Shown one piece after another: positions 1 through 64,000 of a stretch of DNA of 64,000 bases. How positions within the stretch are numbered: the first letter of the stretch is position 1; each line of letters starts with the position of its first letter. The notes beneath the pieces were generated by a model. The model was not told the origin of the DNA and did no database searches. It worked only from the letters and a program-made list of their open reading frames with translations. The stretch spans positions 76,774 to 140,773 of the forward strand of contig NVWO01000004.1 in assembly GCA_002746255.1 (NCBI GenBank), in the 5' to 3' direction. Source of the stretch: Rhodospirillaceae bacterium. GTDB lineage: Bacteria; Pseudomonadota; Alphaproteobacteria; GCA-2746255. The translations under genes were made by a program, and so were the position numbers.

Positions 1-87
1 TTGGAGGAACCCCCGCCGTGCCCATTAGACAATATCATCGTCAAACGACCACTCTAGCCAAATTGGCGAGGAAAAAGGGAAACTGAG
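1..87 (+). CDS. lpxD: 3' end of upstream gene, probably UDP-3-O-acylglucosamine N-acyltransferase LpxD (partial, starts outside the window)
   Basis: Frame 3 of nt 3-87 reads GGTPAVPIRQYHRQTTTLAKLARKKGN*. The pattern G-x-P-x-x-P...R/K...L with a basic helical tail resembles the LpxD C-terminal helix. It lies immediately upstream of fabZ, as in the conserved lpxD-fabZ-lpxA cluster. Confidence 0.4.
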
Positions 88-89
88 CG

Positions 90-551
90 GTGGCGAAAGA
101 AATAAAAAATGATAGCGATTTGGACGTTCTGCAGATTATGCAGAAACTACCTCATCGTTACCCATTTTTGTTGATTGACCGATTGACCGAAATTGTTCTT
201 GGCGAGAGTGCGACGGGCATTAAAAATGTCTCGATTAACGAGCCGTTTTTTCATGGGCACTTTCCGAACGAGCCGGTTATGCCGGGGGTTCTGATTATCG
301 AATCCATGGCCCAAACGGCAGGATGCCTCGTGGTTCACACCTTGGGATCCGAGGCGGAAGGTAAGCTCGTTTTTTTCATGTCGATCGAAAATGCGCGTTT
401 TCGCAAGCCGGTCGTTCCCGGCGATCAGATGCGTGTGTATGTCGAAAAAAAGAAACGCAGGGCGAATATCTGGAAATTCACCGGCCTTGCCAAGGTGGGT
501 GAGCAAGTGATGGCGGAAGCGACCTTTACCGCGATGATTATGGATCGCTGA
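90..551 (+). CDS. fabZ: 3-hydroxyacyl-ACP dehydratase FabZ
   Basis: 153 aa with the hot-dog fold motifs LPHRYPFLLIDR and HFPNEPVMPGVL. GTG start with GGGA 9 nt upstream. Overlaps the lpxA start by 1 nt. Confidence 0.9.
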   Translation: MAKEIKNDSDLDVLQIMQKLPHRYPFLLIDRLTEIVLGESATGIKNVSINEPFFHGHFPNEPVMPGVLIIESMAQTAGCLVVHTLGSEAEGKLVFFMSIENARFRKPVVPGDQMRVYVEKKKRRANIWKFTGLAKVGEQVMAEATFTAMIMDR

Positions 552-1354
552 TGTCTATAAAAATTCATCCAACGGCCATTGTTGAGTCGGGCGCCAAGCT
601 GGGCGAGGACGTTACGATCGGCCCTTATTGTTGTGTCGGCCCAGAAGTCGAATTGGGGGACGGAGTCTCGCTTGTTTCGCATGTCGTTGTGCATGGACAA
701 ACAAAAATAGGCGAGAAAACAAAGATTTATCCCTATGCATCTATCGGGCACCCACCGCAGGATTTGAAATATGCCCGCGAACCATCCAAGCTTATCATCG
801 GCAGCCATAACGTTATTCGCGAGCATGTAACGATGAATCCGGGTACGGAGGGCGGTGGCCTGATTACCCGCGTCGGCAGCCATTGTTTGTTTATGATAGC
901 TTCGCATGTCGCACATGATTGCAACGTCGGCGATCACGTTGTCATGGCGAACAATGGCACCCTTGGCGGTCATGTGAAGGTTGGCGAATACGCCATTATC
1001 GGTGGCCTTTCGGCGGTTCATCAGTTCGTCCGCATCGGCAGGCATGCCATGGTTGGCGGCATGTCCGGCGTCGAGAACGACGTCATTCCATACGGTTCGG
1101 TTATGGGCAATCGGGCGTATTTATCCGGCTTGAACATTATCGGTCTCAAGCGTCGGGAATTCTCGCGCGATGCGATCCATACGCTTCGCAACGCCTATCG
1201 CCTCTTATTCGCTGAGGAAGGGACCCTGGCAGAGCGTCTTACGGATGTTTCCGAACTTTTTGAAAAGAACGAGACGGTTCAGGAAATTGTCACGTTCATT
1301 CAAGCGGATTCTTCACGATCTATCTGTCAGCCCAAGGCGGGGCATGCCGAATAA
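551..1354 (+). CDS. lpxA: acyl-ACP:UDP-GlcNAc O-acyltransferase LpxA
   Basis: 267 aa with left-handed beta-helix hexapeptide repeats throughout. Sits in the lipid A cluster. Confidence 0.92.
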   Translation: MSIKIHPTAIVESGAKLGEDVTIGPYCCVGPEVELGDGVSLVSHVVVHGQTKIGEKTKIYPYASIGHPPQDLKYAREPSKLIIGSHNVIREHVTMNPGTEGGGLITRVGSHCLFMIASHVAHDCNVGDHVVMANNGTLGGHVKVGEYAIIGGLSAVHQFVRIGRHAMVGGMSGVENDVIPYGSVMGNRAYLSGLNIIGLKRREFSRDAIHTLRNAYRLLFAEEGTLAERLTDVSELFEKNETVQEIVTFIQADSSRSICQPKAGHAE

Positions 1355-2165
1355 ACTTGGAATCATTGCCGGCAATGGCGCGTTGCCGGAAAGGATTGTT
1401 GAAGCCTGCCGATCAAAGGGGCGGGAATGTTTTGTTCTGGCCTTGAAAGGGCATACGAACTCGAAAACGGTTGCAAACGTGCCCCATGCCTGGGTTCGCC
1501 TGGGCGCGGTTGGCACCGCCATCAAGCTTTTGCATGAAGCCGGAGTCAAAGATCTCGTGCTTGCCGGCCCCGTGGGCCGCCCCACGCTTGCCTCTCTGCG
1601 CCCGGACGTAAAGGGGGCCATGCTTTTGGCAAAGGCGGGCGTCGCCTCTTTAAGCGACGATGGGTTGCTTCGCATGGCGATTAAGGCGTTGGAAACGGAG
1701 GGGTTTCGTGTGGTGGGAGCCGAAGACGTGTTCGACGAACTGCTGACGCCGGAAGGTGTGCTTGGAAAACTTGCGCCGGATCGTTCCGCCGAGGCGGACA
1801 TCACCCGTGGCGTTGAAATCGCACGCGCTATCGGTTTCTTCGATGTCGGCCAGGCCGTCATCGTCCAGCAGGGAATTGTCCTCGGCGTAGAAGCGGTGGA
1901 AGGAACCGATGCCCTGATCGATCGGGCCGGCCGCCTTCGACGTGAAGGTCCGGGCGGCGTCCTGGTAAAAATTAAAAAACCGATGCAAGAGGCCCGGGCG
2001 GATTTGCCGACGATCGGAATGGCCACGGTGCAGGCAGTGGCAAAGGCGGGCCTTTGCGGAATTGCCGTCGAGGCCGGCGGTTCACTCATCATCGACCGTA
2101 CCCACGTGATTGAAGCCGCCGACCGGGCCGGTCTTTTTCTTGTCGGAATCAAGGTGCCATTATGA
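1344..2165 (+). CDS. lpxI: UDP-2,3-diacylglucosamine hydrolase LpxI (DUF1009 family)
   Basis: Internal ATG of ORF 1170..2165 (MPNKLGIIAGNGALPE...). Located between lpxA and lpxB, as in alphaproteobacteria that lack lpxH. Overlaps lpxA by 11 nt. Confidence 0.85.
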   Translation: MPNKLGIIAGNGALPERIVEACRSKGRECFVLALKGHTNSKTVANVPHAWVRLGAVGTAIKLLHEAGVKDLVLAGPVGRPTLASLRPDVKGAMLLAKAGVASLSDDGLLRMAIKALETEGFRVVGAEDVFDELLTPEGVLGKLAPDRSAEADITRGVEIARAIGFFDVGQAVIVQQGIVLGVEAVEGTDALIDRAGRLRREGPGGVLVKIKKPMQEARADLPTIGMATVQAVAKAGLCGIAVEAGGSLIIDRTHVIEAADRAGLFLVGIKVPL

Positions 2166-3349
2166 CCGGTGGGCATGGCCCGGATGCCGGGCCGCTTTTC
2201 TTCATCATCGCAGGCGAGCCTTCAGGCGATTTGCTGGGCGCGCGTCTGATGGCGGCGCTTCGTGAGCGTTTGGGCAAAGGCGTCCGTTTTTACGGCATTG
2301 GTGGCGAGGGGATGTTGCGGGAAGGGCTTGAAGCCCTCTTTCCAATGCGGGACATTGCCCTTATCGGGATTGCGGAAATCTTGCCCCATCTGCCGTTGCT
2401 TCTGCGGCGAATTCGCGAAACGGTTGCGGCGATCAAGACGGCGCGGCCCGTTTCCCTGATTACAATCGATACGCCAACCTTCAGCTATCAGGTTGCGCGC
2501 AGGCTAAAGGGTTCGGGGATTCCGGTTGTCCATTACGTGGCGCCTCAGGTCTGGGCCTGGAAACCGCGCCGTGCGAAAAAACTTGCCCGTGTGAATGATT
2601 TGTTGCTCACGCTGCTTCCTTTCGAGCCACCAATCTTTAAGAAGGAGGGTCTTCCCAGCATCGCCGTCGGCCACTCGGCCATTGAATCGGGTGCAGGTAC
2701 AGGGGATGGGCCATATTTTCGGGAACGGCACAACATTCCGCCGCTTTCCCCGGTGATTGCCATGCTACCAGGAAGTCGCCATTCTGAAACTTCACGGCTG
2801 CTGCCGGTCTTTGGTGATGCGCTTGCCTTGCTGCGGGTCCGCTATCCACGATTGCATGCGGTTGTACCAACCGTCTCGGTCGTTGAGGAAGAAGTTCGAA
2901 CGGCAACAGCCAACTGGCCGGTGCCGACGATCGTCATAAAGAACGATGACGAAAAATGGGATGCCCTGTCTGCCAGTGAAATTGCCGTCGTTGCCTCCGG
3001 TACGGCGACCGTCGAAGTCGCGCGAGCCGGCCTTCCGATGGTGGTCACCTATCAGGTTAATCCGGTTACCGCCTGGCTCCTTCGTCGCATGTTACGCATT
3101 CCCTACGTCGCGCTCGTGAATGTTATTTTGAACCGGGAAGTCTTACCGGAGCTTCTTCAGGAAAACTGCAACCCAAAAATGCTGGCGGACAGCCTGATCC
3201 GCCTGCTACAGGATCCGGCGGCCCGCGAGTTGCAAAAACGTGACGTCAAAGAAGCGCTTCTGCAATTGGGGGAAGGGGATGAACTTCCTTCAAGACGCGC
3301 TGCGAGTGCGATTCTCGAATTTTTAGAAAAACGGGCAGCTTCTAGCTAG
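2162..3349 (+). CDS. lpxB: lipid-A-disaccharide synthase LpxB
   Basis: 395 aa with the GT19 N-terminus FFIIAGEPSGDLLGARLM. Start overlaps the lpxI stop (ATGA). Confidence 0.9.
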   Translation: MTGGHGPDAGPLFFIIAGEPSGDLLGARLMAALRERLGKGVRFYGIGGEGMLREGLEALFPMRDIALIGIAEILPHLPLLLRRIRETVAAIKTARPVSLITIDTPTFSYQVARRLKGSGIPVVHYVAPQVWAWKPRRAKKLARVNDLLLTLLPFEPPIFKKEGLPSIAVGHSAIESGAGTGDGPYFRERHNIPPLSPVIAMLPGSRHSETSRLLPVFGDALALLRVRYPRLHAVVPTVSVVEEEVRTATANWPVPTIVIKNDDEKWDALSASEIAVVASGTATVEVARAGLPMVVTYQVNPVTAWLLRRMLRIPYVALVNVILNREVLPELLQENCNPKMLADSLIRLLQDPAARELQKRDVKEALLQLGEGDELPSRRAASAILEFLEKRAASS

Positions 3350-3383
3350 ACGGCTGGCCTTTTATGGGGTGAGGCGTCGCCGT

Positions 3384-4694
3384 TTATTTGCGTTTTTCGA
3401 CGGGGACAAAGCTGCGTTCCGTGGCACCGGTGTAAAGCTGTCTTGGGCGCCCGATTTTCTGTTCCGGATCCTCGATCATTTCCTGCCATTGCGCAACCCA
3501 GCCAACCGTGCGCCCAAGGGCAAACATGACGGTAAACATGGAGGCTGGAATTCCCATCGCTTTGAGAATAATGCCGGAATAGAAATCGACATTTGGAAAG
3601 AGTTTTTTCTCAATAAAATAGTCGTCTTCAAGGGCAATGCGCTCAAGCTCCATCGCCAGTTCCAGAAGGGGCTCGTTTTTTACGCCCAGATCGTCAAGCA
3701 CCTCGTGAGCCGATCCACGAAGGACGGCGGCACGTGGGTCATAGTTTTTGTAAACACGATGGCCAAAACCCATGAGGCGAAACGGGTCGTTTTTATCCTT
3801 CGCACGCTTGATAAATTCTGGCACGCGATCTTTCGATCCAATTTCCTGCAACATGTTGAGGACGGCTTCGTTTGCGCCGCCATGCGCAGGTCCCCAAAGT
3901 GAGGCAATTCCAGCCGCGATACAGGCATATGGATTGGCGCCGCTCGATCCGGCAAGGCGCACGGTCGAGGTTGAGGCATTTTGCTCGTGATCGGCATGAA
4001 GAATGAAAATCTTATCCAAGGCGTTGGCGAGCACCGGGTTTTTCTTATAATCTTCGCAAGGTACCGCAAACATCATACGAAGCGTGTTCTCGCAATAGCT
4101 CAGATCGTTTCGTGGATAGATGAATGGTTGTCCAAGCGAATATTTAAAGGCCATTGCTGCAATCGTCGGAAGTTTTGCGATAAGACGATGCGAAGCAACC
4201 ATCCGTTGGTGAGGATCGTTGATATCGAGGTTGTCGTGATAGAAGGCGGCAAGCGCACTTACGACGCCGCAAATTATGGCCATTGGATGTGCGGCACGTG
4301 GAAACCCGCGTAAGAAAAAGCCGATCCGTTCATCCACCATCGTGTGGTAAGTGATGTTGTGTTCGAATTCCTCTTTTTGCGTGGCGTTTGGAAGTTCCCC
4401 GTGAAGCAGTAGATAGCAGACTTCCAGATAATCGCTTTTTTCGGCAAGTTCCTGAATGGGATAGCCGCGGTAACGCAAGATGCCTGCTTCACCATCGATG
4501 TAGGTGATCTTTGAGCGGCAACTGGCTGTGGACGTGAAGCCAGGGTCGTAGGTGAAGCAGTCAGTCGTGGCGTATATCTTGCGGGCATCAATCACGGATG
4601 GCCCGTCCGTACCGTCAAAAACCGGCAGTTCGTATTTATCGCCTGTCCGATTGTCGATGAGGGTAAAAGAAGGCTCGGTCTGCTTTTTATTCAT
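3384..4694 (-). CDS. gltA: citrate synthase (type II)
   Basis: 436 aa. Hallmark segments [14 protein letters not shown] and the N-terminal [18 protein letters not shown]. Confidence 0.93.
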
Positions 4695-4709
4695 TCCTGT
4701 TTGTCCTTG

Positions 4710-4733
4710 CCTCTAGATAGACAGCCTCTAGAT
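4710..4733. promoter_or_regulatory. direct repeat CCTCTAGAT (x2, 15-bp periodicity) immediately upstream of gltA
   Basis: CCTCTAGATagacagCCTCTAGAT lies 16-39 nt upstream of the citrate synthase start codon (minus strand). Each unit contains the palindrome TCTAGA. Confidence 0.25.
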
Positions 4734-4830
4734 CTGTGTCGTAGCTCACCCTTCATCAAAGGCTTTTTCTGCCTCGTTTTATGCGTGACAAGCCTGTTCG
4801 AAGGGAAAAATTTTCAGCCCGTAATCTATC

Positions 4831-6231
4831 CTAGGGGAGGACATCACGCAAACGATTCAGCACCTCGGCCTTGCCAAGAATAGCCATAACCTCAAAGATT
4901 CCAGGCGATGCGTTGCTGCCCGTAAGCCCTGCCCGCAGGGGCTGGGCCAGTTTTCCGAGTTTTATGCTATCGGCTTCAGCCAAATCCTGGATTGCCGCTT
5001 CCAGAGCGTCCTCTTTCCAGGAATCAAGTTCGGTAAGTCTTGCGGCGATCTTTGCGAGATATGCCTGCCCTTCCTCATTCAGTAATTTTTCCGCTTTTTT
5101 ATTCAGCGGGATCGGATGGCTGCGAACATAGAACGTGGCATTTTCGGCAAGTTCGTTCAGGTCTTTTGCGCGTGCTTTCAATCCCGGCATTGCGAGAAGA
5201 AGCCGCTTCTCGTTCTCGGTTGTAAGTTTTTTATCAAGAACGCCTTCTATTTTTGGGGCAATCAGCCCAACAAGCCGCGCGTCTTTCTCTTCGCGCAAAT
5301 AATGGCCGTTCAGATTTTCTAATTTTTTTAGATCGATCCTCGCAGACGAGCGACCGACGGCATCCAGGCCAAACCATTCGATGGCCCGGTCCGTTGGGAT
5401 AATTTCCTCGTCACCGTGGCTCCACCCAAGGCGAAGAAGATAGTTGCGAAGCGCTTCTGGAAGGAAACCCATTTCCCGATACGCGTCGACCCCGATGGCG
5501 CCGTGGCGCTTGGACAGTTTGGAACCATCGGGCCCATGAATGAGGGGCAAATGGGCAAATTTTGGAGTCGGCCACGACAAAGCGCGATAAATCTGGGTCT
5601 GGCGAAAGGCGTTTGTCAGATGATCGTCCCCCCGGATGACATCCGTAATTCCCATATCGTGGTCATCAACCACAACGGACAGCATATAGGTTGGGGTGCC
5701 GTCGGCACGCAGCAGCACCATATCGTCCAGTTGCGCGTTTTCGACGGTCACATCTTTTTGAACAAGATCGTGGATAAGGGTTGTTCCATCGAGAGGGGAC
5801 TTGAAACGGATGGTTGGTTTTACGCCCGCTGGCGCTTCCGATGGGCCGCGGTCTCGCCAGCGCCCGTCGTAACGGACAGGCTTTCCTTCCCGTTTTGCCG
5901 TTGCCCGCATTTCCGTAAGTTCTTCTGGGGAACAATAGCAATAATACGCCAATCCGTTTTTAAGCAGCTCATTTGCTATTTCGATATGGCGATTCGCTCG
6001 CAGGCTTTGATAGACGGGCTCTTCATCGGCGTCCAATCCCAGCCAATGCAGCCCGTCGAAGATCGCATCAACGGCTTCTTTCGTAGAGCGCAAACGGTCC
6101 GTGTCCTCAATGCGAAGCAGAAAGGAGCCACCGTGGTGGCGTGCATAAAGCCAGTTAAACAGAGCGGTTCTGGCACCTCCAATATGGAGGTAACCGGTTG
6201 GACTTGGGGCAAAACGCGTGATGATAGACAT
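4831..6231 (-). CDS. gltX: glutamate--tRNA ligase
   Basis: N-terminus [23 protein letters not shown] (HIGH-class signature) and KLSKRHG (KMSKS). Start placed at the internal Met; the ORF track extends 14 codons upstream to 6273. Confidence 0.9.
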
Positions 6232-6317
6232 GCTTCTCGACAGGTGTAAGGAATGCGTAAGCTGTGATTTCATATGGGTTTAGCATATTGAAAGCACTTG
6301 CAGTAGGGCTGGCATAA

Positions 6318-8525
6318 ATGATTGTGAAGGACAGCGACATATCCTTTGATGTTTCGGCGAAGGGCCGTTCTTTCGGCCAGCGTTTCATGCAAGCGGTCGC
6401 CGGGAATTTGCTGGCCGAGCGCGAAAACTGGCAATTGTGGCTGCCGGTTGGCTTGGGCCTTGGGATTGCAATCTATTTTTCCCTGGGCTTTGAGCCATCG
6501 CTGTGGGTTGCCCTTCTGCTTGCAGGGGGCCTGTTTCTGGGTATCGTCCTTTTGTGGAATCGCGGTGTCTGGTTCATGCTTTTTCTTGCCATTGCCACCA
6601 TCGGCATTGGTTTTTCTGCAGCGAAAATACGCACGTTTCTTGTTGCTGCGCCATTTCTCGAGGAAGAAACCGGAATGGTTTCTATCGAAGGGAGAATCGC
6701 GCATTTTGATGTTCTCCCCAATGGCTTTCGCGTCACCCTTCACGACGCCCGGATCGAAGGAATTGCTCCGGAAGCCACGCCGGAAAATGTGCGCATTCGT
6801 CTTCGCAGGGATCAGCAGCGGGCACCCCTGCGTATTGGTGAATGGGTGCGCGTTCGCGGCATGCTTTTGCCGCCACGTGCACCGACGGCACCAGGGAATT
6901 TTGATTTTCAGCGCCACGCTTTCTTCAAAGGTCTAGGGGCCGTTGGCTTTGCCATCGGCCCCCTTGAAGCGGTTGCCGAGAAAAATGTCGCTGAGGCAAA
7001 TACGGATGATCGCCTCTTTAAAAGCGAAGTTGAAAAATCCCGCCAATGGATTTTTGATCGCGTCGTGGACGTGCTGCCAGGTCAAAGAGGGGCGGTTGCT
7101 GCCGCGCTCATGACTGGAAAGCGAGGGGCGATTGCCGAAGATGTGTGGCAGGCGATGCGGAATTCAGGCCTTGCCCATCTGCTCGCCATTTCCGGTCTGC
7201 ATATCGGCCTTGTTGCCGGTATTCTGTTTGTCGCCATGCGTGCGCTTCTGGCTTTGGTTGAGCCTCTGGCGCTGCGCTACCACATCAAGAAATGGGCTGC
7301 GGTCGTCGCACTTTTCGGGGCTTTCGGTTACCTCATTTTATCTGGGGGGACCGTTCCGACCCAACGCGCATTTTTGATGATTGGTTTGGTTCTGCTTGCC
7401 GTTCTGTTGGACCGGACGGGGATTTCCATGCGCCTGGTCGCCTGGGCGGCTGTTGTTATTCTTCTGTTGCAGCCAGACACCCTGCTTGGCGCGTCCTTCC
7501 AGCTTTCCTTTGCCGCCGTGATCGCTCTGGTTGCTGTCTACGAGGCCATTCGTCGGGTGTGGATCAGGAGAAAAGCGGCAGGTGGAGTGCTTCGCCGCGT
7601 CGGCCTTTACCTGGGGGGGGTCGGGCTGACGACCCTGGTTGCCGGCATGGCTACAGCGCCCTTTGCCGTTCAGCATTTCAACCGCTTTGCCGAATACGGG
7701 CTGGCGGCCAATCTGGTTGCCGTACCAATCACCGCCCTTTGGATTATGCCGTGGGCCGTTCTGGCGTTTCTCCTGATGCCGTTTGGCCTTGAACCGCTTG
7801 CCCTGGTTCCAATGGGGTGGGGCGTTAACGCCGTGATCGAGACGGCGAAGATAGTGGCGGGATGGCCGGGTTCCGTTGCCCTTCTACCATCCATGACGAT
7901 GGCGGGTCTGGCGACGTTTACCCTTGGGGGGCTGTGGCTTTGTCTTTGGCGGCAGCGGTGGCGTTATTTCGGGCTTGTTGGCATTGCCGCAGGGCTGGCG
8001 ACGATAGGGTTTTATCGGCCACCGGATATTCTTGTTTCCGAGAATGCGAAACTTTTCGCCGTACGGGCAGACGTGGACGGGTATCGCTTTTCCTCGCGGC
8101 GGGCGGCGCGGTTTTCCGGGCGGGACTGGCTGCGTCATGCGGGCGAAACGGATGTCCTGCCGTGGCCGAAGGAAGGGAAGAGCGAGGATGGCCGACTTGC
8201 CTGCGATAGTATGGGATGTATCTACCGCGTGCGTGGACAGATGGTTGCGCTCGTTTTCGAGCTTGGCGCCTTGGCCGAAGATTGCACCCTGGCCGACATG
8301 GTGATTAGCCGGGTGCCGGTACGTGACGGCGTTTGCCGGGGGGTTGATGTTGTGATTGACCGCTTCGACCTATGGCGAAAGGGCACACACGCAATTTGGC
8401 TTGATGAAGAGAAGGTGCGCATTCGCAACGTGCGTGACATGCGTGGGGAGCGACCGTGGGTGGGAGGCCCCAGAAAACGTGCCCGACGACGCGGGGCGAC
8501 GAAGGCACGCGTCGAAAAAAACTAG
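6318..8525 (+). CDS. comEC: ComEC/Rec2 family DNA internalization channel protein
   Basis: 735 aa polytopic membrane protein with the competence-domain HLLAISGLHIGLVAG motif. Contains an in-frame G8 homopolymer at 7613-7620. Confidence 0.85.
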   Translation: MIVKDSDISFDVSAKGRSFGQRFMQAVAGNLLAERENWQLWLPVGLGLGIAIYFSLGFEPSLWVALLLAGGLFLGIVLLWNRGVWFMLFLAIATIGIGFSAAKIRTFLVAAPFLEEETGMVSIEGRIAHFDVLPNGFRVTLHDARIEGIAPEATPENVRIRLRRDQQRAPLRIGEWVRVRGMLLPPRAPTAPGNFDFQRHAFFKGLGAVGFAIGPLEAVAEKNVAEANTDDRLFKSEVEKSRQWIFDRVVDVLPGQRGAVAAALMTGKRGAIAEDVWQAMRNSGLAHLLAISGLHIGLVAGILFVAMRALLALVEPLALRYHIKKWAAVVALFGAFGYLILSGGTVPTQRAFLMIGLVLLAVLLDRTGISMRLVAWAAVVILLLQPDTLLGASFQLSFAAVIALVAVYEAIRRVWIRRKAAGGVLRRVGLYLGGVGLTTLVAGMATAPFAVQHFNRFAEYGLAANLVAVPITALWIMPWAVLAFLLMPFGLEPLALVPMGWGVNAVIETAKIVAGWPGSVALLPSMTMAGLATFTLGGLWLCLWRQRWRYFGLVGIAAGLATIGFYRPPDILVSENAKLFAVRADVDGYRFSSRRAARFSGRDWLRHAGETDVLPWPKEGKSEDGRLACDSMGCIYRVRGQMVALVFELGALAEDCTLADMVISRVPVRDGVCRGVDVVIDRFDLWRKGTHAIWLDEEKVRIRNVRDMRGERPWVGGPRKRARRRGATKARVEKN

Positions 8526-8529
8526 AAAA

Positions 8530-9237
8530 CTAGTATTGGCGGTAAAGAGCGACGAGCTTTCCCTGAATACGCACGCGGTCTTTGCCGAAAATACGCGTTT
8601 CATAATCTTTGTTTGCGGGTTCCAGCGCGATGGAGGGACCTTTTCGGCGCAGACGTTTGAGGGTGACTTCTTCGTTGTCGATGAAGGCCACAATGATGGC
8701 GCCGTTTTCCGCCGTACCGCATTCCTGAATGACCGCCGTATCACCGTCGTGAATGCCAGCGTCAATCATCGAATCGCCCGCCACTTCCAGGGCATAGTGA
8801 TTGCCGTTTCCAATCAGGTTGCCGGGAATATCGATGGTCGCCGCGGGGTCTCGTAACGCTTCAATCGGCGTGCCGGCGGCGATGCGTCCGAACAATGGCA
8901 ATTCGACCACCGGGGGGGCTTTCGGCGTCGTGTTGTCGTCGATTGCCTGGAGATGACGAAAATTGCCTCGAATGACTTCGCCGGGTGTGCCGGATGTATC
9001 TGACGCATAGGGGCCGGCGGCTGTTTCCGGCAATTTCAACACTTCAAGCGCGCGCGCGCGGTGGGGAAGGCGACGGATAAAACCGCGTTCCTCAAGCGCC
9101 GTAATCAGGCGGTGAATTCCGGATTTTGATTTGAGGTTCAGCGCCACCTTCATTTCGTCGAAAGAAGGGGCCACGCCTGTTTCGTTGAGGCGCTGATGGA
9201 TGAACGTCAGGAGTTCATGCTGTTTCTTCGTCAACAT
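8530..9237 (-). CDS. lexA: LexA repressor
   Basis: 235 aa. N-terminal wHTH ([12 protein letters not shown]...[11 protein letters not shown]) and a C-terminal S24 peptidase ([13 protein letters not shown]...KRL). Upstream SOS boxes present. Confidence 0.92.
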
Positions 9238-9304
9238 TGGAATCCCCCAATTATCGAAATTTCCCAGGTGCCTGGACGTAAGACGAGTTCACAACGCCAA
9301 AACA

Positions 9305-9319
9305 GAACAAAAGGTAAAC
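9305..9319. promoter_or_regulatory. possible second, imperfect SOS box (GAACAAAAGGTAAAC = GAAC-N7-AAAC)
   Basis: Opposite-orientation half-match 10 nt from the perfect box, also upstream of lexA. Confidence 0.3.
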
Positions 9320-9328
9320 TCTACCTAT

Positions 9329-9343
9329 GTTCTAGTTTAGTTC
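9329..9343. promoter_or_regulatory. LexA SOS box, alphaproteobacterial type GTTC-N7-GTTC (GTTCTAGTTTAGTTC), in the lexA promoter region
   Basis: Perfect direct-repeat box 92-106 nt upstream of the lexA start (minus strand). Autoregulatory position typical for lexA. Confidence 0.6.
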
Positions 9344-9386
9344 TTTTTATGCGTCAAGGGGTTCGCACACACACGCGCCGGGGGCG

Positions 9387-10592
9387 TCAGGCGAAGCTTG
9401 GCAGGCGCAGGATCGTGACGGTGTCGCCAGCGGCCGCAGCGGCGGCCTGGGGCAGGCGCAGGATCAGGCAATCGGCCACAGCTGTTTGTGCGAGCATGGA
9501 ACTGTCCTGCTTGGAAAAGGGGGTGACATGGCGGATGCCGTCTTCGTCATGTGTGCTTTTTGCACTCAGATAGGCCTCTCTCGGGCCGTTCTTTGCCATC
9601 GCCAGGGTGAGGCGGGCGCTTTCCGGCTGTGGAGGCGTTTCCCTGAGGCCGAGAAGGGCGGCAATTGCCGGGCGCAGGAAAAGCAGGCCACCGACAACTG
9701 TGGTGACAGGATTTCCCGGCAGCCCCAAAAGCGGCGTGTCGTTGAGCCGCCCAAAAAGCGTTGGTTTTCCAGGCCGTGCCGCGACACCCCAGAAATCAAG
9801 ATGAAGACCGGCCTCGCCAAGGACGCTTCGGACAAGGTCGTGGTCGCCTACGGAAGCGCCGCCAGTCGTGACCAGCAAATCGGCCTCCGCCGCCTTTGCG
9901 ACCAGGGTAAGCAGGGACTGGCGGCTGTCCTTCGCAATGCCGAGATCCACAGGCTCGCCCCCGAAATGACGGATAAGAGCGGAAAGGGTGAAGCTGTTCG
10001 AATTCACGCTGTTTTCGGGCGGGAGATCGGCCCCTGGCATGACGAGTTCGTCGCCGGTCGCAAGGATGGCGATCCTGGGCTTTCGCCGCACCGCCAGTTG
10101 CGGCAGGTTCATGGCGGCGGCCAGGCCTATTGCCCGTGGGGTGAGCCTGATTCCGGCCTTTAGCAACGTTTTTCCTTTTTGGAAATCCAGGCCGGCCGGA
10201 CGGACAAACTGCCCTTCAGTGACGCTTTCCTCCATGGTGGCGCTGGCTGCCGCTGCCGTGACTACTTCCTGCATGACGACCGCGTCCGCGCCCTTTGGCA
10301 GGGGGGCGCCGGTGAAGATGCGAACCGTCTCACCGTTGGATAGGGTCCCATCAAAACCTTGGCCTGCGCGGCTTTCACCGATAAGGGTCAGAGTTGCTGG
10401 TGCAGATGCGACATCGCAGGCACGAACGGCGTAGCCGTCCATCGACGAGACGGCCAGGGCCGGCTGTTCACGCTGGGCGACCAAATCTTCGGCCAGAACA
10501 CGGCCAAAAGCATCGGAAATGGGGATTGTCTCGACGGAAACCGGTGTCAGAGCCGCTTCAATTGTTGCGATTGCACCCTTAACCGATATCAT
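9387..10592 (-). CDS. moeA: molybdopterin molybdotransferase MoeA
   Basis: 401 aa with the MoeA N/MoCF/C domain pattern (SSMDGYAV, TTGGASVGDHD). Confidence 0.88.
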   Translation of the reverse strand: MISVKGAIATIEAALTPVSVETIPISDAFGRVLAEDLVAQREQPALAVSSMDGYAVRACDVASAPATLTLIGESRAGQGFDGTLSNGETVRIFTGAPLPKGADAVVMQEVVTAAAASATMEESVTEGQFVRPAGLDFQKGKTLLKAGIRLTPRAIGLAAAMNLPQLAVRRKPRIAILATGDELVMPGADLPPENSVNSNSFTLSALIRHFGGEPVDLGIAKDSRQSLLTLVAKAAEADLLVTTGGASVGDHDLVRSVLGEAGLHLDFWGVAARPGKPTLFGRLNDTPLLGLPGNPVTTVVGGLLFLRPAIAALLGLRETPPQPESARLTLAMAKNGPREAYLSAKSTHDEDGIRHVTPFSKQDSSMLAQTAVADCLILRLPQAAAAAAGDTVTILRLPSFA

Positions 10593-11071
10593 TAGTTTGC
10601 CTCATAAACCCCTGATTTTCCACCTGATTTATGTGTAAGGTGGATATCCGTGATTTGCATGGCACGGTCCACCGCCTTGCACATGTCGTAAATGGTAAGG
10701 GCCGCCACCGAGACGGCTGTCAGGGCTTCCATCTCAACCCCGGTTCGGGACTTCACCTTGCAACAGGCGGTGATTTCGACGGTGCTGCATTCCGGGTTGC
10801 AGACAAAATCAAGCTCGACCGAGGCCAGAGGCAGAGGGTGGCAGAGAGGGATCAAATAGGCGGTTCGTTTTGCCCCTTGAATGCCGGCAAGCCGGGCGAC
10901 GCCAAGAACATCGCCTTTTTTCACGCTGCCTTGCTGGATCTTCGCCAGGGTTTCGGCCTGCATGCGAACAGTGCCTTTGGCGATGGCGATCCGGTCCGTC
11001 TCGTCCTTTTTCGTGACATCGACCATGACGGCATTGCCGTTGGCGTCGAAATGGGTGAAATCCTTGGCCAT
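10592..11071 (-). CDS. moaC: cyclic pyranopterin monophosphate synthase MoaC
   Basis: 159 aa. [10 protein letters not shown] and [23 protein letters not shown] motifs. Confidence 0.9.
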
Positions 11072-11077
11072 AAGTTT

Positions 11078-11896
11078 TTACATCTCCGCAGTTTTGTTGC
11101 TGCCGGGTGGCGCGAGAATTGCCCTTGTGGCGGCGGTCACGTCAGCCTCGCGCATGAGGGCTTCGCCAATAAGAAAGCTTGTTGCGCCCACTTTCGCCAT
11201 GCGGGCAAGGTCTTTGGATGTTTTAAGGCCGCTTTCGCAGACGACGAGACGGTCCGAAGGCACTTTTTGTGCCAGAAATTCACCCGTTTCAAGGCTGACC
11301 TCAAGGGTGTCCAGATCCCGGTTGTTGATGCCGATCAGGCGCGATTTCATGGCCAGGGCACGGGTCAGTTCGCCTTCCGTATGGACTTCGATGAGAACGT
11401 CCATGCCAAGAATAAGTGCTGTTTTTTCGAGTATTAAGGCGGTTTCCTCATCCAGCGCAGCAAGTATTAGAAGCACGCAATCTGCACCAAGCGCACGGGA
11501 TTCGTAAATCTGGTAGGGATCGAGCATGAAATCCTTGCGCAGGGCCGGCAGGGCCGTTGCGTTTCGGGCCTGGGCGAGGTGTTCGTCGCGCCCCTGAAAC
11601 CAGGGCTCGTCCGTCAGCACGGACAGGCAGGTTGCGCCGCCGGCCTCGTAGGCAGCGGCGAGCGTGGCGGCATCGAAATCCTTACGGATCAGCCCCCGGC
11701 TTGGCGAGGCACGCTTGATCTCGGCGATCAGGCCATATTGCCTGGCTTGGCGCGCCGCCATGAGCCGTGCGAGGAAGCCGCGGGTGGGCGCGGCGGCTTC
11801 TGCCATCACGATCATCTCGGGCAGGGGCCGCTCTTCCAGACGGCGGGCGGTATGTTTGCGTTTTTCGGCGCAAATGCGGCTTAAAATTCCGGTCAC
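11078..11896 (-). CDS. trpC: indole-3-glycerol-phosphate synthase
   Basis: 272 aa. IAEIKRASPSRG and LLI motifs. Position in the trpCDG cluster. Confidence 0.9.
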   Translation of the reverse strand: MTGILSRICAEKRKHTARRLEERPLPEMIVMAEAAAPTRGFLARLMAARQARQYGLIAEIKRASPSRGLIRKDFDAATLAAAYEAGGATCLSVLTDEPWFQGRDEHLAQARNATALPALRKDFMLDPYQIYESRALGADCVLLILAALDEETALILEKTALILGMDVLIEVHTEGELTRALAMKSRLIGINNRDLDTLEVSLETGEFLAQKVPSDRLVVCESGLKTSKDLARMAKVGATSFLIGEALMREADVTAATRAILAPPGSNKTAEM

Positions 11897-12930
11897 GCGT
11901 CTTTTCCAGCGTTCGTGATTTCGACGAGTTTACGAAGGCTTGCCTGTGCCTGCCCACTATCAATGGCTTGTGCGGCAAGGGTCACGCCCTGCTTCAGGTT
12001 TCTGGCCTTTTCGGCAACGATCAAGGCGGCGGCGGCGTTGAGGAGGACAATGTCGCGGAAAGGTCCCGTTTTTCCATCCAGCAGCCGTTCGATTGCCCTG
12101 GCGTTCGTGCGCGCATTGCCACCTTTCAGCATTTCCGGTCGGGCACGGGGGAGGCCGGCGTCTTCCGGGACCACCTCGAAGCTGCGCACGCGACCAGAAG
12201 CAAGGGATGCCACAAAGGACGTCGTTGTTGTCGTCAATTCGTCGAGCCCGTCCTTGCCATGGACGACCCAGGCACGCGTCGTGCCCAGTTTTTTCAGCAC
12301 ACGCGCCATCGGAACGACCCAATCAGGCGAATAAACGCCAAGGAGTTGCCGTCTGGCACCCGCCGGGTTGGCCAACGGCCCCAGAAGGTTAAAAATCGTA
12401 CGCATGCCGAGTTGTTTTCGGGTTTCCGCCACATGGCGCATCGCCTGATGGTGGTGGGGCGCGAACAGAAAGCCGATCTTCGCCTGACGAAAAGCCTGGC
12501 GGATGCGCCCCGGTGTGGTCGTAAGATTGACGCCCAGGGCTTCAAGCACGTCGGCCGAGCCGCATTTCGAGGACAGAGCCCGATTGCCATGCTTGGCGAC
12601 GGGAACGCCGGCACCCGCGACAACGAGAGCCGCCGCCGTCGAGACGTTCAGGGTGCCCGAGGCATCGCCACCGGTGCCACAGGTATCGATGGCACCCGCC
12701 GGAGCCTGGATCGAAAGTGCCCTGGCGCGCAGCACCCGGGCGGCGGCGGTGATTTCCTCGACCGTTTCACCACGCACGCGCAGGCCCATAAGGAAGGCGC
12801 CGATTTCAGCCGGCGTGGCCGCGCCGGTCATCAAAGCCCGGAAGGCAGCAGAGGCCTCCTTCGCGTCAAGGGTTTTGCCGGTGGCTATTTTTGCCAGCAA
12901 GGGGTGAAGAACGCTTTTTCTTTTCGCCAT
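11893..12930 (-). CDS. trpD: anthranilate phosphoribosyltransferase
   Basis: Contains GTGGDASGTLNVSTAAALV. Start set at the internal Met MAKRKSVLHPLL; the ORF track extends to 12951. Confidence 0.9.
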   Translation of the reverse strand: MAKRKSVLHPLLAKIATGKTLDAKEASAAFRALMTGAATPAEIGAFLMGLRVRGETVEEITAAARVLRARALSIQAPAGAIDTCGTGGDASGTLNVSTAAALVVAGAGVPVAKHGNRALSSKCGSADVLEALGVNLTTTPGRIRQAFRQAKIGFLFAPHHHQAMRHVAETRKQLGMRTIFNLLGPLANPAGARRQLLGVYSPDWVVPMARVLKKLGTTRAWVVHGKDGLDELTTTTTSFVASLASGRVRSFEVVPEDAGLPRARPEMLKGGNARTNARAIERLLDGKTGPFRDIVLLNAAAALIVAEKARNLKQGVTLAAQAIDSGQAQASLRKLVEITNAGKDA

Positions 12931-12931
12931 T

Positions 12932-13510
12932 TCAGGCTTTCTTTCCAGCAAGGTTCAAGAAGTTCTGAAGCAATTGATGGCCGTTTTCAGAGGCGATGCT
13001 TTCCGGGTGAAACTGGACGCCATAAAGGGGCAGTTCCTTATGGGCGATGCCCATGATGAGGCCGTCATCGGCTTCTGCCGTGATGTCCAGGCAATTTGGC
13101 AAGGTTTCCCGCGCGACGGTCAGGGAATGGTAACGGGTTGCCGGAAAGGGGTCAGGGAGGCCCTGAAATAAATCCGTCCCCCGGTGATGGATTTCGCTGA
13201 CTTTGCCATGCATCGGCACTGGCGCGTGAACGATGTCGCCGCCCATGGCCTGGGCGATGGCCTGATGACCAAGGCAGACGCCCAGAATAGGGACTTTTCC
13301 GGCGGCAGCCCGGATAAGATCGAGGCAGATGCCGGCTTGGTCCGGGTCACATGGCCCCGGTGAAATGACAATCCCTTCCGGCGCATAGGCCAGCGCTTCA
13401 TCGACGCTAAGGGCGTCGTTCCGCTTGACCTCCATTTCGGCGCCCAATTCCCCGAAATAGTGATAAAGATTGTAAGCAAAGCTGTCGTAATTATCAATTA
13501 ATAGAAACAT
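12932..13510 (-). CDS. trpG: anthranilate synthase component II / glutamine amidotransferase (TrpG/PabA)
   Basis: 192 aa class I GATase: [11 protein letters not shown] and catalytic HPES. Confidence 0.88.
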
Positions 13511-13593
13511 ATCAAATAATTATACATACAAACTGAATGTAGTTTCTTGGTTGGTTTCTTGACTTTTCCGCGCATATCGCTCACAAAAACAAC

Positions 13594-16044
13594 ATGACAT
13601 CCAACGCGAAGGCGCAGCTTACGCCGAATGACCCGGCGAATGAAGGCCGGGAATTGTCCCTTGGCGTAAAAGGGATGACTTGCACCAATTGCGCGGGCCA
13701 TATCGAAAAAGCCCTTGGCCGGCTTGCCGGTGTCCTCAATGCGCGGGTTAATTTCACGATGGAACGTGCCGATATCCGTTTCGACCCAGACCGGGTTGAT
13801 CCTGTGGCAATCGTGAAGGCCATTCTGGACATGAATTACGAGGTGCCGCTGGTGTCGGTCGTGCTCAGGATTAACGGCATGACATGTGGAAATTGTGCAC
13901 ACACGATCGAAAAAGCGCTGAGGCGCGTTCCCGGCGTTCTTACCGCAAAGATCAATTTGGCGACGGAACAGGCTCTGTTGGAAGTGGCCCAGGGCCAGCT
14001 TGACGTAATGGCGTTGCGCAAAGCCGTGACGGCGGTGGGCTATGGCGCGACCTTTATCGACGACCCGGAAAACCGGGCGTCGGAGAACGAAAGCATTGAA
14101 GCGCGCCGCCGCCTTCACTGGCAGACCGGTTCTCTTATTGCCGCCATCCTGCTGTCCTTTCCCCTGGTTGCCCAGATGCTCGGCGACTTCGTAGGCCTTG
14201 GGTTCCATCTTTCGCCGATGGTGCAGATGGTTCTTGCCAGCTTTGTGCAATTTGGCATCGGCTGGCGTTTTTACCGCGCCGCCTGGGTGGCGCTTCGCTA
14301 CGGCAATGGCACAATGGACCAGTTGGTCGCGCTTGGAACGTCGGCTGCCTATGGGTTAAGCGTCACCCGGGTCCTTTGGCCGGAGACCGAAGGGGCGGAG
14401 GCGCTTTATTTCGAGGCATCGGCCATCATCCTTACCCTCGTTTTGCTCGGCAAATGGCTTGAAAGCCGTGCCAAGCAGGGAACGTCAGCCGCCATCCGGG
14501 CCTTGATGAAGCTTCGGCCCTCGGTGGCGAGGCTCTTGCGGAACGGTGAGGAGGTCGAGGTGCCAATCAATGCCGTGGTGGTTGGGGACGTTGTCCTGCT
14601 TCGCCCCGGGGAACGCGTGCCCGTCGATGGCGACATTCTTAGTGGTCAAAGCGAGATCGACGAATCGCTGATTACCGGAGAAAGCCAGCCGGTTGAAAAG
14701 GGAGAGGGTGCTTTCGTGACGGCGGGTTCCGTAAATGGTTCCGGGCTGCTTCACATCACGACAACGCGTATCGGCGCAGAGACAACCCTTTCGCGGATCA
14801 TCGCGTTGGTTCAAGGTGCGCAAGCCAGCCGGGCGCCGGTCCAGAAACTCGTTGACCGCGTGAGCGCCATCTTCGTCCCGATGGTGCTGGCCGCCGCCGT
14901 CTTTACACTTATGGCGCAATGGCTGTTTACGGGTGCGCCAGACGTTGCCGTGATTGCCGCCGTCTCGGTCCTGGTGATTGCCTGCCCTTGCGCCCTTGGC
15001 CTGGCAACGCCGACAGCCATCGTTGCTGGCATGGGGGCGGCAGCGCGCGGCGGTATTTTGATCAAGGACGTGGACGCCCTTGAGCGCATGCGCAAGGTAA
15101 CGGTGATTGCCCTCGACAAGACCGGAACCTTAACGGAAGGCCACCCGGCGGTTGCGGCCATCGCGCCGGTTGCGGGGGGCGACGAAGATGCACTCCTCTT
15201 GCTTGCCGCTTCGGCGCAACAGGGCAGCGAGCATCCCCTGGCGCGCGCGATATTGGATGCGGTGGGCGACAAGCCACTGAAACCCCTTGCGAGCTTTAAA
15301 AGCCTCACCGGGCGGGGTCTGGAAGCCGTCGTCGATGGCCAGCGTCTGTGGATTGGCAGTCGCAAACTGATGGCGGACAGCGGCGTTGCAATTGCAAGCC
15401 TGGATTCCAAGGCGCAGGAATTGGAAACCCAGGGCGCGACCGTCATGTGGATTGCCCATGGGGAAGGCCGGCTTCTCGGCTTTATCGCCGCCAGCGATCC
15501 GATTAAGGCAACGGCGGTAGAAGCTATCGCCCGCCTCAAAAAACTTGGGCTCACAGTCATTATGATGACCGGCGACAATCAACGTACGGCCGCCGCCGTT
15601 GCCAGCAAGCTTGGCATCGATCGGGTCATGGCTGAAATTCTTCCAGAACAAAAAATTACCGAAGTTGACAGGCTTCGGCGGGAAGGCGAGGTCGTTGCCA
15701 TGGTTGGCGACGGCATTAACGATGCGCCGGCGCTGGCGGCTGCCGATGTCGGGATCGCCATGGGGACTGGGACGGACGTTGCGATTGAAGCGGCGGGTGT
15801 AACCTTGATGCGCGGCGAGCCGCTTCTGCTTCCGGAAACCGTTCGGATCTCGCGGGCGACGGTTGCAAAAATCTGGCAGAATCTTTTTTGGGCCTTCATC
15901 TACAACGTCATCGGAATTCCCCTTGCGGCGTCAGGCATGTTAAGTCCAATCCTTGCCGGTGGTGCGATGGCGTTCAGCAGCGTCAGCGTCGTTTCAAATT
16001 CATTGTTGCTGACGCGTTGGCGCCCTGTGAAAAAACAAATATGA
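13594..16044 (+). CDS. copA: copper(I)-translocating P1B-type ATPase
   Basis: 816 aa. Two N-terminal HMA domains (GMTCTNCAGHIEKAL and GMTCGNCAHTIEKAL), the CPC transmembrane motif (ACPCALGLATP), DKTGTLT and GDGINDAPAL. Confidence 0.9.
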   Translation: MTSNAKAQLTPNDPANEGRELSLGVKGMTCTNCAGHIEKALGRLAGVLNARVNFTMERADIRFDPDRVDPVAIVKAILDMNYEVPLVSVVLRINGMTCGNCAHTIEKALRRVPGVLTAKINLATEQALLEVAQGQLDVMALRKAVTAVGYGATFIDDPENRASENESIEARRRLHWQTGSLIAAILLSFPLVAQMLGDFVGLGFHLSPMVQMVLASFVQFGIGWRFYRAAWVALRYGNGTMDQLVALGTSAAYGLSVTRVLWPETEGAEALYFEASAIILTLVLLGKWLESRAKQGTSAAIRALMKLRPSVARLLRNGEEVEVPINAVVVGDVVLLRPGERVPVDGDILSGQSEIDESLITGESQPVEKGEGAFVTAGSVNGSGLLHITTTRIGAETTLSRIIALVQGAQASRAPVQKLVDRVSAIFVPMVLAAAVFTLMAQWLFTGAPDVAVIAAVSVLVIACPCALGLATPTAIVAGMGAAARGGILIKDVDALERMRKVTVIALDKTGTLTEGHPAVAAIAPVAGGDEDALLLLAASAQQGSEHPLARAILDAVGDKPLKPLASFKSLTGRGLEAVVDGQRLWIGSRKLMADSGVAIASLDSKAQELETQGATVMWIAHGEGRLLGFIAASDPIKATAVEAIARLKKLGLTVIMMTGDNQRTAAAVASKLGIDRVMAEILPEQKITEVDRLRREGEVVAMVGDGINDAPALAAADVGIAMGTGTDVAIEAAGVTLMRGEPLLLPETVRISRATVAKIWQNLFWAFIYNVIGIPLAASGMLSPILAGGAMAFSSVSVVSNSLLLTRWRPVKKQI

Positions 16045-16991
16045 GCAAACGAAAAAAGAAGGCCAGGGCCTGGAAAACTTGGAAAGCCAGGGCCTGGAAG
16101 CCGGTCCGGATGGCAGTTTTTTTTCTGGGCATTGGTCTTGTAACGGGTGCTGGCCTGGCGCTTTTTTTTGTGGACAGGCCCGCCACACCAAAAATTGCGG
16201 CGGTGACGGCTAAACTGGCCGACACGACCGACACAGCTTCCAAAAAAACGAAGCCCCGACCGCAATGGGTGCGTGAAGCCGTTCTCGAACCGGCCATTAA
16301 AGGGCGGCCAATGATCGCCATCATTCTGGATGATCTTGGGATGAGCCGTGCGCGCACTACGGACGCGATCAAGCTTTCCGCGCCTCTCACTTTGGCCTTC
16401 CTGCCTTACGCAAACGGGCTTTGGGAACAAACCGCAGCGGCCCGCGCCGCCGGGCATGAACTGCTGATCCACGTTCCCATGGAGCCCCAGGGGAAGAACG
16501 GCGATCCCGGGCCGCATGCGCTGATGGTTCATATGACCCAGGATGAAATTCTGGAGAATCTTTCCTGGGACTTTGACCGCTTCGAACACTATGTCGGCAT
16601 CAACAACCACATGGGCAGCAAATTCACGAAAGACCCGGATAGGCTGGCGATGGTTTTTCGGGAATTAAAGGCGCGCGGTCTTCTTTTCATCGATTCCCGG
16701 ACGACCGCCGATACCGTCGCAAAGAAACTAGCGCAGGAAATTGGCGTCCCCTTCGCCGAGCGACAGGTTTTTCTCGACAATTTCAGGTCTGCGGAAAATG
16801 TGAGGGAACGCCTGGAAAAACTGGAATCGATTGCCAGAAGGGACGGGGCGGCAATCGGGATTGGGCACCCTCACAAGGTAACGCTGGCGGCGTTACGGGA
16901 ATGGCTGCCGACGCTTTTGGAAAAAGGATTCGTTCTGGTTCCGGCAAGCACGGTTGTACGCCGGCAGCTTAAAGACGCGGCGGGTCGTTAG
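16041..16991 (+). CDS. divergent polysaccharide deacetylase family protein (YibQ-like), N-terminal membrane anchor
   Basis: Internal ATG of ORF 15888..16991 (MSKRKKKARAWK... followed by a TM helix). Start overlaps the copA stop (ATGA). The last ~60 nt are duplicated at 20961-21020. Confidence 0.75.
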   Translation: MSKRKKKARAWKTWKARAWKPVRMAVFFLGIGLVTGAGLALFFVDRPATPKIAAVTAKLADTTDTASKKTKPRPQWVREAVLEPAIKGRPMIAIILDDLGMSRARTTDAIKLSAPLTLAFLPYANGLWEQTAAARAAGHELLIHVPMEPQGKNGDPGPHALMVHMTQDEILENLSWDFDRFEHYVGINNHMGSKFTKDPDRLAMVFRELKARGLLFIDSRTTADTVAKKLAQEIGVPFAERQVFLDNFRSAENVRERLEKLESIARRDGAAIGIGHPHKVTLAALREWLPTLLEKGFVLVPASTVVRRQLKDAAGR

Positions 16992-17254
16992 GAGCTTTTT
17001 TTCCGGCCACCGCCTGCATAGTGGATGGCTTCCTCGGCGGCGCGCAAAAGCGCCATCGCCTTGTTGCGGCTTTCCTGATATTCGGCTTCCGGATCGCTGT
17101 CTGCAACAACCCCGCCGCCGGCCTGCACATACATGGTCCCATCTTTCACGATGGCCGTGCGCAGAGCGATGCAACTGTCCATGGTGCCATTGGCCGCAAA
17201 ATAACCAACGCAGCCGCCATAGATGCTTCTGCGGTCCGGTTCCAGCTCTTCGAT
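16932..17254. repeat. left copy of 323-bp direct repeat (3' end of yibQ-like gene + intergenic + 3' end of trpE)
   Basis: Aligns without gaps to 20961-21283 (offset 4029), with about 14 mismatches counted by eye (~96% identity). Confidence 0.9.
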
Positions 17255-17257
17255 CAA
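16988..17257 (-). pseudogene. truncated 3' fragment of anthranilate synthase component I (trpE' remnant, last ~88 codons only)
   Basis: Its translation aligns residue-for-residue with the C-terminus of the intact TrpE at 21017..22540 (EELEPDRRSIYGGCVGYF...HYAGG), with a few substitutions. It has no N-terminal 80% and lies inside the left 323-bp direct repeat. Confidence 0.8.
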
Positions 17258-17259
17258 AT

Positions 17260-18093
17260 CTAATTTTTGGTATTCGCGGCATTATATCGTCCTCTTATGG
17301 CAACCTTCAAACCCACAGCAAAAAGCGGCAACAGTCCCAACACGGAGACCATTGTTGAGCCGACGGGCAAGTCTGCGTCAAACGACAGCCATAGGCCTGC
17401 TATGCTGCCCAATATTCCCAACCCCCATCCCAGAAATAGGCGGTGTAGCAAAGATTCGGCAAGGATAGAGGCGCTGAATACTGGAATGATCAGGAAGGCA
17501 AAGACCAGCAAGACGCCGGCGACATTAACCGCAAGCGTAATGACAGCAGCGAATGAGGCGAAAAACAGAAATTCCCATAAAAATTTTGGTTGACCCGAGC
17601 CCTTTGCATCAAACGAGAGGGCGTAGAAGCGCTTGCGATAAACCAGGTGCAGCAAGCTGAGTAGGGCGTACGCCCCTGCCACCATCAAGATTTCGTCCCA
17701 GCGGACCCAAAGGATATTGCCGTTAAACAAGGAGTTGAGTTCTTCCATGCCTTGCGTTGTGCGGCTCAGGATAACGATGGATAGTGCGGTGGTTAGCACA
17801 TAGACGCAACCGATGATGACTTCGCGTGTCGTCTTGCCGCGAACTCGGCGCAAGCCTGCGAAGGCGAACGCCGCCGCCAAGGTTGCGGCAAACGCATATA
17901 GCTGAGCGCGGTTTCCGTGGGCTTCTTCGCCAAGCAGGAAAGCAACGGAAATCCCAAGTGCGGCAACTTGGGCCAGTGCAAGATCGACAAAGATTATGCC
18001 GCGCGCCAACACATGCAGGCCAAGATAGGTGTGGGTGAAAACCATCAAGGCGCTTAAAGTGAAGGCCGGGAGCAGAATTTGCCAAGCTTCCAT
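17260..18093 (-). CDS. ABC-3 family metal (Zn/Mn) ABC transporter permease, ZnuB/MntB-like
   Basis: Internal Met of ORF 17260..18201 (MEAWQILLPAF...). Polytopic TM protein with the conserved ABC-3 pattern. Starts 1 nt after the upstream SBP gene. Confidence 0.85.
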   Translation of the reverse strand: MEAWQILLPAFTLSALMVFTHTYLGLHVLARGIIFVDLALAQVAALGISVAFLLGEEAHGNRAQLYAFAATLAAAFAFAGLRRVRGKTTREVIIGCVYVLTTALSIVILSRTTQGMEELNSLFNGNILWVRWDEILMVAGAYALLSLLHLVYRKRFYALSFDAKGSGQPKFLWEFLFFASFAAVITLAVNVAGVLLVFAFLIIPVFSASILAESLLHRLFLGWGLGILGSIAGLWLSFDADLPVGSTMVSVLGLLPLFAVGLKVAIRGRYNAANTKN

Positions 18094-18094
18094 A

Positions 18095-19006
18095 TCACTC
18101 TCCCACTGCGTCTTCAAGCGCTTCGACAATGCGGTCAAACAGCACAAAATAAGTGGTGATATCATCTGCAGACCCGACCGATTGTGGCAACACGGCAACA
18201 TTGATGCCTGTCTGTTCGCTCAAGTATCGCGCCGAACGGCGCTCGTAATAGGGCTCCATAATAAGTACGCGGGTTTGCTCTTGCTTGATGCGCGTTATCA
18301 GCCTGCTCAAGGACGCAGCACTGGGGGCTATGCCCGGTTTTGGTTCCACCTCACCAACAATCCTAAAGCCGAAAAAGTCAGCTAGATAATCGAAAGATTT
18401 GTGATAGGCGATCACCGGCCTGCCCTCTAAATACGCCAATCGCACGCGCCATTCGGACTGCTTAACTTCCATTGCTTTTGCAAAATGCTCAAACCGGCGT
18501 TGGTAATCAACTGCGTGCGAAGGATCCAACTCGCCGAGGCGGGTGGCAATCGCTTGCGCCATGCGCACGCCATTGCGCGGGTCCAGCCAGTAATGGGGGT
18601 TGCCTTTGGCGTGAACATCCCCCAAGGCTCGCGAGACGGATACCGCTTGTTTGCCGAGAAGCGGTACTGTCGTCGATAAATCTAAATATCCCGGGTTCCC
18701 AGGCAATGTATTAGAGTTCCGCGACGACTGTAGTAGTGGTGGCAGCCAGCCGATCTCCATGTCGGCACCGACGATTAACAACAGATCGGCGCGAAAGACC
18801 TTGCGGATCATACTAGGTTTGGCAACCGCAAAATGGGGGTCACGCGTGCCAGGTGTCAGGCTCTCCACAGTTACTTGGTTGCCGCCCACTGCTTCTGTTA
18901 AGGCGGCCAGGTCCTGGGTCGTTGTCACGACGCGTAACGCGGCGTGACTTATCGACGGTGCAGTCAAAAACAGCACACTGAACAACGTGCCTAAAATTTG
19001 TCTCAT
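18095..19006 (-). CDS. periplasmic metal-binding protein of the ZnuA/TroA (cluster A-I) family
   Basis: 303 aa with a signal peptide (LFSVLFLTAPSISHA) and the metal-site region DVHAKGNPHYWLDP. Preceded by a strong AGGAG SD. Confidence 0.85.
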   Translation of the reverse strand: MRQILGTLFSVLFLTAPSISHAALRVVTTTQDLAALTEAVGGNQVTVESLTPGTRDPHFAVAKPSMIRKVFRADLLLIVGADMEIGWLPPLLQSSRNSNTLPGNPGYLDLSTTVPLLGKQAVSVSRALGDVHAKGNPHYWLDPRNGVRMAQAIATRLGELDPSHAVDYQRRFEHFAKAMEVKQSEWRVRLAYLEGRPVIAYHKSFDYLADFFGFRIVGEVEPKPGIAPSAASLSRLITRIKQEQTRVLIMEPYYERRSARYLSEQTGINVAVLPQSVGSADDITTYFVLFDRIVEALEDAVGE

Positions 19007-19015
19007 GACAGGCTC

Positions 19016-20416
19016 CTAAAATATGTGTGCGGCATGTCTGCCCAGACTGAACTCAAATTGCAGCCATATGCTGTCTGCCGTTCTGTCTTGCAAATGCGTA
19101 GCCCAATCACGGTTATATTGCAGTCGCACTTTGCTGAATTCTGTTGGATACCAAGTGAGATTGGGCGACAAGCGGTTGCGGGTGTCGCGCAGCGGATCAA
19201 GGGACGTCTGTCCTTGCGCTGTGGCATAGTCCCACCTCAATCCAGCTACCCAGCCCGGTTTGAAGCCCCATAAAACCTGAGTGAATAGTCCCCAATCTTT
19301 TAGCACTTCGCGTATAGGATTGCTTGCATCGCCCGCCTCATACCGCCGGTGCAAAGCCTCCGTGTGCCATGAGACGAACGGGGATCCACGGTGTGTCCGC
19401 CTGGCCTGCCATTTCAGAAAAATATCCGCACCGAGTATTCTGGTGTTAGTGCTGGTGCCGCTGGCGTTGGGGCCGAGCACACTTGAAAGACCCAGATTGG
19501 CGCTCACTGTATCTGACAAATCGATGCCGTTTAACCAGCGCGCGCTGTATAGGAGGTCGCCGAAACCGCGCGCATTGCGGTCAATGAGAGTATGGCCCCC
19601 CACCTCTTCAGCTAGCTCACTAAGGAAACTGGTGACAGTTTCGCCTTTGGCGTTTTGCACACCGACATATAGTTCCGAGTACCAATCCGTGGGCATCAAC
19701 CAAGCGACGCGCGCGCCTTGGCTGCGCAAGCCATCACCACCAAAAAAGCGCGAAAGGACGACCGGCTGATCAACAAAACTCCAGGTGTGAGGGTGTTGCG
19801 GATTCTGACGACCGAATTCGGTATAAAACTGGCCGCCTTTGACCTGTAATCCCCAAGGCAGGCTTCTGGTGGTGAAGAAGGCCTCTTCCAGTTCGACGAC
19901 TGTTTCGCCGTCGGCGTCGATTTGGAAAATGATGTTAGCCTGAGCGTTAAAGTAGGGATCGACTGCAGCGCCAATTGTGAGTTCCACATTCTGTACCGTG
20001 AAACCGTTCTGATTGGGATCGTGAGCGCCCGCCTGAAGACCTTTCAGCGCGGCGTTGTCAACGCTGGAACCACCACTTGCAAACAGGCTGGATAGACCCA
20101 ACTGCAAGTCTCCGTTGCCGGGGGGTGTTGTGCTAGGCAGCGTTGTGACTGGGGGTGGTGAAGCTGCAGCAGGCCGGGCTTCCGATACTTGGACAGGTTT
20201 TTTGCTGGCCGATGATTCCAGCTCCTTAAGACGCTGTGCCAACGCCGCGATCTGGTTTTCATAAGCTTGCTTCATATTGTGAAATTGTTGCCTGATTTCG
20301 GATATTTGCGCGCCAAGTATGTCTACCTCTTCATTGGCCATCGCCATCGGCGCATGGAGAGCCTGCGCGCCTATGATGGCTGCTCCGAACATGGAGCGAA
20401 AATACGGACAAGGCAT
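19016..20416 (-). CDS. outer-membrane beta-barrel protein (porin-like) with N-terminal coiled-coil segment
   Basis: 466 aa. Signal peptide, then ~60 aa of heptad-like sequence (QISEIRQQFHNMKQAYENQIAALAQRLKELE), a Pro/Thr linker and an alternating-hydrophobic beta-strand body ending in a C-terminal Phe (AAHIF). First gene of the operon with the two genes above. Confidence 0.7.
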   Translation of the reverse strand: MPCPYFRSMFGAAIIGAQALHAPMAMANEEVDILGAQISEIRQQFHNMKQAYENQIAALAQRLKELESSASKKPVQVSEARPAAASPPPVTTLPSTTPPGNGDLQLGLSSLFASGGSSVDNAALKGLQAGAHDPNQNGFTVQNVELTIGAAVDPYFNAQANIIFQIDADGETVVELEEAFFTTRSLPWGLQVKGGQFYTEFGRQNPQHPHTWSFVDQPVVLSRFFGGDGLRSQGARVAWLMPTDWYSELYVGVQNAKGETVTSFLSELAEEVGGHTLIDRNARGFGDLLYSARWLNGIDLSDTVSANLGLSSVLGPNASGTSTNTRILGADIFLKWQARRTHRGSPFVSWHTEALHRRYEAGDASNPIREVLKDWGLFTQVLWGFKPGWVAGLRWDYATAQGQTSLDPLRDTRNRLSPNLTWYPTEFSKVRLQYNRDWATHLQDRTADSIWLQFEFSLGRHAAHIF

Positions 20417-20463
20417 GGCTAGTCCCCTCTTTTGATTGGAATATGCAGAACCACTGATACGGA

Positions 20464-20479
20464 GTCTCGAAAACGAGAC
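20464..20479. promoter_or_regulatory. inverted repeat GTCTCG-AAAA-CGAGAC in the promoter region of the OMP/ZnuA-like/ZnuB-like operon (candidate metalloregulator operator)
   Basis: Perfect 6-bp arms 48-63 nt upstream of the OMP start codon (minus strand). It is the only obvious dyad in the operon's upstream region. Confidence 0.35.
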
Positions 20480-20514
20480 ATGGTTCAGTTGTCAGCAGAT
20501 TGGAGGAAAATCAA

Positions 20515-20859
20515 TCAAAGTAGGGGAGGTGCGCGTGCGCGCAGAAGGCTTTTAGGGAGTTGCCTATGTGGTTGTGTAGTGGGCGGAGGTTCAACAGAAG
20601 CAATTTTTTGAATCGGGGCGGTTAGCGATAGAATGGGTGGCAGGTCCACAGACAGTTGGCCGAGCCGGCAGATTTGACATCCATCAACTAGGCTTGAATG
20701 ATCGGTAACATCACTTAGATCGTGGGATGCAACGTGCAATGCTGCAAAGAGCAGCGTAAACACCATCACCAGCCGGAGGCGGCGGAGCACGTTTATGTTA
20801 GGGCTAAACACGTTTCTCAATTCAAACCAAATAATAATGGTAACTTTTGCAGGAATCAA
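20515..20859 (-). CDS. hypothetical small exported protein (TTG start), questionable
   Basis: 114-aa ORF with a signal-peptide-like segment RRLRLVMVFTLLFAALHVAS and a His/Asp-rich start to the mature part. No recognisable family. Lies in the lower-GC right end of the insertion. Confidence 0.25.
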   Translation of the reverse strand: MIPAKVTIIIWFELRNVFSPNINVLRRLRLVMVFTLLFAALHVASHDLSDVTDHSSLVDGCQICRLGQLSVDLPPILSLTAPIQKIASVEPPPTTQPHRQLPKSLLRARAPPLL

Positions 20860-20960
20860 AGCCTAACCTAACGGCAGAACTCTAATGCTTGGCACCCTCT
20901 TTTGAGGGCAGTGATGATTTACATCAAGATCGGCGGTCCAGAGGAAAAGTTTAGGGGCTT

Positions 20961-21283
20961 GTTCTGGTTCCGGCAAGCACGGTTGTACGCCGGCAGCTTA
21001 AAGACGCGGCGGGTCGTTAAGAGCTTTTTTTCCGGTTCCCGCCGGCATAGTGGATGGCTTCCTCGGCGGCGCGTAGAAGTGCCATCGCCTTGTTGCGGCT
21101 TTCCTGGTATTCGGCTTCCGGATTGCTGTCTGCAACAACCCCGCCGCCGGCCTGCACATACATGGTTTCATCTTTCACGATAGCCGTGCGCAGAGCGATG
21201 CAACTATCCATGGTGCCATTGGCCGCAAAATAACCAACGCAGCCGCCATAGATGCTTCTGCGGTCCGGTTCCAGCTCTTCGAT
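20961..21283. repeat. right copy of 323-bp direct repeat (carries a yibQ' 3' fragment and the genuine trpE 3' end)
   Basis: See left copy. Similarity ends exactly where the trpE' remnant gains a spurious start (left) and where the intact trpE continues (right). Confidence 0.9.
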
Positions 21284-22540
21284 GATTTCCATTGCGCGTA
21301 CCTTTGGCGCACCCGAGACGGTGCCGGCGGGAAAGCCTGCAATGAGCGCGTCAATCGCATCGAATTTCGGATCAAGCCGGCCTTCAACGTTCGAAACAAT
21401 GTGCATAACGTGAGAATAATATTCGATGATCATTTCTTCAGTTACATGAACGCTGCCAATCTCGGCGACGCGGCCAACGTCGTTCCGGCCAAGGTCAAGC
21501 AACATCAGATGTTCAGCCCGCTCTTTCGGGTCGGCGAGCAGGTCTTCCGAGAGCTGCCGGTCTTCTTCGGCATTTTTTCCACGCCGCCGCGTTCCGGCGA
21601 TCGGACGGATTGTTACCACGCCGTCGCGAACCCGGACCAGAATTTCAGGGCTTGAGCCGACGACGGCGAAGTCCTGGAAGTCGAGAAGAAACAGGAAAGG
21701 TGAGGGGTTCAGCCGTCGCAGCGACCGGTAGAGCGCAATGGGCGGTAGCGGGAAGGGAACCTGAAAACGCTGCGAGGGGACCACCTGGAAAACGTCACCA
21801 GCCCGAATGTAGGCCTTCGCCCGTTCGACCATTCCGTGATACGCCTCGCGGGTCTGATTCGAAACCGGAACTGGTGTCTCGGTGGATGGCGGCGCGCTCA
21901 TCTTTTCATGGGAAAGGCTTTCGTCAAGGGTCACAATGCATTGCTGAAGACGTGCTTCTGCCTTCGCATAGGCGGCCTTCGCATCGAGTTCTTTTTTTGG
22001 GCGAACCGGCGTGACCAGGATCGCCGTGTCTTCAATGTTGTCGAAGATCACCATTACCGTCGGACGAACGAACATGCCATCGGGCAAGCCGGAAATGCCT
22101 GCCGGGTTTGTGGCGGGCAGGTCCTCCATTAATCGGACCATGTCATAGCCCATATAGCCGACGAGGCCTGCGGCCATTGGCGGCATCGCGTCAGGCAGGT
22201 CGATGGCAGACTTTGCAAGCAAGTCGCGGAAGGAAGCGAACACGTCGCCTTCAATGGGGCGAAAGGCGGTGGCATCGACATCGGCATTTTCGTTAATCTC
22301 TGCCCGACCACCGAAGCAACGCCAAATGACATCTGGACGGGTGCCGATAAAAGAATAACGTCCGCGCGTGGCACCACCTTCAACGGATTCGAGTAGAAAA
22401 CCGTTCGGCGAATGTCCGGCAAGTTTCTGCATGGCCGAAACGGGGGTTTCCAGATCGGCAATCAACTTCGTCCACACGACCTGTGGCCGGTTGGCGGTGT
22501 AGTTTTCTGAAAAATCTCCGAAGGAGGGATGGACGGACAT
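21017..22540 (-). CDS. trpE: anthranilate synthase component I
   Basis: 507 aa chorismate-binding enzyme. The last ~88 codons are duplicated at 16988..17257. Confidence 0.92.
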   Translation of the reverse strand: MSVHPSFGDFSENYTANRPQVVWTKLIADLETPVSAMQKLAGHSPNGFLLESVEGGATRGRYSFIGTRPDVIWRCFGGRAEINENADVDATAFRPIEGDVFASFRDLLAKSAIDLPDAMPPMAAGLVGYMGYDMVRLMEDLPATNPAGISGLPDGMFVRPTVMVIFDNIEDTAILVTPVRPKKELDAKAAYAKAEARLQQCIVTLDESLSHEKMSAPPSTETPVPVSNQTREAYHGMVERAKAYIRAGDVFQVVPSQRFQVPFPLPPIALYRSLRRLNPSPFLFLLDFQDFAVVGSSPEILVRVRDGVVTIRPIAGTRRRGKNAEEDRQLSEDLLADPKERAEHLMLLDLGRNDVGRVAEIGSVHVTEEMIIEYYSHVMHIVSNVEGRLDPKFDAIDALIAGFPAGTVSGAPKVRAMEIIEELEPDRRSIYGGCVGYFAANGTMDSCIALRTAIVKDETMYVQAGGGVVADSNPEAEYQESRNKAMALLRAAEEAIHYAGGNRKKSS

Positions 22541-22549
22541 CGCCCTGGT

Positions 22550-24433
22550 CTAGTACGTAGCTTCGATGGCCGAACGATTGGTCTCGACCGGATGTTTCTT
22601 TTCGAGAGCCGCGATATATTGGTCGAGAATGTCGTTTGCCAGAGACTGCAGCAGGTTTGCGCGCACGCTTTCAAGCGCTTTGATGTCTTTGTCGATGTCC
22701 GCTTTCCGAATTTCCTTTATCAGGGCCACGGTGTAACCGTTTTCAGATGGCGCCTGCACCACCTCTCCGACCTTTGCGGCGAAAATTTTTCGGGTCAGTT
22801 CATGGGAAATTCCAGAATTCAAATCTTGCGCATCGCGCGTTAAGGGGTCGGAGGTTCTTATTTGAAAACGTCGATTGCCGGCAAGTTTTTTTAGGCTTGT
22901 CCCGGTTTTTGTCTTTTCGACAATTTCCGTTGCCATTTTTTCAGCCTTGCGGTTCCGTTCTTCCGCCTGCCAATCCGCAATGACCTGTTTGCGGATGTCA
23001 TCAAGTGGCTGCAAGGCCGCTGGCGTAATAGCATCGACCCGCAGAATGAAAAGCCGGCCGTCCTTCGTTTCAACCAACGTGCTTTCCTCACCATCGGCCG
23101 TGTTAAAAGCGGTCGAAAGGAATGCATCGATATCCGGGAGAGTCGCGACCGCCTTTCCGTCGGGGGTTTTCCCCTCGGCGCTTACATTTTCGAAGTGAAG
23201 CGTGGGAAGGTTCAATACCTTTCCGGCTTCTTCAAAGGTCGCACCACTGGCAAGACGGTCTTCAATCTGTGTCGAAATGGCATAAAGGCTGTCGATCGCA
23301 CGATTGTGTGCGATGTCCTCCGCTATCTTGTCGCGAACGGCCTCAAATTTAGGGGTCGCGCCAGGCGCAATCGTTTTCACGCGCAGAATATGCCAGCCGA
23401 ACGGACTTTTTATTGCCTTGCTGACCGCGCCCTTTTCCAGACGGAAGGCCGGTTCGGAAAGTTCCGGGATAAGGTCTTTGCGGGCGTGGCTTCCAAGGGA
23501 AAGGTTGGCACCCTGTTCAACTTTTCCGACCTCTATGGCAACGATCTCGAACGATTTGCCTTCCTCCAGCAACGTTTCTGCGCGTGTTGCGCTTTCTTCA
23601 TCCGAGAGAAGGATTTGTTCGATTTCACGGCGTTCCGGGGTGGAGATTTCGCCAAGGCGCGCTTCGTATTCTTCCCGAAGTTCCGTTTCCGTAATTTCGA
23701 CTTCGCTACGGAAGTCGTCGGGCGAGACGACGATCGCCGTTATTTTGCGGTATTCCGGCGACACGTACTGTTCCGCATGCTCGCTGTGATAGGCAGCAAG
23801 AGTTTCCGGCTTCGGTCTTCCGACGCCCTTCATCTTGTGAGCGGGGACCGACAATGTCGCGACGACCCGCTCTTCTTTCCGGAAATCAAAGAGAAGAGTC
23901 CCCAGGCGTTCCGGCACGACGGTTCCGTGGGTAATTGCTTGCATTAATTGATTGCGTTTGATGCCCCGGCGAATAAGGCTCGCAAATTGCTCTTCGGTGT
24001 AACCGTTGCTTCGAAGCAGGTCGTAAAAAACCTGCTTGTCGAATTCACCAAAGCGATTGCGAAAGGCGGGCGTCTCCTTAATCCGTGCGGCAACCAGCCC
24101 ATCACTGGGGAAAATGCCAAGATCTCTGGACTCCAGATCAAAAATAACTTCAGAGATCAAGCGCTCAAGAGCACGATCAAGAAGCCCCAGCCCGCGGGCC
24201 TGTTCCGCAGTGAGAGAGTTCTCGAAAAGATGCTGAATGCGGTCCATCTCGCGCCGAAATTCTCGGGAAAGCTGGTCGCTGGTAATTTTGACGTCACCGA
24301 CCTTGGCAATGGTCGCCTCGCGTCCACCGCGAAAAACGTCGCCTATTCCCCACACTGCGAAACTCAGGACAAGGAGAAGCAGCAACCCTTTGACGACCCA
24401 AGAGGTCGTGCGTTTGCGGATCGTTTCAAGCAT
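22550..24433 (-). CDS. ppiD: periplasmic folding chaperone / peptidylprolyl isomerase PpiD (SurA-like)
   Basis: 627 aa with an N-terminal TM anchor (WVVKGLLLLLVLSFAVWG), a SurA-N-like region and a parvulin domain (GWHILRV). Confidence 0.8.
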   Translation of the reverse strand: MLETIRKRTTSWVVKGLLLLLVLSFAVWGIGDVFRGGREATIAKVGDVKITSDQLSREFRREMDRIQHLFENSLTAEQARGLGLLDRALERLISEVIFDLESRDLGIFPSDGLVAARIKETPAFRNRFGEFDKQVFYDLLRSNGYTEEQFASLIRRGIKRNQLMQAITHGTVVPERLGTLLFDFRKEERVVATLSVPAHKMKGVGRPKPETLAAYHSEHAEQYVSPEYRKITAIVVSPDDFRSEVEITETELREEYEARLGEISTPERREIEQILLSDEESATRAETLLEEGKSFEIVAIEVGKVEQGANLSLGSHARKDLIPELSEPAFRLEKGAVSKAIKSPFGWHILRVKTIAPGATPKFEAVRDKIAEDIAHNRAIDSLYAISTQIEDRLASGATFEEAGKVLNLPTLHFENVSAEGKTPDGKAVATLPDIDAFLSTAFNTADGEESTLVETKDGRLFILRVDAITPAALQPLDDIRKQVIADWQAEERNRKAEKMATEIVEKTKTGTSLKKLAGNRRFQIRTSDPLTRDAQDLNSGISHELTRKIFAAKVGEVVQAPSENGYTVALIKEIRKADIDKDIKALESVRANLLQSLANDILDQYIAALEKKHPVETNRSAIEATY

Positions 24434-24620
24434 ACAAAATCGCAGATCGATAAATTGAAGCGGATTGAAGAAAGGCTAAAATTCAAGTTGTTGACCAGCG
24501 CAGTGTAATAGGGGGCTCTAGGGCTCGCAAGCCCAGAATGGGCCATTGTGTGCAATCAGGGGGTCTGGAAAATAGCCATGTCCTATGTTAGCAAATCCCA
24601 TGAACGACCTAGGAATTAGG

Positions 24621-25376
24621 ATGCCACACGCAAAAAATCCGTTAATTATCGGCAACTGGAAGATGAACGGGCTGCGCAAAGCAGGCCAGGCGCTGGCTCG
24701 GGGGATTGTTCAATCGCGTAAACAAGGCCGTGCCGCTGTCGATCTTGTCCTTTGTCCGCCGGCGACCCTTCTGGGGACGATCGGCGAAATTCTGGCGGGA
24801 AGCGGAATTTTTCTGGGCGCGCAGGATTGCCATCAGAAAAAAACAGGCGCCCATACCGGCGATGTTTCCGCAGACATGTTGGCCGATATTGGCTGCCGCT
24901 TCGTTATCCTTGGCCATTCCGAACGCCGGGAAGGGCATGGCGAAAGCGATCGTGATGTTGCCGCAAAGGTCGTCGCTGCCCATGCGGCGGGGCTGATTGC
25001 TATCGTCTGTGTTGGTGAAAGCGCTGCCGAACGGGATGCCGGCGCGGCCCTGGACGTCATTGAGGCGCAGCTTATGGCTTCCTTACCGGAAGGGTCGAAA
25101 GCGGAAAAAACGGTCATCGCCTATGAGCCGTTGTGGGCCATTGGCAGTGGCCGGACACCGACTGCCGACGAAATTAAGGTTGTTCATGAGCGGATTCGCG
25201 CGAATTTGGGTAAATCTTTTGGACCTGCCCAGGCTTTTCGCATTCTCTATGGCGGGTCCGTAATGGCGGCAAACGCGGCGGCAATCCTGTCTATCCCCGG
25301 GGTCAATGGTGCCTTGATTGGCGGGGCCAGCCTGAATGTCGAGGCCTTTTGTGAGATTGCCGAAAGTTGTGGCTAG
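24621..25376 (+). CDS. tpiA: triose-phosphate isomerase
   Basis: Internal ATG of ORF 24585..25376 with an AGGA SD. Motifs IIGNWKMNG, ILGHSERR and AYEPLWAIGSG. Confidence 0.9.
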   Translation: MPHAKNPLIIGNWKMNGLRKAGQALARGIVQSRKQGRAAVDLVLCPPATLLGTIGEILAGSGIFLGAQDCHQKKTGAHTGDVSADMLADIGCRFVILGHSERREGHGESDRDVAAKVVAAHAAGLIAIVCVGESAAERDAGAALDVIEAQLMASLPEGSKAEKTVIAYEPLWAIGSGRTPTADEIKVVHERIRANLGKSFGPAQAFRILYGGSVMAANAAAILSIPGVNGALIGGASLNVEAFCEIAESCG

Positions 25377-25456
25377 CATCGCATGATGGAATTCAGTAAA
25401 AGGCGGGGGTCGCAAAGGGTGGCGATGTTCAGTAAAAACGGCGAAAAAAAGCAAAG

Positions 25457-25807
25457 ATGACGACGATCCTTCTTGTCATTCACTTGATCCTCGCAGTCGC
25501 GCTGGTCGGTATCATCCTTCTACAGCGAAGCGAGGGTGGCGGCCTTGGTATCGGCGGCAGTAGCGGTGGCGGCGGCCTTTTCACGACAAAGGAAACGGCC
25601 AATCTGCTCACCCGGACAACGGCGATCCTGGCGACCTGTTTCATGGTGAGCAGCCTGACCCTGGCTATTCTTGCCAACCGGTCCTCTGAATCTGTCTCGA
25701 TTCTCGATGCCGAGGAACCCGTCAGCACGCCCTTTGAGGCAACGGTGCCGGAAGCCCCTCTCGAAGCAATGCCGCCAGCCGCGCCAAGCGCGCCTTTGGG
25801 GGAATGA
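25457..25807 (+). CDS. secG: preprotein translocase subunit SecG
   Basis: 116 aa with two TM helices and the LLQRSEGGGLG glycine-rich loop. Followed by a terminator hairpin. Confidence 0.88.
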   Translation: MTTILLVIHLILAVALVGIILLQRSEGGGLGIGGSSGGGGLFTTKETANLLTRTTAILATCFMVSSLTLAILANRSSESVSILDAEEPVSTPFEATVPEAPLEAMPPAAPSAPLGE

Positions 25808-27547
<1,740 letters not shown>

Positions 27548-27558
27548 GGAATTTTCAT

Positions 27559-29704
<2,146 letters not shown>

Positions 29705-29756
29705 AATACGCGCAAAAAAAGTTGACGCCTTGCACCCATCGTGATTCCATTCGCTT

Positions 29757-30116
29757 ATGTTGATTTTCAACGAACTTCGTGCGCGTGCGAAACAAATTAT
29801 CGCGCCCGTTATCGGCATTGCGGCCATGACCTATTTTGGCCATCACACCATTCAGGGTGAGCATGGGATTTTGACCTGGCTGCAGCTTTCAAGCCAGGTG
29901 GAGCAGGCGAACGCAACCCTCCACGCGCTTGAAACGAAACGCAGCCAGCTTGCCAACCGGGTTCGGCTCTTGCACCCGGATCATCTCGACCTCGACATGT
30001 TGGACGAACAGGCGCGCCGCTTGCTGAATCTGGGCCGTATGGACGAGATTCTCATTCTCATGCCGACGAATGCCGACGTGACGGTCTCCCCAATAGCTTT
30101 CGACGAAAATAATTAA
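29757..30116 (+). CDS. ftsB: septum formation initiator FtsB/DivIC family protein
   Basis: 119 aa with an N-terminal TM helix and a coiled coil. Conserved position between eno and the pdh operon in alphaproteobacteria. Confidence 0.75.
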   Translation: MLIFNELRARAKQIIAPVIGIAAMTYFGHHTIQGEHGILTWLQLSSQVEQANATLHALETKRSQLANRVRLLHPDHLDLDMLDEQARRLLNLGRMDEILILMPTNADVTVSPIAFDENN

Positions 30117-30159
30117 CCTAAATTCAGTTTATCTTAATATTTCATAGGAATACTAAGGT

Positions 30160-30185
30160 GTTGCAACATTTTTTCTTGTTGCAAT
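30160..30185. promoter_or_regulatory. two copies of palindromic octamer GTTGCAAC / GTTGCAAT 18 nt apart upstream of pdhA
   Basis: Perfect palindrome GTTGCAAC at 30160-30167 and a 7/8 copy at 30178-30185, about 65-90 nt upstream of the pdhA start in an AT-rich spacer. Confidence 0.3.
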
Positions 30186-30248
30186 TCGCCAGTCATGCGC
30201 GTAGGTCTGGCAACATATGCACCCGACCTACCGAAGGACAGGCGCGGC

Positions 30249-31313
30249 ATGGCGGTACAGAAATCTCGAGAAAAATCCCCAAAAAAACCTGGGAAAAACG
30301 CGGCAAAAAAGGCGCGGCGGCGCCCGGTGCCAAAGAAGGCGGCAGTCTCAGAACTTGCGCGGCTTTTTGAGTTTTACCGGCGCATGTTGCATATTCGCCG
30401 CTTCGAGGAAAAAGCCGGTCAGCTTTATGGCATGGGCCTCATCGGCGGCTTTTGCCATCTCTATATCGGTCAGGAGGCGGTGGTTGTCGGCGCACTTTCG
30501 GCAATCGAAGCGCCAAAGGACTCGTTCATTACAGCCTATCGCTGCCACGGCCATGTGTTGGAAGCAGGGATCGAGCCGAAAACGGCGATGGCCGAGCTGC
30601 TTGGCCGCAGCAACGGCGTTTGCAAGGGCAAGGGCGGTTCCATGCACTTCTTTGCGCCCGAAAAAGGATTTTACGGCGGCCACGGCATCGTTGGCGCTAC
30701 GGCGCCTCTCGGTACAGGGCTGGCCTTCGCCCACAAATATCGCAAAGACGGCGGCGTCGTCCTTGCTTTCTTTGGCGAGGGGGCTGCCAATCAGGGGCAG
30801 GTCTATGAGGCCTTCAACATGGCGTCGCTCTGGAAACTCCCCATCGTCTACATCATCGAGAACAACCGCTATGGCATGGGAACCGCCGTTGAACGCGCCT
30901 CGGCCATTACCGATATGTACAAACATGGCGAGAGCGTCGGCATTCCGGGCCGGCGTGTCGACGGCATGGATGTCGAGGCCGTTCAAAAATCCGTGAAAAC
31001 GGCAGCCGATGAGGCGCGCGCGGGCAAGGGGCCGGTGCTTCTTGAAATGCGGACGTACCGTTATCGAGGCCATTCGATGTCGGACCCGGCGAAATACCGG
31101 AGTCGCGAGGAAGTCGCGAAGATTCGCGAAAAACGCGACCCGATCGACCATTTGGGCAGGCTGCTTCTGAAACACGCCAAGGTAAAGGAAGAAGACCTGA
31201 AAGAGATCGACCGTGAAATAAAGGCCGTCATTTCCAAAGCCGCCGATTTTGCCCAGAAAAGTCCTGAGCCGGAGCCAGCCGAGCTTCTGACAGACATACA
31301 GATCGAGGCATAG
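30249..31313 (+). CDS. pdhA: pyruvate dehydrogenase E1 component alpha subunit
   Basis: Internal Met of ORF 30195..31313. TPP-binding [33 protein letters not shown] (regulatory-loop-like segment). Confidence 0.9.
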
Positions 31314-31317
31314 GCGC

Positions 31318-32688
31318 ATGGCGAAAAAACTTCTGATGCAGGCCTTAAGCCCGACGATGGAAGAGGGAACCCTTGCCCGCTGGGTAAAAAAGGAAGGCGA
31401 GAAGATTGCCATTGGCGATGTGCTGGCAGAAGTCGAAACGGACAAGGCAACGGTCGAAATGGAAGCCCCGGAAGAAGGCGTTTTGGGAAAAATTCTGGTG
31501 CCGGAAGGTACCGAAAACGTCAAGGTGAACACGCCCATCGCCTGGCTTCTGGAAGAGGACGAGGATGCCCTGAAAGAAACCGACGTTCAGGAACATGCTT
31601 CGGAACCCGAAGACGTTCCTGTGCCGACGACGCCGGCGTTGGTGGCAAAACCGGCACCTGTCGCAGAACCCATATCCGCCACAGGCGCTACCGATATGGG
31701 CGAGACGATAACCCAAACTGTCCGCGATGCCCTGCGCGACGCGATGGCCGAAGAAATGCGCCGGGATAAAGATGTTTTCCTGATGGGCGAAGAGGTCGCC
31801 GAATATCAGGGGGCCTATAAAATAAGCCAGGGCCTGCTTGAGGAATTCGGGGCGATGCGGGTCGTCGACACGCCGATCACCGAGATGGGATTTGCCGGTC
31901 TTGGTGTGGGTGCCGCCTTCGCAGGGCTTCGCCCGATCATCGAGTTTATGACGTTCAACTTTGCCATGCAGGCGATTGACCATCTCGTCAATTCCGCTGC
32001 CAAGACGCTCTACATGACGGGGGGGGCGGTATCGGTTCCCATTGTTTTTCGTGGGCCAAACGGTCCGGCAGCCCGTGTCGCCGCCCAGCATTCCCAATGC
32101 TATGCCAGCTGGTATGCCCATGTGCCGGGGTTAAAAGTCGTAGCCCCGTATTCCGCTGCTGACGCAAAGGGCTTGCTGAAATCGGCCATCCGCGATCCCA
32201 ACCCGGTTGTCTTTCTGGAGAACGAAATTCTCTATGGACAGAGCATGGCGGTTCCCATCGATACGGATTTTCTTGTGCCCATCGGCAAAGCGCATGTGGT
32301 GCGCGAGGGGCGGGACGTAACGATCACCGCCTTTTCGCGAATGGTGGGGTTGGCCCTTGACGCGGCGGAGGAATTGCAAAAAGAAGGCATCGACGCCGAA
32401 GTCATCGATTTACGCACGATCCGCCCTCTGGATTTTCCAGCCATCGTCCAATCTGTGCAAAAGACGAACCGTCTGGTCAATGTCGAGGAGGGCTGGGCCT
32501 ATTCCGGCATCGGCTCTGAAATTTCCGCCCGCGCCATGGAGGAACTTTTTGATTACCTGGACGCCCCCGTTGGGCGTATCGCCGGTGCTGACGTGCCCAT
32601 GCCCTATGCCGCCAATCTTGAAGCGCTGGCGCTGCCGAGTGCCGAAAAAATCGTCACGGCGGTAAAAGCCGTCTGTTACCAGGACTGA
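31318..32688 (+). CDS. pdhB: pyruvate dehydrogenase E1 component beta subunit with N-terminal lipoyl domain
   Basis: 456 aa. N-terminal lipoyl domain ([13 protein letters not shown]...VETDKATVE), an Ala/Pro linker, then the transketolase-like beta subunit. Confidence 0.9.
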
Positions 32689-32692
32689 CGCG

Positions 32693-33955
32693 ATGCCAAA
32701 ACCGGTTCTAATGCCAGCCCTTAGCCCAACGATGGAAGAGGGGACTCTTGCCCGCTGGCTAAAGAAGGAAGGCGAAAAAGTTGCGTCCGGCGATTTGCTG
32801 GCCGAGATTGAGACGGACAAGGCGACAATGGAGCTTGAAGCTGTGGACGAAGGGGTTTTGGCAAAAATCCTAATCCCGGAAGGAACCGAGGGCGTGAAGG
32901 TCAACACGCCGATGGCGTGGATTTTGGAAGAGGGCGAGGACGCAAGCGTTCTTGACACCATCGCCACTGATACACGCATTCCTGAACCGGTCGAAGCCAC
33001 CGCGCCAAAGCCAACCAAAGCTGCGCCGCGCCCGAAATCACAATCTGCCTCGCAACCGGCCATTGCCTCAGGCACGCGGATTTTTGCAAGCCCACTTGCA
33101 CGGCGGCTCGCCGAACAGGGTGGCATCGACTTAAGCCGGGTTACCGGAACCGGCCCCAGGGGCCGTATCGTCAAGCGCGATGTCGAGGGCGCGCCAGACG
33201 CTTCCCGACGCGAACGCCGGGGGCAGGTTCCCTCGCGTCCGCCGGTGGAAATGCCACCATTTAAGGAAATTCCGAACACGAATATTCGCAAGGTCATTGC
33301 CGAGCGTCTGACCCAGGTGCATCAGGACGTGCCGACCTTCTTCCTTTCCATCGATTGCACGATTGATGCGTTGCTGGACGTTCGCAAGCAGGCAAATTCG
33401 ATGCGCGAAGGCCCAAAGCTTTCCGTGAACGATTTTCTTATTCGCGCGGCGGCCTTGGCGCTGATGGACGTACCAGCGGTGAATGCAAGCTGGCAGGAAA
33501 AGGCCATCCGTCAATATGAAGCCGCCGATATTGCAATGGCTGTTACGACCGATCGCGGTTTGATTACTCCGGTCATTCGCAATGCGGAAACAAAAACAAT
33601 CGGCGACATTGCCAAAGAATCAAAAATGCTTGCAGAAAAGGCGCGGGCTGGAAAGCTTCAGCCGGAAGAATTCCAAGGCGGCACGTTTACGATTTCAAAT
33701 CTTGGCATGTTCGCCATTCGCCAGTTCGATGCGATCCTCAACCCGCCACAGGCCTGCATTCTGGCCGTTGGTGCCGGCGAAATGCAACCCGTCGTAAAAG
33801 ATAGTCGGATTTCCACGGCGACGCGGATGCGTTGCACACTTACTTGCGATCATCGGGTGGTGGATGGCGCCGTCGGTGCCGAATTTCTTGCCGCCTTTCG
33901 CTCTTACGTCGAGGAACCGGCCCGAATTCTGTTGAAGGAAGCGGGATATGGCTGA
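32693..33955 (+). CDS. pdhC: dihydrolipoamide acetyltransferase (PDH E2)
   Basis: 420 aa. Lipoyl domain, E3-binding domain ([12 protein letters not shown]) and catalytic domain with the CDHRVVDGA motif. Confidence 0.88.
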
Positions 33956-35348
33956 GCAAAAATACGACCTTGCTGTCGTAGGCGGCGGGCCAGGCGGCTA
34001 TGTCGCGGCAATTCGGGCAAGTCAGCTTGGCTTGAAAACGTCCCTTGTCGAGGAAAAGCATTTAGGTGGCATCTGCCTGAATTGGGGCTGCATTCCAACA
34101 AAAGCGCTGCTGCATTGTTCGGAAATCCAGCACACCTTGAACAACCTTGATGCTTATGGCTTCTCGGCAAAGGACATCCATTTTGATATTCAAAAGATCG
34201 TGGCGCGATCACGCGCCGTCGCCGACCAGCTCTCAAAAGGAGTCGCCTATCTTCTGAAAAAAAACAAGATAGATGTGATTGATGGCCGCGCCCGGCTTGC
34301 CGGCAAGGGCAGGCTTGTGATTGAAAAGGCGAACAAGAAAACCAGCGAGATTGCGGCGGCGCATATCCTTCTTGCGACCGGGGCGCGGGCAAAAACGCTT
34401 CCCGGCTTGGAACCAGATGGCAAGCGGGTCTGGACCTATATGGAAGCGATGGTGCCGAAAGAATTTCCAAAATCCATTCTGGTGATCGGGTCGGGTGCCA
34501 TCGGGATTGAATTTGCCAGTTTCTACCGGAATCTTGGGGCAGAGGTCACGGTGGTGGAAATTCTCGACCGCATTCTTCCCGTCGAGGATGAAGAAATTTC
34601 AAAATTTGCGAAAAAGGCCTTCGAAAAACAGGGCATTCGCATCCTGACAAAGACCACAATTGAAAAGCTTAATCGGGGGAAAGGCGGCCTTTCTGCAACC
34701 TTGTGCGTGGATGGGAAGCGCGAACGGATTGAGGCGGATCGCGCAATCGTGGCGGTCGGTATCACCGGCAATGTCGAGGATTTAGGGATCGAAGGAACAA
34801 AAATAAAGGTGGCGAAGGGGCATGTCGTCGTCAACGAATGGCTGGAAACGGGCGAGGCGGGTGTCTATGCCATCGGCGATCTTGTCGGGCCGCCATGGCT
34901 TGCCCATAAGGCGAGCCATGAAGGCGTTATCTGCGTAGAACATATCGCAAGAGTGAAGGGCGCACGCCCGCTTGACGTTTTACGGGTTCCGGGCTGCACC
35001 TATTCGATGCCACAAATAGCCAGCATCGGCATGACCGAAAAAGCGGCAAAGGCGGCCGGTTTTGAGCTTCGAATCGGGCGTTTTCCCTATCATGGCAATG
35101 GCAAAGCCATCGCGCTTGGTGCCGCAGAGGGATTTGTAAAAACACTGTTCGACAAGAAAAGCGGCGAATTGTTGGGTGCGCATATCATTGGCGCCGATGC
35201 GACGGAGCTGATCCAGGGCTATATCGTCGCGCGCAGTCTTGAGGCGACGGAGGCAGATTTAATCGAAACGATTTTCCCCCATCCGACGCTTTCGGAAATG
35301 CTGCACGAATCGGTTCTGGACGCCTATGATCGGGCCATCCATTCCTGA
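33948..35348 (+). CDS. lpdA: dihydrolipoyl dehydrogenase (E3)
   Basis: 466 aa. FAD-binding GGGPGGY and the redox disulfide [13 protein letters not shown]. Confidence 0.9.
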
Positions 35349-35367
35349 GAGGATCCGGAAACGACCC

Positions 35368-36285
35368 ATGACGAACGTCAACAACCTTCACCGGCAGGAA
35401 AGACTGCGCAAGCCTTCCTGGATTCGCGTGAAAGCCCCAACCTCGCCGGCGTACGCAGAAACGCACAAGCTCATGCGTCGCCTGAAACTCAACACGGTCT
35501 GCGAGGAGGCTGCCTGTCCGAACATTGGCGAATGTTGGGAGCAAAAGCATGCAACCGTCATGATCCTGGGCAGCGTTTGTACACGCGCCTGCGCCTTTTG
35601 CAACGTCGCGACAGGCAAACCCGATCTTCTTGATCCCCATGAGCCTTCGAACATCGCCGCGCTGGTTGTGGAAACGGGTCTCAAGCATATCGTTATCACA
35701 TCGGTTGACCGGGACGATCTTGCCGATGGTGGCGCTAGCCATTTTGTCCGTTGTATCGAAGCGATCCGCGAACGCAGTGCGGCAACAACGATCGAGGTGT
35801 TAACCCCGGACTTTCTTAGAAAAGAAGGCGCGATTGCGGTTGTTGCCGCTGCCCGTCCGGACGTTTTCAACCACAATCTTGAAACCGTGCCGAGGCTTTA
35901 TCCAAAAATTCGCCCAGGCGCCCGCTATTACCATTCCCTTCGCCTGCTGGATCAGGTGGGGCGGCTTGAGACTTCGGTCTTTACGAAATCCGGAATCATG
36001 GTTGGGCTAGGCGAAACGAAGGGCGAGGTGTTGCAGGTCATGGACGATTTGCGCTCGGCCGACGTTGATTTTCTGACCATTGGCCAATATTTACAGCCGA
36101 CTCCGCGCCATGTGCCCGTGGCCGAATATGTGACGCCTGAGACGTTTAAGAAATATCGCCGCATAGCCTTTGCAAAAGGCTTTCTTATGGTTTCCGCCTC
36201 ACCCTTGACGCGTTCGTCCTATCATGCGGACAGGGATTTCGAATCCCTTCAGAAGGCGCGCGCCGAACGTCTTACAGGCGGTTAG
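35368..36285 (+). CDS. lipA: lipoyl synthase
   Basis: Internal ATG of ORF 35326..36285. Two Fe-S cysteine clusters: [12 protein letters not shown] and CTRACAFC. Confidence 0.92.
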
Positions 36286-36294
36286 ACGGATCGC

Positions 36295-36747
36295 ATGCCG
36301 ACACATGCGGAAAAACGCCACCTTCCTTATACGCCGGAGCAGCTTTTCGATCTGGTTGCGGACATTGAACGCTACCCGGAATTTCTTCCCTGGTGCCAGA
36401 GCGCCAGAATACGAAAGCAGGAAGGAAACACGGTCCATGCGGATGTCGTGATCGGTTTTAAAATGTTCCGCGAACATTTTTCTTCCATTGACGTTTTCGA
36501 TCGACCGCACCGAATTGACATTCGCTATACGAAGGGCCCCCTTCATTATCTCAACAATCACTGGATTTTCGAGGCGGCACCGGATGGCGGTTGCGTCATC
36601 GATTTCTATATCGACTTTGAGTTTCGCTCACGCGTCTTTCAAAAGGTGATGGGGGTTCTTTTCGACGAGGCACTGGGGCGGCTTCTCGAAGCCTTTGAAA
36701 CCCGTGCCCATGCGATCTATGGCGTACCGGAAGCAAAGGCACCCTAG
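36295..36747 (+). CDS. SRPBCC family protein (COQ10/RatA-like; often annotated type II TA RatA family toxin)
   Basis: 150 aa polyketide-cyclase/START-like fold. Conserved position downstream of lipA. No adjacent partner gene. Confidence 0.75.
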   Translation: MPTHAEKRHLPYTPEQLFDLVADIERYPEFLPWCQSARIRKQEGNTVHADVVIGFKMFREHFSSIDVFDRPHRIDIRYTKGPLHYLNNHWIFEAAPDGGCVIDFYIDFEFRSRVFQKVMGVLFDEALGRLLEAFETRAHAIYGVPEAKAP

Positions 36748-37244
36748 GCAAGCCGCCGTTTCACCTGCTTTATCAAAAGATCGATTGCCGCATGCACGCA
36801 TTGCACGCGAATGGCCGCGCGGTCACCTTGAAAAATATGGCGTGCGTGAAGGGTTTCCAGACCATGGGCCGCGACGGCGACATGCACCAGGCCGACCGGC
36901 TTTTCCGGCGTGCCGCCCTCTGGGCCGGCTACCCCGGTGATGGCGACGGCAAGGTCCACCCCGGTTCCGGCGAGGGCGCCTTCCGCCATCGCGCGCGCCG
37001 TTTCTTCGCTGACGGCGCCGGCGCTCTCAAACAGAGCTTCCGGCACGCCGAGAAGGGCCACCTTCGACGCGTTTGAATAGGTAACAAAACCGTGGTCCAA
37101 CAGGTTTGACGCGCCGGGGATTGCCGTCAGGCAGGCGCTAAGAAGCCCGCCGGTGCACGATTCAGCCGTAACCAGACGCAACCCGGCCTTGTCACAAAGG
37201 CGAAGGATCCGGGTCGCTTTTTCCAGAAGTTCCCTGGAAAACAT
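36744..37244 (-). CDS. CinA family protein (nicotinamide-nucleotide amidohydrolase PncC-like)
   Basis: 166 aa CinA C-terminal domain (LVTAESCTGGLLSA, GVAGPEGGTPEKPVG). Confidence 0.8.
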   Translation of the reverse strand: MFSRELLEKATRILRLCDKAGLRLVTAESCTGGLLSACLTAIPGASNLLDHGFVTYSNASKVALLGVPEALFESAGAVSEETARAMAEGALAGTGVDLAVAITGVAGPEGGTPEKPVGLVHVAVAAHGLETLHARHIFQGDRAAIRVQCVHAAIDLLIKQVKRRLA

Positions 37245-37247
37245 CTC

Positions 37248-37748
37248 TCACGCCTCAATAAAATACATTGCGATGAAAAGACCCGCCGCCGCATAAAGCG
37301 CCGCCAGCAAATCATCCGCCATAACACCAAACGCACCGGGAAACCGTTTTTCAAAACGACGGATCGGCCAGGGTTTTAGAATGTCCGCCACCCGGAAAAG
37401 CAAGAAGGCGAGGCCATAAAAAAAGCCATCTCGCGGCACCAGGGCAAGAACCAGCCACTGGGCGACAACTTCGTCGATAACAATATCCGGCGGGTCGTGG
37501 CTTTCCGATGCCTGCCCATAGACGTGGGATGCCCAAAGGCCAATCGGAAAAAAAAGCGCCGCAAGCAGGACAAGGGCAGCCGGCCCGTCCGGCCCAAAAG
37601 CGCCGACAACAACCCAGGCGACGGGAAGAGCAGCAAAGGATCCCCAGGTTCCGGGTGCCAGAGGAATGCGCCCAATGCCAAAAACGGTTCCGATCCAGAA
37701 CGCCGGATGGAGAAAGGGAAGCGGGGATTTTTTTTGCATTTTTGCCAC
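37248..37748 (-). CDS. pgpA: phosphatidylglycerophosphatase A
   Basis: 166 aa membrane protein. GIGRIPLAPGTWGS and DIVIDEV motifs. Confidence 0.85.
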   Translation of the reverse strand: MAKMQKKSPLPFLHPAFWIGTVFGIGRIPLAPGTWGSFAALPVAWVVVGAFGPDGPAALVLLAALFFPIGLWASHVYGQASESHDPPDIVIDEVVAQWLVLALVPRDGFFYGLAFLLFRVADILKPWPIRRFEKRFPGAFGVMADDLLAALYAAAGLFIAMYFIEA

Positions 37749-37754
37749 GAAAAT

Positions 37755-38909
37755 CTATTCCGCCAGGGCGATGGTTGCGATGGCCTGGGCGGCGATCGCT
37801 TCTTTCCTGCCTAGAAAGCCCACACCTTCCGTCGTCGTTGCCTTGACGCTGATGGCACTTTCCAAAAGCCCGGTGATGGCTGCGAGCCGCGCGATCATGC
37901 CCAAACGATGGGGGGCGAGTTTCGGCGCTTCACAGATCAGGGTCACGTCCAGATTGTGGACATGGCCGCCACGCTCGGCCAAGCGCGTCAGAGCGTGGCG
38001 TAGAAAAAGGGCTGAATCAACGCCCTGCCATTTTGGGTCCGTTGGTGGAAAATGGATGCCAATATCGCCATCGCCCATCGCACCAAGGATTGCGTCCGTC
38101 AGCGCATGCAAACCGACATCGCCATCGGAATGGGCCTCAATGCCATGGCTGTGAGGGACGGCAAGGCCACAGATCATCACGTGGTCGCCGGGGCCAAAAC
38201 GGTGCACGTCAAATCCCTGGCCAACGCGAACCAGGCCAGCATTGCCTGCTATTCTACGTTCGGCGCGCGCGAAATCCTCCGGCGTCGTAACCTTGAAATT
38301 ATCTTCGGAACCGGCAACCAGCCGTACCGGAATGCCAACCGCTTCGGCCACGGCGGCGTCGTCGGTCAAATTGGTGCCTTTCATTTGATGATGCCCCTCA
38401 AGAATAGCCGGAAAATGAAACCCCTGAGGGGTCTGCGCATGCCAAAGCCCCTGACGGTTAATTGTGTCGGTGACGTGGCCAGCCTCCTCTTTCTTCAGGG
38501 TATCGGTAACGGGGAGGGCGGCAATCACCGCTACGTCCGTTGCCAACGCGGCGACAACCCGTTCGATGGTTGCAAAATTGACAAAGGGACGGGCGGCGTC
38601 GTGAATCAAAATGTGCTGCGGCGCAGCACTGCCAAGGCTTTCAAGACCCAGCCGAACGGATTCCTGTCGTGTCGCGCCGCCGAAAACCGGGTCGGGAAGG
38701 GACATACCACGCACGGCATCGGCATAAAGCGCCGCGTCATCGGCGTGGATGACAACTTGGATATGGTTGATCCTGGGGTGTGTGTGAAAGGCCTCAAGGG
38801 TCCAACGCAGCACTTCCTTGCCGCCAAGGGGCAGATATTGTTTTGGCAACTCGCCACCAAGGCGCTGGCCGCGGCCAGCGGCGACGATCAAGACGGCGCA
38901 CCCGGTCAT
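37755..38909 (-). CDS. ispDF: bifunctional 2-C-methyl-D-erythritol 4-phosphate cytidylyltransferase / 2,4-cyclodiphosphate synthase
   Basis: N-terminal IspD (VLIVAAGRGQRLG) fused to C-terminal IspF (GQGFDVHRF, SDGDVGLHA). Start at the internal Met; the ORF track TTG is at 38942. Confidence 0.9.
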   Translation of the reverse strand: MTGCAVLIVAAGRGQRLGGELPKQYLPLGGKEVLRWTLEAFHTHPRINHIQVVIHADDAALYADAVRGMSLPDPVFGGATRQESVRLGLESLGSAAPQHILIHDAARPFVNFATIERVVAALATDVAVIAALPVTDTLKKEEAGHVTDTINRQGLWHAQTPQGFHFPAILEGHHQMKGTNLTDDAAVAEAVGIPVRLVAGSEDNFKVTTPEDFARAERRIAGNAGLVRVGQGFDVHRFGPGDHVMICGLAVPHSHGIEAHSDGDVGLHALTDAILGAMGDGDIGIHFPPTDPKWQGVDSALFLRHALTRLAERGGHVHNLDVTLICEAPKLAPHRLGMIARLAAITGLLESAISVKATTTEGVGFLGRKEAIAAQAIATIALAE

Positions 38910-39110
38910 GGGTTGTTCTCCTTCGGGGACGAATGGCGCCAAACTAGCCGTGCTTCATGCCCTTGCCAAGGCAACAGGCCGGATTGAGGCAAGGCTCCGG
39001 GGAAGAAAGCATCTTGCATAAGAATTATGCAGCTTATAACCTGCCTAAAATATACTCAAAAGCGACCGAAATGGCTACAAATTCCATTTAGTTTCAAGTG
39101 ATTGTCCGAC

Positions 39111-40241
39111 ATGGCAAAAGCGATGACTCGATTGAAACGGAAGCAAGCGGTTGAAAGCCTGGAAATCGGGAAAGTTCTCGCCAGCATTCCGAATCCGGTT
39201 CTTGTAGTCGGGCTGGAAAACGAAATCCGCTTTGCCAATCTGGCTGCCGAAGAGTTCTTCAGCGCAAGCATCACCAACCTCTGTGAGCGGCCTTTGAGCG
39301 CGGTGCTGTCTTTGGACAGTCCAATTTTTGCGCTGATGCAACAGGTGCGTGATGGTGGCAGCAGTATTTTTGAATATGGGTTGAACCTAAGCGGCCCGCG
39401 TTTTACGCCACGGCTTGTGGCGGTGCAAATTACGACCATTGTGGGTCAGGAAAACCATCTTCTTCTTTCCATCCACGAACGCTCAATCGCTCAGAAAATC
39501 GGCCAGTTCGTTCATAAAGGCGCTGCCCGTTCCGTCACGGCAATGGCCTCAATGCTGGCCCATGAGGTAAAAAACCCGCTTTCCGGGATTCGCGGTGCGG
39601 CGCAATTGCTTGAACAGAACGCCACAGCGGATGACAAGGCGCTTACGCGCCTGATTTGTGACGAAACGGACCGGATATGCAAGCTCGTGGATCGGATGGA
39701 AATTTTTTCAGACGGCCTGCCGCTTGAACGTGAAGCGGTGAACATTCATCAGGTACTTGAACGTGTTCAACAGATCGCCCAGAGCGGATTCGCCCGGCAC
39801 GTTCGCTTCGTCGAACGCTACGACCCATCTCTGCCGTCGGTCTCCGGCAACCGCGATCAGTTAACCCAGGTCTTTTTGAATCTTGTAAAGAACGCGGCCG
39901 AAGCCGTGCCTGGAAAAAGTGGCGAAATTGTGCTCGCCACGTCCTATCAACATGGCATGCGTCTGGGCAGTCCTGATGGCAGAAGTCGCGTTTTGCTACC
40001 GCTTGTCGTCAGCGTGCACGACAACGGCCCGGGCATTCCAGAGGAAATACGTCCGCATCTTTTCGATCCATTTATCACGGCGAAGGTGAACGGAACGGGG
40101 CTTGGTCTGGCCCTTGTGGCAAAAATTATCAACGACCATGGCGGCATCGTCGAATTCGACAGCGAGCCTTACCATACGGTTTTTCGCGTCATGTTGCCCA
40201 TTGCCCATGAGCAGAAAGAGACGGGGGAGGAAAACGAATGA
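39111..40241 (+). CDS. ntrB: nitrogen regulation sensor histidine kinase NtrB
   Basis: PAS-like N-domain, H-box [19 protein letters not shown] and a HATPase_c domain ([20 protein letters not shown]). ATG 9 nt inside the ORF-track TTG start. Confidence 0.85.
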
Positions 40242-41677
40242 CGAATGCCACAATTCTGCTTGCAGAGGATGACCGCGCCATTCGTCTTGTTGTTGAACAG
40301 GCATTGAGTCGGCAAGGCTATGAGGTGCGTTCAACGGGAAATGCCGCAACGCTTTGGAAATGGGTCAGCAATGGCGACGGGCAGCTCGTCATCACCGATG
40401 TTATTCTGCCGGACGAAAACGGCCTCGACCTTATTCCGCGTATCAAAAAACTTCGGCCCGACCTTCGCGTTATCGTCATGAGCGCTCAAAACACGCTGTT
40501 AACCGCCGTGCGCGCAACGGAGCAGGGTGCTTTTGAATATTTGCCAAAGCCATTTGACCTAACAGAGCTTGTAAACATCGTGAAACGGGCGCTGACGGTT
40601 CGTGACCCAAAGCTTTCCGCCGCCTCCGAGGCTGGCGAAACCGATGAGCAACTTCCGCTTATCGGGCGTTCCCCCGCCATGCAGGAAATATATCGAATTA
40701 TGGCGCGTCTCATGGGGACGGACCTTACCGTCATGATTTTCGGCGAGTCGGGAACGGGAAAAGAACTCGTTGCCCGGGCACTCCACGATTTTGGCAAACG
40801 TCGAAATGCTTCTTTTGTTGCCATCAACATGGCGGCCATTCCGAAAGAATTGATCGAAAGCGAACTCTTTGGCCATGAGAAGGGGGCGTTCACGGGTGCG
40901 ACGGCGCGGCACACCGGGCGTTTTGAGCAGGCGGAAGGAGGCACGCTTTTTCTGGACGAAATCGGCGACATGCCCCTTGAAGCGCAAACGCGGCTTTTGC
41001 GAGTCCTTCAGGAAGGCGAATTTACGACGGTTGGCGGGCGAACGCCGATCCGGGTGAATGTGCGCATTATCGCGGCAACGCATCGCAATTTGCAGCAGCT
41101 CGTTAATCAGGGACTCTTTCGCGAGGACCTTTTTTACCGGCTCAACGTCGTACCGATACGGCTGCCGCCGCTTCGCGAGCGGGTTGAGGACATTCCGTCC
41201 CTGGCGCGTCACTTTCTGGCCCAGGCTGTGGCGGAAGGGCTACCATTGAAAACCTTGGGACCGGCTGCCATGGCGCGACTGAAAGAATACAGCTGGCCTG
41301 GAAATGTTCGTGAGATAGAGAATTTTATCCGCCGCCTTGCCGCGCTTTATTCCGAGGACGTCCTTGACCTTGATGTCATCGAAGCCGAGTTTTCCGGATT
41401 GCAGCCTCAGGCAGCGGCCCTTCCTGCCAAAGACGAAGGGTTGGAAGCAGCCGTCGAACGGCATTTAAGGAACTGCTTTGGCGCGCAGCCGGACGAATTG
41501 CCTCATGGCCTTTACGGGAAGATTATCCACGAAGTGGAAAAGCCACTTTTGGCCTATACCCTTGCCGCAACGCGGGGAAATCAGGTGCGTGCGGCAGAAA
41601 TTCTTGGGTTGAACCGCAATACGCTTCGCAAGAAAATTCGTGAGTTGGACATCCCCGTGGTTCGCGGCCTAAAATAG
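40238..41677 (+). CDS. ntrC: sigma-54-dependent response regulator NtrC
   Basis: 479 aa. REC domain, AAA+ sigma-54 activator ([14 protein letters not shown]) and a C-terminal Fis-type HTH. ATGA overlap with ntrB. Confidence 0.9.
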
Positions 41678-41760
41678 TGCCATCAGGGGGGCCGGTTTCT
41701 CGGTTTCTTTCCAGTGCGCGGGACGCACGCTCCAGAAAATTTTAGGACACCCTTCGTAAC

Positions 41761-43137
41761 ATGAAAGTTGTCATTTGTGGCGCCGGCCAGGTGGGGTTTA
41801 ACATCGCTCGCCAATTGTCGGAAGAAGGCAACGATGTAACGGTCGTTGATCAGGAAGCCGAGCGGATCAACCGGGTCGCTTCGTCTCTCGACGTTCAGGC
41901 GATCATGGGCTTCGCGTCGCATCCGGATGTTCTGGAACAGGCCTGCACGCAGGATGCCGATATGTTGATCGCCGTCACGCGTGAAGACGAAATCAACATG
42001 ATCGCCTGCCAGATTGCCCATTCGTTGTTCAATGTGCCCGTAAAGATCGCACGCATTCGCGAGCCAGCCTACATGAAGCCGATGTGGGCTGATTTGTTCA
42101 GCCGCGATCACTTGCCGATTGATGTCATCATTTCGCCGGAGGTTGAAGTTGCACGCGCCATTGCGCGCCGTCTGGAGGTGCCGGGCGCGTTTGACGTGAT
42201 TCCGCTGGCAGAAGGAAAAGTGAAGTTGATCGGGCTTAAGTGCAAAGAAGACTGCCCGGTTGTGAACACGCCTTTGCTGCAGCTTACGGAACTTTTTCCA
42301 GACCTGCACATTACCGTTGTCAGCATTGTACGGGACAATAAATTGATTGTCCCTTCCAACACGGATCAGATGTTGGCCGGGGATGCGGTCTATTTTATCG
42401 CCGAAGCCACCCATGTGAAACGCGCCATGGAGGCGTTCGGCCAGGAAGGCCAAGAGGCGCGGCGTGTGTGCATCATCGGTGGCGGCAATGTCGGCCTGTT
42501 TCTTGCGCAAGAGTTGGAGAACAACCATCCCGGCGTGCACCCGAAATTAATCGAATTCGATCTGCACCGTGCAGAACAGATTGCTGAGAAGCTGGACCGG
42601 ACGGTTGTTCTTCACGGCGATGCCCTTGACCTTCAGCTGCTCGAGGAAATGAACATTCGTTCCGCCGAAGCCATCGTCGCCGTCACAAACAACGATGAAA
42701 CCAACATCCTTGGCTCGTTACTGGCAAAGCGGCAGGGGTGCCCCAGGGCGATTGCGCTTATCAACAATGACACCTATGGCCAGCTTGTCGGCTGGCTTGG
42801 AATTGATGCCGTCGTAAGTCCGCGCGTGATTACCATCTCGTCCATTCTTCAGCACGTTCGGCGCGGGCGAATCCGGGCCGTCCACACCCTTCATGAAGGG
42901 ATGGGAGAGATCATCGAGGCAGAAGCGCTTAAGACCTCAAGCCTGGTTGGCAAGCCGCTCCGCGAGATTGATCTGCCGGATGAAATCCTTATCGGGGCAA
43001 TTGTGCGCGACGAGCAAGTGCTCATTCCACGCGGGGGCACAACGATCAAGACGGGTGACCGCGTCATCCTTTTTGCCGCCGCCGGTGCCGTAAAGAAAGT
43101 CGAAAAACTGTTCACCGTGGGTCTGGAATTTTTCTAG
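41761..43137 (+). CDS. trkA: Trk system potassium uptake protein TrkA
   Basis: 458 aa. Tandem RCK N/C domains with two Rossmann GxGxxG motifs (ICGAGQVG and IIGGGNVG). Confidence 0.9.
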   Translation: MKVVICGAGQVGFNIARQLSEEGNDVTVVDQEAERINRVASSLDVQAIMGFASHPDVLEQACTQDADMLIAVTREDEINMIACQIAHSLFNVPVKIARIREPAYMKPMWADLFSRDHLPIDVIISPEVEVARAIARRLEVPGAFDVIPLAEGKVKLIGLKCKEDCPVVNTPLLQLTELFPDLHITVVSIVRDNKLIVPSNTDQMLAGDAVYFIAEATHVKRAMEAFGQEGQEARRVCIIGGGNVGLFLAQELENNHPGVHPKLIEFDLHRAEQIAEKLDRTVVLHGDALDLQLLEEMNIRSAEAIVAVTNNDETNILGSLLAKRQGCPRAIALINNDTYGQLVGWLGIDAVVSPRVITISSILQHVRRGRIRAVHTLHEGMGEIIEAEALKTSSLVGKPLREIDLPDEILIGAIVRDEQVLIPRGGTTIKTGDRVILFAAAGAVKKVEKLFTVGLEFF

Positions 43138-43172
43138 ACCGCCATCTTGCGGATAAAACGGCGGAAAAACCA

Positions 43173-44033
43173 ATGTCCCATATTGCCTACGTCAATGGCC
43201 AATATGTTCCCCATCGCCTGGCTCGCGTCCATATTGAAGACCGTGGCTACCAATTTGCCGACGGCGTCTATGAGGTCATGGCCGTGATCGACGGACAGCC
43301 GATGGATGAGGAACTGCATCTTGATCGGCTGGAAGTTTCCCTGGATGCGCTTTCCATGGAAAATGCCATGACGCGGCGCGTCCTTAAGATCATCCTTCGC
43401 GAGATTATCCGACGCAACCGGATACGAGACGGCATTCTATATCTTCAAATGACGCGTGGGGTTGCCCGTCGGGACCATGCGTTTCCGGCGCGACGGCGAA
43501 CCGCGCTGGTCGTAACGGCGCGGCCCGCAACCCTGCCGCCACAGGAAGCCCTTCGCGCCGGCGTTCACGTCATCACGCTTACCGATACCCGCTGGAAACG
43601 CTGCGATATTAAATCGATTTCATTGCTGCCCAACGTGCTTGCAAAGCAACAGGCCCGGGAAGCGGACGCTTATGAGGCATGGTTTCTGGACGCAGACAAT
43701 TTCCTTACCGAGGGAAGTTCTACCAATGCATGGATTGTGACGAAGGCGGGGGTTCTGGTCACGCGGCCCGCCAATTGCGCAATTTTAAGCGGTATTACGC
43801 GCCTTGGCGTCCTGAAGGTTGCGGCAGAAGAGGGCATCACTGTAGAGGAACGCCCCTTTCACCTGGACGAAGCCAGGGCCGCAGCAGAAGCCTTTTTGAC
43901 CAGTACGACCGCCTTCTTGCTACCGGTTCTAAAAATTGATGATAAAGTCATCGGGAATGGCCAGCCAGGAAAGCTAACGACGCGGCTCCTTCATCGCTAC
44001 CTGGAAAAAATAAAAACAAAGAAAAAACGGTAG
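43173..44033 (+). CDS. aminotransferase class IV (D-amino-acid transaminase-like)
   Basis: 286 aa PLP fold type IV. Motifs EGSSTNAWIV and GITR. Confidence 0.8.
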   Translation: MSHIAYVNGQYVPHRLARVHIEDRGYQFADGVYEVMAVIDGQPMDEELHLDRLEVSLDALSMENAMTRRVLKIILREIIRRNRIRDGILYLQMTRGVARRDHAFPARRRTALVVTARPATLPPQEALRAGVHVITLTDTRWKRCDIKSISLLPNVLAKQQAREADAYEAWFLDADNFLTEGSSTNAWIVTKAGVLVTRPANCAILSGITRLGVLKVAAEEGITVEERPFHLDEARAAAEAFLTSTTAFLLPVLKIDDKVIGNGQPGKLTTRLLHRYLEKIKTKKKR

Positions 44034-44047
44034 GATCGGACGTCTCC

Positions 44048-44719
44048 ATGAAGAAAATGCCACCCTTTCCACGGGCAATCCTGTTTGATTGGGATAACAC
44101 ACTGGTCGATAGCTGGGAGGGAATGCAGCGGGCGATGAACGCCACGCTTATCGCCATGGGGCACGAACCCTGGACGATGGAGCAGGCCCAGCAACGGATG
44201 AACCGATCGCTTCGCAATGCCTTTCCGGAGCTTTTTGGCGAGCGTTGGCACGAGGCGCATGACATTTTTTATGAAGCCTTTACGGAAGGGCATCTCGAAA
44301 CTTTGAAACCCTTGCCAGGCACCGAGAAAATGCTTGAAACACTCCATGAGATGGGCATTTTTATGGGCATTGCCAGCAGCAAAGTGGGGCCGATGCTACG
44401 CAAGGAAATTGCCCATTTCGGCTGGGAAAAATACCTGCCGGGCGTTGTTGGGGCAGGGGAGGCGGAAAAGGACAAGCCGGCGAAAGAGGCCGCTTTGTTT
44501 GCCATCCATGGCACAAACATCAAGCTGGGAGAGGCACTTTGGGTGGTCGGCGACCTTCCGATTGACGTTGAATTCGCACGAAATGCAGGCACCACCGCAA
44601 TTGTCATGAACAGCTCCCTTCCTGATATAAAAGACTTTGGGGACCTTGCACCCGATTGGGTCGTGGACCATTGCAAAGACCTTCCGCCTTTCGTCAGGGC
44701 TTGTGCCGACGATGCGTAG
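44048..44719 (+). CDS. HAD family hydrolase (phosphoglycolate phosphatase-like)
   Basis: 223 aa. Motif I DxD-type (ILFDWDNTLVD) and a C-terminal GDLPIDVEFARNAG. Confidence 0.75.
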   Translation: MKKMPPFPRAILFDWDNTLVDSWEGMQRAMNATLIAMGHEPWTMEQAQQRMNRSLRNAFPELFGERWHEAHDIFYEAFTEGHLETLKPLPGTEKMLETLHEMGIFMGIASSKVGPMLRKEIAHFGWEKYLPGVVGAGEAEKDKPAKEAALFAIHGTNIKLGEALWVVGDLPIDVEFARNAGTTAIVMNSSLPDIKDFGDLAPDWVVDHCKDLPPFVRACADDA

Positions 44720-44782
44720 GAGTGGCTTAACCACAAGCAGAAGAACGATAAGAAAAACAGGGAAGAAAAATGGGGGCGCATA

Positions 44783-45043
44783 ATGACGACAGAAAAATCA
44801 CAAAATGTTCAGGACGTCTTCCTAAACAACATTCGGAAAAACAAAATTCAGGTGACCGTATTTCTGGTTAATGGCGTAAAGCTTCAGGGCGTCGTTACCT
44901 GGTTCGACAATTTTTGCGTGTTGCTTCGTCGAAACAACCACATACAGCTGATCTACAAACACGCTATTTCAACAATTATGCCGGCAGGCCCAATCCAGCT
45001 GTTTGAAGAGGACAAGGAAAACGCTGAAGTCGAAGAAGTCTAA
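44783..45043 (+). CDS. hfq: RNA chaperone Hfq
   Basis: 86 aa. Sm1/Sm2 motifs ([39 protein letters not shown]...YKHAIST) and an acidic C-terminal tail. Confidence 0.92.
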
Positions 45044-46355
45044 GCTACCGTCAGAAGACCTTTCCGAAGGCGGCAAGGCCAGCGCGCGCGCCTGCGTTCT
45101 TTCTCCTTTCTTGAAGGGAAGCGGTCATGAACCGCTCCGCCATGCGGAGGCGCGGCTTAGGGAAGCTGTGAATTTGACGGAGGCAATCGGGCTAAAGGTC
45201 GTCTGTGAAGAAACGGTTTCTCTGGCACGTATCGTGCCCGCAACGCTTTTCGGCAAGGGCACGGTTGAACGTTTTCACGACCAAATAACGGCCGATGACA
45301 TCGAATTGGTCGTCATTGATCATCCCGTTACGCCGGTTCAGCAGCGCAACCTGGAACGTGCCTGGGCGTGCAAGGTGATCGACCGCACGGGCCTTATTCT
45401 GGAAATCTTCGGCGCGCGTGCGCGGACCAGCGAAGGGCGCCTTCAGGTGGAACTTGCCCATCTTTCCTACCAACGCAGCCGCCTGGTGCGTTCCTGGACC
45501 CATTTAGAGCGCCAACGCGGCGGTTACGGCTTTCTGGGTGGGCCGGGGGAAACCCAGATCGAGACAGACCGCCGCCTTCTGGACAAGCGCATTACGCGAT
45601 TAAAACGCGATTTGAGTCAGGTCATGCGTACGCGTAAATTACACCGCCAGGCTCGAAAACGCGTGCCTTGTCCGGTTGTCGCCTTGGTCGGTTATACGAA
45701 TGCCGGCAAATCGACTCTGTTTAACCGGCTTACCGGCGCGGATGTTTTTGCCGAAGACCTGCTTTTTGCCACCCTGGACCCATTGATGCGCGGCCTGGTG
45801 CTGCCTTCCGGTCGCCACATTATTCTTTCGGATACGGTTGGTTTCATCTCGGACCTGCCGACGGATCTCGTCGCCGCCTTTCGTGCAACCCTGGAGGAAG
45901 TACGCGAGGCAGATCTTATCCTCCACGTTCGCGATATTGCCCATCCCGAAAGTTCGGACCAATGCCGCGATGTTCATAAGGTGCTACATGACCTTGAAAT
46001 CGGCGACCGGATCGAGAACGACGTGATTGAGGCCCTGAACAAGGCGGACCTTCTAACGCCTGAGCAGGACGAAAAATTACAAAACCAGGTCGCGCGCAAT
46101 CCCAACCAGGTGCTGTTATCGGCGGCAAGCGGAGAGGGGATTGACGAGCTTCTACCCCTTCTCGACGCACGCCTTGCGGCCAGCTTCACGGTGGTTGAAA
46201 TTGCCGTCCCCATTTCCGATGGCGCAACAATCGCCTGGCTTTATCGTCATGGCGAGGTCCTGGCACGCCAGGACGATGAGGCTTATGCGCATTTTCGTGT
46301 GCAGCTCGACCCAAAGGATGCGGCCCGCTTCGAAAACCGAATGGCCGACGCGTAA
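45003..46355 (+). CDS. hflX: GTPase HflX
   Basis: HflX N-domain ([24 protein letters not shown]...[11 protein letters not shown]) and a G domain ([18 protein letters not shown]). The annotated ATG overlaps the hfq 3' end by 41 nt; the true start may be a downstream non-ATG codon. Confidence 0.85.
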
Positions 46356-46356
46356 G

Positions 46357-47178
46357 CTAAACGCTTTTTTCTTCTTTTTTCACGCGTTCCCAAAGCGTTT
46401 CTAACTGTTCAAGCGGCGTCGCCTCAATCGTTGCACCGGCAGGTAGAAGCGCCTCTATCCCCGCAAAACGCCGTTCGAACTTCGCGTTTGCGGTCCGAAG
46501 GGCAGCTTCGCTATCGATAGCAAAATGCCGGGCAAGGTTTACACAAGTGAAGAAAAGATCGCCGATTTCCTCGGCAAGAGGCGAATTTTTCCGTTCAGCG
46601 ATTGGACCAGGTGGTAATTCCGCCCGAATTTCAGCAATTTCCTCGGCAATTTTATCGAAAACCGGCTCAACCTCATCCCAATCAAAGCCGACGCGGGCAG
46701 CCCGTTTCTGAAGTTTTTCAGCGCGGAGCAGGGCGGGCAGGGCATGCGCGACCCCTTCAAGCACGCCACCCCGCTTGTTTTTCTGGCGCTCACGCGCTTT
46801 TTCAGCCTCCCAGGCTTCGGTCTGGGCTTTCGCACTCGCAACTGCCGCCCCGCCAAAGACATGGGGGTGGCGACGAATCATTTTTTCGGAAACGCCGGCA
46901 ACAACATCGGCAAAGGTGAAATGACCAAGCTCGGCCGCCATCTCCGCGTGATAAACGACCTGAAGCAGGAGGTCGCCCAGTTCGTCCTGAAGCGCCGCCA
47001 TGTCGTTTTTATCGATTGCCTCAGCCACTTCATAGGCTTCTTCAATCGTATAAGGCGCGATGGATTTGAAATCCTGTTCGCGGTCCCAGGGGCAGCCGTC
47101 CTTTGGATCCCGAAGGCGGCGCATGACGTCCAAAAGCCTGGAAATTTCGCCGGGTTTGTCTGTCTGGTTCTTGCTCAT
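46357..47178 (-). CDS. mazG: nucleoside triphosphate pyrophosphohydrolase MazG
   Basis: 273 aa with tandem MazG all-alpha NTP-PPase domains (EEAYEVAEAI and EELGDLLLQVV). Confidence 0.88.
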   Translation of the reverse strand: MSKNQTDKPGEISRLLDVMRRLRDPKDGCPWDREQDFKSIAPYTIEEAYEVAEAIDKNDMAALQDELGDLLLQVVYHAEMAAELGHFTFADVVAGVSEKMIRRHPHVFGGAAVASAKAQTEAWEAEKARERQKNKRGGVLEGVAHALPALLRAEKLQKRAARVGFDWDEVEPVFDKIAEEIAEIRAELPPGPIAERKNSPLAEEIGDLFFTCVNLARHFAIDSEAALRTANAKFERRFAGIEALLPAGATIEATPLEQLETLWERVKKEEKSV

Positions 47179-47897
47179 GGCCGGTTACAATCTGCTGCAT
47201 AAACAACGTGGTATGTCATTTTATTGCCACATTTACGCAGGGCGGTGCGCAGCTGGGACGGCGACAGTCGAGCCTCCTGCCGTGAGGCGGTAGCACCGAT
47301 ATGCTTCAGGTTTATCAGGAAATCCACCGGACGATCGTAGTGGGTTTGAAAGATGTCTTCGGCCAGAGGCTCCGGGATCCGTTGGCCTTGCAGCACAGCA
47401 TCCGGCAAACCCAAATCTTTCAAGGTTGATTTCCACTCAATATAGGATTGCGCGCCAAGGGTGGAAAAAAGGATGCATGCTTGGGGGCTGAGCAGGCGCT
47501 TTAAGCGTTCGATGCTGCCCTCAAAATCCTCGAACCACTGGAACGTCATGCTGCTGGCGATCAAATCAAACGGTCCCGTGATATCCGGGGCTTCGCCGTC
47601 CATAAGAGAAAAATGCCGGTTGGGCCCGGCATAGCGGTTCTTGCATATTTGGAGCATCGGCTCCGAAATATCCGTGATAAAGAGTTCCGCCTTTGGATAG
47701 GTCGCGATCAAATGCTCCGTGAAAAACCCAGTGCCACAGCCAATTTCAAGGATATGCGGGAATTCTGGCACGGGTAGGGCGGGCAGAAAGGTGGCCAGCC
47801 GCTTTGCTGCCTGTTTTTGCACCGCGGCGTGATCGTCATAACTCGCCACCGCCTGGCCAAAACGGGCAATAATTTTTTGTTTAAAGGCTGTGTTCAT
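47175..47897 (-). CDS. bioC: malonyl-ACP O-methyltransferase BioC-like class I SAM methyltransferase
   Basis: 240 aa. N-terminus IARFGQAVASYDDHAAVQ and the SAM motif ILEIGCGTG. Overlaps the upstream alpha/beta hydrolase gene by 17 nt. Confidence 0.75.
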   Translation of the reverse strand: MNTAFKQKIIARFGQAVASYDDHAAVQKQAAKRLATFLPALPVPEFPHILEIGCGTGFFTEHLIATYPKAELFITDISEPMLQICKNRYAGPNRHFSLMDGEAPDITGPFDLIASSMTFQWFEDFEGSIERLKRLLSPQACILFSTLGAQSYIEWKSTLKDLGLPDAVLQGQRIPEPLAEDIFQTHYDRPVDFLINLKHIGATASRQEARLSPSQLRTALRKCGNKMTYHVVYAADCNRP

Positions 47898-48501
47898 CCA
47901 GGAACGCTTTTATCTGTCCGACGCACCAGTCCGGATGCGTGATGGGTAGAAAGTGATCTTTGCCGTCCAGCCAGTTGAGGTTGGCATCGTACCAGATCGC
48001 TTCGGTCATTTTTCTTGGAACAATGGGGTCTTTTGTCGCGGCCAGGGCCAGAATCGGGCAATTAAGCGCCCCATGCGCCTTTTCTTCATTCCATTCTGTC
48101 AGCCAGTCCAGCCCGGTTTTCAACCGGTCAACGTTCATTTCGTCTTCGCCAAGGTAAGGCGTCGTGCCCCAAAATTCACACATCATCGGATAGGGGGCGG
48201 TATCAAGGCGTTCTTTCATCGCCTGTAAAATGCCCGTTGGAGCGTATTTGGCAAAATTGTCAAAGCCGCAAATGCTGACAAAGGCTTTCATAGGTGCTGT
48301 CGCGTGCCGCAGCAACCAGAGCGAGCCAACGGAATGCCCGATGGCGATATAATCGCTTTTCGGCAAACAATCGACCGCATCGGCGACGCGATTGCCAAAG
48401 CCAAGATCAAGAACAAGGCATTCCCGGTCCGGGAGCAGATTCACAATTGCGTCCCACACCTTGGCGTCGAACCCCCAGCCATGCACAAAAACCAGCTTCA
48501 T
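47881..48501 (-). CDS. bioH: alpha/beta hydrolase, pimeloyl-ACP methyl ester esterase BioH-like
   Basis: Internal Met MKLVFVHGWGFDAKVWD and the nucleophile elbow GHSVGS. Paired with bioC. The ORF track extends 12 codons upstream to 48537. Confidence 0.65.
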   Translation of the reverse strand: MKLVFVHGWGFDAKVWDAIVNLLPDRECLVLDLGFGNRVADAVDCLPKSDYIAIGHSVGSLWLLRHATAPMKAFVSICGFDNFAKYAPTGILQAMKERLDTAPYPMMCEFWGTTPYLGEDEMNVDRLKTGLDWLTEWNEEKAHGALNCPILALAATKDPIVPRKMTEAIWYDANLNWLDGKDHFLPITHPDWCVGQIKAFLDEHSL

Positions 48502-48575
48502 CGCAGAGCTATATCCATAGAGGGGGCACCTCGGCACAACGATCCAAAGATCGCATAATGGTTATTATGACAAAT

Positions 48576-49349
48576 TCATGATGGGACATCCAAGACCATG
48601 CCATCGTAAGCCGGTTCGACCCCGTCTGGCAGACTTCTCGCCAGGGTTTCGTAGTCCGCGTCCTGGTTCATATGGGTCAGCACCGCGCGTTCGGGTGCCA
48701 CGCGCTTAATCCAGGCCAGCGTTTGCGCCAGATGCGAATGGGTCGGATGGGAGCGGTCCCGCAAGCAATCGACAATCCACAGCCGCACACCGCGCAAGCT
48801 TTCAAATGCCGCTTCTGAAAGGCCCACAACATCCGTTGAATAAGCGATCGGCCCGAAACGAAATCCAAGGCTTGTTCGGCCAAAACCGTGATCTTGCTCA
48901 AATGGTAAAACGTCAATGTTTCCAATGCGAAATGGGCCATTAATGAGATTTGGGGTGAGGCATGGCTTAAAAAATCCGTATTCCTCGGGCATTTTTTCCA
49001 GGACATAGCCAAACCTGGCCTCGATCGCGGCCAGAGTTTCGCGATCCGCATAGATCGGAATCCAGGCCCCCATCCTGCGATTTACTGGGCGCAGATCATC
49101 AATGCCATGGATGTGATCGGCGTGCGTATGGGTGAAAAGCACGCCATCCAGCCGCTCAGTGCCCGCAGCCAGCAATTGGGCACGAAGGTCTGGCGAGGTA
49201 TCGACAAGCAAGGCCGTTTCCCGGTCTTCGACCAGAATTGACGCCCGCAAGCGGCTGTTTTTTGGGTTTTTCGGGTCGCAAGCGCCCCAGTCGTTGCCAA
49301 TCAGTGGCACACCGCCAGAACCGCCACAGCCTAAAATACGGACCCGCAT
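48576..49349 (-). CDS. MBL fold metallo-hydrolase (PhnP-like)
   Basis: 257 aa with the metallo-beta-lactamase HxHxDH motif (THTHADHIHG). Confidence 0.75.
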   Translation of the reverse strand: MRVRILGCGGSGGVPLIGNDWGACDPKNPKNSRLRASILVEDRETALLVDTSPDLRAQLLAAGTERLDGVLFTHTHADHIHGIDDLRPVNRRMGAWIPIYADRETLAAIEARFGYVLEKMPEEYGFFKPCLTPNLINGPFRIGNIDVLPFEQDHGFGRTSLGFRFGPIAYSTDVVGLSEAAFESLRGVRLWIVDCLRDRSHPTHSHLAQTLAWIKRVAPERAVLTHMNQDADYETLARSLPDGVEPAYDGMVLDVPS

Positions 49350-50135
49350 TCAGGCCTCCCTTGAGCGTTTTGCCTTCGTGAAAAGGCGGAAGAAATTTGC
49401 CGTTGTCTGATCCTCAAGGGCCCTTTTCTCCAGCCCGAAAAGGTCGGCGGCCGCTTTTGCCGTCTCAGTCACATAGGCCGGCTCGTTCCGTTTGCCACGG
49501 TAAGGCATGGGGGCCAGATAGGGCGCGTCCGTCTCGACAAGCAGCTTATCAAGCGGGATTTTTCGGGCTGTTTCGCGAAGTGCGTCTGATTTTTTAAAGG
49601 TCAGGATGCCCGAAAGCGAGATGTAGAAACCAAGGCGAACGGCACCTTTCGCCAGTGCGTCCCCCCCGGTAAAGCAATGGATAACACCGGTAAAGGCCCC
49701 CTTCTCCATCTCTTCTTCCAAAATTGCGACCGTGTCGGCCTCGGCATTGCGGCTATGGACGATAAGCGGCAGCCCCGTTGCCCGGGCCGCGCCGATGTGA
49801 GCCCGAAAGGCGCTTTTCTGGCTTTCACGCGGGCTGTGCTCGTAAAAGTAATCGAGTCCGGTTTCGCCGATGCCGACGACTTTTTCATGCTGGGCCAAGG
49901 TGACAAGCTGTTCCGTGCGGGCCCCTTCCTTTTCCGCTTCGTGGGGATGAACGCCAACCGTGCACCAGACATTCCCATGGGCCTCGGCGACGCGAAGCAC
50001 GTCTGGAAAATCCGACAGTTTTGTTGAAATCGTCAGCATATAGCCAACGCCCGCATCCTCGGCGCGCGCCATGACCTCGCCCAAATCATCGTGGTAATCC
50101 GAAAAACTTAAATGGCAGTGGCTATCGACCAGCAT
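49350..50135 (-). CDS. tatD: TatD family deoxyribonuclease/hydrolase
   Basis: Internal Met MLVDSHCHL (TatD signature). The ORF track extends to 50183. Overlaps the metG 3' end by 14 nt. Confidence 0.85.
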   Translation of the reverse strand: MLVDSHCHLSFSDYHDDLGEVMARAEDAGVGYMLTISTKLSDFPDVLRVAEAHGNVWCTVGVHPHEAEKEGARTEQLVTLAQHEKVVGIGETGLDYFYEHSPRESQKSAFRAHIGAARATGLPLIVHSRNAEADTVAILEEEMEKGAFTGVIHCFTGGDALAKGAVRLGFYISLSGILTFKKSDALRETARKIPLDKLLVETDAPYLAPMPYRGKRNEPAYVTETAKAAADLFGLEKRALEDQTTANFFRLFTKAKRSREA

Positions 50136-51669
50136 CCGCGCCCTCCTCCACAAAGCGTGGAAAGATGCCCTCAGGCTTGGCAATCGGCGTGCCCGGTTTC
50201 AGGGCATAATCCGGGGTAAGCTGCGCAAATTGGCGCAAATCCTGTGGAACGGCAATCTGGTCCAGAATTTTCGCACCCGCATCCGGCATGATCGGCTGAA
50301 CAAGAATGCCAAGATGCCGGATCGCTTCCCCAAGCACATAGAGAACCGTCCGCATGCGCGCCGGGTCTTTCTTCTTCAGTTCCCAGGGGGCCTGCGCATC
50401 GACGTAGCGGTTGGCGAGGCCGACGCATTCCCAAAGGGCAATCAGGGCCTTGTGAAAGGCCTGCGCCAGAATTTCCTCGCGAAAAACGGCGAAAACCGCG
50501 TCGGTTTCGGCAAGCAGGGCGGTGTCAGCCTCTGTGAATTCGCCGGGCTCTGGAATGGCACCCTCGCAGTTTTTGTGGATCATCGACAAAACGCGCTGGA
50601 CGAGATTGCCGAAATCATTCGCCAAATCGCCATTTGTCCGATGGACGACGGCCTGGTGAGAAAAATCGCCATCTTTTCCGAAAGGCACCTCGCGGAGCAA
50701 AAAGAAGCGCAGTGGGTCCAGCCCATATTTTGCAATGAGTTCGAAGGGATCAATGCTGTTGCCAAGGGATTTCGATATTTTCTGGCCTTCATTCGTCCAC
50801 CAGCCATGGGCAAAAATGCGTTTTGGCGGCGCGATGCCGGCAGCCATCAGAAAGGCCGGCCAATAAACAGCGTGAAAGCGTAGAATATCTTTACCTACAA
50901 TATGAACATCTGCAGGCCAAAACGTTGAAAACTCTTCACATTCTGTATCCGGGTAGCCGACGCCGGTCATGTAGTTCGTCAGCGCGTCGAGCCACACATA
51001 CATCACGTGATCGTCATGCCCAGGCACTGGAATGCCCCATTTAAAGCTTGTCCGCGAAATGGAAAGATCGCGAAGTCCCGATTCAACGAAACGGATCACC
51101 TCGTTGCGGCGGCTTTCCGGGGCAATAAAGTCCGGATTGGCTTTGTAAAATTCAAGCAGCGGTGCCTGCCAGTCCGAAAGGCGGAAGAAATAGCTCGGCT
51201 CCTCGACCCATTCGACCTCGGCGCCCGTTGGGGCCTTGCCGTCAACCAGCTCTTTTTCCCGGTAAAAGGCCTCGTCACGGACGGAATACCAGCCGGAATA
51301 GCTGTCTAGATAGATCTGCCCCTTTTCCTCAAGCACCTTCCAGAGCGCCTGAACGGCTTTAAAATGGCGCGGCTGCGTTGTGCGAACAAAGTCGTCATTG
51401 CTGAAATTCATCGCCTGCGCGAGTTCGCGGAAATTCTCCGACACCTTGTCAACAAAAGGCTGGGTGGCAATCCCTGCCTTGGCGGCAGATTTTTCGACTT
51501 TTTGCCCATGCTCGTCGGTGCCGGTCAGAAACTTGACGCGCTGTCCGTCGAGACGCAGGAAACGCGCCAGCACATCGCAAGCCAGTGTCGTATAGGCGTG
51601 GCCGATATGGGGGGCATCGTTGACGTAATAGATCGGTGTCGTGACGTAAAAGGACTTGTTGGCGGACAT
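50122..51669 (-). CDS. metG: methionine--tRNA ligase
   Basis: Internal Met MSANKSFYVTTPIYYVNDAPHIGHAYT (HIGH). KISKSLGN (KMSKS). The ORF track extends to 51750. Confidence 0.92.
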   Translation of the reverse strand: MSANKSFYVTTPIYYVNDAPHIGHAYTTLACDVLARFLRLDGQRVKFLTGTDEHGQKVEKSAAKAGIATQPFVDKVSENFRELAQAMNFSNDDFVRTTQPRHFKAVQALWKVLEEKGQIYLDSYSGWYSVRDEAFYREKELVDGKAPTGAEVEWVEEPSYFFRLSDWQAPLLEFYKANPDFIAPESRRNEVIRFVESGLRDLSISRTSFKWGIPVPGHDDHVMYVWLDALTNYMTGVGYPDTECEEFSTFWPADVHIVGKDILRFHAVYWPAFLMAAGIAPPKRIFAHGWWTNEGQKISKSLGNSIDPFELIAKYGLDPLRFFLLREVPFGKDGDFSHQAVVHRTNGDLANDFGNLVQRVLSMIHKNCEGAIPEPGEFTEADTALLAETDAVFAVFREEILAQAFHKALIALWECVGLANRYVDAQAPWELKKKDPARMRTVLYVLGEAIRHLGILVQPIMPDAGAKILDQIAVPQDLRQFAQLTPDYALKPGTPIAKPEGIFPRFVEEGADAGR

Positions 51670-51721
51670 CTTCGCTCCTGACTGCTTCGAAAGCCGGCGC
51701 CAGGGCCTGGGCGCAATTCTC

Positions 51722-52789
51722 TTAAACCGCCGCCGGCTGTCGCACGGCACCCTCCAACGTGTGAAAGACGTTCAACAGAACCTGCTTGCGATCCAGATGG
51801 CTGTATTTTGCCTCGACCGAGAGACGGTTGATTTTTTCCCACACCTCCACCCATTCCGCAAGGTTCGCGCCATCCGGGATTTCCGGCATGTGCGAGCCAA
51901 GGGCACGGCCCTTGATCCGGTTTGCCAGCCATTGGCTTAAAAGATCGCTCACGACAAACCAGCTTTCCCCGGCTCGGGGGCCGCTTAACCGACCGGCAAA
52001 GTCATGCAGCGCCGGAACATCAAGATCAGGCAACGCGTTTAAAAACCCAAGCAACTCCTCGTAGAGGTCAAGCCCCCCTTCTGCGATCAGCCGAAGCGCG
52101 TTGCCAATGCTGCCTTCGGCCAGGCCTATCAAGGCATTGCGTGTGTCTGGCTCCAGATCCGGTTGCTGGCTTTGCAAAAGCCGCCCCATGGTTTCTTCAT
52201 TCAAAGGGCGCAAGGCCAGATGTCGGCACCGGGAACGAATGGTTGGCAAAACGCGGCCCGGATTGTGGCTGACGAGCAGCAAAAGAGCTTTCGAAGGCGG
52301 TTCTTCCAGCAGCTTCAGAATGGCATTGCCTGCGGCCCGGTTCATTTCGTCGGCGCTGTCGATAACAACGACGCGCCAGCCGCCTTCCGCCGCCGTCATG
52401 GAAAGGAATGGGCCGATGCGGCGGCTTTCCTTAACGGAAATTTCCCGCAGATTGCGCTTGCGTCCCTCTTCATTGTCGCTTTCGATCACAAGCAAATCCC
52501 CATGGCTGCCAACGGCGGTCCGCTGAAAGATGGGGGTTTCCGGCGCAAGATAGAGGGGAGACGCCGTCGGGCTTTCCTTGCCGCCAGCCAGCACGAAACG
52601 CGCAAAGCGGTAGGCAAGGGTAGCCTTCCCCACCCCGCGCGGACCGGTCAGCAGCCAGGCATGGGGCAGGCGCCCCGAGCGCCACGCCTCGAAAAGACGC
52701 TGCTCGGCCGCCTCATGACCCAGCAGGTCCGGGTTCGTCCGTGGCAAATCCGGCGGCGGCATGGTTTCGGCGGCGCTCATGGAAAGCAC
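51722..52789 (-). CDS. holB: DNA polymerase III subunit delta prime
   Basis: 355 aa AAA+ clamp-loader fold (HAWLLTGPRGVGKATLA). The exact start among several Met codons is uncertain. Confidence 0.8.
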   Translation of the reverse strand: MLSMSAAETMPPPDLPRTNPDLLGHEAAEQRLFEAWRSGRLPHAWLLTGPRGVGKATLAYRFARFVLAGGKESPTASPLYLAPETPIFQRTAVGSHGDLLVIESDNEEGRKRNLREISVKESRRIGPFLSMTAAEGGWRVVVIDSADEMNRAAGNAILKLLEEPPSKALLLLVSHNPGRVLPTIRSRCRHLALRPLNEETMGRLLQSQQPDLEPDTRNALIGLAEGSIGNALRLIAEGGLDLYEELLGFLNALPDLDVPALHDFAGRLSGPRAGESWFVVSDLLSQWLANRIKGRALGSHMPEIPDGANLAEWVEVWEKINRLSVEAKYSHLDRKQVLLNVFHTLEGAVRQPAAV

Positions 52790-53412
52790 CCCCCCAGCCT
52801 GTTGGCGACAAGGGCCTGGACTTCACCTTGAATGGCTTCAACCGTCATCGTCCCATCGACCACGACGATGCGTTCCGGTGCGCCCTCTGCAATCGCAAGG
52901 AAGCCTTCGCGAAGCCGCGTATGAAAAGCCAAATTCATTTCTTCATAGCGGTTGTTGCCCATGGCGCGCATAGCGGTCCGTTTCAGGCCAATTTCCGCCG
53001 GAAGGTCAAGCAGGATGGTGAGGTCCGGCACGAAATCGCCAGCCACCCTTTGATAAAGCGACTGGATCCACGCCCGGTCAAGGTCCTTGCCATAGCCTTG
53101 ATAGGCAAGGGTTGAGTCGGCAAAACGGTCGGCGAGCACCCATTTTCCGGCTTCAAGCGCGGGCCAAACCGTTGTCACAAGATGGTCGCGACGGGCCGCG
53201 TTGAACAGAAGACATTCTAAAAGCGGGTCCCCGTTGAAGGTGGCTGAAAAAAGCAGTTCGCGAATCCGTTCGGCTGCAGGCGAGCCGCCCGGCTCGCGGG
53301 TTGCAAGTGTCGGTTGACCCGCTTTTTCCAAGGCGTCGGCAAGCAGCTTTATCTGGGTCGTCTTACCGGCCCCTTCCCCACCTTCGAAGGTAATGAATCG
53401 CGCGGCAGCCAC
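52777..53412 (-). CDS. tmk: thymidylate kinase
   Basis: 211 aa. P-loop FITFEGGEGAGKTTQ and the DR(Y/F) motif. Confidence 0.88.
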   Translation of the reverse strand: MAAARFITFEGGEGAGKTTQIKLLADALEKAGQPTLATREPGGSPAAERIRELLFSATFNGDPLLECLLFNAARRDHLVTTVWPALEAGKWVLADRFADSTLAYQGYGKDLDRAWIQSLYQRVAGDFVPDLTILLDLPAEIGLKRTAMRAMGNNRYEEMNLAFHTRLREGFLAIAEGAPERIVVVDGTMTVEAIQGEVQALVANRLGGCFP

Positions 53413-53450
53413 CCTCCATCACTCCAAAAAGCTTTGTGGCGTGCATTGCA

Positions 53451-54608
53451 TCAATGGGATGCGCCCCATAGAAGATACCGCATCGCCGCCCCCATCTTGC
53501 CAAAGAAGCCAAGCTGTTCGACATCTTTTCCGGCTACCAGCGGCACTTCGCGCGTCGCTTCCCCAGGAAGCTGGATTTTCAGCATGGCGACTTGCGTCCC
53601 CTTCATTACCGGCGCCGGGACAGGATCGCTATAAGCCACGGAAACCTGCATATCCTTGCGGGCTTTTCGCGGCAGCGTCAGGACAATGTCTTTCTCGATA
53701 ACAAGCGGCACGGTGTTTTCCATACCAAGCCAGACATGTGCCTTGTCCACTTCTTCCCCCGCCTTGAAAAGTTCGTAATTGTTGAACTCGCGGAAGCCCC
53801 ATTCAAGGATACGCCGGGACTCAGCGGCGCGCGCGCGTTTGCTTGGCAAGCCATTGACGACAAGAACAAGGCGCCGTCCATTCCGCATGACAGAAGAAGC
53901 CAGCCCATAGCCAATTGCCTCCGTATGGCCGGTCTTCAGGCCATCCGCCCCTTCCGTTCCATAGAGGAGCGGATTGCGATTGCCTTGACGAATACCGCCA
54001 TAGGTAAATTCTTTTTCGGAATAGATGCCGTAATATTCTGGAAAATCCTTGATTGTCCAAAGGGCCACGGTCGCAATGTCGCGAACGGACATATGTTGTC
54101 CTTCGGCAGGCCAGCCGGTCGCATTTTTAAAGACGCTGTTCGCAAGCCCCATCTTTTGCCCTTCGGCGTTCATTTCTGACGCAAAGGCGCTCTCACTACC
54201 AGCCAGGCCTTCCGCAACGACGATGGAGGCATCGTTGCCTGACTGAATGATAATCCCCCTGATCAAATCTTCGATCGCAACGTCTTTGCCGACTTCGACA
54301 AACATCTTTGAACCACCTTTCTTCCAGGCGGTTTCGCTGACAGACAGCGTGTCGTCAAGTGAGAGGCGGCCATCCTTTAATCGCTGAAAAACAAGATAGA
54401 CCGTCATCATCTTGCTCATGGAAGACGGTGGATAGGGTTCGTCCGCATTTTTCTCGAACAAAACCGCGCCCGTCATCGCATCAATTAAAATTACGGCTTT
54501 CGCATCCGATTCCAGGGCCATCGCCTTTTGAATGGCGATGCCGCCAAACAGGAAAAAGACAAGGGCCGCCACACCGAGGTAACGGAAACGCACGATCAAG
54601 GCGTTCAT
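53451..54608 (-). CDS. dacC: D-alanyl-D-alanine carboxypeptidase (PBP5/6 family serine peptidase S11)
   Basis: 385 aa with a signal peptide. SXXK (SMSKMMT), SGN (QSGNDA) and KTG motifs. Confidence 0.85.
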   Translation of the reverse strand: MNALIVRFRYLGVAALVFFLFGGIAIQKAMALESDAKAVILIDAMTGAVLFEKNADEPYPPSSMSKMMTVYLVFQRLKDGRLSLDDTLSVSETAWKKGGSKMFVEVGKDVAIEDLIRGIIIQSGNDASIVVAEGLAGSESAFASEMNAEGQKMGLANSVFKNATGWPAEGQHMSVRDIATVALWTIKDFPEYYGIYSEKEFTYGGIRQGNRNPLLYGTEGADGLKTGHTEAIGYGLASSVMRNGRRLVLVVNGLPSKRARAAESRRILEWGFREFNNYELFKAGEEVDKAHVWLGMENTVPLVIEKDIVLTLPRKARKDMQVSVAYSDPVPAPVMKGTQVAMLKIQLPGEATREVPLVAGKDVEQLGFFGKMGAAMRYLLWGASH

Positions 54609-54650
54609 ATGCTTTTCATTTCGTTTCAGATTGAAGGGAACAAAGGTTTT

Positions 54651-55535
54651 TTAATCCACGATAAGGCGCGCTTCCGGATAGCCCGCTTTCACAACGGCGT
54701 CGAGTTTAACATCTGCCTCCTCAACGCTTGCAAGAGGCCCTAAGCGAACGCGATAAAGCTCGCGATCTCCCAAGGCGACCGGCGTCACATTCGTCCGGCC
54801 GATTTGCTGAAGGCGCGTGCTCACGCTCGTTGCATTTTCATATTTAGAAAAGGCCCCGGCCTGGATAAACATCTGGGTCGGCACCACCGCTTCCGTCGTC
54901 ACAACGGGGTCAGGCGGCGGCGCAATGGACACGGTATCTGCTTTTGCAGACGCAAACACCACCGGCTTCGAAGACGCCGGCATGGGCGTGTCCCCCCTTA
55001 TGGCCGCAGCAAGCTGGCGGCTTTCCCCGACCAGAATTTCAACCCGCACCTTCGCCGTTCCCTTGTCACGGAAGCCGAGAAGTTCTGCGCCCCGCCGCGA
55101 CATATCGAGAATTCGCGATCGCGCAAAGGGCCCGCGATCATTCACTTTCACCTTCAGGGAACGACCGTTCTCAAGGTTTGTGACCCGCACCATGCTTGGA
55201 AGCGGCAGGGTACGATGCGCCGCCGTCACCAGATGCATATCAAAGATTTCACCGTTTGCCGTCCTGCGATTATGGAAAGCGGTTCCATACCATGAGGCAA
55301 TTCCGGTTTCGACATAGCGGTCATCTTCAGACGGGTAATACCAGACGCCATCAATCTGATAAGGCGTCCCAATCTTGTAAATCGGTTGGGGGGTATCCCC
55401 ACCAAGGCGTTTTGCGGTGTGGAGAGCCAGTTCCGTCTCTGCACAGCCACCAAGCAAGACCGCCATTCCGACGACAAGCGCAAGCCCAATTGCGAAGGAA
55501 GAGGAAAATCGGCGCCACTGCATTTGGTGTCTCAC
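54651..55535 (-). CDS. rlpA: septal ring lytic transglycosylase RlpA family lipoprotein with C-terminal SPOR domain
   Basis: Lipoprotein signal (LLGGC), a DPBB domain (GIASWYGTAFHNRRTANGEIFD...RVTNLENGRS...VNDRGPF) and a C-terminal SPOR-like domain. Confidence 0.8.
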   Translation of the reverse strand: MRHQMQWRRFSSSFAIGLALVVGMAVLLGGCAETELALHTAKRLGGDTPQPIYKIGTPYQIDGVWYYPSEDDRYVETGIASWYGTAFHNRRTANGEIFDMHLVTAAHRTLPLPSMVRVTNLENGRSLKVKVNDRGPFARSRILDMSRRGAELLGFRDKGTAKVRVEILVGESRQLAAAIRGDTPMPASSKPVVFASAKADTVSIAPPPDPVVTTEAVVPTQMFIQAGAFSKYENATSVSTRLQQIGRTNVTPVALGDRELYRVRLGPLASVEEADVKLDAVVKAGYPEARLIVD

Positions 55536-55562
55536 CCCGTTTTCCAGAGATTATATGGTATT

Positions 55563-56546
55563 CTAGTGGCTAGCTATTTGGTCAGCAAGGGTGCCGACCG
55601 CTACCGCAAAATAGGTGGAGCGATTCCAGGCAAGAATCGCCCGGTAATTGCCATAAACCAGATAGGCTGGCCCTTTGTCACCTTCGCCCAGAATGATTGA
55701 GCCGGAAATTTCCGCCTTTGGAAGGTCCGCCCCATCCGCCCGGCGAACGCCCAGCCGTTGCCATTCCGAAATTGGCTTTTTGACTTTTAGTCCGACCTGG
55801 GCCGGGTCGAACCCTTCCGGCAGACGCACATGGCGGCCCCAGGTTTCTTTCCCGTTCCACCCGGATTTTGCAAGATAGTTTGCGGCCGAAGCAAACACGT
55901 CGGCGCGTGACGTCCAGATGTTGCGGCGGCCGTCCGCATCATAGTCCACGGCAAAGTTCAGAAAGCTCGTCGGCATGAACTGGCTCTGCCCCATGGCCCC
56001 GGCCCAGGAACCTGTCATCGCATCCGGCGCAATATGCCCTTCGTTCAAAATCTGAAGCGCAGCAAAAAGCTCTTTACGAAAATAGGCGCTTCGCCGGCCA
56101 TCGAAGGCCAGTGTAACCAACGCTTGCACGACGGAAAAACCGCCGGTAAGCCTGCCAAAATCCGTCTCGATTCCCCACAACGCCACCAGAAACTGTGGCT
56201 GCACGCCGTAACGTTTGGAAACGGCCTGCAAAAGATCGCGATTTTCCCGTAACTTCTTGCGGCCCCGCTCGATTCGGGAAGACGGAACGACCCGTGCCAG
56301 ATAGTCCTGAAAGGTGAGCGTGAATTCCGGCTGGCTGCGGTCAAGCTCAATCACACGTTCAAGCAGGGTAACGCCATCAAGGGCCGCGTTCAGGGTTTCG
56401 GGCCGGATCCCCTTGTCGGCTGCCTCTGCCCGAAGGGCAACAAGCCAAACGTCGAAATCCTCCGAAAGAGCCGGTTTTGATGCAAAGCTGCTCGCAAGAA
56501 ATAGAAAAACTGCGGCAAAAATTCCGAAACGAATGTTACCGAACAT
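55563..56546 (-). CDS. mltB: lytic murein transglycosylase (MltB family)
   Basis: 327 aa with a signal peptide. Motifs ALWGIETDFG and AGAMGQSQFMP. Confidence 0.8.
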   Translation of the reverse strand: MFGNIRFGIFAAVFLFLASSFASKPALSEDFDVWLVALRAEAADKGIRPETLNAALDGVTLLERVIELDRSQPEFTLTFQDYLARVVPSSRIERGRKKLRENRDLLQAVSKRYGVQPQFLVALWGIETDFGRLTGGFSVVQALVTLAFDGRRSAYFRKELFAALQILNEGHIAPDAMTGSWAGAMGQSQFMPTSFLNFAVDYDADGRRNIWTSRADVFASAANYLAKSGWNGKETWGRHVRLPEGFDPAQVGLKVKKPISEWQRLGVRRADGADLPKAEISGSIILGEGDKGPAYLVYGNYRAILAWNRSTYFAVAVGTLADQIASH

Positions 56547-56685
56547 TACAATGTCACACGCTTAAATGGATCCACTGGCCGGATGTTTGTGCCACAGGAA
56601 CACAGGCCACCGCAAATTCTGGCAAGCTTTACGGTGGCACATGCCCAGAATCAGGATAGATTTGAGAACTGATTGGAGGAAAAGG

Positions 56686-57492
56686 ATGAAACGCCGCCTC
56701 ACCTTGCAAGCCATTTCCGCCCTTTCTGTCCTTTTGGCGATGGCTTTGCCGATGGCGCCAGCCTATGGCGAGGAAGGCACGCATTTCTTTAAATTAGGGA
56801 CGATCTTCCTCCCCAGAGCACTGACGCCCGAAAAAATGGTGGCGCTTCGCCACGAAGCCGCTGAACAGGGCGATCCGGGTGCCCAGTTTCGATGGGCCGA
56901 ACGCCTCTATAAACGCGTCAAACAACAACGCGCGATGCCTGCGGCAAAAGGCCGCGAAACATTTTTTGAGGAGGCCTTTTTCTGGTACGTGCAAGCCGCC
57001 GATCAGGGACATGCGGGGGCACAACGCCGTATAGCCGATTTCCACGCGACGGGTGAAGGCATCACACGCGATCCGAATAAATCGGCCCACCTCTACCGTC
57101 TTTCTGCGGATCAGGGCGACGCGCGCGCCGAATTGCGGATGGGTGTGCTCAACGAGGAAGGCCTGGGTCTACCGGCAAATCTTGAAAAAGCTATCTATTG
57201 GTACGAACGCGCTGCCAGGCGGGTCGCCTTTGCCAAAGTGGCCAATGTGGCGCGCTATCGCCTGGGAAAAATCCTTGCAACCACGCGCCAGAAGAAAAAC
57301 ACGCTCATTGACGCTTATATGTGGTTCGACCTTGCCGCAAAAAAAGGCCACAAGGAAGCCGATATGGAACGGCTAAAAATAGAAAAACGTCTGTCACTTG
57401 CACAGATTGTGAAAGCGAAGAAGCAGGCCCGTCAATGGACCAAAGGCCTGGAAAGCGCACAGGAACCGCTAACAAAGAAAAGCCCCTGGTGA
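56686..57492 (+). CDS. Sel1-repeat (TPR-like) secreted protein
   Basis: Internal ATG with a GGAGGAAAAGG SD. Signal peptide, then repeated Sel1 units (GDPGAQFRWAERLY, GHAGAQRRIADFHATGEG, GDARAELRMGVL, KAIYWYERAA). Confidence 0.75.
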   Translation: MKRRLTLQAISALSVLLAMALPMAPAYGEEGTHFFKLGTIFLPRALTPEKMVALRHEAAEQGDPGAQFRWAERLYKRVKQQRAMPAAKGRETFFEEAFFWYVQAADQGHAGAQRRIADFHATGEGITRDPNKSAHLYRLSADQGDARAELRMGVLNEEGLGLPANLEKAIYWYERAARRVAFAKVANVARYRLGKILATTRQKKNTLIDAYMWFDLAAKKGHKEADMERLKIEKRLSLAQIVKAKKQARQWTKGLESAQEPLTKKSPW

Positions 57493-57809
57493 ACCGACCC
57501 CTGCCTTGGGAAGGTTGGTTAGAAAATCATCCCCAGCCAATGCAGCATTGGCCAGGCGGCGGAAGAAAAGCAGTGGATTTAACATCTTAAAAATTAATCT
57601 GTAATCACCTGATTTTAAAAAATAAATTTTACACACATCAAGCGCAACCCCCTGACAAACCCTTGCCGGTGATGCATGCGAAAATGGGCTACCCATAAGA
57701 CATATTGGCCTAACCCATACGGATAGGAAAACCGCCGGAATCCCTGAAAATTCAGCCGCGTAGATTCCCTTGGCAGGATTTCGCTTCCTGTGTAAAATCG
57801 AGAGGAAAT

Positions 57810-57929
57810 ATGAAGTCCGTTCTGGAAGTACGTGTAACCTCTAAAATAAGCGGTTATATTTCGCTTGGAATTAGGCGTCCGCAATCGGTGGCCCGAAGTC
57901 TTTATGCACTTTTGCCGCTGTTTAAATGA
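57810..57929 (+). CDS. candidate small ORF (39 codons) upstream of the orphan hypothetical gene; speculative
   Basis: ATG preceded by GAGAGGAAAT. Translates to MKSVLEVRVTSKISGYISLGIRRPQSVARSLYALLPLFK. Stops 27 nt before the next gene. Below the 60-aa cutoff of the ORF track; no homology claim. Confidence 0.2.
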   Translation: MKSVLEVRVTSKISGYISLGIRRPQSVARSLYALLPLFK

Positions 57930-57956
57930 GTGTCTCACCCATAGAGAAAGAAACCC

Positions 57957-58946
57957 ATGATCACCGCAGAAGATATGAAATTTCATAAACCCACCAGCGA
58001 CGACCCTGAGTGGGCAGAAACAAACTACTTCCCCTTCCATATCGAAGAAGCCGGCATTCAGATGGCCGCCTATGTCCTGACGCGCCCCAATCTTGGCGTC
58101 GTGCTTGCCGATGTCTTTGCGTATCAGGGTTCAAACCCAAGCCCGACGACCGCGCTTTATTATGACAAGCATGTCCACCTGCCAATCCAGGACAAGCTGG
58201 AAGATTATACCCTTGGGCTTGCAGGCGGTCTTTCCATTAAAGCCGTCAACGCGCCGATGGATTATCAAGTGGACTATGTCGGCTATGACGACACGGAATA
58301 CCACATTTACTACAAAGGCCTTAGTGAGCCTTATGACATTCATGACCCCAAGCAGGACCCGATTACTGCTGAAAACATGCAGAAGGAATCGAGCGACAGC
58401 TGGGGAAAAGGTGCCTATGCCGGGCATTTTGATCAATCGGCCCATGTCACAGGCGAAGCCAAAATTCAGGGCAAGTCTTACAAAGTCGATTGCATCACGA
58501 CGATGGACCACAGCTGGGGCCCACGCAGTGAGATGGCAATTCCAAACATGGCTTGGTTTCATGCCCATTTTGGCGAGGATTTGGCCATTCACTGCATCGC
58601 TTACATTGATCCGATCAACACGGACAAAGTTGGCCCAGTGCTTCATGGCTATGTCGTCGAAAACGGCAAACTTTACGGGATCGCCAAAGGCAACGGTCGG
58701 ACGACGCGTGAGCATTTGCTGCCAACGGGCATTGAGATGTCTGTGACCGATTCACGTGGCAAAACGTTCAACTTCGTCGGCAAGTCCGTTTCCACCTATG
58801 CATGGTTTGCGTGGCCAGGCCTCAATGTTCAGAGCGCACTTCTAAAATGGGATTGCGACGGCCGCACCGGCTGGGGCGAAACCCAGGACTGCCTCAGCAT
58901 GCGCTACGTCTGCGAGGCAAACCAAAAGATGATCAAAGCCGCGTAA
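57957..58946 (+). CDS. hypothetical protein, no recognisable family (cytoplasmic, no signal peptide)
   Basis: 329-aa ORF with an AGAGAAAGAAA SD-like stretch. Lower GC than its flanks. Followed by a strong terminator and tRNA-Ser. Internal WGPRSE and WGETQD segments suggest a two-lobed fold, but I recognise no conserved catalytic motif. Confidence 0.6.
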   Translation: MITAEDMKFHKPTSDDPEWAETNYFPFHIEEAGIQMAAYVLTRPNLGVVLADVFAYQGSNPSPTTALYYDKHVHLPIQDKLEDYTLGLAGGLSIKAVNAPMDYQVDYVGYDDTEYHIYYKGLSEPYDIHDPKQDPITAENMQKESSDSWGKGAYAGHFDQSAHVTGEAKIQGKSYKVDCITTMDHSWGPRSEMAIPNMAWFHAHFGEDLAIHCIAYIDPINTDKVGPVLHGYVVENGKLYGIAKGNGRTTREHLLPTGIEMSVTDSRGKTFNFVGKSVSTYAWFAWPGLNVQSALLKWDCDGRTGWGETQDCLSMRYVCEANQKMIKAA

Positions 58947-58979
58947 CGCCAATAGCCTGGCGCAGGCTTGTTCAAACAA

Positions 58980-59014
58980 CCGGAGGGAAAACAACTTCCC
59001 TCCGGTTTCTTTTG
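58980..59014 (+). terminator. rho-independent terminator after the orphan hypothetical gene, just upstream of tRNA-Ser
   Basis: Perfect 10-bp stem CCGGAGGGAA/TTCCCTCCGG with loop AACAAC, then TTTCTTTTG. A second small hairpin AGCCTG-gcgc-CAGGCT lies at about 58953-58968. Confidence 0.75.
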
Positions 59015-59058
59015 CGCTAATTCGCAAAAACGGGAAGATTGTCGATAAACTACCCCCT

Positions 59059-59148
59059 GGATGGGTGGCCGAGTGGTTGAAGGCACCGGTCTTGAAAACC
59101 GGCAGGCCCGCAAGGGTCTCGTGGGTTCGAATCCCACCCCATCCGCCA
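59059..59148 (+). tRNA. tRNA-Ser (anticodon UGA), class II with long variable arm, CCA encoded
   Basis: GGATGGGTGGCCGAGTGGTTGAAGGC...GGTTCGAATCCCACCCCATCCGCCA. 7-bp acceptor stem, anticodon stem CCGGT/ACCGG with loop CTTGAAA (anticodon TGA), a long extra arm and a T-arm GGTTCGAATCC. Confidence 0.92.
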
Positions 59149-59445
59149 GTTATCTGTTTGCGCCTGTTCCTGCTTAGGCAGGATGCCATCCGCCTTCAAG
59201 GCGGAACCCGACTGCACAATCATGACGATGCGTCCCATGGCGTAAAGCACCCCTTTGTTTTCTGAAATGGCATCGCTATATTCCCTGCGGTTCCGCTCCC
59301 TCGACGGCCTGTATACCAAAGGGCTTTCGTGCGTAGGGCTGGTTAGGGTTAATCCCTTCCTTCCCACCGGGGCCGTTTTTTAAAATTCCCCCATAAACAA
59401 AGAGAGTCCGCGCTCTCCAGGAACAATCACCATGGCGAGATTCTC

Positions 59446-61362
59446 TTGCTGACCCTCAACCAGATCACCATGCGCCTCGGCGGGCATGTGGTGCTTGACT
59501 ACGCCTCAGCCACCTTGCCGTCGAAAAGCCGCGTTGGTCTCATAGGTCGAAACGGCGCCGGAAAATCGACCCTTCTCAAGATCATCGCCGGCATCCACCA
59601 CGCCGATGGCGGCACCGTCGACGCACCACGGGGAACCCGTATTGGTTATATCGCCCAGGACATGCCGGGCGGTGAGGCAACACCGTTCGAAACGGTGCTG
59701 GCAGCCGACACCGAACGCGCGCACCTGATGGTCGAAGCAGAAAGCACACAGGACGCCCACCGCATCGGCGAAATCCATGAACGCCTTGATGCCCTGGACG
59801 CCTATGCTGCCCCGGCACGCGCGTCGCGCATCCTGGCCGGCCTCGGCTTTGACGACGAGACGCAGCATCACCCACTCTCGTCCTTTTCCGGTGGCTGGCG
59901 CATGCGTGTCGCTTTGGCGTCCCTTCTGTTCTCCCGGCCCGATCTTTTGTTGCTGGATGAGCCATCAAACCATCTCGATCTTGAAGCCGTGATTTGGTTG
60001 GAATCGTTTCTCAAGACCTATCGCGGCACCGTGATCGTCGTTAGCCATGAACGCGATTTTCTAAACAATGTGACGGACCACATCCTCCATCTTGAGGGCG
60101 GCAAGACGACGCTTTATTCCGGCTCTTACGACGCGTTTGAACGCCAACGATGCGAACGCCAGGCCCAGGCCGATGCCATGCGTGTGAAACAGGAAGCCAA
60201 GCGCCAAAAGGTGCAGGCCTATGTCGATCGCTGGCGTTACAAAGCGCATACAGCCCGCCAGGCCCAAAGTCGCCTGAAGGCGCTTGCGCGCATGGCGCCG
60301 GTCACTGCCGCCGCCGAAGATGCCTCCATCCTGCTCGACTTTCCAAGCCCGAACGGATTGCGCCCCCCACTCGTCACCCTTGAAGAGGCCTCGGTCGGCT
60401 ATACCGCCGGCAAGCCTGTACTATCCAACCTCAATTTTCGGATCGATCCCGACGACCGCATCGCGCTGTTAGGCCGCAACGGAAATGGCAAGACAACCCT
60501 GGCGCGCCTGCTGTCCGGGTCCTTAAAGGCGATGTCCGGCACGATAACCACGAGCGCAAAGATGCATGTGGGCTATTTTGCCCAGCATCAGATTGAAGAA
60601 CTGGAACCTGACGACAGCCCACTGCAACACATGGTGCGACTGCTGCCGGACGCGAAGCAAAGCTTCGTTCGCGCCCAGTTGGGCCGCTTTGGCTTTTCAG
60701 GCGATAAGGCGAATTTAAAAGTTCATAAGCTTTCCGGCGGCGAACGCGCCAGGCTTGCTCTCGCGCTGATCACCCGTGATGCGCCACATATGCTTATTCT
60801 GGACGAACCCACCAACCATCTCGACATCGATACACGCGAAGCGCTGGTCGAAGGACTGAACGCGTATGGCGGTGCCGTCATCATCATCAGTCATGATCGC
60901 CATCTGCTTGAACTGACCGCCGACCGGCTGATCCTGATCGACAATGGCGCCGCTCAGGAATTCGATGGCAGTCTGGATGACTATCGCGATTTCATACTCG
61001 GTCGTGGCAATCGAAATTCCGGGGTCGAAGAAGACAAGCCAGCGCCACGTGCCAACCGCAAGGAAGAACGTCGCCGTAGAGCCGAGCTTCGCGAGCGCAC
61101 CCAAACGCTACGCAAAAAGATCGCCAAGGCCGAGCATGAAATAGCAGGTCTGGAAAAACAGATTGCCGAAATTGATCGCGCCCTGCTTGAACAAAGCGCC
61201 TATGAAGGTCCTCACAAAGGCATCCCCACAAACACGCTTGTCCAGATGCGCGCCAAAATTGACAAGCAACGCCTGACCACCGAGGCCAGCTGGCTAAAAT
61301 CCAGTCAGGTCATGGATGAAATGACGAAAGCCGAAACGTCGAAGCAGAATCTGACAGCATAA
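59446..61362 (+). CDS. ABC-F family ATPase (translation-associated, Uup/EttA/YheS-like), no TM domain
   Basis: 638 aa. Two ABC cassettes (GRNGAGKST and GRNGNGKTT Walker A motifs; LSGGWRMRVALA and LSGGERARLALA signatures), a linker and a C-terminal coiled-coil/charged tail. TTG start (MLTLNQITMRLGG typical). Confidence 0.88.
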   Translation: MLTLNQITMRLGGHVVLDYASATLPSKSRVGLIGRNGAGKSTLLKIIAGIHHADGGTVDAPRGTRIGYIAQDMPGGEATPFETVLAADTERAHLMVEAESTQDAHRIGEIHERLDALDAYAAPARASRILAGLGFDDETQHHPLSSFSGGWRMRVALASLLFSRPDLLLLDEPSNHLDLEAVIWLESFLKTYRGTVIVVSHERDFLNNVTDHILHLEGGKTTLYSGSYDAFERQRCERQAQADAMRVKQEAKRQKVQAYVDRWRYKAHTARQAQSRLKALARMAPVTAAAEDASILLDFPSPNGLRPPLVTLEEASVGYTAGKPVLSNLNFRIDPDDRIALLGRNGNGKTTLARLLSGSLKAMSGTITTSAKMHVGYFAQHQIEELEPDDSPLQHMVRLLPDAKQSFVRAQLGRFGFSGDKANLKVHKLSGGERARLALALITRDAPHMLILDEPTNHLDIDTREALVEGLNAYGGAVIIISHDRHLLELTADRLILIDNGAAQEFDGSLDDYRDFILGRGNRNSGVEEDKPAPRANRKEERRRRAELRERTQTLRKKIAKAEHEIAGLEKQIAEIDRALLEQSAYEGPHKGIPTNTLVQMRAKIDKQRLTTEASWLKSSQVMDEMTKAETSKQNLTA

Positions 61363-61542
61363 AAAATTTTCTTAAAAAAAAGACCCCGCTTTTTAGGGCG
61401 AGGCCTTGAAGGAATGCCGAAATTTCGGCTGGGGGGGGGTGATTTCGGTGGAAACGAGGTTGGAATTGCCACCCGGCTTTCCGGTTTTTTTTATTATCTA
61501 CCGGGTGACAATTTTTCCAGACGCTCCCGAATTCCTTGATGC

Positions 61543-63189
61543 CTATTCCTTGTTAATGAAGGCCGCGATTTCCTTGCCCAGGGTTTCGGATTGCTGGGAC
61601 AGCTCGCTTGCAGCTTCCAGCACCTGTCCGGCGGATTGGCCGGCTTCGTCGGCGGCGGCAGCCACCTGCGAGATGGTGCCGGTCACTTCCTGGGTTCCGG
61701 TGGCGGCCTCCTGAACGTTGCGACTGATCTCAGAGGTCGCAGCGCCCTGTTCCTCGACGGCCGAGGCGATGCTTGCCGCAATCTCGTTGATCTCCTTGAT
61801 GGTCGAACCGATGCCCTTGATGGCGCTGACGGCTTCCCCGGTGGCACCCTGAATGGCGCTGATCTGATTGCCGATTTCCTCGGTCGCCTTGGCCGTCTGA
61901 TTGGCCAGATTCTTGACCTCGGAAGCCACAACCGCAAAGCCCCGACCGGCGTCGCCGGCGCGCGCCGCCTCGATGGTGGCGTTCAGGGCCAGCAGATTGG
62001 TCTGGCCGGCGATGTCGTTGATCAGGCTGACGACGTCGCCGATCTTCTGGGCCGCTTCGGCCAGGCCTTCGACGGTGACGTTCGTCTCTTCCGCCTGGGT
62101 GACGGCGTTCTGGGCCACTTCCGAGGATTTTGAGACCTGACGGCTGATTTCCGAGATCGAACTCGACAGCTCTTCGGCCGCCGCAGCGACCGTCTGGACG
62201 TTCGTCGTCGCTTCTTCGGCGGCGGCGGAAACCGAGGCGCTTTGCTCGCTGGTGCGTTTGGCAATCGACGACATCTCTTCGGCCGAGGCCTGCAATTCCG
62301 TCGAAGCCGACGCGACGGTTTGAACGACTCCCTTCACATGCCGTTCGAAATTGTTTGTCATGGTAACGATGTTCGTAATCACGCTCCAGGACAGCATGGG
62401 GCCGATATAGCCGCCATCTTTGTCCATGATGGCGGAAACCTTTAGATCCAGGGTCTCGTCGCCGATCTGGATGCGCGCCTGATGGGGCAGGTTCTTGGGA
62501 TCGGCGAGCAGCTTGCGCTGATGGGTCGGGTTTTTGTGGAAGATGTCGATGCATTGACCAAGCAGGGCATCGGCCTTGACCGGCAGCAGATGTTCCAGGG
62601 TTTTCAGGGTATCGATGCTGGTCTGGTTGATGTAATTGATCTCGAGCGTCTTGGGATCGCACATCATGACGTTGATCGGCATGTTGTCGACCATCTGGGT
62701 CAGACGTGCCGCATCCGCGTCCAGTTTTACTTTCTCGGTAATGACGCTCCAGGACAGCATGGGGCCGATGTAGTCGCCGTCTTTGTCCATGATGGCCGTG
62801 ACGAGAAGGTCCAGGGTCTCATCGCCGATCTGGATATGCGTCTGATGGGGCAGGTTTTTGGGATCGCCCAGCAGCTTGCGCTGATGCGATGGGTCTTTAT
62901 GAAAAATATCAATGCATTGGCCAAGCAACTCGTCGGCCTTGACCGGCAGCAGATGTTCCAGGGTTTTGAGAGTGTCGATGCTGGTCTGGTTGATGTAGTT
63001 GATCTTTAAATCGACCGGATCGCAGGTCATGACGTTGATCGGCATGGTGTCGATCATCTGGCGGAAATTTGCAAGCTGCTGTGCGATATCTTCGTATCGT
63101 TGCTCGCTGTTTGTTACGGTCGCCGATTCTTGCTCATCTATCGGTGTTTCGATTTCCTCTACCGCCAATTCTTGCCTATTCGTCTTCAT
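61543..63189 (-). CDS. soluble methyl-accepting chemotaxis protein with two tandem near-identical PAS domains
   Basis: Start at an internal Met with a GAAGGA SD (the ORF track extends to 63279). No TM segments. PAS repeats ~121 aa apart. C-terminal MCP signalling domain (LLALNATIEAARAGDAGRGFAVVASEVKNLA). Confidence 0.85.
   Translation of the reverse strand: MKTNRQELAVEEIETPIDEQESATVTNSEQRYEDIAQQLANFRQMIDTMPINVMTCDPVDLKINYINQTSIDTLKTLEHLLPVKADELLGQCIDIFHKDPSHQRKLLGDPKNLPHQTHIQIGDETLDLLVTAIMDKDGDYIGPMLSWSVITEKVKLDADAARLTQMVDNMPINVMMCDPKTLEINYINQTSIDTLKTLEHLLPVKADALLGQCIDIFHKNPTHQRKLLADPKNLPHQARIQIGDETLDLKVSAIMDKDGGYIGPMLSWSVITNIVTMTNNFERHVKGVVQTVASASTELQASAEEMSSIAKRTSEQSASVSAAAEEATTNVQTVAAAAEELSSSISEISRQVSKSSEVAQNAVTQAEETNVTVEGLAEAAQKIGDVVSLINDIAGQTNLLALNATIEAARAGDAGRGFAVVASEVKNLANQTAKATEEIGNQISAIQGATGEAVSAIKGIGSTIKEINEIAASIASAVEEQGAATSEISRNVQEAATGTQEVTGTISQVAAAADEAGQSAGQVLEAASELSQQSETLGKEIAAFINKE
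62374..63045. repeat. intragenic tandem duplication (2 x ~310-360 bp) encoding two near-identical PAS domains of the MCP
   Basis: Protein segments MPINVMTCDP...SWSVIT and MPINVMMCDP...SWSVIT are about 85% identical and 121 aa apart. The DNA-level repeat is obvious by eye (for example GTCTCATCGCCGATCTGGAT.GCG.CTGATGGGGCAGGTT in both). Confidence 0.7.
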
Positions 63190-63330
63190 GGTTGCTGATC
63201 CTTCTCGATGCGATCCCTTGGATTCTGCAGTCATTACGGTCCGGCGGTGTTTCTTCCTGGCGTTGTTCCAGCAGCACAAAACACGTAATGGTTGAATGAT
63301 GAGGTCACTATCTCGCGTTAATCCTTAATA

Positions 63331-63346
63331 CGCCATTAATATGGCG
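63331..63346. promoter_or_regulatory. dyad CGCCAT-TAAT-ATGGCG in the divergent intergenic region between the PAS-MCP gene and the SDR gene
   Basis: 6-bp perfect arms (7/8 if extended to TACGCCAT/ATGGCGTG) around an AT core in an AT-rich stretch. Confidence 0.25.
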
Positions 63347-63504
63347 TGTATTTTTACAAGAACACTATCGTATAAATTGCATAGAGACGTCCCGTGATCC
63401 GGGGCGGCCGGTTGCGGCGGCAAATTGTCTGCAAATACCGCCCTAGGACTTGACAGCATCGAGCCACGCGAACATGAAGGTCTGTCTCACATGAAGAAGG
63501 AAGA

Positions 63505-64000
63505 ATGATGGAAGGAAAAGCCATGCTTGCGGGCAAGGTTGTGTTGGTGACCGGGGCCGGTGGCGGCATCGGTCGGGAGATTGCCCTGCTTATGGGGGCA
63601 TCTGGCGCGCGCGTCGTTGTAAACGATATCGGGGCCAGTCTGTCCGGCGAAGGCAGCAGTCTTTCCCCTGCTGAGGACGTTGTGAAAACGATCTGTGCCG
63701 GTGGCGGCGAGGCGGTTGCCAATAGCGACAGTGTCGCGGAGGCGGCAGGTGCCGAACGGATGGTGCAAACCGCGATCGATGCCTTTGGGCGGATCGATTG
63801 CGTGGTCAACAACGCCGGGATTCTGAGAGACGGTATTTTTCACAAGATGACGGAAGCGGATTGGCGGGCGGTCATCGATGTCCATTTGAATGGGGCGTTT
63901 CTGGTGTCCCGCGCGGCGGCGCCTCATTTTCGCAAGCAGGAAGGCGGCAGCTACGTCCACATGACTTCGACCTCGGGTCTCATCGGTAATTTTGGCCAGG
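63505..64000 (+). CDS. SDR family oxidoreductase (partial, runs off the window end)
   Basis: Forward frame from ATGATG at 63505: MMEGKAMLAGKVVLVTGAGGGIGREIALLMGASGARVVVND...VVNNAGILRD (Rossmann TGxxxGxG and NNAG motifs). No stop before 64000. Absent from the ORF track because it is open-ended. Confidence 0.8.
   Translation, partial: MMEGKAMLAGKVVLVTGAGGGIGREIALLMGASGARVVVNDIGASLSGEGSSLSPAEDVVKTICAGGGEAVANSDSVAEAAGAERMVQTAIDAFGRIDCVVNNAGILRDGIFHKMTEADWRAVIDVHLNGAFLVSRAAAPHFRKQEGGSYVHMTSTSGLIGNFGQ

Follow-up and report, generated by a model that had tools for sequence, protein, structure and literature searches.

How could an apparently foreign four-gene cassette have entered the junction of two convergent genes with overlapping stop codons and left both genes whole? 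In the window, the whole stretch of 64,000 nucleotides that was analysed, trpE and a yibQ-like gene run towards each other and their stop codons overlap in the forward-strand motif TTAG at 16988-16991, where TAG ends the yibQ-like gene and TTA is the complement of the TAA of trpE. The earlier note on this DNA had described about 96%-identical direct repeats of 323 bp that duplicate both gene ends together with a spacer between them. The repeats stand: the two copies at 16932-17254 and 20961-21283 align without gaps, with 14 mismatches and 95.7% identity, and were recovered at identical coordinates by alignment, by a repeat finder and by self-BLAST of the window (323 nt, 95.67%, E=7.6e-148). 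The spacer does not exist, as the stop codons overlap. The copies are offset by 4,029 bp, and no other long near-identical repeat was found by self-BLAST within the 64-kb window. No residual similarity past either repeat end was detected by Smith-Waterman comparison with shuffled sequences, so the borders are sharp, and the length of 323 bp is, as had been pointed out, much greater than that of a transposon target duplication. The features of the junction are as follows.

16041-16991, forward strand: intact yibQ-like divergent polysaccharide deacetylase gene (PF04748, E=3e-80), with its last 60 nt inside the left repeat.
16932-17254, no strand: left copy of the junction repeat, 323 bp, whose alleles look resident (native) and match outgroup L151 at most variable sites.
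16988-17257, reverse strand: displaced 3' remnant of trpE, 89 codons, frame intact (C-terminal part of PF00425, positions 192-257, E=7e-23).
17255-20960, reverse strand: insert of 3,706 bp with the four-gene cassette, co-oriented with trpE and downstream of it.
20961-21020, forward strand: yibQ remnant, the last 19 codons plus a stop that is now TAA (from sequence comparison of the copies).
20961-21283, no strand: right copy of the junction repeat, whose distal part (window-left equivalent 16991-17078) carries an old divergent "R-type" allele.
21017-22540, reverse strand: intact trpE, anthranilate synthase component I, 507 aa (TIGR00564, 579 bits, above the cut-off; PF00425 and PF04715).

The left copy thus holds the intact 3' end of the yibQ-like gene and the 89-codon trpE remnant, and the right copy holds the 20-codon yibQ remnant and the intact 3' end of trpE, the last 89 codons of which fall inside the repeat. 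The yibQ-like gene is annotated as a 316-aa gene in contigs L081 and L170. The trpE remnant, which starts 3 nt past the permease stop, is an unbroken open reading frame in L081, L169 and L170, and it diverges more slowly between strains (3.4%) than neutral sites do (7.7%); it looks native. The insert between the copies contains the following.

17260-18093, reverse strand: ABC-3 family metal transporter permease, 277 aa (PF00950, E=7e-29).
18095-19006, reverse strand: ZnuA-type periplasmic metal-binding protein, 303 aa (PF01297, E=1e-52).
19016-20416, reverse strand: outer-membrane-type protein, 466 aa, with a signal peptide, then a coiled coil, then about 16 predicted beta strands.
20464-20479, no strand: perfect palindrome GTCTCGAAAACGAGAC, read from the sequence, in the 98-nt gap between the upstream ORF and the outer-membrane gene.
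20515-20859, reverse strand: CruR/DUF2946-like upstream ORF, 114 codons, with CQIC at residues 61-64 and RAPP at 109-112, 44 residues apart.
20860-20960, no strand: spacer from the cassette to the right repeat, of unplaced origin, with neutral-like inter-strain divergence of 11.9%.

These genes are predicted to form a complete, integrase-free metal-uptake cassette of a copper-sensing, CruR-like upstream ORF, an outer-membrane protein, a ZnuA-type protein and an ABC-3 permease. The ZnuA-type protein has NCBIfam matches to AztC and MntC, both sub-threshold, and the 466-aa protein matched no Pfam family; its AlphaFold model is of low confidence, and only the secondary-structure pattern was taken from it. 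The hallmarks applied to the upstream ORF are those of the copper-responsive CruR (DUF2946) uORF operons, exemplified by bp2923-bfrG-bp2921 of Bordetella (PMC9426467). As in those operons, the leading gene of the insert encodes an export segment, a CXXC motif and, at the C-terminus, RAPP; the spacing of the two motifs is 44 residues against 45 in Bp2923, and a long gap separates this gene from that of the outer-membrane protein. It differs from the family proper in its Pfam score, 18 bits against a gathering cut-off of 23.7, and the Bordetella operon encodes a TonB-dependent transporter, whereas here a 466-aa non-TonB-type outer-membrane protein is followed by an ATPase-less ZnuA/ABC-3 pair.

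The closest protein relatives of the cargo are found in Gammaproteobacteria at 70-80% identity, in line with the unrelated incoming operon of the earlier note, and support a cargo that is foreign and of gammaproteobacterial type. In Thiohalobacter sp. IOR34, counterparts of the outer-membrane protein, ZnuA and permease share 70-75% identity with those of the cassette (75% for the permease, against P0200), and the best named of the 5,341 homologues of the 466-aa protein are also gammaproteobacterial. ATPase-less cassettes of the same type occur in Thiohalobacter sp. IOR34 and on other contigs, without flanking repeats. Nucleotide homology with other cassettes covers 17271-20822 (L167, 80%), where BLAST homology stops; by inspection, the spacer shows no clear likeness to them upstream of about 20885, and it has no similarity to yibQ. 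The insert was called lower in GC, which is correct although the shift is small: at 53.2%, against 55.9% in the window, it ranks among the lowest 2.6% of segments of 3.7 kb, and GC3 barely differs.

Searches of the insert with a repeat finder and with Pfam and NCBIfam profiles found no integrase, transposase or terminal inverted repeats, as the first reading had held; no replication gene is present, and an RNA family search gave no match. The insert could nevertheless derive from a site-specific integrative element of the e14/phage 21 type, as a remnant or as a non-autonomous relative, with its integrase lost or supplied in trans (cis-mobilisable) and its crossover core in the identical, gene-internal part of the repeat. 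The topology corresponds to that of icd / e14 / icdC, where the element completes an intact gene and the displaced C-terminal part survives as a pseudogene on the other side (PMC13626634). The two copies do not differ in the gene-internal 77-176 nt, and a second case at a trpE 3' end exists in L063. Such an origin seems unlikely all the same, for neither the insert nor about 10 kb on each side contains an integrase, excisionase, phage or ICE gene, and the cassette leaves only about 25 nt of the insert free at one end and about 100 nt at the other, so that deletion of a mobility module would have needed near-exact trimming. Integrase-free insertions of the same architecture at trpE in L063 and at tpiA in L056 point the same way: both lack integrases, and the repeat border in the trpE of L063 lies about 45 nt off, which leaves no shared core.

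An assembly artefact, in which the metagenome assembler followed a chimeric path or mis-threaded into the contig a free circle of 4 kb that shares k-mers with an uninterrupted chromosome, would fit short-read contigs that break exactly at the repeat (L082 from 17178; L083, covering 17225-20990). It would also fit the two identical mosaic copies of L081 against the 14 differences in the window, which mark the repeat as hard for assemblers. This reading is close to refuted and very improbable. Both junctions recur in L171 (JGI 3300033050), a strain about 4% diverged from another metagenome (96.0% identity over 16 kb), on a 26-kb contig without gaps across the region, and again on two contigs (L173 and L174) of genome GCA_017113105.1; the left junction is found in two further strains, L169 and L172. 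Moreover, the insert has no replication gene, and cargo and flanks have diverged together.

At least four strains besides the source genome, 95-97% identical and from other samples, therefore share the junctions, which contradicts a recent acquisition by this genome alone. At four-fold sites, the window and L171 differ by 4.6-7.5% in cargo genes and by 5-14% in flanking genes; the strains have diverged to the same extent in the cargo as in its flanks, so one old insertion is indicated. Sequence comparison in this way establishes a single event, inherited vertically within a species-level clade of marine Rhodospirillaceae that includes the source MAG and strain AH-315-P19. In the nearest outgroup, L151 (TrpE 95% identical in amino acids, 87% in nucleotides), trpE and the yibQ-like gene meet directly and their stops overlap, and the more distant relatives L001 and L002 likewise have an uninterrupted junction; this comparison had been proposed as a check in the earlier note. 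The opposite case raised there, an ancestral structure with identical repeats, applies at species level only, and the repeats are non-identical.

The differences between the copies carry the history of the event. The divergence of about 4%, which had been attributed to a related but non-identical donor or to age, resolves into a three-part mosaic of an old block of about 10% in the distal 147 nt, five assembly-private sites and gene-conversion patches; part of one copy does resemble an allele from a diverged relative. The older allele lies in the right, trpE-completing copy. R-type alleles at 16991-17078 are common to the right copies of the window, L081, L171 and AH-315-P19, and the L copies agree with L151, although this outgroup is 13% diverged and the counts are small. 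L171 and AH-315-P19 do not differ in their right copies, which share five differences, among 59 sites, between the yibQ remnant and the functional yibQ tail. In the trpE frame, 8 synonymous and 3 non-synonymous codons differ (P=0.00035 under random placement), mostly synonymous changes that must have arisen in functional genes. The proximal 176 nt are identical between copies in nearly all strains. The derived 16953G and 16958A are present in both window copies and absent from L169, L171 and the outgroup, R-type patches occur in the L copies of L169, L171 and L172, and the trpE remnant diverges at the slow 3.4% given above; the two copies evidently swap patches by gene conversion. The 96% identity itself varies with assembly and strain, with 14 differences in the window, 8 at partly different sites in the 96%-identical strain L171 and none in L081, an assembly otherwise identical to the window. 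Five sites at 17095-17177 are seen only in the window assembly and JGI contig L082, and the assignment of variants to copies in the window's own sample varies by assembler.

These patterns also bear on a local origin in two steps, in which slippage or unequal sister exchange duplicated the junction in tandem, illegitimate recombination placed the cassette in the neutral joint, and copy differences came later through mutation, imports and conversion. Overlapping stops offer no neutral insertion point and would make a duplicated junction the sole tolerated landing site; the identical proximal 176 nt and the unplaced spacer of about 100 nt at one joint are also compatible with it. We regard this sequence of events as doubtful. 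It requires two rare events at the same nucleotide positions, and a cargo-free duplicated junction was seen in 0 of about 160 loci from relatives. It leaves unaccounted for the roughly 9 mostly synonymous changes in the last 30 codons of the functional copy, next to an unconstrained remnant that is outgroup-like, and also the divergent sites that extend to 12 nt from the cargo border (site 16943), too close for later homologous replacement.

The best reading, to which we give a probability of roughly 0.55, is a homology-guided duplicative insertion from a diverged relative, either Campbell-type or by a homologous anchor and an illegitimate join. The comparisons show the structure, its single origin and age, the uninterrupted ancestral state, the polarity of the alleles and the conversion patches; how recombination proceeded, in what form the DNA arrived and which donor it came from are what we infer from these patterns. 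The cassette would have entered once, in the common ancestor of the clade, at the stop-codon overlap, on DNA from a relative about 10% diverged in which it already adjoined a trpE 3' end and a 59-nt yibQ tail, and the trpE/yibQ homology would have served as the address for host homologous recombination. A circular molecule may have integrated by a single crossover, or an anchor in trpE may have been combined with an illegitimate join at the far end of the cassette. Either way, trpE would have been completed by the incoming 3' end and the resident 3' end moved downstream as the 89-codon remnant joined to intact yibQ, which would keep both genes whole as simple insertion between overlapping stops could not; patch exchange between the 323-bp copies would have followed. 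A homology-dependent, Campbell-like insertion, proposed from the start, hence remains the best class of explanation, but its textbook form predicts reciprocal chimeras, and the foreign allele is present only in the trpE-completing copy. With identical proximal parts instead of incoming sequence in the left copy, early gene conversion or a one-sided, non-Campbell mechanism must be assumed, and a one-sided anchor with an illegitimate join (3'-end displacement) fits the pattern at least as well as a single crossover. The permease-side joint shows no clear microhomology. Neither a donor genome nor a circular form nor an empty site in a conspecific was found: the yibQ protein cluster contained occupied loci only, and an exact 30-mer scan of a metagenome collection that lacks these samples gave no match.

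Campbell-type integration of a suicide plasmid leaves the insert flanked by direct repeats of the homologous fragment, and a fragment containing a gene end leaves one gene copy intact. The insert described here is flanked in the same way, but it has no vector backbone or replicon and no reciprocal repeat chimerism, and it is a natural event fixed in a clade. A study of transformation-generated merodiploids describes how a donor fragment bridging sister chromatids can produce duplications (PMC3784515). In E. coli, e14 and phage 21 insert within the 3' end of the housekeeping gene icd, and the 3' end borne by e14 is a slightly different, mostly synonymous replacement that keeps the gene functional and can recombine with the other copy (PMC13626634). 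Similarly, trpE keeps its function through an inserted, mostly synonymous replacement 3' end. However, e14 is a prophage of 15 kb that encodes its own site-specific integrase and whose excision is SOS-induced, whereas the present insert consists of 3.7 kb of cargo alone and lacks a recombinase, and its repeat runs 60 nt beyond the stop codon into the convergent neighbour. At Rhs and T6SS effector-immunity loci, 3'-end ("C-terminal") displacement has been proposed to proceed via homology-facilitated illegitimate recombination (PMC5361080). There too, the homology anchor lies in the conserved upstream part, a new 3' end arrives with cargo, the old one is orphaned downstream and no integrase is involved. 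The toxin genes at those loci are polymorphic, diversifying selection acts on their variable 3' ends, and arrays are built; in the present case the gene is trpE, both 3' ends encode essentially the same protein, the event is single and gene conversion keeps the copies similar. The insertion is a clear example of an already known route of gene gain rather than a new kind of mobile element.

The direct repeat at the trpE/yibQ junction was recovered by pairwise alignment, by a repeat finder and by self-BLAST of the whole window, and all three methods agreed on a gap-free alignment of 16932-17254 with 20961-21283 (323 nt, 14 mismatches, 95.7% identity, E=7.6e-148), as the earlier note had read by eye (323 bp, about 96%). 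Self-BLAST detected no second repeat of comparable length and identity in the 64-kb window, and similarity past the repeat borders scored no better than shuffles in Smith-Waterman alignments, so that the borders are sharp. The spacer that the note placed between the two genes does not exist, as the stop codons of trpE and the yibQ-like gene overlap (TTAG at 16988-16991). The insert carries four genes in one orientation, downstream of trpE. The features are the following:

Left copy, 16932-17254: 3' end of the yibQ-like gene, the last 60 nt of the intact gene (PF04748, E=3e-80)
Left copy, opposite strand to the yibQ-like gene: trpE remnant, 89 codons in frame (C-terminal part of PF00425, E=7e-23)
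Insert, 17255-20960, first gene: 114-codon ORF, the CruR-like uORF
Insert: 466-aa protein with no Pfam family, the outer-membrane protein of the cassette
Insert: ZnuA-type binding protein (PF01297, E=1e-52)
Insert: ABC-3 permease (PF00950, E=7e-29)
Right copy, 20961-21283: yibQ remnant, 20 codons
Right copy: 3' end of the intact trpE, which encodes 507 aa (TIGR00564, 579 bits)

The reading frame of the trpE remnant is uninterrupted in all strains compared. An exact database look-up of the window TrpE returned no record, since its 3'-end alleles are found in this assembly alone.

An assembly artefact, which the note had left open, is excluded for practical purposes because other, independent strains carry the same junctions. 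A 26-kb contig (L171, JGI 3300033050) spans both junctions and both repeats, aligning at 96.0% over 16 kb without gaps in that region, and Rhodospirillaceae bacterium AH-315-P19 (GCA_017113105.1) holds the left junction (L173, 97%) and the right junction (L174, 95.4%) on separate contigs. The left junction is also found, nucleotide-identical, in contigs L169 (95%) and L172 (96.7%). The exact 466-aa protein is encoded by three other contigs. One of them, L081 (ENA, 41 kb), matches the window at 99.935% identity over 21.4 kb, with its 14 mismatches all located within the repeats and its own two repeat copies identical to each other, while L082 (JGI) and L083 (Logan) are pieces 100% identical to the window that end inside the repeats, as in short-read graphs. 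These three contigs may share the sample of the window, and they show no more than agreement between assemblers on the junctions and disagreement on the assignment of variants to copies. No circular contig was present among the cargo-bearing contigs, and the exact 30-mer at 17225-17254 gave 0 matches in metagenome_contigs, a collection that does not contain these samples.

Among 160 trpE loci drawn from genomes and metagenomes, the gene order ppiD-trpE/yibQ-copA was common and the cargo was found in none. In L151, the nearest relative outside the clade (TrpE 95% at the amino acid level, DNA 87%), trpE and yibQ abut with overlapping stops, and the junction is likewise uninterrupted in two further loci (L001 and L002), so the comparison of relatives proposed in the note revealed a single, intact junction. 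A search with the YibQ protein yielded no conspecific empty site, as each of the three members of the species-level cluster is either occupied or too short. The cargo genes of the window and L171 differ at 4.6-7.5% of four-fold-degenerate sites and the flanking genes at 5-14% (7.7% overall), and all-site divergence was 2.5-4.8% and 3.6-6.1%, respectively. Because the junction is uninterrupted in L151, L001 and L002 and cargo and flanks have diverged to a similar degree, there was one old insertion, later than the separation from the L151 lineage but earlier than the divergence of these strains, with vertical inheritance since. The arrangement is thus ancestral within the species-level clade, but no wider, which goes part of the way towards the ancestral structure that the note named as a refutation. 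The trpE/yibQ junction is also a permissive spot, as several other relatives hold 1-5 kb of unrelated DNA there. The closest complete genome (L003, OZ252220.1, TrpE 79%) carries at this junction a composite transposon made of 1,142-nt IS630-type (DDE_3) copies, 100% identical, at 11521-12662 and 14752-15893 around an amidohydrolase-like gene; in contrast to this genuine transposon, the insert described here is transposase-free.

The GC content of the insert is 53.2% against 55.9% for the window, so the low GC noted earlier is real, but the dip is only mild. Homologues of the 466-aa protein and of the permease number in the thousands, with more than 5,000 for the outer-membrane protein, and the best named matches belong to Gammaproteobacteria, namely Thiohalobacter sp. 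IOR34 (70% for the 466-aa protein, 75% for the permease), Sulfuriflexus and Cycloclasticus. The identical four-gene order was found in Thiohalobacter and in three metagenomic contigs, and therefore the cargo is a complete, widespread cassette. Its sites are:

Window, 17260-20859
L084, 7591-11097
L086, 1471-4926
L167, 409-3938
L168, 1374-4829

None of the cassettes of L084, L086, L167 and L168 is bordered by flanking direct repeats, and therefore the cassette itself does not generate them. The closest independent cassette, L167, shares 80% nucleotide identity over 17271-20822, leaving at most 16 nt of unexplained border sequence on one side and about 70-100 nt on the other, where similarity extends to about 20885 by inspection. 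A mosaic origin of the cassette was considered and dropped, as its permease is 75% identical to that of other cassettes. The permease reads about 8 codons beyond the stop of L167, with a 1-nt difference abolishing the TAA (window 17260-17300 compared with L167 3920-3960), so that 5 nt separate the end of its ORF from the trpE remnant. The remnant could be translated, given that its ORF starts 3 nt past the permease stop. An Rfam scan (E<=0.1) detected no RNA family in 15500-23000, and promoter and terminator scans gave the same counts as shuffles. The AlphaFold model of the 466-aa protein, built from a 22-sequence alignment, had a mean pLDDT of 42 and was used for its helix/strand pattern only.

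The pair of a ZnuA-type binding protein and an ABC-3 permease is that of a cluster A-I metal ABC importer. The cassette resembles importers of the ZnuABC/MntABC type in these two components but differs from them in the missing cognate ATPase, whose gene is absent from the operon here and in all the homologous cassettes compared (L084, L086, L167, L168 and L170). The first operon gene, separated from the next by a 98-nt gap, encodes the motifs CQIC (residues 61-64) and RAPP (109-112), with 44 residues between them and 2 residues after RAPP, and an N-terminal hydrophobic stretch which, judged by eye, was taken as an export segment. These hallmarks, which the Thiohalobacter copy also shows and which are kept in L084, L085 and L171, follow the criteria set by CruR, the copper-responsive DUF2946 uORF of Bordetella, in which the spacing is 45 residues (Bp2923; PMC9426467). 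Compared with the Bordetella protein, the uORF shows every hallmark, with 44 rather than 45 residues, but its Pfam score is sub-threshold (PF11162, 18.0 bits, under the 23.7-bit gathering cut-off, E=0.005). A perfect 16-nt palindrome, GTCTCGAAAACGAGAC, lies at 20464-20479 within the gap that separates the outer-membrane gene from the uORF, and could belong to the attenuation or termination signal that a CruR-type leader would be expected to have. The cassette has the look of a widespread, uncharacterised uptake module, probably regulated by copper, that lacks an ABC ATPase.

Variants were compared across six left copies, four right copies and the outgroup. The alleles of the right copy at the equivalent of 16991-17078 are common to the right copies of all genomes, and the left copies of the window and L169 retain outgroup-like alleles, while the proximal 176 nt are the same in both copies in most strains. 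Because the right-copy alleles are shared among genomes and the left copies are outgroup-like, the original difference between the copies is about 10%, limited to the distal 147 nt, with the gene-internal 176 nt identical. The differences in the trpE frame affect 8 synonymous and 3 non-synonymous codons, a synonymous excess with P=0.00035 when changes of the same transition/transversion mix are placed at random, and the non-synonymous residues are also seen in other TrpE proteins. The changes sit on the functional trpE copy and the unconstrained remnant is outgroup-like, the opposite of what decay in place would produce. Divergence in situ of two initially identical copies was therefore rejected as the sole source of the distal block, where it is the constrained copy that bears the changes, most of them synonymous, and where they extend as far as the border with the cargo. 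The nearest divergent site, 16943, lies 12 nt from that border, too close for later homologous replacement to have introduced it. The distal divergent sites most likely came physically linked to the cargo. The right copies of L171 and AH-315-P19 are mutually identical, with 5 differences from the functional yibQ tail over 59 sites, and local decay of the dead yibQ remnant may have been the source of these five differences.

Gene conversion between the two copies is evident. Derived bases at 16953 and 16958 are present in both window copies and absent from L169, L171 and the outgroup, and patches of the right-type allele occur in left copies, at 17007-17015 in L169 and at 17007-17078 in L171 and L172. 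Divergence of the trpE remnant between strains is 3.4%, almost entirely owing to swapped alleles, whereas neutral sites stand at 7.7% and the dead segments next to the remnant at 9-12%. Five sites at 17095-17177 are private to the right copy of the window (and L082) and absent from L081; their source is either strain heterogeneity together with ambiguous phasing, or an import of very recent date. The copies differ at 14 positions in the window, 8 in L171 and 0 in L081. The divergence of about 4%, taken in the note as a sign of donor distance or age, is thus neither, varying as it does by strain and assembly. Short-read assemblies break at islets flanked by repeats in this way and variants land on the wrong copy, and therefore repeat identity should not serve as a clock.

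As to the mechanism, the observations call for an event that placed the cargo at the boundary of trpE codons 418/419, gave the trpE side a new trpE tail together with a 59-nt yibQ tail, and kept the resident tail on the far side of the cargo. Homologous recombination by the host, directed by homology at the junction, explains this structure without extra genes and may have taken either of two forms. In a strict Campbell single crossover with circular DNA, early gene conversion would have erased the reciprocal part. Several of its marks are observed, namely junction repeats around the insert, a single uninterrupted copy in relatives, and no recombinase, transposase or inverted repeats. However, this form predicts that each repeat is partly resident and partly incoming, with a switch at one crossover point, and hence that the left copy begins proximally with incoming sequence, which is not seen, the divergent allele being confined to the right copy (equivalent of 16932-17078); the Campbell form requires early conversion because that sequence is missing. 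In the second form, a homologous anchor in trpE would have been combined with an illegitimate join at the far end of the cassette, which predicts a proximal part of resident type in both copies, the pattern observed. The illegitimate joint would fall within 17255-17270, where no obvious microhomology is visible, and bridging of sister chromatids, as described in merodiploids generated by transformation (PMC3784515), is possible in this form. Either form may apply. The polarity relative to L151, together with the right-type alleles that the strains have in common, shows the incoming allele as the new 3' end and the resident end moved past the cargo, which is how 3'-end displacement has been proposed to act at Rhs and T6SS loci (PMC5361080).

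Transposition is excluded, as the Pfam and NCBIfam searches of all insert ORFs detected no integrase or transposase, the inverted-repeat scan found no terminal inverted repeats at the insert ends, and the duplication spans 323 bp compared with a short target duplication of 2-15 bp. A site-specific integrative element inserted at a gene 3' end, such as e14 at icd, would produce the same topology, with a replacement 3' end beside the gene and, across the element, the old 3' end displaced as a pseudogene (PMC13626634). Such an element needs an integrase, however, and neither the insert nor the neighbouring genes encode a tyrosine or serine recombinase; moreover, the cassette nearly fills the insert. 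The identical stretch at the gene-internal border measures 77-176 nt, and the analogous border of L063, a Sphingomonadales MAG locus, lies about 45 nt away. Regarding the route of entry, the window contains at 6318-8525, on the forward strand, a 735-aa ORF whose L171 counterpart, next to lexA, is annotated as DUF4131 + Competence (ComEC/Rec2 type), so that a DNA-uptake channel is present in the lineage. This ComEC-like gene lies 9 kb away, which makes DNA uptake plausible. The feature is confirmed as a real, old, vertically inherited, recombinase-free duplicative insertion of a foreign metal-uptake cassette, whose repeat copies evolve in concert. The interpretation offered in the note is supported in part: it stands as regards a duplicative, homology-dependent insertion of a foreign cassette, but not as regards 4% as the donor distance. 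The feature falls within an established class, that of homology-dependent duplicative insertion or 3'-end displacement, and does not represent a new kind of element.

Self-BLAST of all fetched loci revealed two more integrase-free cases of the same architecture, giving three in about 2.4 Mb of loci, all with imperfect repeats of 146-343 bp:

Window: trpE, 4.0-kb unit
L063 (Sphingomonadales MAG), 11174-11516 and 16702-17041: trpE, 5.5-kb unit; 343-nt repeats, 93% identical, holding the trpE 3' end
L056 (MAG), 4525-4670 and 7107-7252: tpiA, 2.6-kb unit; 146-nt repeats, 92% identical, from the tpiA stop codon onward

The cargo of L063 is a 5.2-kb fatty-acid-type operon (thiolase, acyl-CoA synthetase, acyl-CoA dehydrogenase and TetR), and that of L056 comprises a TylF-like methyltransferase and a 467-aa protein of no assigned function. 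In a polarity comparison for L063, the uninterrupted relative L113 matched both repeat copies at 97.5-98% identity, and an independent contig (L146) breaks inside the repeat. The uninterrupted relatives of L063 (L113, L050 and L053) also lack the neighbouring gene for a 635-aa trypsin-like peptidase. These cases, from a small sample chosen around trpE, hint that this insertion mode is not rare. Other repeats were also noticed. On the minus strand, a 578-aa ORF (61543-63279) contains two adjacent 325-nt segments, 85% identical (62375-62698 and 62738-63061), which are an internal domain duplication. Two 238-nt segments with 78% identity (31331-31568 and 32706-32943), located at the starts of consecutive ORFs (31318-32688 and 32693-33955), probably represent an N-terminal domain common to paralogous genes. 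In a distant relative (L156), a 125-nt intergenic element occurs at 4369-4493 and 9607-9730 with 94% identity, one copy lying directly 3' of trpE.

It seems unlikely that recombinase-free, homology-addressed duplicative insertion is a recurrent alphaproteobacterial route by which operon-sized cargo reaches the 3' ends of housekeeping genes, with the cassette excisable by RecA and re-insertable. If it were, the flanking repeats would let RecA excise the cassette as a circle, with a junction reading …CTCTTCGAT|repeat|GTTCTGG… linked to both cargo ends, and this circle would re-insert in naive relatives after ComEC-dependent transformation or via a gene transfer agent, the cassette and its address tag thus forming a minimal mobile unit. 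The interest of the locus is moderate, and lies in a natural case resolved in unusual detail and in the uncharacterised cargo. It offers a clean natural example of a foreign operon wedged between two stop-overlapping genes with neither damaged, by duplication of the junction, probably through ordinary homologous recombination, and with no integrase or transposase. Comparison of five strains with an outgroup makes three stages directly readable, namely the ancestral empty site, the polarity of the incoming and displaced 3' ends, and the later concerted evolution of the copies. Islands without an integrase can still bear a recognisable insertion scar.

Follow-up and report, generated by a model that had tools for sequence, protein, structure and literature searches.

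Copper acquisition in Gram-negative bacteria is poorly known, and the few copper-specific outer-membrane transporters on record are all TonB-dependent (2026 CrtA paper). The copper-repressed cruR-crtA(bfrG)-PepSY_TM operon of Bordetella pertussis consists of a DUF2946 leader, a long intergenic gap, a 22-strand TonB-dependent importer (CrtA/BfrG) and an inner-membrane PepSY_TM protein. CruR is characterized by a CXXC motif and an RAPP motif at its C-terminus some 45 residues apart, the latter shortly before the stop codon, and when CxxC or RAPP is mutated, copper no longer controls the copper TonB transporter (PMC9426467). This control was shown via Rho-dependent termination; neither the CruR paper nor its supplements mention ZnuA, ABC or porin partners. 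In CutF-CutO of Rhodobacter capsulatus, as in SecM-SecA, the ribosome-binding site of the next gene is buried in a stem-loop, which is opened when a ribosome translating the exported leader stalls at the Pro motif at its C-terminus. CutF carries CxxxC, and the gene that it regulates encodes a detoxifying multicopper oxidase; copper induces arrest in CutF and relieves it in CruR.

Outer-membrane barrels with an N-terminal coiled coil include ScrY, FapF and DcaP of Acinetobacter baumannii (PDB code 6eus), in which a 49-residue coiled coil stabilizes the trimer. TonB-independent channels tied to a metal are represented by MnoP of Bradyrhizobium japonicum (Mn) and RopAe of Rhizobium etli (Cu), the second of which is induced when the metal is scarce. 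At the inner membrane, the ZnuABC, AztABCD and PsaBCA importers combine a PF01297 protein that has a three-His site with a PF00950 permease.

The locus described here, found in a 64-kb stretch of DNA (the window), shares features with these systems (Table 1). We consider it likely that its porin is a TonB-independent 16-strand channel, encoded in second place within a self-contained and horizontally mobile cassette (leader, porin, binding protein, permease) with leader-controlled metal uptake, copper being the likeliest metal. The cassette points to an undescribed uptake route, probably for copper, across the bacterial envelope.

Table 1. Positions in the window of the cassette genes, their elements and the flanking repeats.
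Feature	Residues	Positions	Strand	Basis
Left direct-repeat copy, ~325 nt: trpE 3' fragment plus 3' end of convergent deacetylase gene		16931..17255
ABC-3 family membrane permease	277 aa from ATG	17260..18093	-	PF00950, alignments
Periplasmic cluster A-I (ZnuA-family) metal-binding protein	303 aa	18095..19006	-	PF01297, alignments, structure match
Porin gene	466 aa	19016..20416	-	ORF call, homologue searches, AlphaFold2, Foldseek
Porin C-terminal tail GRHAAHIF		19019..19042	-
Porin 16-strand barrel	aa 105-458	19043..20104	-	AlphaFold2, DSSP
Porin long loop, strands 5-6	aa 196-233	19718..19831	-	conservation, AlphaFold2 loop position
Porin H208-P-H210, within strand 5-6 loop		19787..19795	-	conservation
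Porin Pro/Thr linker	aa 71-104	20105..20206	-	AlphaFold2, DSSP; disordered and Pro/Thr-rich at 73-101
Porin coiled-coil helix	aa 28-70	20207..20335	-	AlphaFold2, DSSP
Porin putative signal peptide	aa 1-27	20336..20416	-	read from sequence
RNA hairpin, leader end to porin ribosome-binding site		20423..20527	-	folding energy, shuffles, covariation
Hairpin 3' strand: CAAUCAAA plus Shine-Dalgarno AGAGGGGA		20423..20438	-
Hairpin 5' strand: Pro codons UCCCCU, then UUUGAUUG including UGA stop		20512..20527	-
Leader ORF, CruR/DUF2946 type	longest ORF 114 aa	20515..20859	-	hallmark motifs, PF11162 sub-threshold
Leader stop codon		20515..20517	-
Leader RAPP		20524..20535	-
Leader CxxC (CQIC)		20668..20679	-
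Right direct-repeat copy: 3' end of intact trpE (21017..22540)		20960..21284

The N-terminus of the porin, MPCPYFRSMFGAAIIGAQALHAPMAMA followed by NEE, looks like a signal peptide with an A-x-A end. In the AlphaFold2 model (mean pLDDT 70.6), a helix and a disordered linker precede the barrel. Foldseek matched the model to the PDB with 16-strand porins exclusively at the top (OmpF/OmpC/OmpK36, DcaP and OprP/OprO; E about 1e-10 to 4e-8, target-normalized TM of at most 0.62). The chain terminates in HAAHIF, where F466 is nearly invariant (at least 90% in a 62-sequence alignment), and a C-terminal aromatic residue is the BAM signal. The length of the ORF, the signal peptide, the Pro/Thr linker, the terminal Phe and the C-terminal beta-barrel of the preliminary description are all borne out by the ORF call, the sequence and the model, with the strand count now set at 16 and the barrel recognized as porin-type. 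The coiled coil, previously put at about 60 residues, shrinks to a heptad-like helical segment of only about 43.

The loops are the best-conserved part of the protein, the opposite of what is seen in general porins. The loop between strands 5 and 6 comprises 38 residues, H208-P-H210 among them, and hardly varies from phylum to phylum. It sits where porins have their L3 constriction loop and, by analogy with porin architecture, may fold into the pore; loops 1 and 3 have pLDDT values below 50 in the model. Three further histidines are invariant, H132 in loop 1 and H461 and H464 in the C-terminal tail, and the five are kept in 74–77 of 77 proteins at identities down to 41%. The porin shares with DcaP the succession of signal peptide, N-terminal coiled coil, Pro linker and 16-strand barrel, and is probably a trimer held together by its periplasmic coiled coil in the same manner. 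The two proteins are, however, only about 11% identical and have neither a common Pfam family nor a detectable sequence relationship. DcaP, encoded outside metal operons, selects for anions (dicarboxylates) and has a constriction rich in Arg, whereas the porin conserves His, Asp and Glu. MnoP and RopAe, which resemble it as metal-tied channels, belong to other porin families (RopAe to Porin_2, PF02530), lack a coiled coil, and are encoded neither with a binding protein and a permease nor behind an arrest-peptide leader.

Scoring against Pfam (Porin_1/2/4, Porin_O_P, DcaP, DUF3138) and NCBIfam (LbtU, FapF) at curated cutoffs placed neither the porin nor three of its homologues in any family, the matches being coiled-coil noise or sub-threshold. 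The best sub-threshold scores of the porin, to DUF3138 (12.7 bits, cutoff 27.3), LbtU (14.7, cutoff 90) and FapF (15.9, cutoff 700), lie for the most part in the coiled coil. Among PDB chains, neither a sequence search nor a profile search found a significant match, and the profile search returned coiled-coil noise only. The family is nevertheless large: 5,341 of the 8,000 candidates scored are homologues, and 3,289 cluster representatives at 50% identity were obtained at E ≤ 1e-3, from many phyla. Database entries call them "hypothetical protein" or carry misnomers, a few of the type "zinc-regulated ... receptor". A TonB-dependent receptor (N-terminal plug, TonB box, 22 strands, about 700 or more residues) is ruled out by the 466 residues, the 16 strands and the absence of Plug and TonB_dep_Rec matches in Pfam; the name "zinc-regulated TonB-dependent receptor" is wrong on architecture and has no NCBIfam model behind it. 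The family had been suspected of being a poorly described, non-TonB outer-membrane porin, and both the HMM search and the fold agree with this.

The binding protein gene starts exactly 9 nt (GAGCCTGTC) after the porin TAG, the gap that had been read earlier between the porin and a ZnuA-like gene. Its product matches PF01297 (E 1e-52), and its closest solved structure is Synechocystis ZnuA (1pq4/2ov1). The His triad H58/H138/H202 aligns with the ligands of that protein and is invariant in 74 sequences, as are four residues specific to the family, D130, H132, E84 and E221. The ZnuA His-rich loop is lacking, with no His run at residues 105–135, and the NCBIfam scores lie below every equivalog cutoff (AztC 112.7 bits, cutoff 350; ZnuA 77, cutoff 268).

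The permease ATG lies 1 nt past the binding-protein stop, within an ORF that is open up to position 18201. The protein aligns with PsaC over 250 residues but lacks the D/H pair corresponding to the PsaC metal site. In the window permease and its close relatives, a variable loop of 8–16 residues, which in the window reads LSFDAKGSGQPKFLWEF, stands in place of the coupling motif D-x3-A-x3-G. No importer-type ABC ATPase was found in the cassette or in the 64-kb window, where ABC ATPase motifs occur solely in an ABC-F-like ORF with two domains (59446..61362), and close relatives have none between or beside the binding-protein and permease genes; a few related loci contain unrelated generic ABC ATPase matches within 6 kb. 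With no ZnuC-type ATPase in the window and the coupling helix lost, the inner-membrane step is not textbook ABC import. Relative to ZnuABC, AztABCD and PsaBCA, the cassette thus has no ATPase gene, a shortened and hypervariable coupling helix and no His-rich loop, and adds the invariant D130/H132, a porin of its own and a leader peptide. In three more distant loci (L067, L085 and L086), a complete SBP-ATPase-permease importer stands behind the same porin and leader, which supports the import direction.

The porin does not stand first in its operon, contrary to what had been proposed: a leader ORF of the CruR/DUF2946 type precedes it by 98 nt on the same strand (mostly 80–110 nt in related loci). 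The ORF is conserved, with a length of 100–114 residues, and its true start is probably a TTG at about 20820 or a GTG at about 20790. An Arg-rich stretch is followed by the hydrophobic export segment LRRLRLVMVFTLLFAALHVA, and CQIC is separated by 44 residues from RAPP, which is followed by LL and the stop codon; the spacing in Bp2923 is 45. CxxC and ARAPPL are invariant in four cassettes. A RAPP-type leader lies upstream of the porin in 71 of 76 loci, and where the leader carries CxxC (52 related loci), its spacing to RAPP is 43–46 residues with only two exceptions. The score on PF11162 (DUF2946; E 0.005, 18.0 bits) is under the cutoff of 23.7 and counts against the assignment, and three orthologues reach 13.3–22.0 bits; judged by its sequence, the leader is a divergent DUF2946 subfamily. 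The arrangement of leader, long intergenic gap, outer-membrane importer and inner-membrane component corresponds to that of the B. pertussis operon, from which the cassette differs in the nature of both transport proteins.

The region from the leader end to the porin Shine-Dalgarno folds into an RNA hairpin with a free energy of -42.3 kcal/mol (z -4.3), a stability equalled in none of 200 shuffles. In many loci, the porin Shine-Dalgarno pairs with the RAPP region of the leader. When 20 of the regions between leader and porin were aligned with MAFFT, RNAalifold found no consensus structure in them, since intergenic lengths and registers differ between loci. Covariation was assessed instead by a permutation of cognate and non-cognate duplex energies and by duplexes computed locus by locus. 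Cognate arms pair at -16.2 kcal/mol versus -11.4 kcal/mol for non-cognate arms, the observed value was reached in none of 5000 permutations, and compensatory changes are seen between the arms of individual loci. No known RNA family was detected within the cassette in Rfam. The geometry is that of CutF-CutO, from which the cassette differs in the Cys motif, the copper-induced stall and the detoxifying function of the regulated gene.

The linkage of the porin to its neighbours is conserved. All 76 of the related loci that offer space for it have a ZnuA-like gene directly downstream, and an ABC-3 permease follows in 60 of 63, figures that uphold the idea of a porin dedicated to the binding protein and permease. 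With a barrel in the model and this linkage at other loci, neither of the two outcomes named beforehand as contradicting that idea was obtained. The loci span Gamma- and Alphaproteobacteria, Nitrospinota, Nitrospirota, Verrucomicrobiota, Planctomycetota, Acidobacteriota, Gemmatimonadota, Methylomirabilota and anammox bacteria, and the family also occurs in sulfur oxidizers. In surveys of 150 ORFs on either flank, 128 Pfam families were found upstream and 194 downstream, none matching more than five ORFs; a conserved extra partner (ATPase, regulator, chaperone or cuproenzyme) was not found among these neighbours. Thiohalobacter, Sulfuriflexus and a MAG each have the unit of leader, porin, binding protein and permease, in surroundings that are unrelated. 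Since the flanking genes are unrelated between loci, the four genes form an autonomous cassette.

By analogy with CruR and CutF, the leader would be exported co-translationally and the ribosome would arrest on the C-terminal RAPP. The arrested ribosome would cover the 5' strand of the hairpin, leaving the porin Shine-Dalgarno free for translation, a step for which the pairing and covariation have been computed; the binding protein and permease would then be translated by coupling over the gaps of 9 nt and 1 nt. Metal bound to the leader CxxC may alter the arrest and so make the operon answer to periplasmic metal. Which metal is involved, and in which direction it regulates, is what we infer. 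Since copper can act either way on the arrest, the sequence does not reveal the sign of regulation; the likeliest logic would be an arrest that is relieved by copper, with uptake switched off as the result, because motif and spacing of the leader agree with CruR and the genes behind it encode an importer. The metal would enter through the porin, where the HPH of loop 3 and the three other invariant histidines may constitute a selectivity or binding site, and the His-rich binding protein would capture it and hand it to the permease. In the clade of the window, the permease would work without a dedicated ATPase, as suggested by the gene content of the cassette and window and the observed loss of the coupling helix.

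Zn or Mn had been put forward as the transported metal, but experiments connect the leader family with copper (PMC9426467, PMC9973294), and these metals are therefore not the best guess. Several observations count against copper. DUF2946/CutF-like leaders are not all copper-specific, the His-only types accompanying Ni/Co genes, and the porin and binding protein have no conserved Met or Cys of the Cu(I)-binding kind. We consider it unlikely, nevertheless, that the cassette is a Zn (or Mn) uptake module in which the ZnuB-type permease uses a ZnuC encoded elsewhere and the leader cysteines sense zinc. The three-His site of the binding protein, classical for zinc-specific ZnuA, together with its best NCBIfam and PDB matches, AztC and Synechocystis ZnuA, speaks for such a module, as do Zn, Mn and Fe, the only metals for which cluster A-I proteins are known so far (PMC8811889). 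So do the few "zinc-regulated" database names, a Caulobacter DUF2946 gene adjoining czr genes in a Zur-regulon table, and FUR-family members in 2 of the 150 upstream-neighbour ORFs surveyed. Against this, the binding protein lacks the ZnuA His-rich loop and scores far under the AztC cutoff (113 vs 350 bits), the permease lacks the PsaC D/H pair, the names are architecturally wrong, and Cys-containing DUF2946 leaders occur upstream of copper genes; production of BfrG was, moreover, assayed with Cu, Fe and Zn added. No match to the Zur box TGTTAYNNNRTAACA with up to two mismatches was found near the cassette, a weak test since the motif is from Caulobacter, and neither a Zur-box-like palindrome nor any other inverted repeat is present upstream of it.

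Copper could also act in the opposite sense. PcoB, PcoC and PcoD of copper-resistance operons offer an analogy for a copper-induced handling or tolerance module, in which copper would induce arrest by the CutF logic, switch the cassette on, and have periplasmic copper moved in a controlled way. The pairing of arrest codons with a downstream Shine-Dalgarno, as in CutF-CutO where copper induces stalling, and the metal-resistance genes that adjoin several cassettes are in line with this proposal. It is rather improbable, however, as the leader signature is that of CruR (CxxC, RAPP, spacing of 44–45) and not the CutF CxxxC, the cargo belongs to importer families whose distant members are complete SBP-dependent ABC importers, and the resistance-gene neighbours are unsystematic in the flank survey. 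A general diffusion porin or structural outer-membrane protein that stands beside a metal transporter by chance, for which the best fold matches to general porins might be cited, is very hard to reconcile with the linkage in 76 of 76 loci over many phyla, the 9-nt coupling, and the conserved loops with five invariant histidines, unlike those of general porins.

Leader-controlled uptake, most likely of copper, thus remains the reading that we favour. A more detailed version of it, which we propose only tentatively, is a widespread, hitherto overlooked copper-acquisition pathway needing neither TonB nor ATP, in which a His-lined trimeric porin would pass Cu(II), the cluster A-I protein would bind Cu(II), the permease, having lost ATPase and coupling helix, would let it into the cell as a facilitator, and an arrest-peptide switch would mask the porin ribosome-binding site. 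If true, this would define a new class of metal-selective porins, add a metal to those of the cluster A-I binding proteins and provide an ABC-family permease that functions without an ATPase. It would also provide an arrest-peptide/Shine-Dalgarno-masking switch fully defined by sequence, and hence a simple genetic handle, and would put right the annotation of thousands of genes now entered as "TonB-dependent receptor" or "hypothetical protein". The ZnuA-family binding protein of Methylococcus capsulatus CRC3, which is 6.9-fold induced under copper limitation, is a circumstantial precedent; CRC3 was rejected as an instance of the same system, as its binding protein is paired with an FtsX/MacB-type permease.

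Resistance genes near cassettes comprise a CopA-type ATPase in the window, CzcCBA in Thiohalobacter and MerR/HMA in a MAG, and are not systematic. In the window, the cassette is bracketed by a duplication of the 3' end of trpE, the intact gene lying on the leader side and the fragment on the permease side.

The porin gene stands in a row of four minus-strand genes, which encode a leader, the porin, a ZnuA-family periplasmic binding protein (SBP) and an ABC-3 permease. Homologues of the porin are numerous, with 5,341 matches among 8,000 scored candidates and 3,289 matching 50%-identity cluster representatives at E ≤ 1e-3, including 456 at E ≤ 1e-30; nearly all of their names are missing or wrong. 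Eighty loci from a species-level genome collection (porin identity 41–76%) span Gamma-, Alpha- and Deltaproteobacteria, Nitrospinota, Nitrospirota, Verrucomicrobiota, Planctomycetota, Acidobacteriota, Gemmatimonadota, Methylomirabilota and an anammox bacterium. In all 76 loci whose downstream sequence reaches 1 kb or more, the gene directly 3' of the porin is ZnuA-like, and of the 63 with enough room for an ABC-3 permease as well, 60 have one after it. On the 5' side, 71 of the 76 loci with upstream room have a small ORF before the porin that ends in R-[AGS]-P-P and no more than eight further residues. The 150 downstream flanking ORFs match 194 Pfam families and the 150 upstream ones 128, none of which matches more than five ORFs, and the four genes occur in differing surroundings in Thiohalobacter, Sulfuriflexus and a MAG. 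With four constant genes and unrelated flanks, leader, porin, SBP and permease are therefore an autonomous four-gene cassette. Two loci annotated Verrucomicrobiota and Akkermansia sp. (L065 and L078) are exceptions to this otherwise constant layout, with porin and ZnuA-like gene and no ABC-3 permease within 6 kb downstream. Another locus (L050, 2707–4013) holds a decayed copy, with the porin broken into two ORFs, a truncated SBP gene and no permease. The nearest named relatives of the window porin are gammaproteobacterial (70% to Thiohalobacter); the copies in alphaproteobacterial MAGs are 55–62% identical to it.

Features of the cassette and its surroundings in the window
Feature	Position	Strand	Remark
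CopA-like ATPase	13594–16044	+	816 aa
Direct repeat	16931–17255 and 20960–21284		~325 nt, 95% identity
trpE' fragment ORF	16988–17257	−	left by repeat
ABC-3 permease	17260–18093	−	
Binding protein (SBP)	18095–19006	−	
Porin	19016–20416	−	466 aa
Leader ORF	20515–20859	−	
Promoter match	20831–20859	−	TTGATT-17-TATTAT
ABC-F-type ATPase	59446–61362	+	

The porin opens with a signal-peptide-like sequence, read as MPCPYFRSMFGAAIIGAQALHAPMAMA/NEE with an A-x-A cleavage site, and its last residue is Phe. The AlphaFold2 model (62 homologues as input; mean pLDDT 70.6) consists of a helix (residues 28–70), a disordered Pro/Thr-rich stretch (73–101) and sixteen β-strands between residues 105 and 458. The porin stop codon is separated by 9 nt from the ATG of the ZnuA-family gene. 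Since the ORF, the fold elements, the terminal Phe and this gap are confirmed, the preliminary description is correct for the protein and for its coupling. A heptad-type hydrophobic periodicity is found in the helix region, also in 64 of 70 family members, and is absent from the barrel part; the helix has a length of about 43 residues instead of the about 60 proposed earlier. Foldseek searches against the PDB returned 16-stranded porins only (OmpE36, OmpF/OmpC/OmpK36, chitoporin, Omp32, OprP/OprO and DcaP; E 5e-10 to 4e-8, about 10% identity). The closest architectural analogue is DcaP, a trimer whose 16-strand barrel is preceded by a short linker with proline and by a 49-residue N-terminal coiled coil, which stabilises the trimer. 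Searches of Pfam, NCBIfam and PDB sequences gave no curated family for the porin at the sequence level. The label TonB-dependent receptor, carried by homologues in the databases, is ruled out by size, strand count and the lack of a plug.

The loops are the best-conserved part of the porin, which is unusual among porins, and the loop joining strands 5 and 6, which is 38 residues long and placed where porins have constriction loop L3, hardly varies. Of the histidines, five are kept in 74–77 of 77 porin proteins: H132 (loop 1), H208 and H210 (loop 3, as H-P-H), and H461 and H464 (C-terminal tail, G-x-H-x-A-H-x-F). The homologue alignments contain no conserved Cys or Met, and pLDDT falls below 50 in exactly the His-bearing loops. 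We infer that these histidines constitute a putative metal site or selectivity filter.

The porin had been taken for the operon's opening gene, which is not borne out, as the leader ORF lies 98 nt upstream on the same strand. It encodes an Arg-rich and hydrophobic export segment, CQIC, then 44 residues to RAPP, two further residues and the stop. CruR of Bordetella pertussis, the DUF2946 "copper-responsive upstream regulator", has an export signal, CXXC together with a C-terminal RAPP, spaced by 45 residues rather than 44, the first position in its operon and a long intergenic region downstream (PMC9426467); all of these defining features are found in the cassette leader. Because its score against Pfam DUF2946 (18.0 bits) falls under the threshold of 23.7, the leader belongs to a divergent branch of this family. 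C-x-x-C-R-L and A-R-A-P-P-L are invariant and equally spaced in leader orthologues of three other genomes. CxxC is present in 52 of the 71 RAPP-type leaders, with RAPP 43–46 residues on in all but two, and is replaced in the remainder by single-Cys or His/Cys variants. Leaders with a single Cys (ECQLS...) and RAPP kept occur in L024, L028–L031, L033, L053 and L058; the annotations of these loci are Porticoccaceae, Pseudomonadales or unclassified Gammaproteobacteria/Pseudomonadota. What the leader senses, or with what affinity, may vary from clade to clade. The leader start codon is uncertain, because a sigma-70-like promoter match overlaps the first codons of the longest ORF, and a start at the homologue-aligned TTG near 20820 would make the mRNA nearly leaderless.

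The RNA that runs from the leader end up to the start of the porin forms a long hairpin (ΔG −42.3 kcal/mol, z = −4.3) that pairs the Pro codons and stop region (UCCCCU ... UUUGAUUG) with CAAUCAAA and the Shine-Dalgarno sequence AGAGGGGA. This pairing of arrest codons with the Shine-Dalgarno sequence recurs in many loci, and the arms vary compensatorily between loci (CUGUUCUGAUUGAUC with GAUAAAUCAGAACAG; CCUGAAUUCCCGA with UCGGAAUUCAGC; CUGCUGAAUCGUU with GACGAUUCGGCAG). Over 54 distinct loci, the mean duplex energy is −16.2 kcal/mol for cognate arms versus −11.4 kcal/mol for non-cognate arms, and the cognate value was reached by none of 5,000 permutations, in statistics that ignore kinship. 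With the 5' arm covered by a ribosome that has stalled on RAPP, the porin ribosome-binding site would become free, and translation of the SBP and permease would follow that of the porin by translational coupling. The predicted switch shares its geometry with CutF–CutO, where release of the ribosome-binding site by arrest has been demonstrated, and with SecM–SecA, where it is known.

The ZnuA-family gene (PF01297, E 1e-52) is followed by the ABC-3 permease gene (PF00950), which begins 1 nt past its stop. All three ZnuA-site histidines (H58, H138 and H202) are retained in the SBP, whose nearest solved structure is Synechocystis ZnuA; the His-rich loop of ZnuA is lacking. Additional family-invariant residues lie beside the metal site (D130, H132, E84 and E221), and the SBP scores far under every NCBIfam equivalog cutoff. 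No importer-type ABC ATPase was found in the cassette or the whole 64-kb window. The sole window ORF with ABC ATPase motifs encodes a two-domain ABC-F-type ATPase and is unrelated to the cassette. Three layouts are distinguished among related loci by the presence of an ATPase and the coupling motif of the permease. In the first, the most distant porins (41–49% identity) accompany a complete SBP–ATPase–permease importer with the canonical motif D-x3-A-x3-G; in the second, an intermediate group mostly annotated Verrucomicrobiota, the adjacent ATPase is usually absent and the motif is kept. The third, the window's group of about 55 loci, mostly of at least 55% identity, has no ATPase, and the coupling helix of its permease is replaced by an 8–16-residue loop of variable length and composition between conserved LSF and FLWEF. 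Because the sequence decays at the sole ATPase-docking element, this comparison argues that permeases of the third layout probably no longer use an ATPase. The ABC-3 permeases of loci L004–L064 have no partner ATPase and a hypervariable coupling region.

The cassette probably serves copper uptake. Through the CxxC and RAPP of CruR, copper represses a copper TonB transporter (PMC9426467), Cys-containing CutF-like leaders stand upstream of copper genes, and DUF2946 genes of Pseudomonas are co-fit with a copper receptor, all of which count for copper. Uptake under scarcity is favored by a leader whose motif and spacing are those of CruR and not CutF, by a cargo of importer families, and by distant members in which this leader precedes a complete SBP-dependent ABC importer. 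A three-His site is typical of zinc proteins, which counts against copper uptake. So do the metals of cluster A-I proteins, given as Zn, Mn and Fe only in PMC8811889, and the DUF2946 leaders that accompany Ni/Co or Zn/Cd genes. Uptake of Zn or Mn is considered unlikely, and no Zur-like operator was found near or upstream of the cassette with the Caulobacter motif, which is a weak test. Copper is able to induce, not relieve, arrest, which counts against copper uptake under scarcity, and a copper-induced handling module is slightly less likely again than Zn/Mn uptake.

Known relatives are DcaP for the porin fold with a coiled coil, MnoP and RopAe for metal-linked porins, CruR and CutF for DUF2946 leaders, and ZnuABC and PsaBCA for cluster A-I/ABC-3 importers. 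As far as searched, the porin family itself is new, as are its near-obligate association with a leader of the DUF2946 type, an SBP of cluster A-I and an ABC-3 permease, the apparent ATPase loss in the cassette and, in this system, base pairing directly between the arrest codons and the Shine-Dalgarno sequence of the next gene. ZnuA, ABC or porin partners are unmentioned in the CruR and CutF papers and the available parts of their supplements, and no description of the cassette was found in the literature searched.

The 3.7-kb cassette is bracketed in the window by a direct repeat in which the 3' ends of trpE and of a convergent deacetylase gene are duplicated. No integrase or transposase was found inside the cassette between the repeats. 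The repeat resembles the scar that would remain after circular DNA with a related genome's trpE fragment had inserted by a single crossover. A gene for a CopA-like copper exporter, a P1B-type ATPase that has two HMA domains and a CPC motif, lies between trpE and trpGDC, just beyond the repeats that bound the cassette. Metal genes are also found near other cassettes, namely CzcCBA in Thiohalobacter (L004) and MerR/HMA in a MAG (L006).

Follow-up and report, generated by a model that had tools for sequence, protein, structure and literature searches.

Anaerobic degradation of the cholesterol side chain involves 25-phosphosteroid lyase (25-PSL), which is the phosphate-eliminating partner of the 25-hydroxysteroid kinase 25-HSK (PMC8449060, PMC11061730). 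The gene for 25-HSK is itself unlinked to the lyase gene (PMC8449060). In Mycobacterium tuberculosis, Rv3168 and Rv3169 form a single operon (PMC5340868), and the PDB entries 3ats and 3att have been identified as Rv3168 (PMC3691515). CrtC-type hydratases are described in PMC5805349 and PMC3145076 as cofactor-independent enzymes acting on the tertiary carbons of prenyl groups. A literature search on the structure and mechanism of 25-PSL and on the Pfam families DUF7064 and DUF7065 returned only pathway papers, in which the lyase is called unknown or putative. To our knowledge, neither DUF7065 nor DUF7064 has an assigned function.

The gene considered here is located in a 64-kb stretch of DNA, in the following referred to as the window, and encodes a cytoplasmic DUF7065/DUF7064 protein of 329 amino acids (57957-58946, plus strand, ATG start). 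Taken as a whole, the data are best explained by a vertically inherited gene that is the last remaining copy of an array and encodes a lyase-like enzyme with phosphate as the most likely leaving group, a reading to which we assign a probability of roughly 0.55.

The locus is anchored on its left by a gene for a Sel1-repeat protein (56566-57492, plus strand; Pfam Sel1, E 9e-22), for which the longest ORF comprises 308 amino acids and the gene call on an identical metagenome contig, with a start at 56686, comprises 268. A first-pass annotation of the window, made from the sequence, had described a tRNA-Ser immediately downstream of the 329-aa gene, and this right anchor is confirmed as tRNA-Ser(UGA) (59059-59148, plus strand; ARAGORN, Rfam tRNA 63 bits). 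The perfect 10-bp-stem terminator described in between does exist as an intrinsic-terminator-like hairpin (58978-59007, plus strand), but its stem, AACCGGAGGGAA / TTCCCTCCGGTT, has 12 bp and encloses a 6-nt loop, and it is followed by the T-rich tail TCTTTTGC. A match to the sX4 sRNA at 59048-59206 (30 bits, gathering score 70) was rejected because it merely overlaps the tRNA. Two ORFs on the minus strand (57615-58040, 141 aa; 57469-57696, 75 aa), which overlap the upstream spacer and the start of the gene, were judged spurious by position alone. As also stated in the first-pass annotation, the protein has neither a transmembrane segment nor a signal peptide; the maximal Kyte-Doolittle mean over 19 residues is 1.2, and the N-terminus is acidic. 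The lower GC content that had been pointed out is a weak feature, as the value of 0.524 is slightly low but lies within the range of the genes in the window (0.50-0.63), and GC3 (0.615) is typical for it. Comparison with the orthologue from L014, a related metagenome-assembled genome (MAG), shows purifying selection on the gene at the codon level, since synonymous differences (45) far exceed non-synonymous ones (11).

The protein passes the Pfam gathering scores of DUF7064 (PF23212; 55.4 bits against 24.7, E 1e-14, residues 194-308) and of DUF7065 (PF23213; 35.9 bits against 27, E 1e-8), the latter with an alignment covering only the last 42 profile positions (residues 149-190). Its relatives also exceed these scores, in 90/95 and 82/95 cases for the two DUFs. 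At least 336 homologues were found in a word-indexed search, and the family comprises 1,603 representatives at 50% clustering (E<=1e-3). The 512 loci in species-representative genomes are distributed over Alpha-, Beta-, and Gammaproteobacteria, Actinomycetota, and Dormiibacterota. The NCBIfam model Rv3169_fam (NF053593) gives 23.8 bits (E 2e-5) for the window protein, with a match restricted to the motif region and below the cut-off of 150. Most members of the family (83/95) match this model below its threshold, and a 98-aa stretch of 25-PSL alone reaches 135 bits. The window protein is placed in a subfamily separate from the Rv3169 family, with the signature motif MDHSWGPR. The codons of this motif, M183-D184-H185-S186-W187-G188-P189-R190 (58503-58526, plus strand), encode residues that are invariant in 60 homologues and presumably form the catalytic centre.

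The AlphaFold2 model of the protein is of high quality (pLDDT 94.4, pTM 0.92), and on this model the assignment to the AttH/CrtC-like double beta-barrel fold and superfamily is next to certain. The best Foldseek matches in the PDB are structures of 25-PSL (9g4c, 9fzn, 9g2i; E 5e-12 to 3e-11), presumably from Sterolibacterium denitrificans, which align over both domains with about 365 aligned columns and query-normalised TM scores of 0.65-0.68; 9g2i is a phosphate complex and 9g4c a product complex. Kievitone hydratase (7a0t, E 2e-9) ranks next, and after it come the Diels-Alderases Phm7 and CghA as well as AttH (2ich). At the level of sequence, neither the single protein nor a 60-member profile matched any solved structure, and only a broader profile of 95 diverse members reached 25-PSL (E 1.1e-8). 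The same profile matches kievitone hydratase (E 1.5e-3) through the motif D-x-[SQ]-W-G. The window motif aligns with RDRSWGVRP of 25-PSL, so that both have D-x-S-W-G-x-R in common. Residues D184, W187, and R190, all three invariant in the 60 homologues, align with Asp, Trp, and Arg of 25-PSL, and entry 9g4c differs from the wild type exactly at the Asp aligned with D184, which was changed to Asn by the depositors.

A comparison of gene neighbourhoods was based on homologues that are 40-45% identical to the window protein. In 46/78 loci, one or two kinases of the APH family are encoded directly downstream on the same strand, and in 17 loci a Y_phosphatase3 gene is found upstream. HAD hydrolase genes follow the gene in Paraburkholderia, Actinomycetota, Bradyrhizobium, and Rubrobacteraceae, and the Bradyrhizobium cluster also encodes a PPDK/PEP-utiliser protein. 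Most of the kinase-associated loci belong to one order (Porticoccaceae/Cellvibrionales), so that the 46/78 cannot be counted as independent events; three further architectures, namely those of Castellaniella, M. tuberculosis, and the HAD/PPDK-type clusters, provide independent support. The best PDB match of the APH neighbour is Rv3168 of M. tuberculosis (3ats/3att, E 3e-22). In Castellaniella defragrans, the gene order is TetR-APH-182aa-DUF7064-Ldi within a monoterpene island, and the APH protein (CDM25275), which belongs to the trio CDM25273-CDM25275, is induced on alpha-phellandrene (PMC4109377). The kinase-linked gammaproteobacterial homologues agree with the window protein at all 22 key residues. 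Within the window, an HMM built from the APH neighbours found no APH kinase, and tblastn found none of the partner proteins of 182-188 and 470-514 amino acids; kinase, phosphatase, and recurrent partner genes are absent both from the 64 kb and from the alphaproteobacterial array loci. The phospho-lyase reading of the window gene draws on homologues that are only 40-45% identical to it. The kinase and phosphatase neighbours of these distant relatives point to a module in which a kinase and a phospho-lyase would together catalyze a dehydration.

In related alphaproteobacterial MAGs, whose flanks range from about 95% down to about 70% in nucleotide identity when compared to the window, the slot between the Sel1-repeat gene and tRNA-Ser(UGA) holds the gene in every relative with enough flanking sequence (L006, L014, L016, L011, L012), while L005 retains the gene-tRNA adjacency only. 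The Sel1-repeat gene is found at the matching position in L001, L006, L008, L011, and L012, and tRNA-Ser(UGA) lies downstream of the array in L001, L005, L006, L011, L012, L014, and L016. According to the paralogue tree, the slot contains one to four tandem paralogues belonging to four old orthogroups, A-D, of which the window retains only A. This slot next to the tRNA is structurally unstable, with paralogue numbers varying from 1 to 4 and with nearby insertions in relatives, i.e. an ars island in L005 and an IS1595 element with a methyltransferase gene in L012. The identity of gene A tracks that of the flanks for L014 and L005; the outlier is L006, which has a much more divergent allele (75% amino acid identity) although its flanks are about 95% identical. 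Two haplotypes, L004 with A only as in the window and L007 with B and a divergent A', are presumed to coexist in JGI sample 3300033050. The best explanation is that gene A is a vertically inherited, functional DUF7065/DUF7064 member and, in this lineage, the last copy of an old array of up to four paralogues, and that the host clade of this array is a group of Rhodospirillaceae-like Alphaproteobacteria.

The AT-rich spacer upstream of the gene, to which the first-pass annotation had drawn attention as unusual, indeed stands out. It separates the end of the Sel1-repeat gene (57492) from the ORF by 464 bp, has a GC content of 0.455 compared to 0.559 for the window, and is the longest true spacer there, followed by spacers of 329, 283, and 251 bp at a median intergenic gap of 38 bp. 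Two seemingly larger gaps in the ORF map are artefacts of greedy ORF selection and are filled by real ORFs. The left part of the spacer (57548-57732, plus strand) is homologous to the intergenic region between the Sel1-repeat gene and paralogue B of the relatives, with 68% identity to positions 3383-3550 of L006; it ends in the ribosome-binding-site region of paralogue B, TAGGAAAAC, a stretch that has its match in L014 directly before the start of B. It is followed by a remnant of paralogue B (57733-57763, plus strand), which was recognized by local alignments to the start of B in L006 and to the end of B in L014. In this remnant, the first ~10 codons survive in degenerate form, CGCCGGAATCCCTGAAAATTCA, and are fused to the final two codons with the stop codon, GCCGCGTAG (57755-57763). 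These stubs are short (about 22 nt degenerate and 9 nt exact), and the scar is detectable at the nucleotide level only, as tblastn of the spacer with eight paralogues gave no protein-level remnant of B better than E 0.2. At the corresponding spot, L014 carries an intact B gene of 329 amino acids, and the sequence directly following its stop codon matches the right part of the spacer (57764-57956, plus strand), a part homologous to the intergenic region between B and A in that genome. This right part contains a candidate for a sigma-70-like promoter, TTGGCA-17 nt-TAAAAT (57770-57798; 10 of 12 in a promoter scan), and a leader of ~155 nt with a weak ribosome binding site. Apart from the tRNA, no Rfam match to a structured RNA or riboswitch was found in the spacer or the leader, and the z-score for folding was -0.94. 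Conservation of the upstream region does not extend beyond the closest relative. As judged from these nucleotide alignments, the spacer is a scar left by the deletion of a tandem paralogue of orthogroup B and not a marker of foreign DNA. It is composed of the upstream intergenic region of B, stubs of both ends of B, and the B-A intergenic region, which carries the candidate promoter of gene A itself. Vertical inheritance together with this deletion scar is considered very probable.

The first-pass annotation had interpreted the gene as an orphan without family placement and of horizontal origin. Accordingly, the spacer and the lower GC could mark a small tRNA-associated islet, to which the AT-rich spacer, the slightly low GC of the gene, the variable content of the tRNA-adjacent slot in L005 and L012, and the divergent L006 allele would fit. 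This is highly improbable, since gene and tRNA are syntenic across the clade, the divergence of gene A follows the flanks for L014 and L005 with L006 and not the window as the outlier, GC3 is typical, the paralogue deletion explains the spacer, and the family is large. In addition, no integrase was found among the ORFs nearby, no meaningful att-type or other repeats occur around the gene, and the tRNA 3' end has no duplicate within the 64 kb even with three mismatches allowed. The designations as orphan and as horizontally acquired are thus unsupported, because synteny and homology to an enzyme family (DUF7065/DUF7064, the AttH/CrtC-like fold, and the profile similarity to 25-PSL) were found, GC3 is normal, and att repeats are absent. 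Synteny and enzyme homology are also the two outcomes that the first-pass annotation had itself listed as speaking against its interpretation. The view that the locus is not a classical tRNA-integrated island was correct, with the integrase absent, the tRNA 3' end occurring once, and the gene lying 5' of the tRNA. An undescribed function had also been proposed; this survives insofar as no member of the subfamily has been experimentally characterized and its function is still undescribed.

Regarding the reaction, the protein is likely to be a C-O lyase or hydratase-type enzyme, and elimination of phosphate in particular is proposed tentatively. Hydratases acting without phosphorylation and pericyclases belong to the superfamily as well. 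Alternatively, a cofactor-independent hydratase or dehydratase of the CrtC or kievitone hydratase type could act directly on a prenyl-type double bond, by addition or removal of water, without a phosphorylated intermediate or a kinase. The fold shared with kievitone hydratase and AttH, the profile match via D-x-x-W-G, the lack of a kinase near the gene in the window and in any alphaproteobacterial array locus, and the position in Castellaniella directly adjoining Ldi, another water-eliminating terpene enzyme, are in line with this, but it is rather unlikely, as Pfam CrtC gives no match even at E<=1, 25-PSL is closer in structure and sequence than the hydratases, and the window protein has the same key residues as homologues whose genes are tightly linked to those for APH kinases and phosphatases. 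Furthermore, the many conserved His and Arg residues are well matched to a leaving group with negative charge. It is still less probable that the protein is no C-O lyase at all but a pericyclase or isomerase like Fsa2, Phm7, and CghA, or a non-catalytic carrier of hydrophobic ligands with a two-barrel fold. The fold is lipocalin-like and Foldseek matches to Phm7, CghA, and related pericyclases have E-values of 1e-7 to 1e-6, but these matches rank lower (TM 0.48-0.59, rmsd 7-9 Å), and no polyketide or NRPS genes are located nearby. Against a carrier, the invariant polar residues, about 20 in number and among them the Asp also present in 25-PSL, favour acid/base catalysis over passive binding.

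For the lyase-like enzyme with phosphate as leaving group, the following reaction can be proposed. The product would be a soluble enzyme with no sign of a cofactor requirement and with 25-PSL as its nearest characterized relative, which would break (or make) a C-O bond at a tertiary or allylic carbon. The substrate would probably belong to the class of hydrophobic, isoprenoid-type compounds and be held between the two barrels. D184 of the invariant motif would serve as acid/base, the aromatic residues W187, W283, Y39, and Y232 would stabilise a cationic transition state, and the conserved residues H10, H157, H185, R190, and R43 would hold the leaving group. By analogy to 25-HSK/25-PSL, this group would most likely be a phosphate attached by a separate kinase, which is not encoded beside the window copy, resulting in an ATP-dependent dehydration.

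With similar reservation, DUF7065/DUF7064 might constitute the missing lyase half of a widespread system that phosphorylates unreactive (tertiary) alcohols of terpenoids, steroids, and other lipids and then eliminates the phosphate. Its components would be a kinase of the APH type (or PPDK type), an AttH-like phospho-lyase, and often an accessory protein of ~185 amino acids. Candidate examples are the genes beside the linalool dehydratase gene in Castellaniella, the multi-copy clusters of marine Porticoccaceae, and Rv3168-Rv3169 of M. tuberculosis. The window gene would be a stand-alone member with an unlinked kinase, acting on an endogenous or environmental isoprenoid alcohol, and the arrays of one to four copies in the clade would reflect substrate diversification. 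Four lines converge here, i.e. a recently solved lyase structure, a shared catalytic motif, recurrent kinase and phosphatase neighbours, and positions beside ldi and in the Rv3168-Rv3169 operon, and they yield a testable hypothesis for two Pfam DUFs, namely that these proteins eliminate phosphate from the activated alcohols of hydrophobic compounds. If true, Rv3168, so far a putative aminoglycoside phosphotransferase, would be reassigned as a kinase of lipid or steroid alcohols, and ATP-dependent dehydration would no longer be confined to one anaerobic steroid degrader but extend to many bacteria that degrade hydrocarbons and terpenes. For the window itself, a false lead is removed: the gene is not foreign, it can be placed in a family, and its unusual spacer arose in a simple way.

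Compared to the known systems, 25-PSL has the two-domain AttH-like fold superposable on the model of the window protein and keeps the Asp of the catalytic motif, and the link of the homologues to APH-type kinases fits its logic of kinase and lyase. The relationship is remote, with 12-13% identity in the structural alignment. 25-PSL belongs to Rv3169_fam, whose cut-off is not reached by the window protein, and has Arg and Ala where the window subfamily has the invariant residues H157 and D159; therefore, the chemistry or the leaving group may differ. Around the window gene, neither a kinase gene nor steroid degradation genes were seen. The double-barrel fold also occurs in kievitone hydratase (7a0q/7a0t), whose YDRQWG (D-R-Q-W-G) aligns with the window motif, and in AttH, but the similarity to the CrtC type is lower (TM about 0.54, rmsd about 7 Å), and kievitone hydratase is a fungal enzyme. 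The fungal decalin-forming Diels-Alderases (Phm7, CghA, Fsa2-type; 7e5v, 6kbc, 7dmo, 7e22) have the overall two-barrel fold in common with it, but differ by an identity of only 8-11% and by acting in polyketide biosynthesis, to which nothing near the window gene is comparable. In the ACAD10/ACAD11 system for 4-hydroxyacyl-CoA, the alcohol is likewise phosphorylated before the phosphate is eliminated (PMC11342911). The kinase domain of ACAD11 is likewise matched by the family's APH neighbours (E 6e-13), and some family clusters additionally contain acyl-CoA dehydrogenase genes; in ACAD10/ACAD11, however, the elimination is carried out by an acyl-CoA dehydrogenase domain and not by an AttH-like protein, and the window contains no such gene. 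The two-gene logic of an APH kinase and a DUF protein, as in the Rv3169 family, recurs in the relatives of the window protein, whose kinase is most similar to Rv3168.

The gene at 57957-58946 (+) encodes a protein of 329 amino acids and lies between a Sel1-repeat gene, which ends at 57492, and a gene for tRNA-Ser(UGA) at 59059-59148. Beyond Sel1, divergently oriented cell-wall genes encode an SLT_2 lytic transglycosylase, an RlpA-like DPBB/SPOR protein and a PBP5-type carboxypeptidase. The longest version of the Sel1 ORF (308 aa) starts at 56566 and leaves only 19 bp to the divergent SLT gene; on an identical contig the gene is called from 56686 (268 aa). The ORF, its AT-rich upstream spacer, the terminator-type hairpin and the adjoining tRNA gene described in the first-pass annotation are all present, and the hairpin (58978-59007, with a T-rich tail) has a stem of 12 bp rather than 10 bp. 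The protein contains no hydrophobic segment, in agreement with the reported lack of a TM segment. The spacer measures 464 bp with a GC content of 0.455 vs 0.559 for the whole window, where the median gap is 38 bp. It is the longest true spacer of the window, because two seemingly larger gaps contain ORFs missed by greedy ORF selection. The lower GC content relative to neighbouring genes is a weak feature: the value of 0.524 falls within the range of other genes in the window, and GC3 is an ordinary 0.615.

The gene had also been regarded as an orphan that could not be placed in any family. However, the protein exceeds the Pfam gathering cut-offs for DUF7064, which covers its C-terminal half (55 bits), and for DUF7065, which covers the end of its N-terminal half (36 bits). 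A word-indexed search returned at least 336 homologues with identities down to about 37%, and HMMER, run exhaustively with a profile built from 60 sequences, returned 1,603 cluster representatives (E<=1e-3). Two peptide motifs alone retrieved 512 loci from species-representative genomes, including many from Porticoccaceae/Cellvibrionales with several copies per genome, and others from Paraburkholderia, Caballeronia, Actinomycetota, Dormiibacterota, and Alphaproteobacteria. At 97% protein identity, an 'uncultured Rhodospirillaceae bacterium' MAG was the closest genome in this motif search. The family is already known, but uncharacterised. With the NCBIfam model 'Rv3169 family' the window protein scores only 23.8 bits, whereas a 98-residue piece of 25-phosphosteroid lyase (25-PSL), taken from a profile alignment, scores 135 bits, which makes 25-PSL a member of that family. 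Under the same Pfam DUFs, the window protein belongs to a sister subfamily.

The proposed horizontal origin is not supported by the locus in relatives, where the same slot between Sel1 and tRNA-Ser is filled by a tandem array of family paralogues. In a neighbour-joining tree these form four orthogroups (A-D), each distributed across several genomes, so that the array predates the clade; the window gene falls into group A. Copy number has fallen or risen since. Gene orders are Sel1-B-A'-tRNA-Ser-ABC-F in L006/L007 (nucleotide identity of flanks to the window ~95%; A' is a divergent A allele), Sel1-B-A-tRNA-Ser in L014 (~88%), A-B-C-D-tRNA-Ser in L016 (~71-76%), B-C-D followed further on by tRNA-Ser in L011 (~71-77%), B-C-D-D in L012/L013 (~69-79%, short matches), A-B in L008 (~69%), and A-tRNA-Ser followed by an ars island in L005 (~81%). 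Only A is kept in the window and in L005. The identity of the A protein follows that of the flanks in L014 (97%) and L005 (86%); in L006 it is 75% although the flanks are about 95% identical, so the unusual allele is that of L006 and not that of the window. A codon-by-codon comparison of the window gene with its L014 orthologue shows 45 synonymous against 11 non-synonymous differences, a sign of purifying selection. An identical protein with the same neighbours is encoded on four metagenome contigs.

The spacer itself consists of pieces that are collinear with relatives at the nucleotide level. Positions 57548-57723 match the Sel1-B intergenic region of L006 (68% identity), followed by the ribosome-binding stretch TAGGAAAAC, as it precedes B in L014, and about 22 nt resembling the first codons of B. 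At 57755-57763, GCCGCGTAG equals the last two codons and the stop of B in L014, and from 57764 the spacer follows the L014 B-A intergenic region, with identity climbing to 88-96% near and into gene A. This last piece holds the best promoter-like site (TTGGCA-17 nt-TAAAAT, 57770-57798), which is conserved in L014. The collinearity indicates that paralogue B was deleted almost exactly, which brought two AT-rich intergenic regions together. In the spacer, neither a translated remnant of B nor an Rfam family could be detected, and RNA folding was not unusual. The window gene is inherited vertically and is the last remaining member of a tandem array, with the scar of the deletion on its upstream side.

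Further rearrangements were observed at or near this slot. Relative to window positions 57493-58960, L006/L007 carry paralogue B and a far more divergent A allele (75% aa, 63-81% nt identity), which beside ~95% identical flanks suggests allelic replacement or gene conversion; JGI metagenome 3300033050 holds both the window-type (L004) and the L006-type (L007) haplotype. In L005 (MAG JAJFGH010000129.1, 3258-5393), the corresponding tRNA-Ser(UGA) is directly followed on its 3' side by an ArsR-ArsC(LMWPc)-Acr3(SBF) arsenic-resistance cluster, and the ABC-F gene that comes after the tRNA gene in the window is absent from that place. In L012/L013, insertions between Sel1 and the array (1356-6696) comprise genes for a glycosyltransferase-41/TPR protein, an N6 DNA methyltransferase and an IS1595-family transposase. 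Elsewhere in the window, 61543-63279 (-) encodes a 578-aa methyl-accepting chemotaxis protein in which ~326 nt are duplicated (85% identity between the copies, two PAS-like modules). Past 62276, within this gene, the window no longer matches contig L001, to which it is otherwise identical; in L001 the gene is called with only 250 aa and is followed by adh_short and mfd.

Genes surrounding the family were called and scanned at 46 more distant loci (40-45% identity). Downstream, 38 of 134 neighbours encode APH-family kinases, and a dedicated HMM found one or two of them at 46 of 78 loci, always on the same strand. Upstream, Y_phosphatase3 (17 loci), an ABC exporter (about 10), and a further paralogue (11) recur. 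Two architectures are repeated, Y_phosphatase3 | DUF-188 aa-APH-APH and ABC exporter-DUF-APH-ACAD-ACAD (DUF, the family gene). HAD hydrolase genes directly follow the family gene in Paraburkholderia, an Actinomycetota MAG, Bradyrhizobium, and a Rubrobacteraceae contig, in Bradyrhizobium along with PPDK/PEP-utiliser proteins. A 470-514-aa protein without a Pfam match adjoins DUF7064 genes in L094 (8489-9898), L026 (9872-12842), and L018 (6443-7987). It shares 47-67% identity among Bradyrhizobium, one alphaproteobacterial and one gammaproteobacterial MAG, and is a second uncharacterised partner; in Bradyrhizobium it is accompanied by HAD and PPDK/PEP-utiliser genes. Many gammaproteobacterial clusters, L063 (5924-6805, -) and similar Porticoccaceae loci among them, also encode a second, divergent DUF7065/DUF7064 paralogue (294 aa) on the opposite strand, next to genes for threonyl-tRNA synthetase and Y_phosphatase3.

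The kinase association is strong, yet dominated by one gammaproteobacterial order, with independent support from Castellaniella, M. tuberculosis and the HAD/PPDK-type clusters. In the 70-kb monoterpene island of Castellaniella defragrans 65Phen, a 41% identical homologue belongs to the co-directional series TetR-APH-182 aa-DUF7064 homologue-Ldi (linalool dehydratase/isomerase; HG916765.1, 3328-8245), which by gene order corresponds to CDM25276 to CDM25272 (PMC4109377). By the same matching, the APH protein is the one annotated as 'acyl-CoA dehydrogenase' and induced on alpha-phellandrene (PMC4109377). The 182-aa protein and the 188-aa neighbours are homologous (E 5e-13). The best solved relative of the neighbouring kinases is M. 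tuberculosis Rv3168 (3ats/3att, E 3e-22; PMC3691515 for 3ATT), followed by the APH-like 9fsg and the ACAD11 kinase domain. Rv3168 and Rv3169 share one operon, whose repressor is the TetR regulator Rv3167c (PMC5340868). PDB entries 9fsg, 9ft5, and 9fu5, deposited as 'aminoglycoside phosphotransferase-like protein' (379 aa), match the neighbouring kinases (E 3e-16) and have codes that lie near those of the 25-PSL entries; this protein may be the 25-hydroxysteroid kinase (25-HSK). Kinase, phosphatases and accessory proteins are absent from the window and from all array loci of its clade.

An AlphaFold2 model of the window protein, built from a 60-sequence alignment, is confident (pLDDT 94.4, pTM 0.92) and predicts two all-beta domains and a C-terminal helix. 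The Foldseek comparison proposed in the first-pass annotation gave 25-PSL as best PDB matches (9g4c, 9fzn, 9g2i; E 5e-12 to 3e-11, TM 0.65-0.68 normalised to the query), followed by kievitone hydratase (7a0t), with AttH NE1406 (2ich) and the fungal decalin Diels-Alderases Phm7, CghA and relatives among further matches. The predicted fold is that of the AttH/CrtC-like double-barrel superfamily. PDB sequence searches with the single protein or a narrow profile gave no match, whereas a profile of 95 more diverse members found 25-PSL (E 1.1e-8) and kievitone hydratase (E 1.5e-3). On the combined evidence of the fold, the motif and the recurring phosphoryl-transfer genes nearby, the putative function that fits the family most coherently is that of a phosphate-eliminating C-O lyase. 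Since the window protein is identical to kinase-linked homologues at 22 of the 22 most conserved positions, its chemistry is unlikely to differ from theirs; the residue roles are putative. The window protein probably acts as a C-O lyase similar to 25-PSL, with a derivative of a hydrophobic alcohol as substrate and phosphate as a plausible leaving group. The interest lies mainly in this family-level hypothesis and not in any peculiarity of the window locus.

The window protein is only remotely similar to 25-PSL, and hydratases that act without phosphorylation belong to the same superfamily. H157 and D159, invariant in the window subfamily, are replaced by other residues in 25-PSL. The 95-member profile alignment passes through the strongest motif of the family (M183-D-H-S-W-G-P-R190 in the window protein), on which R-D-R-S-W-G-V-R-P of 25-PSL and Y-D-R-Q-W-G of kievitone hydratase align. 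The two deposited 25-PSL sequences differ exactly at the motif Asp, which is Asn in 9g4c with bound product and phosphate; presumably, the depositors held this residue to be catalytic. In anaerobic sterol degradation, a tertiary alcohol is dehydrated via a phosphoester by 25-HSK, a kinase of the phosphotransferase family, together with a separate lyase (PMC8449060, PMC11061730), and the two genes are unlinked (PMC8449060).
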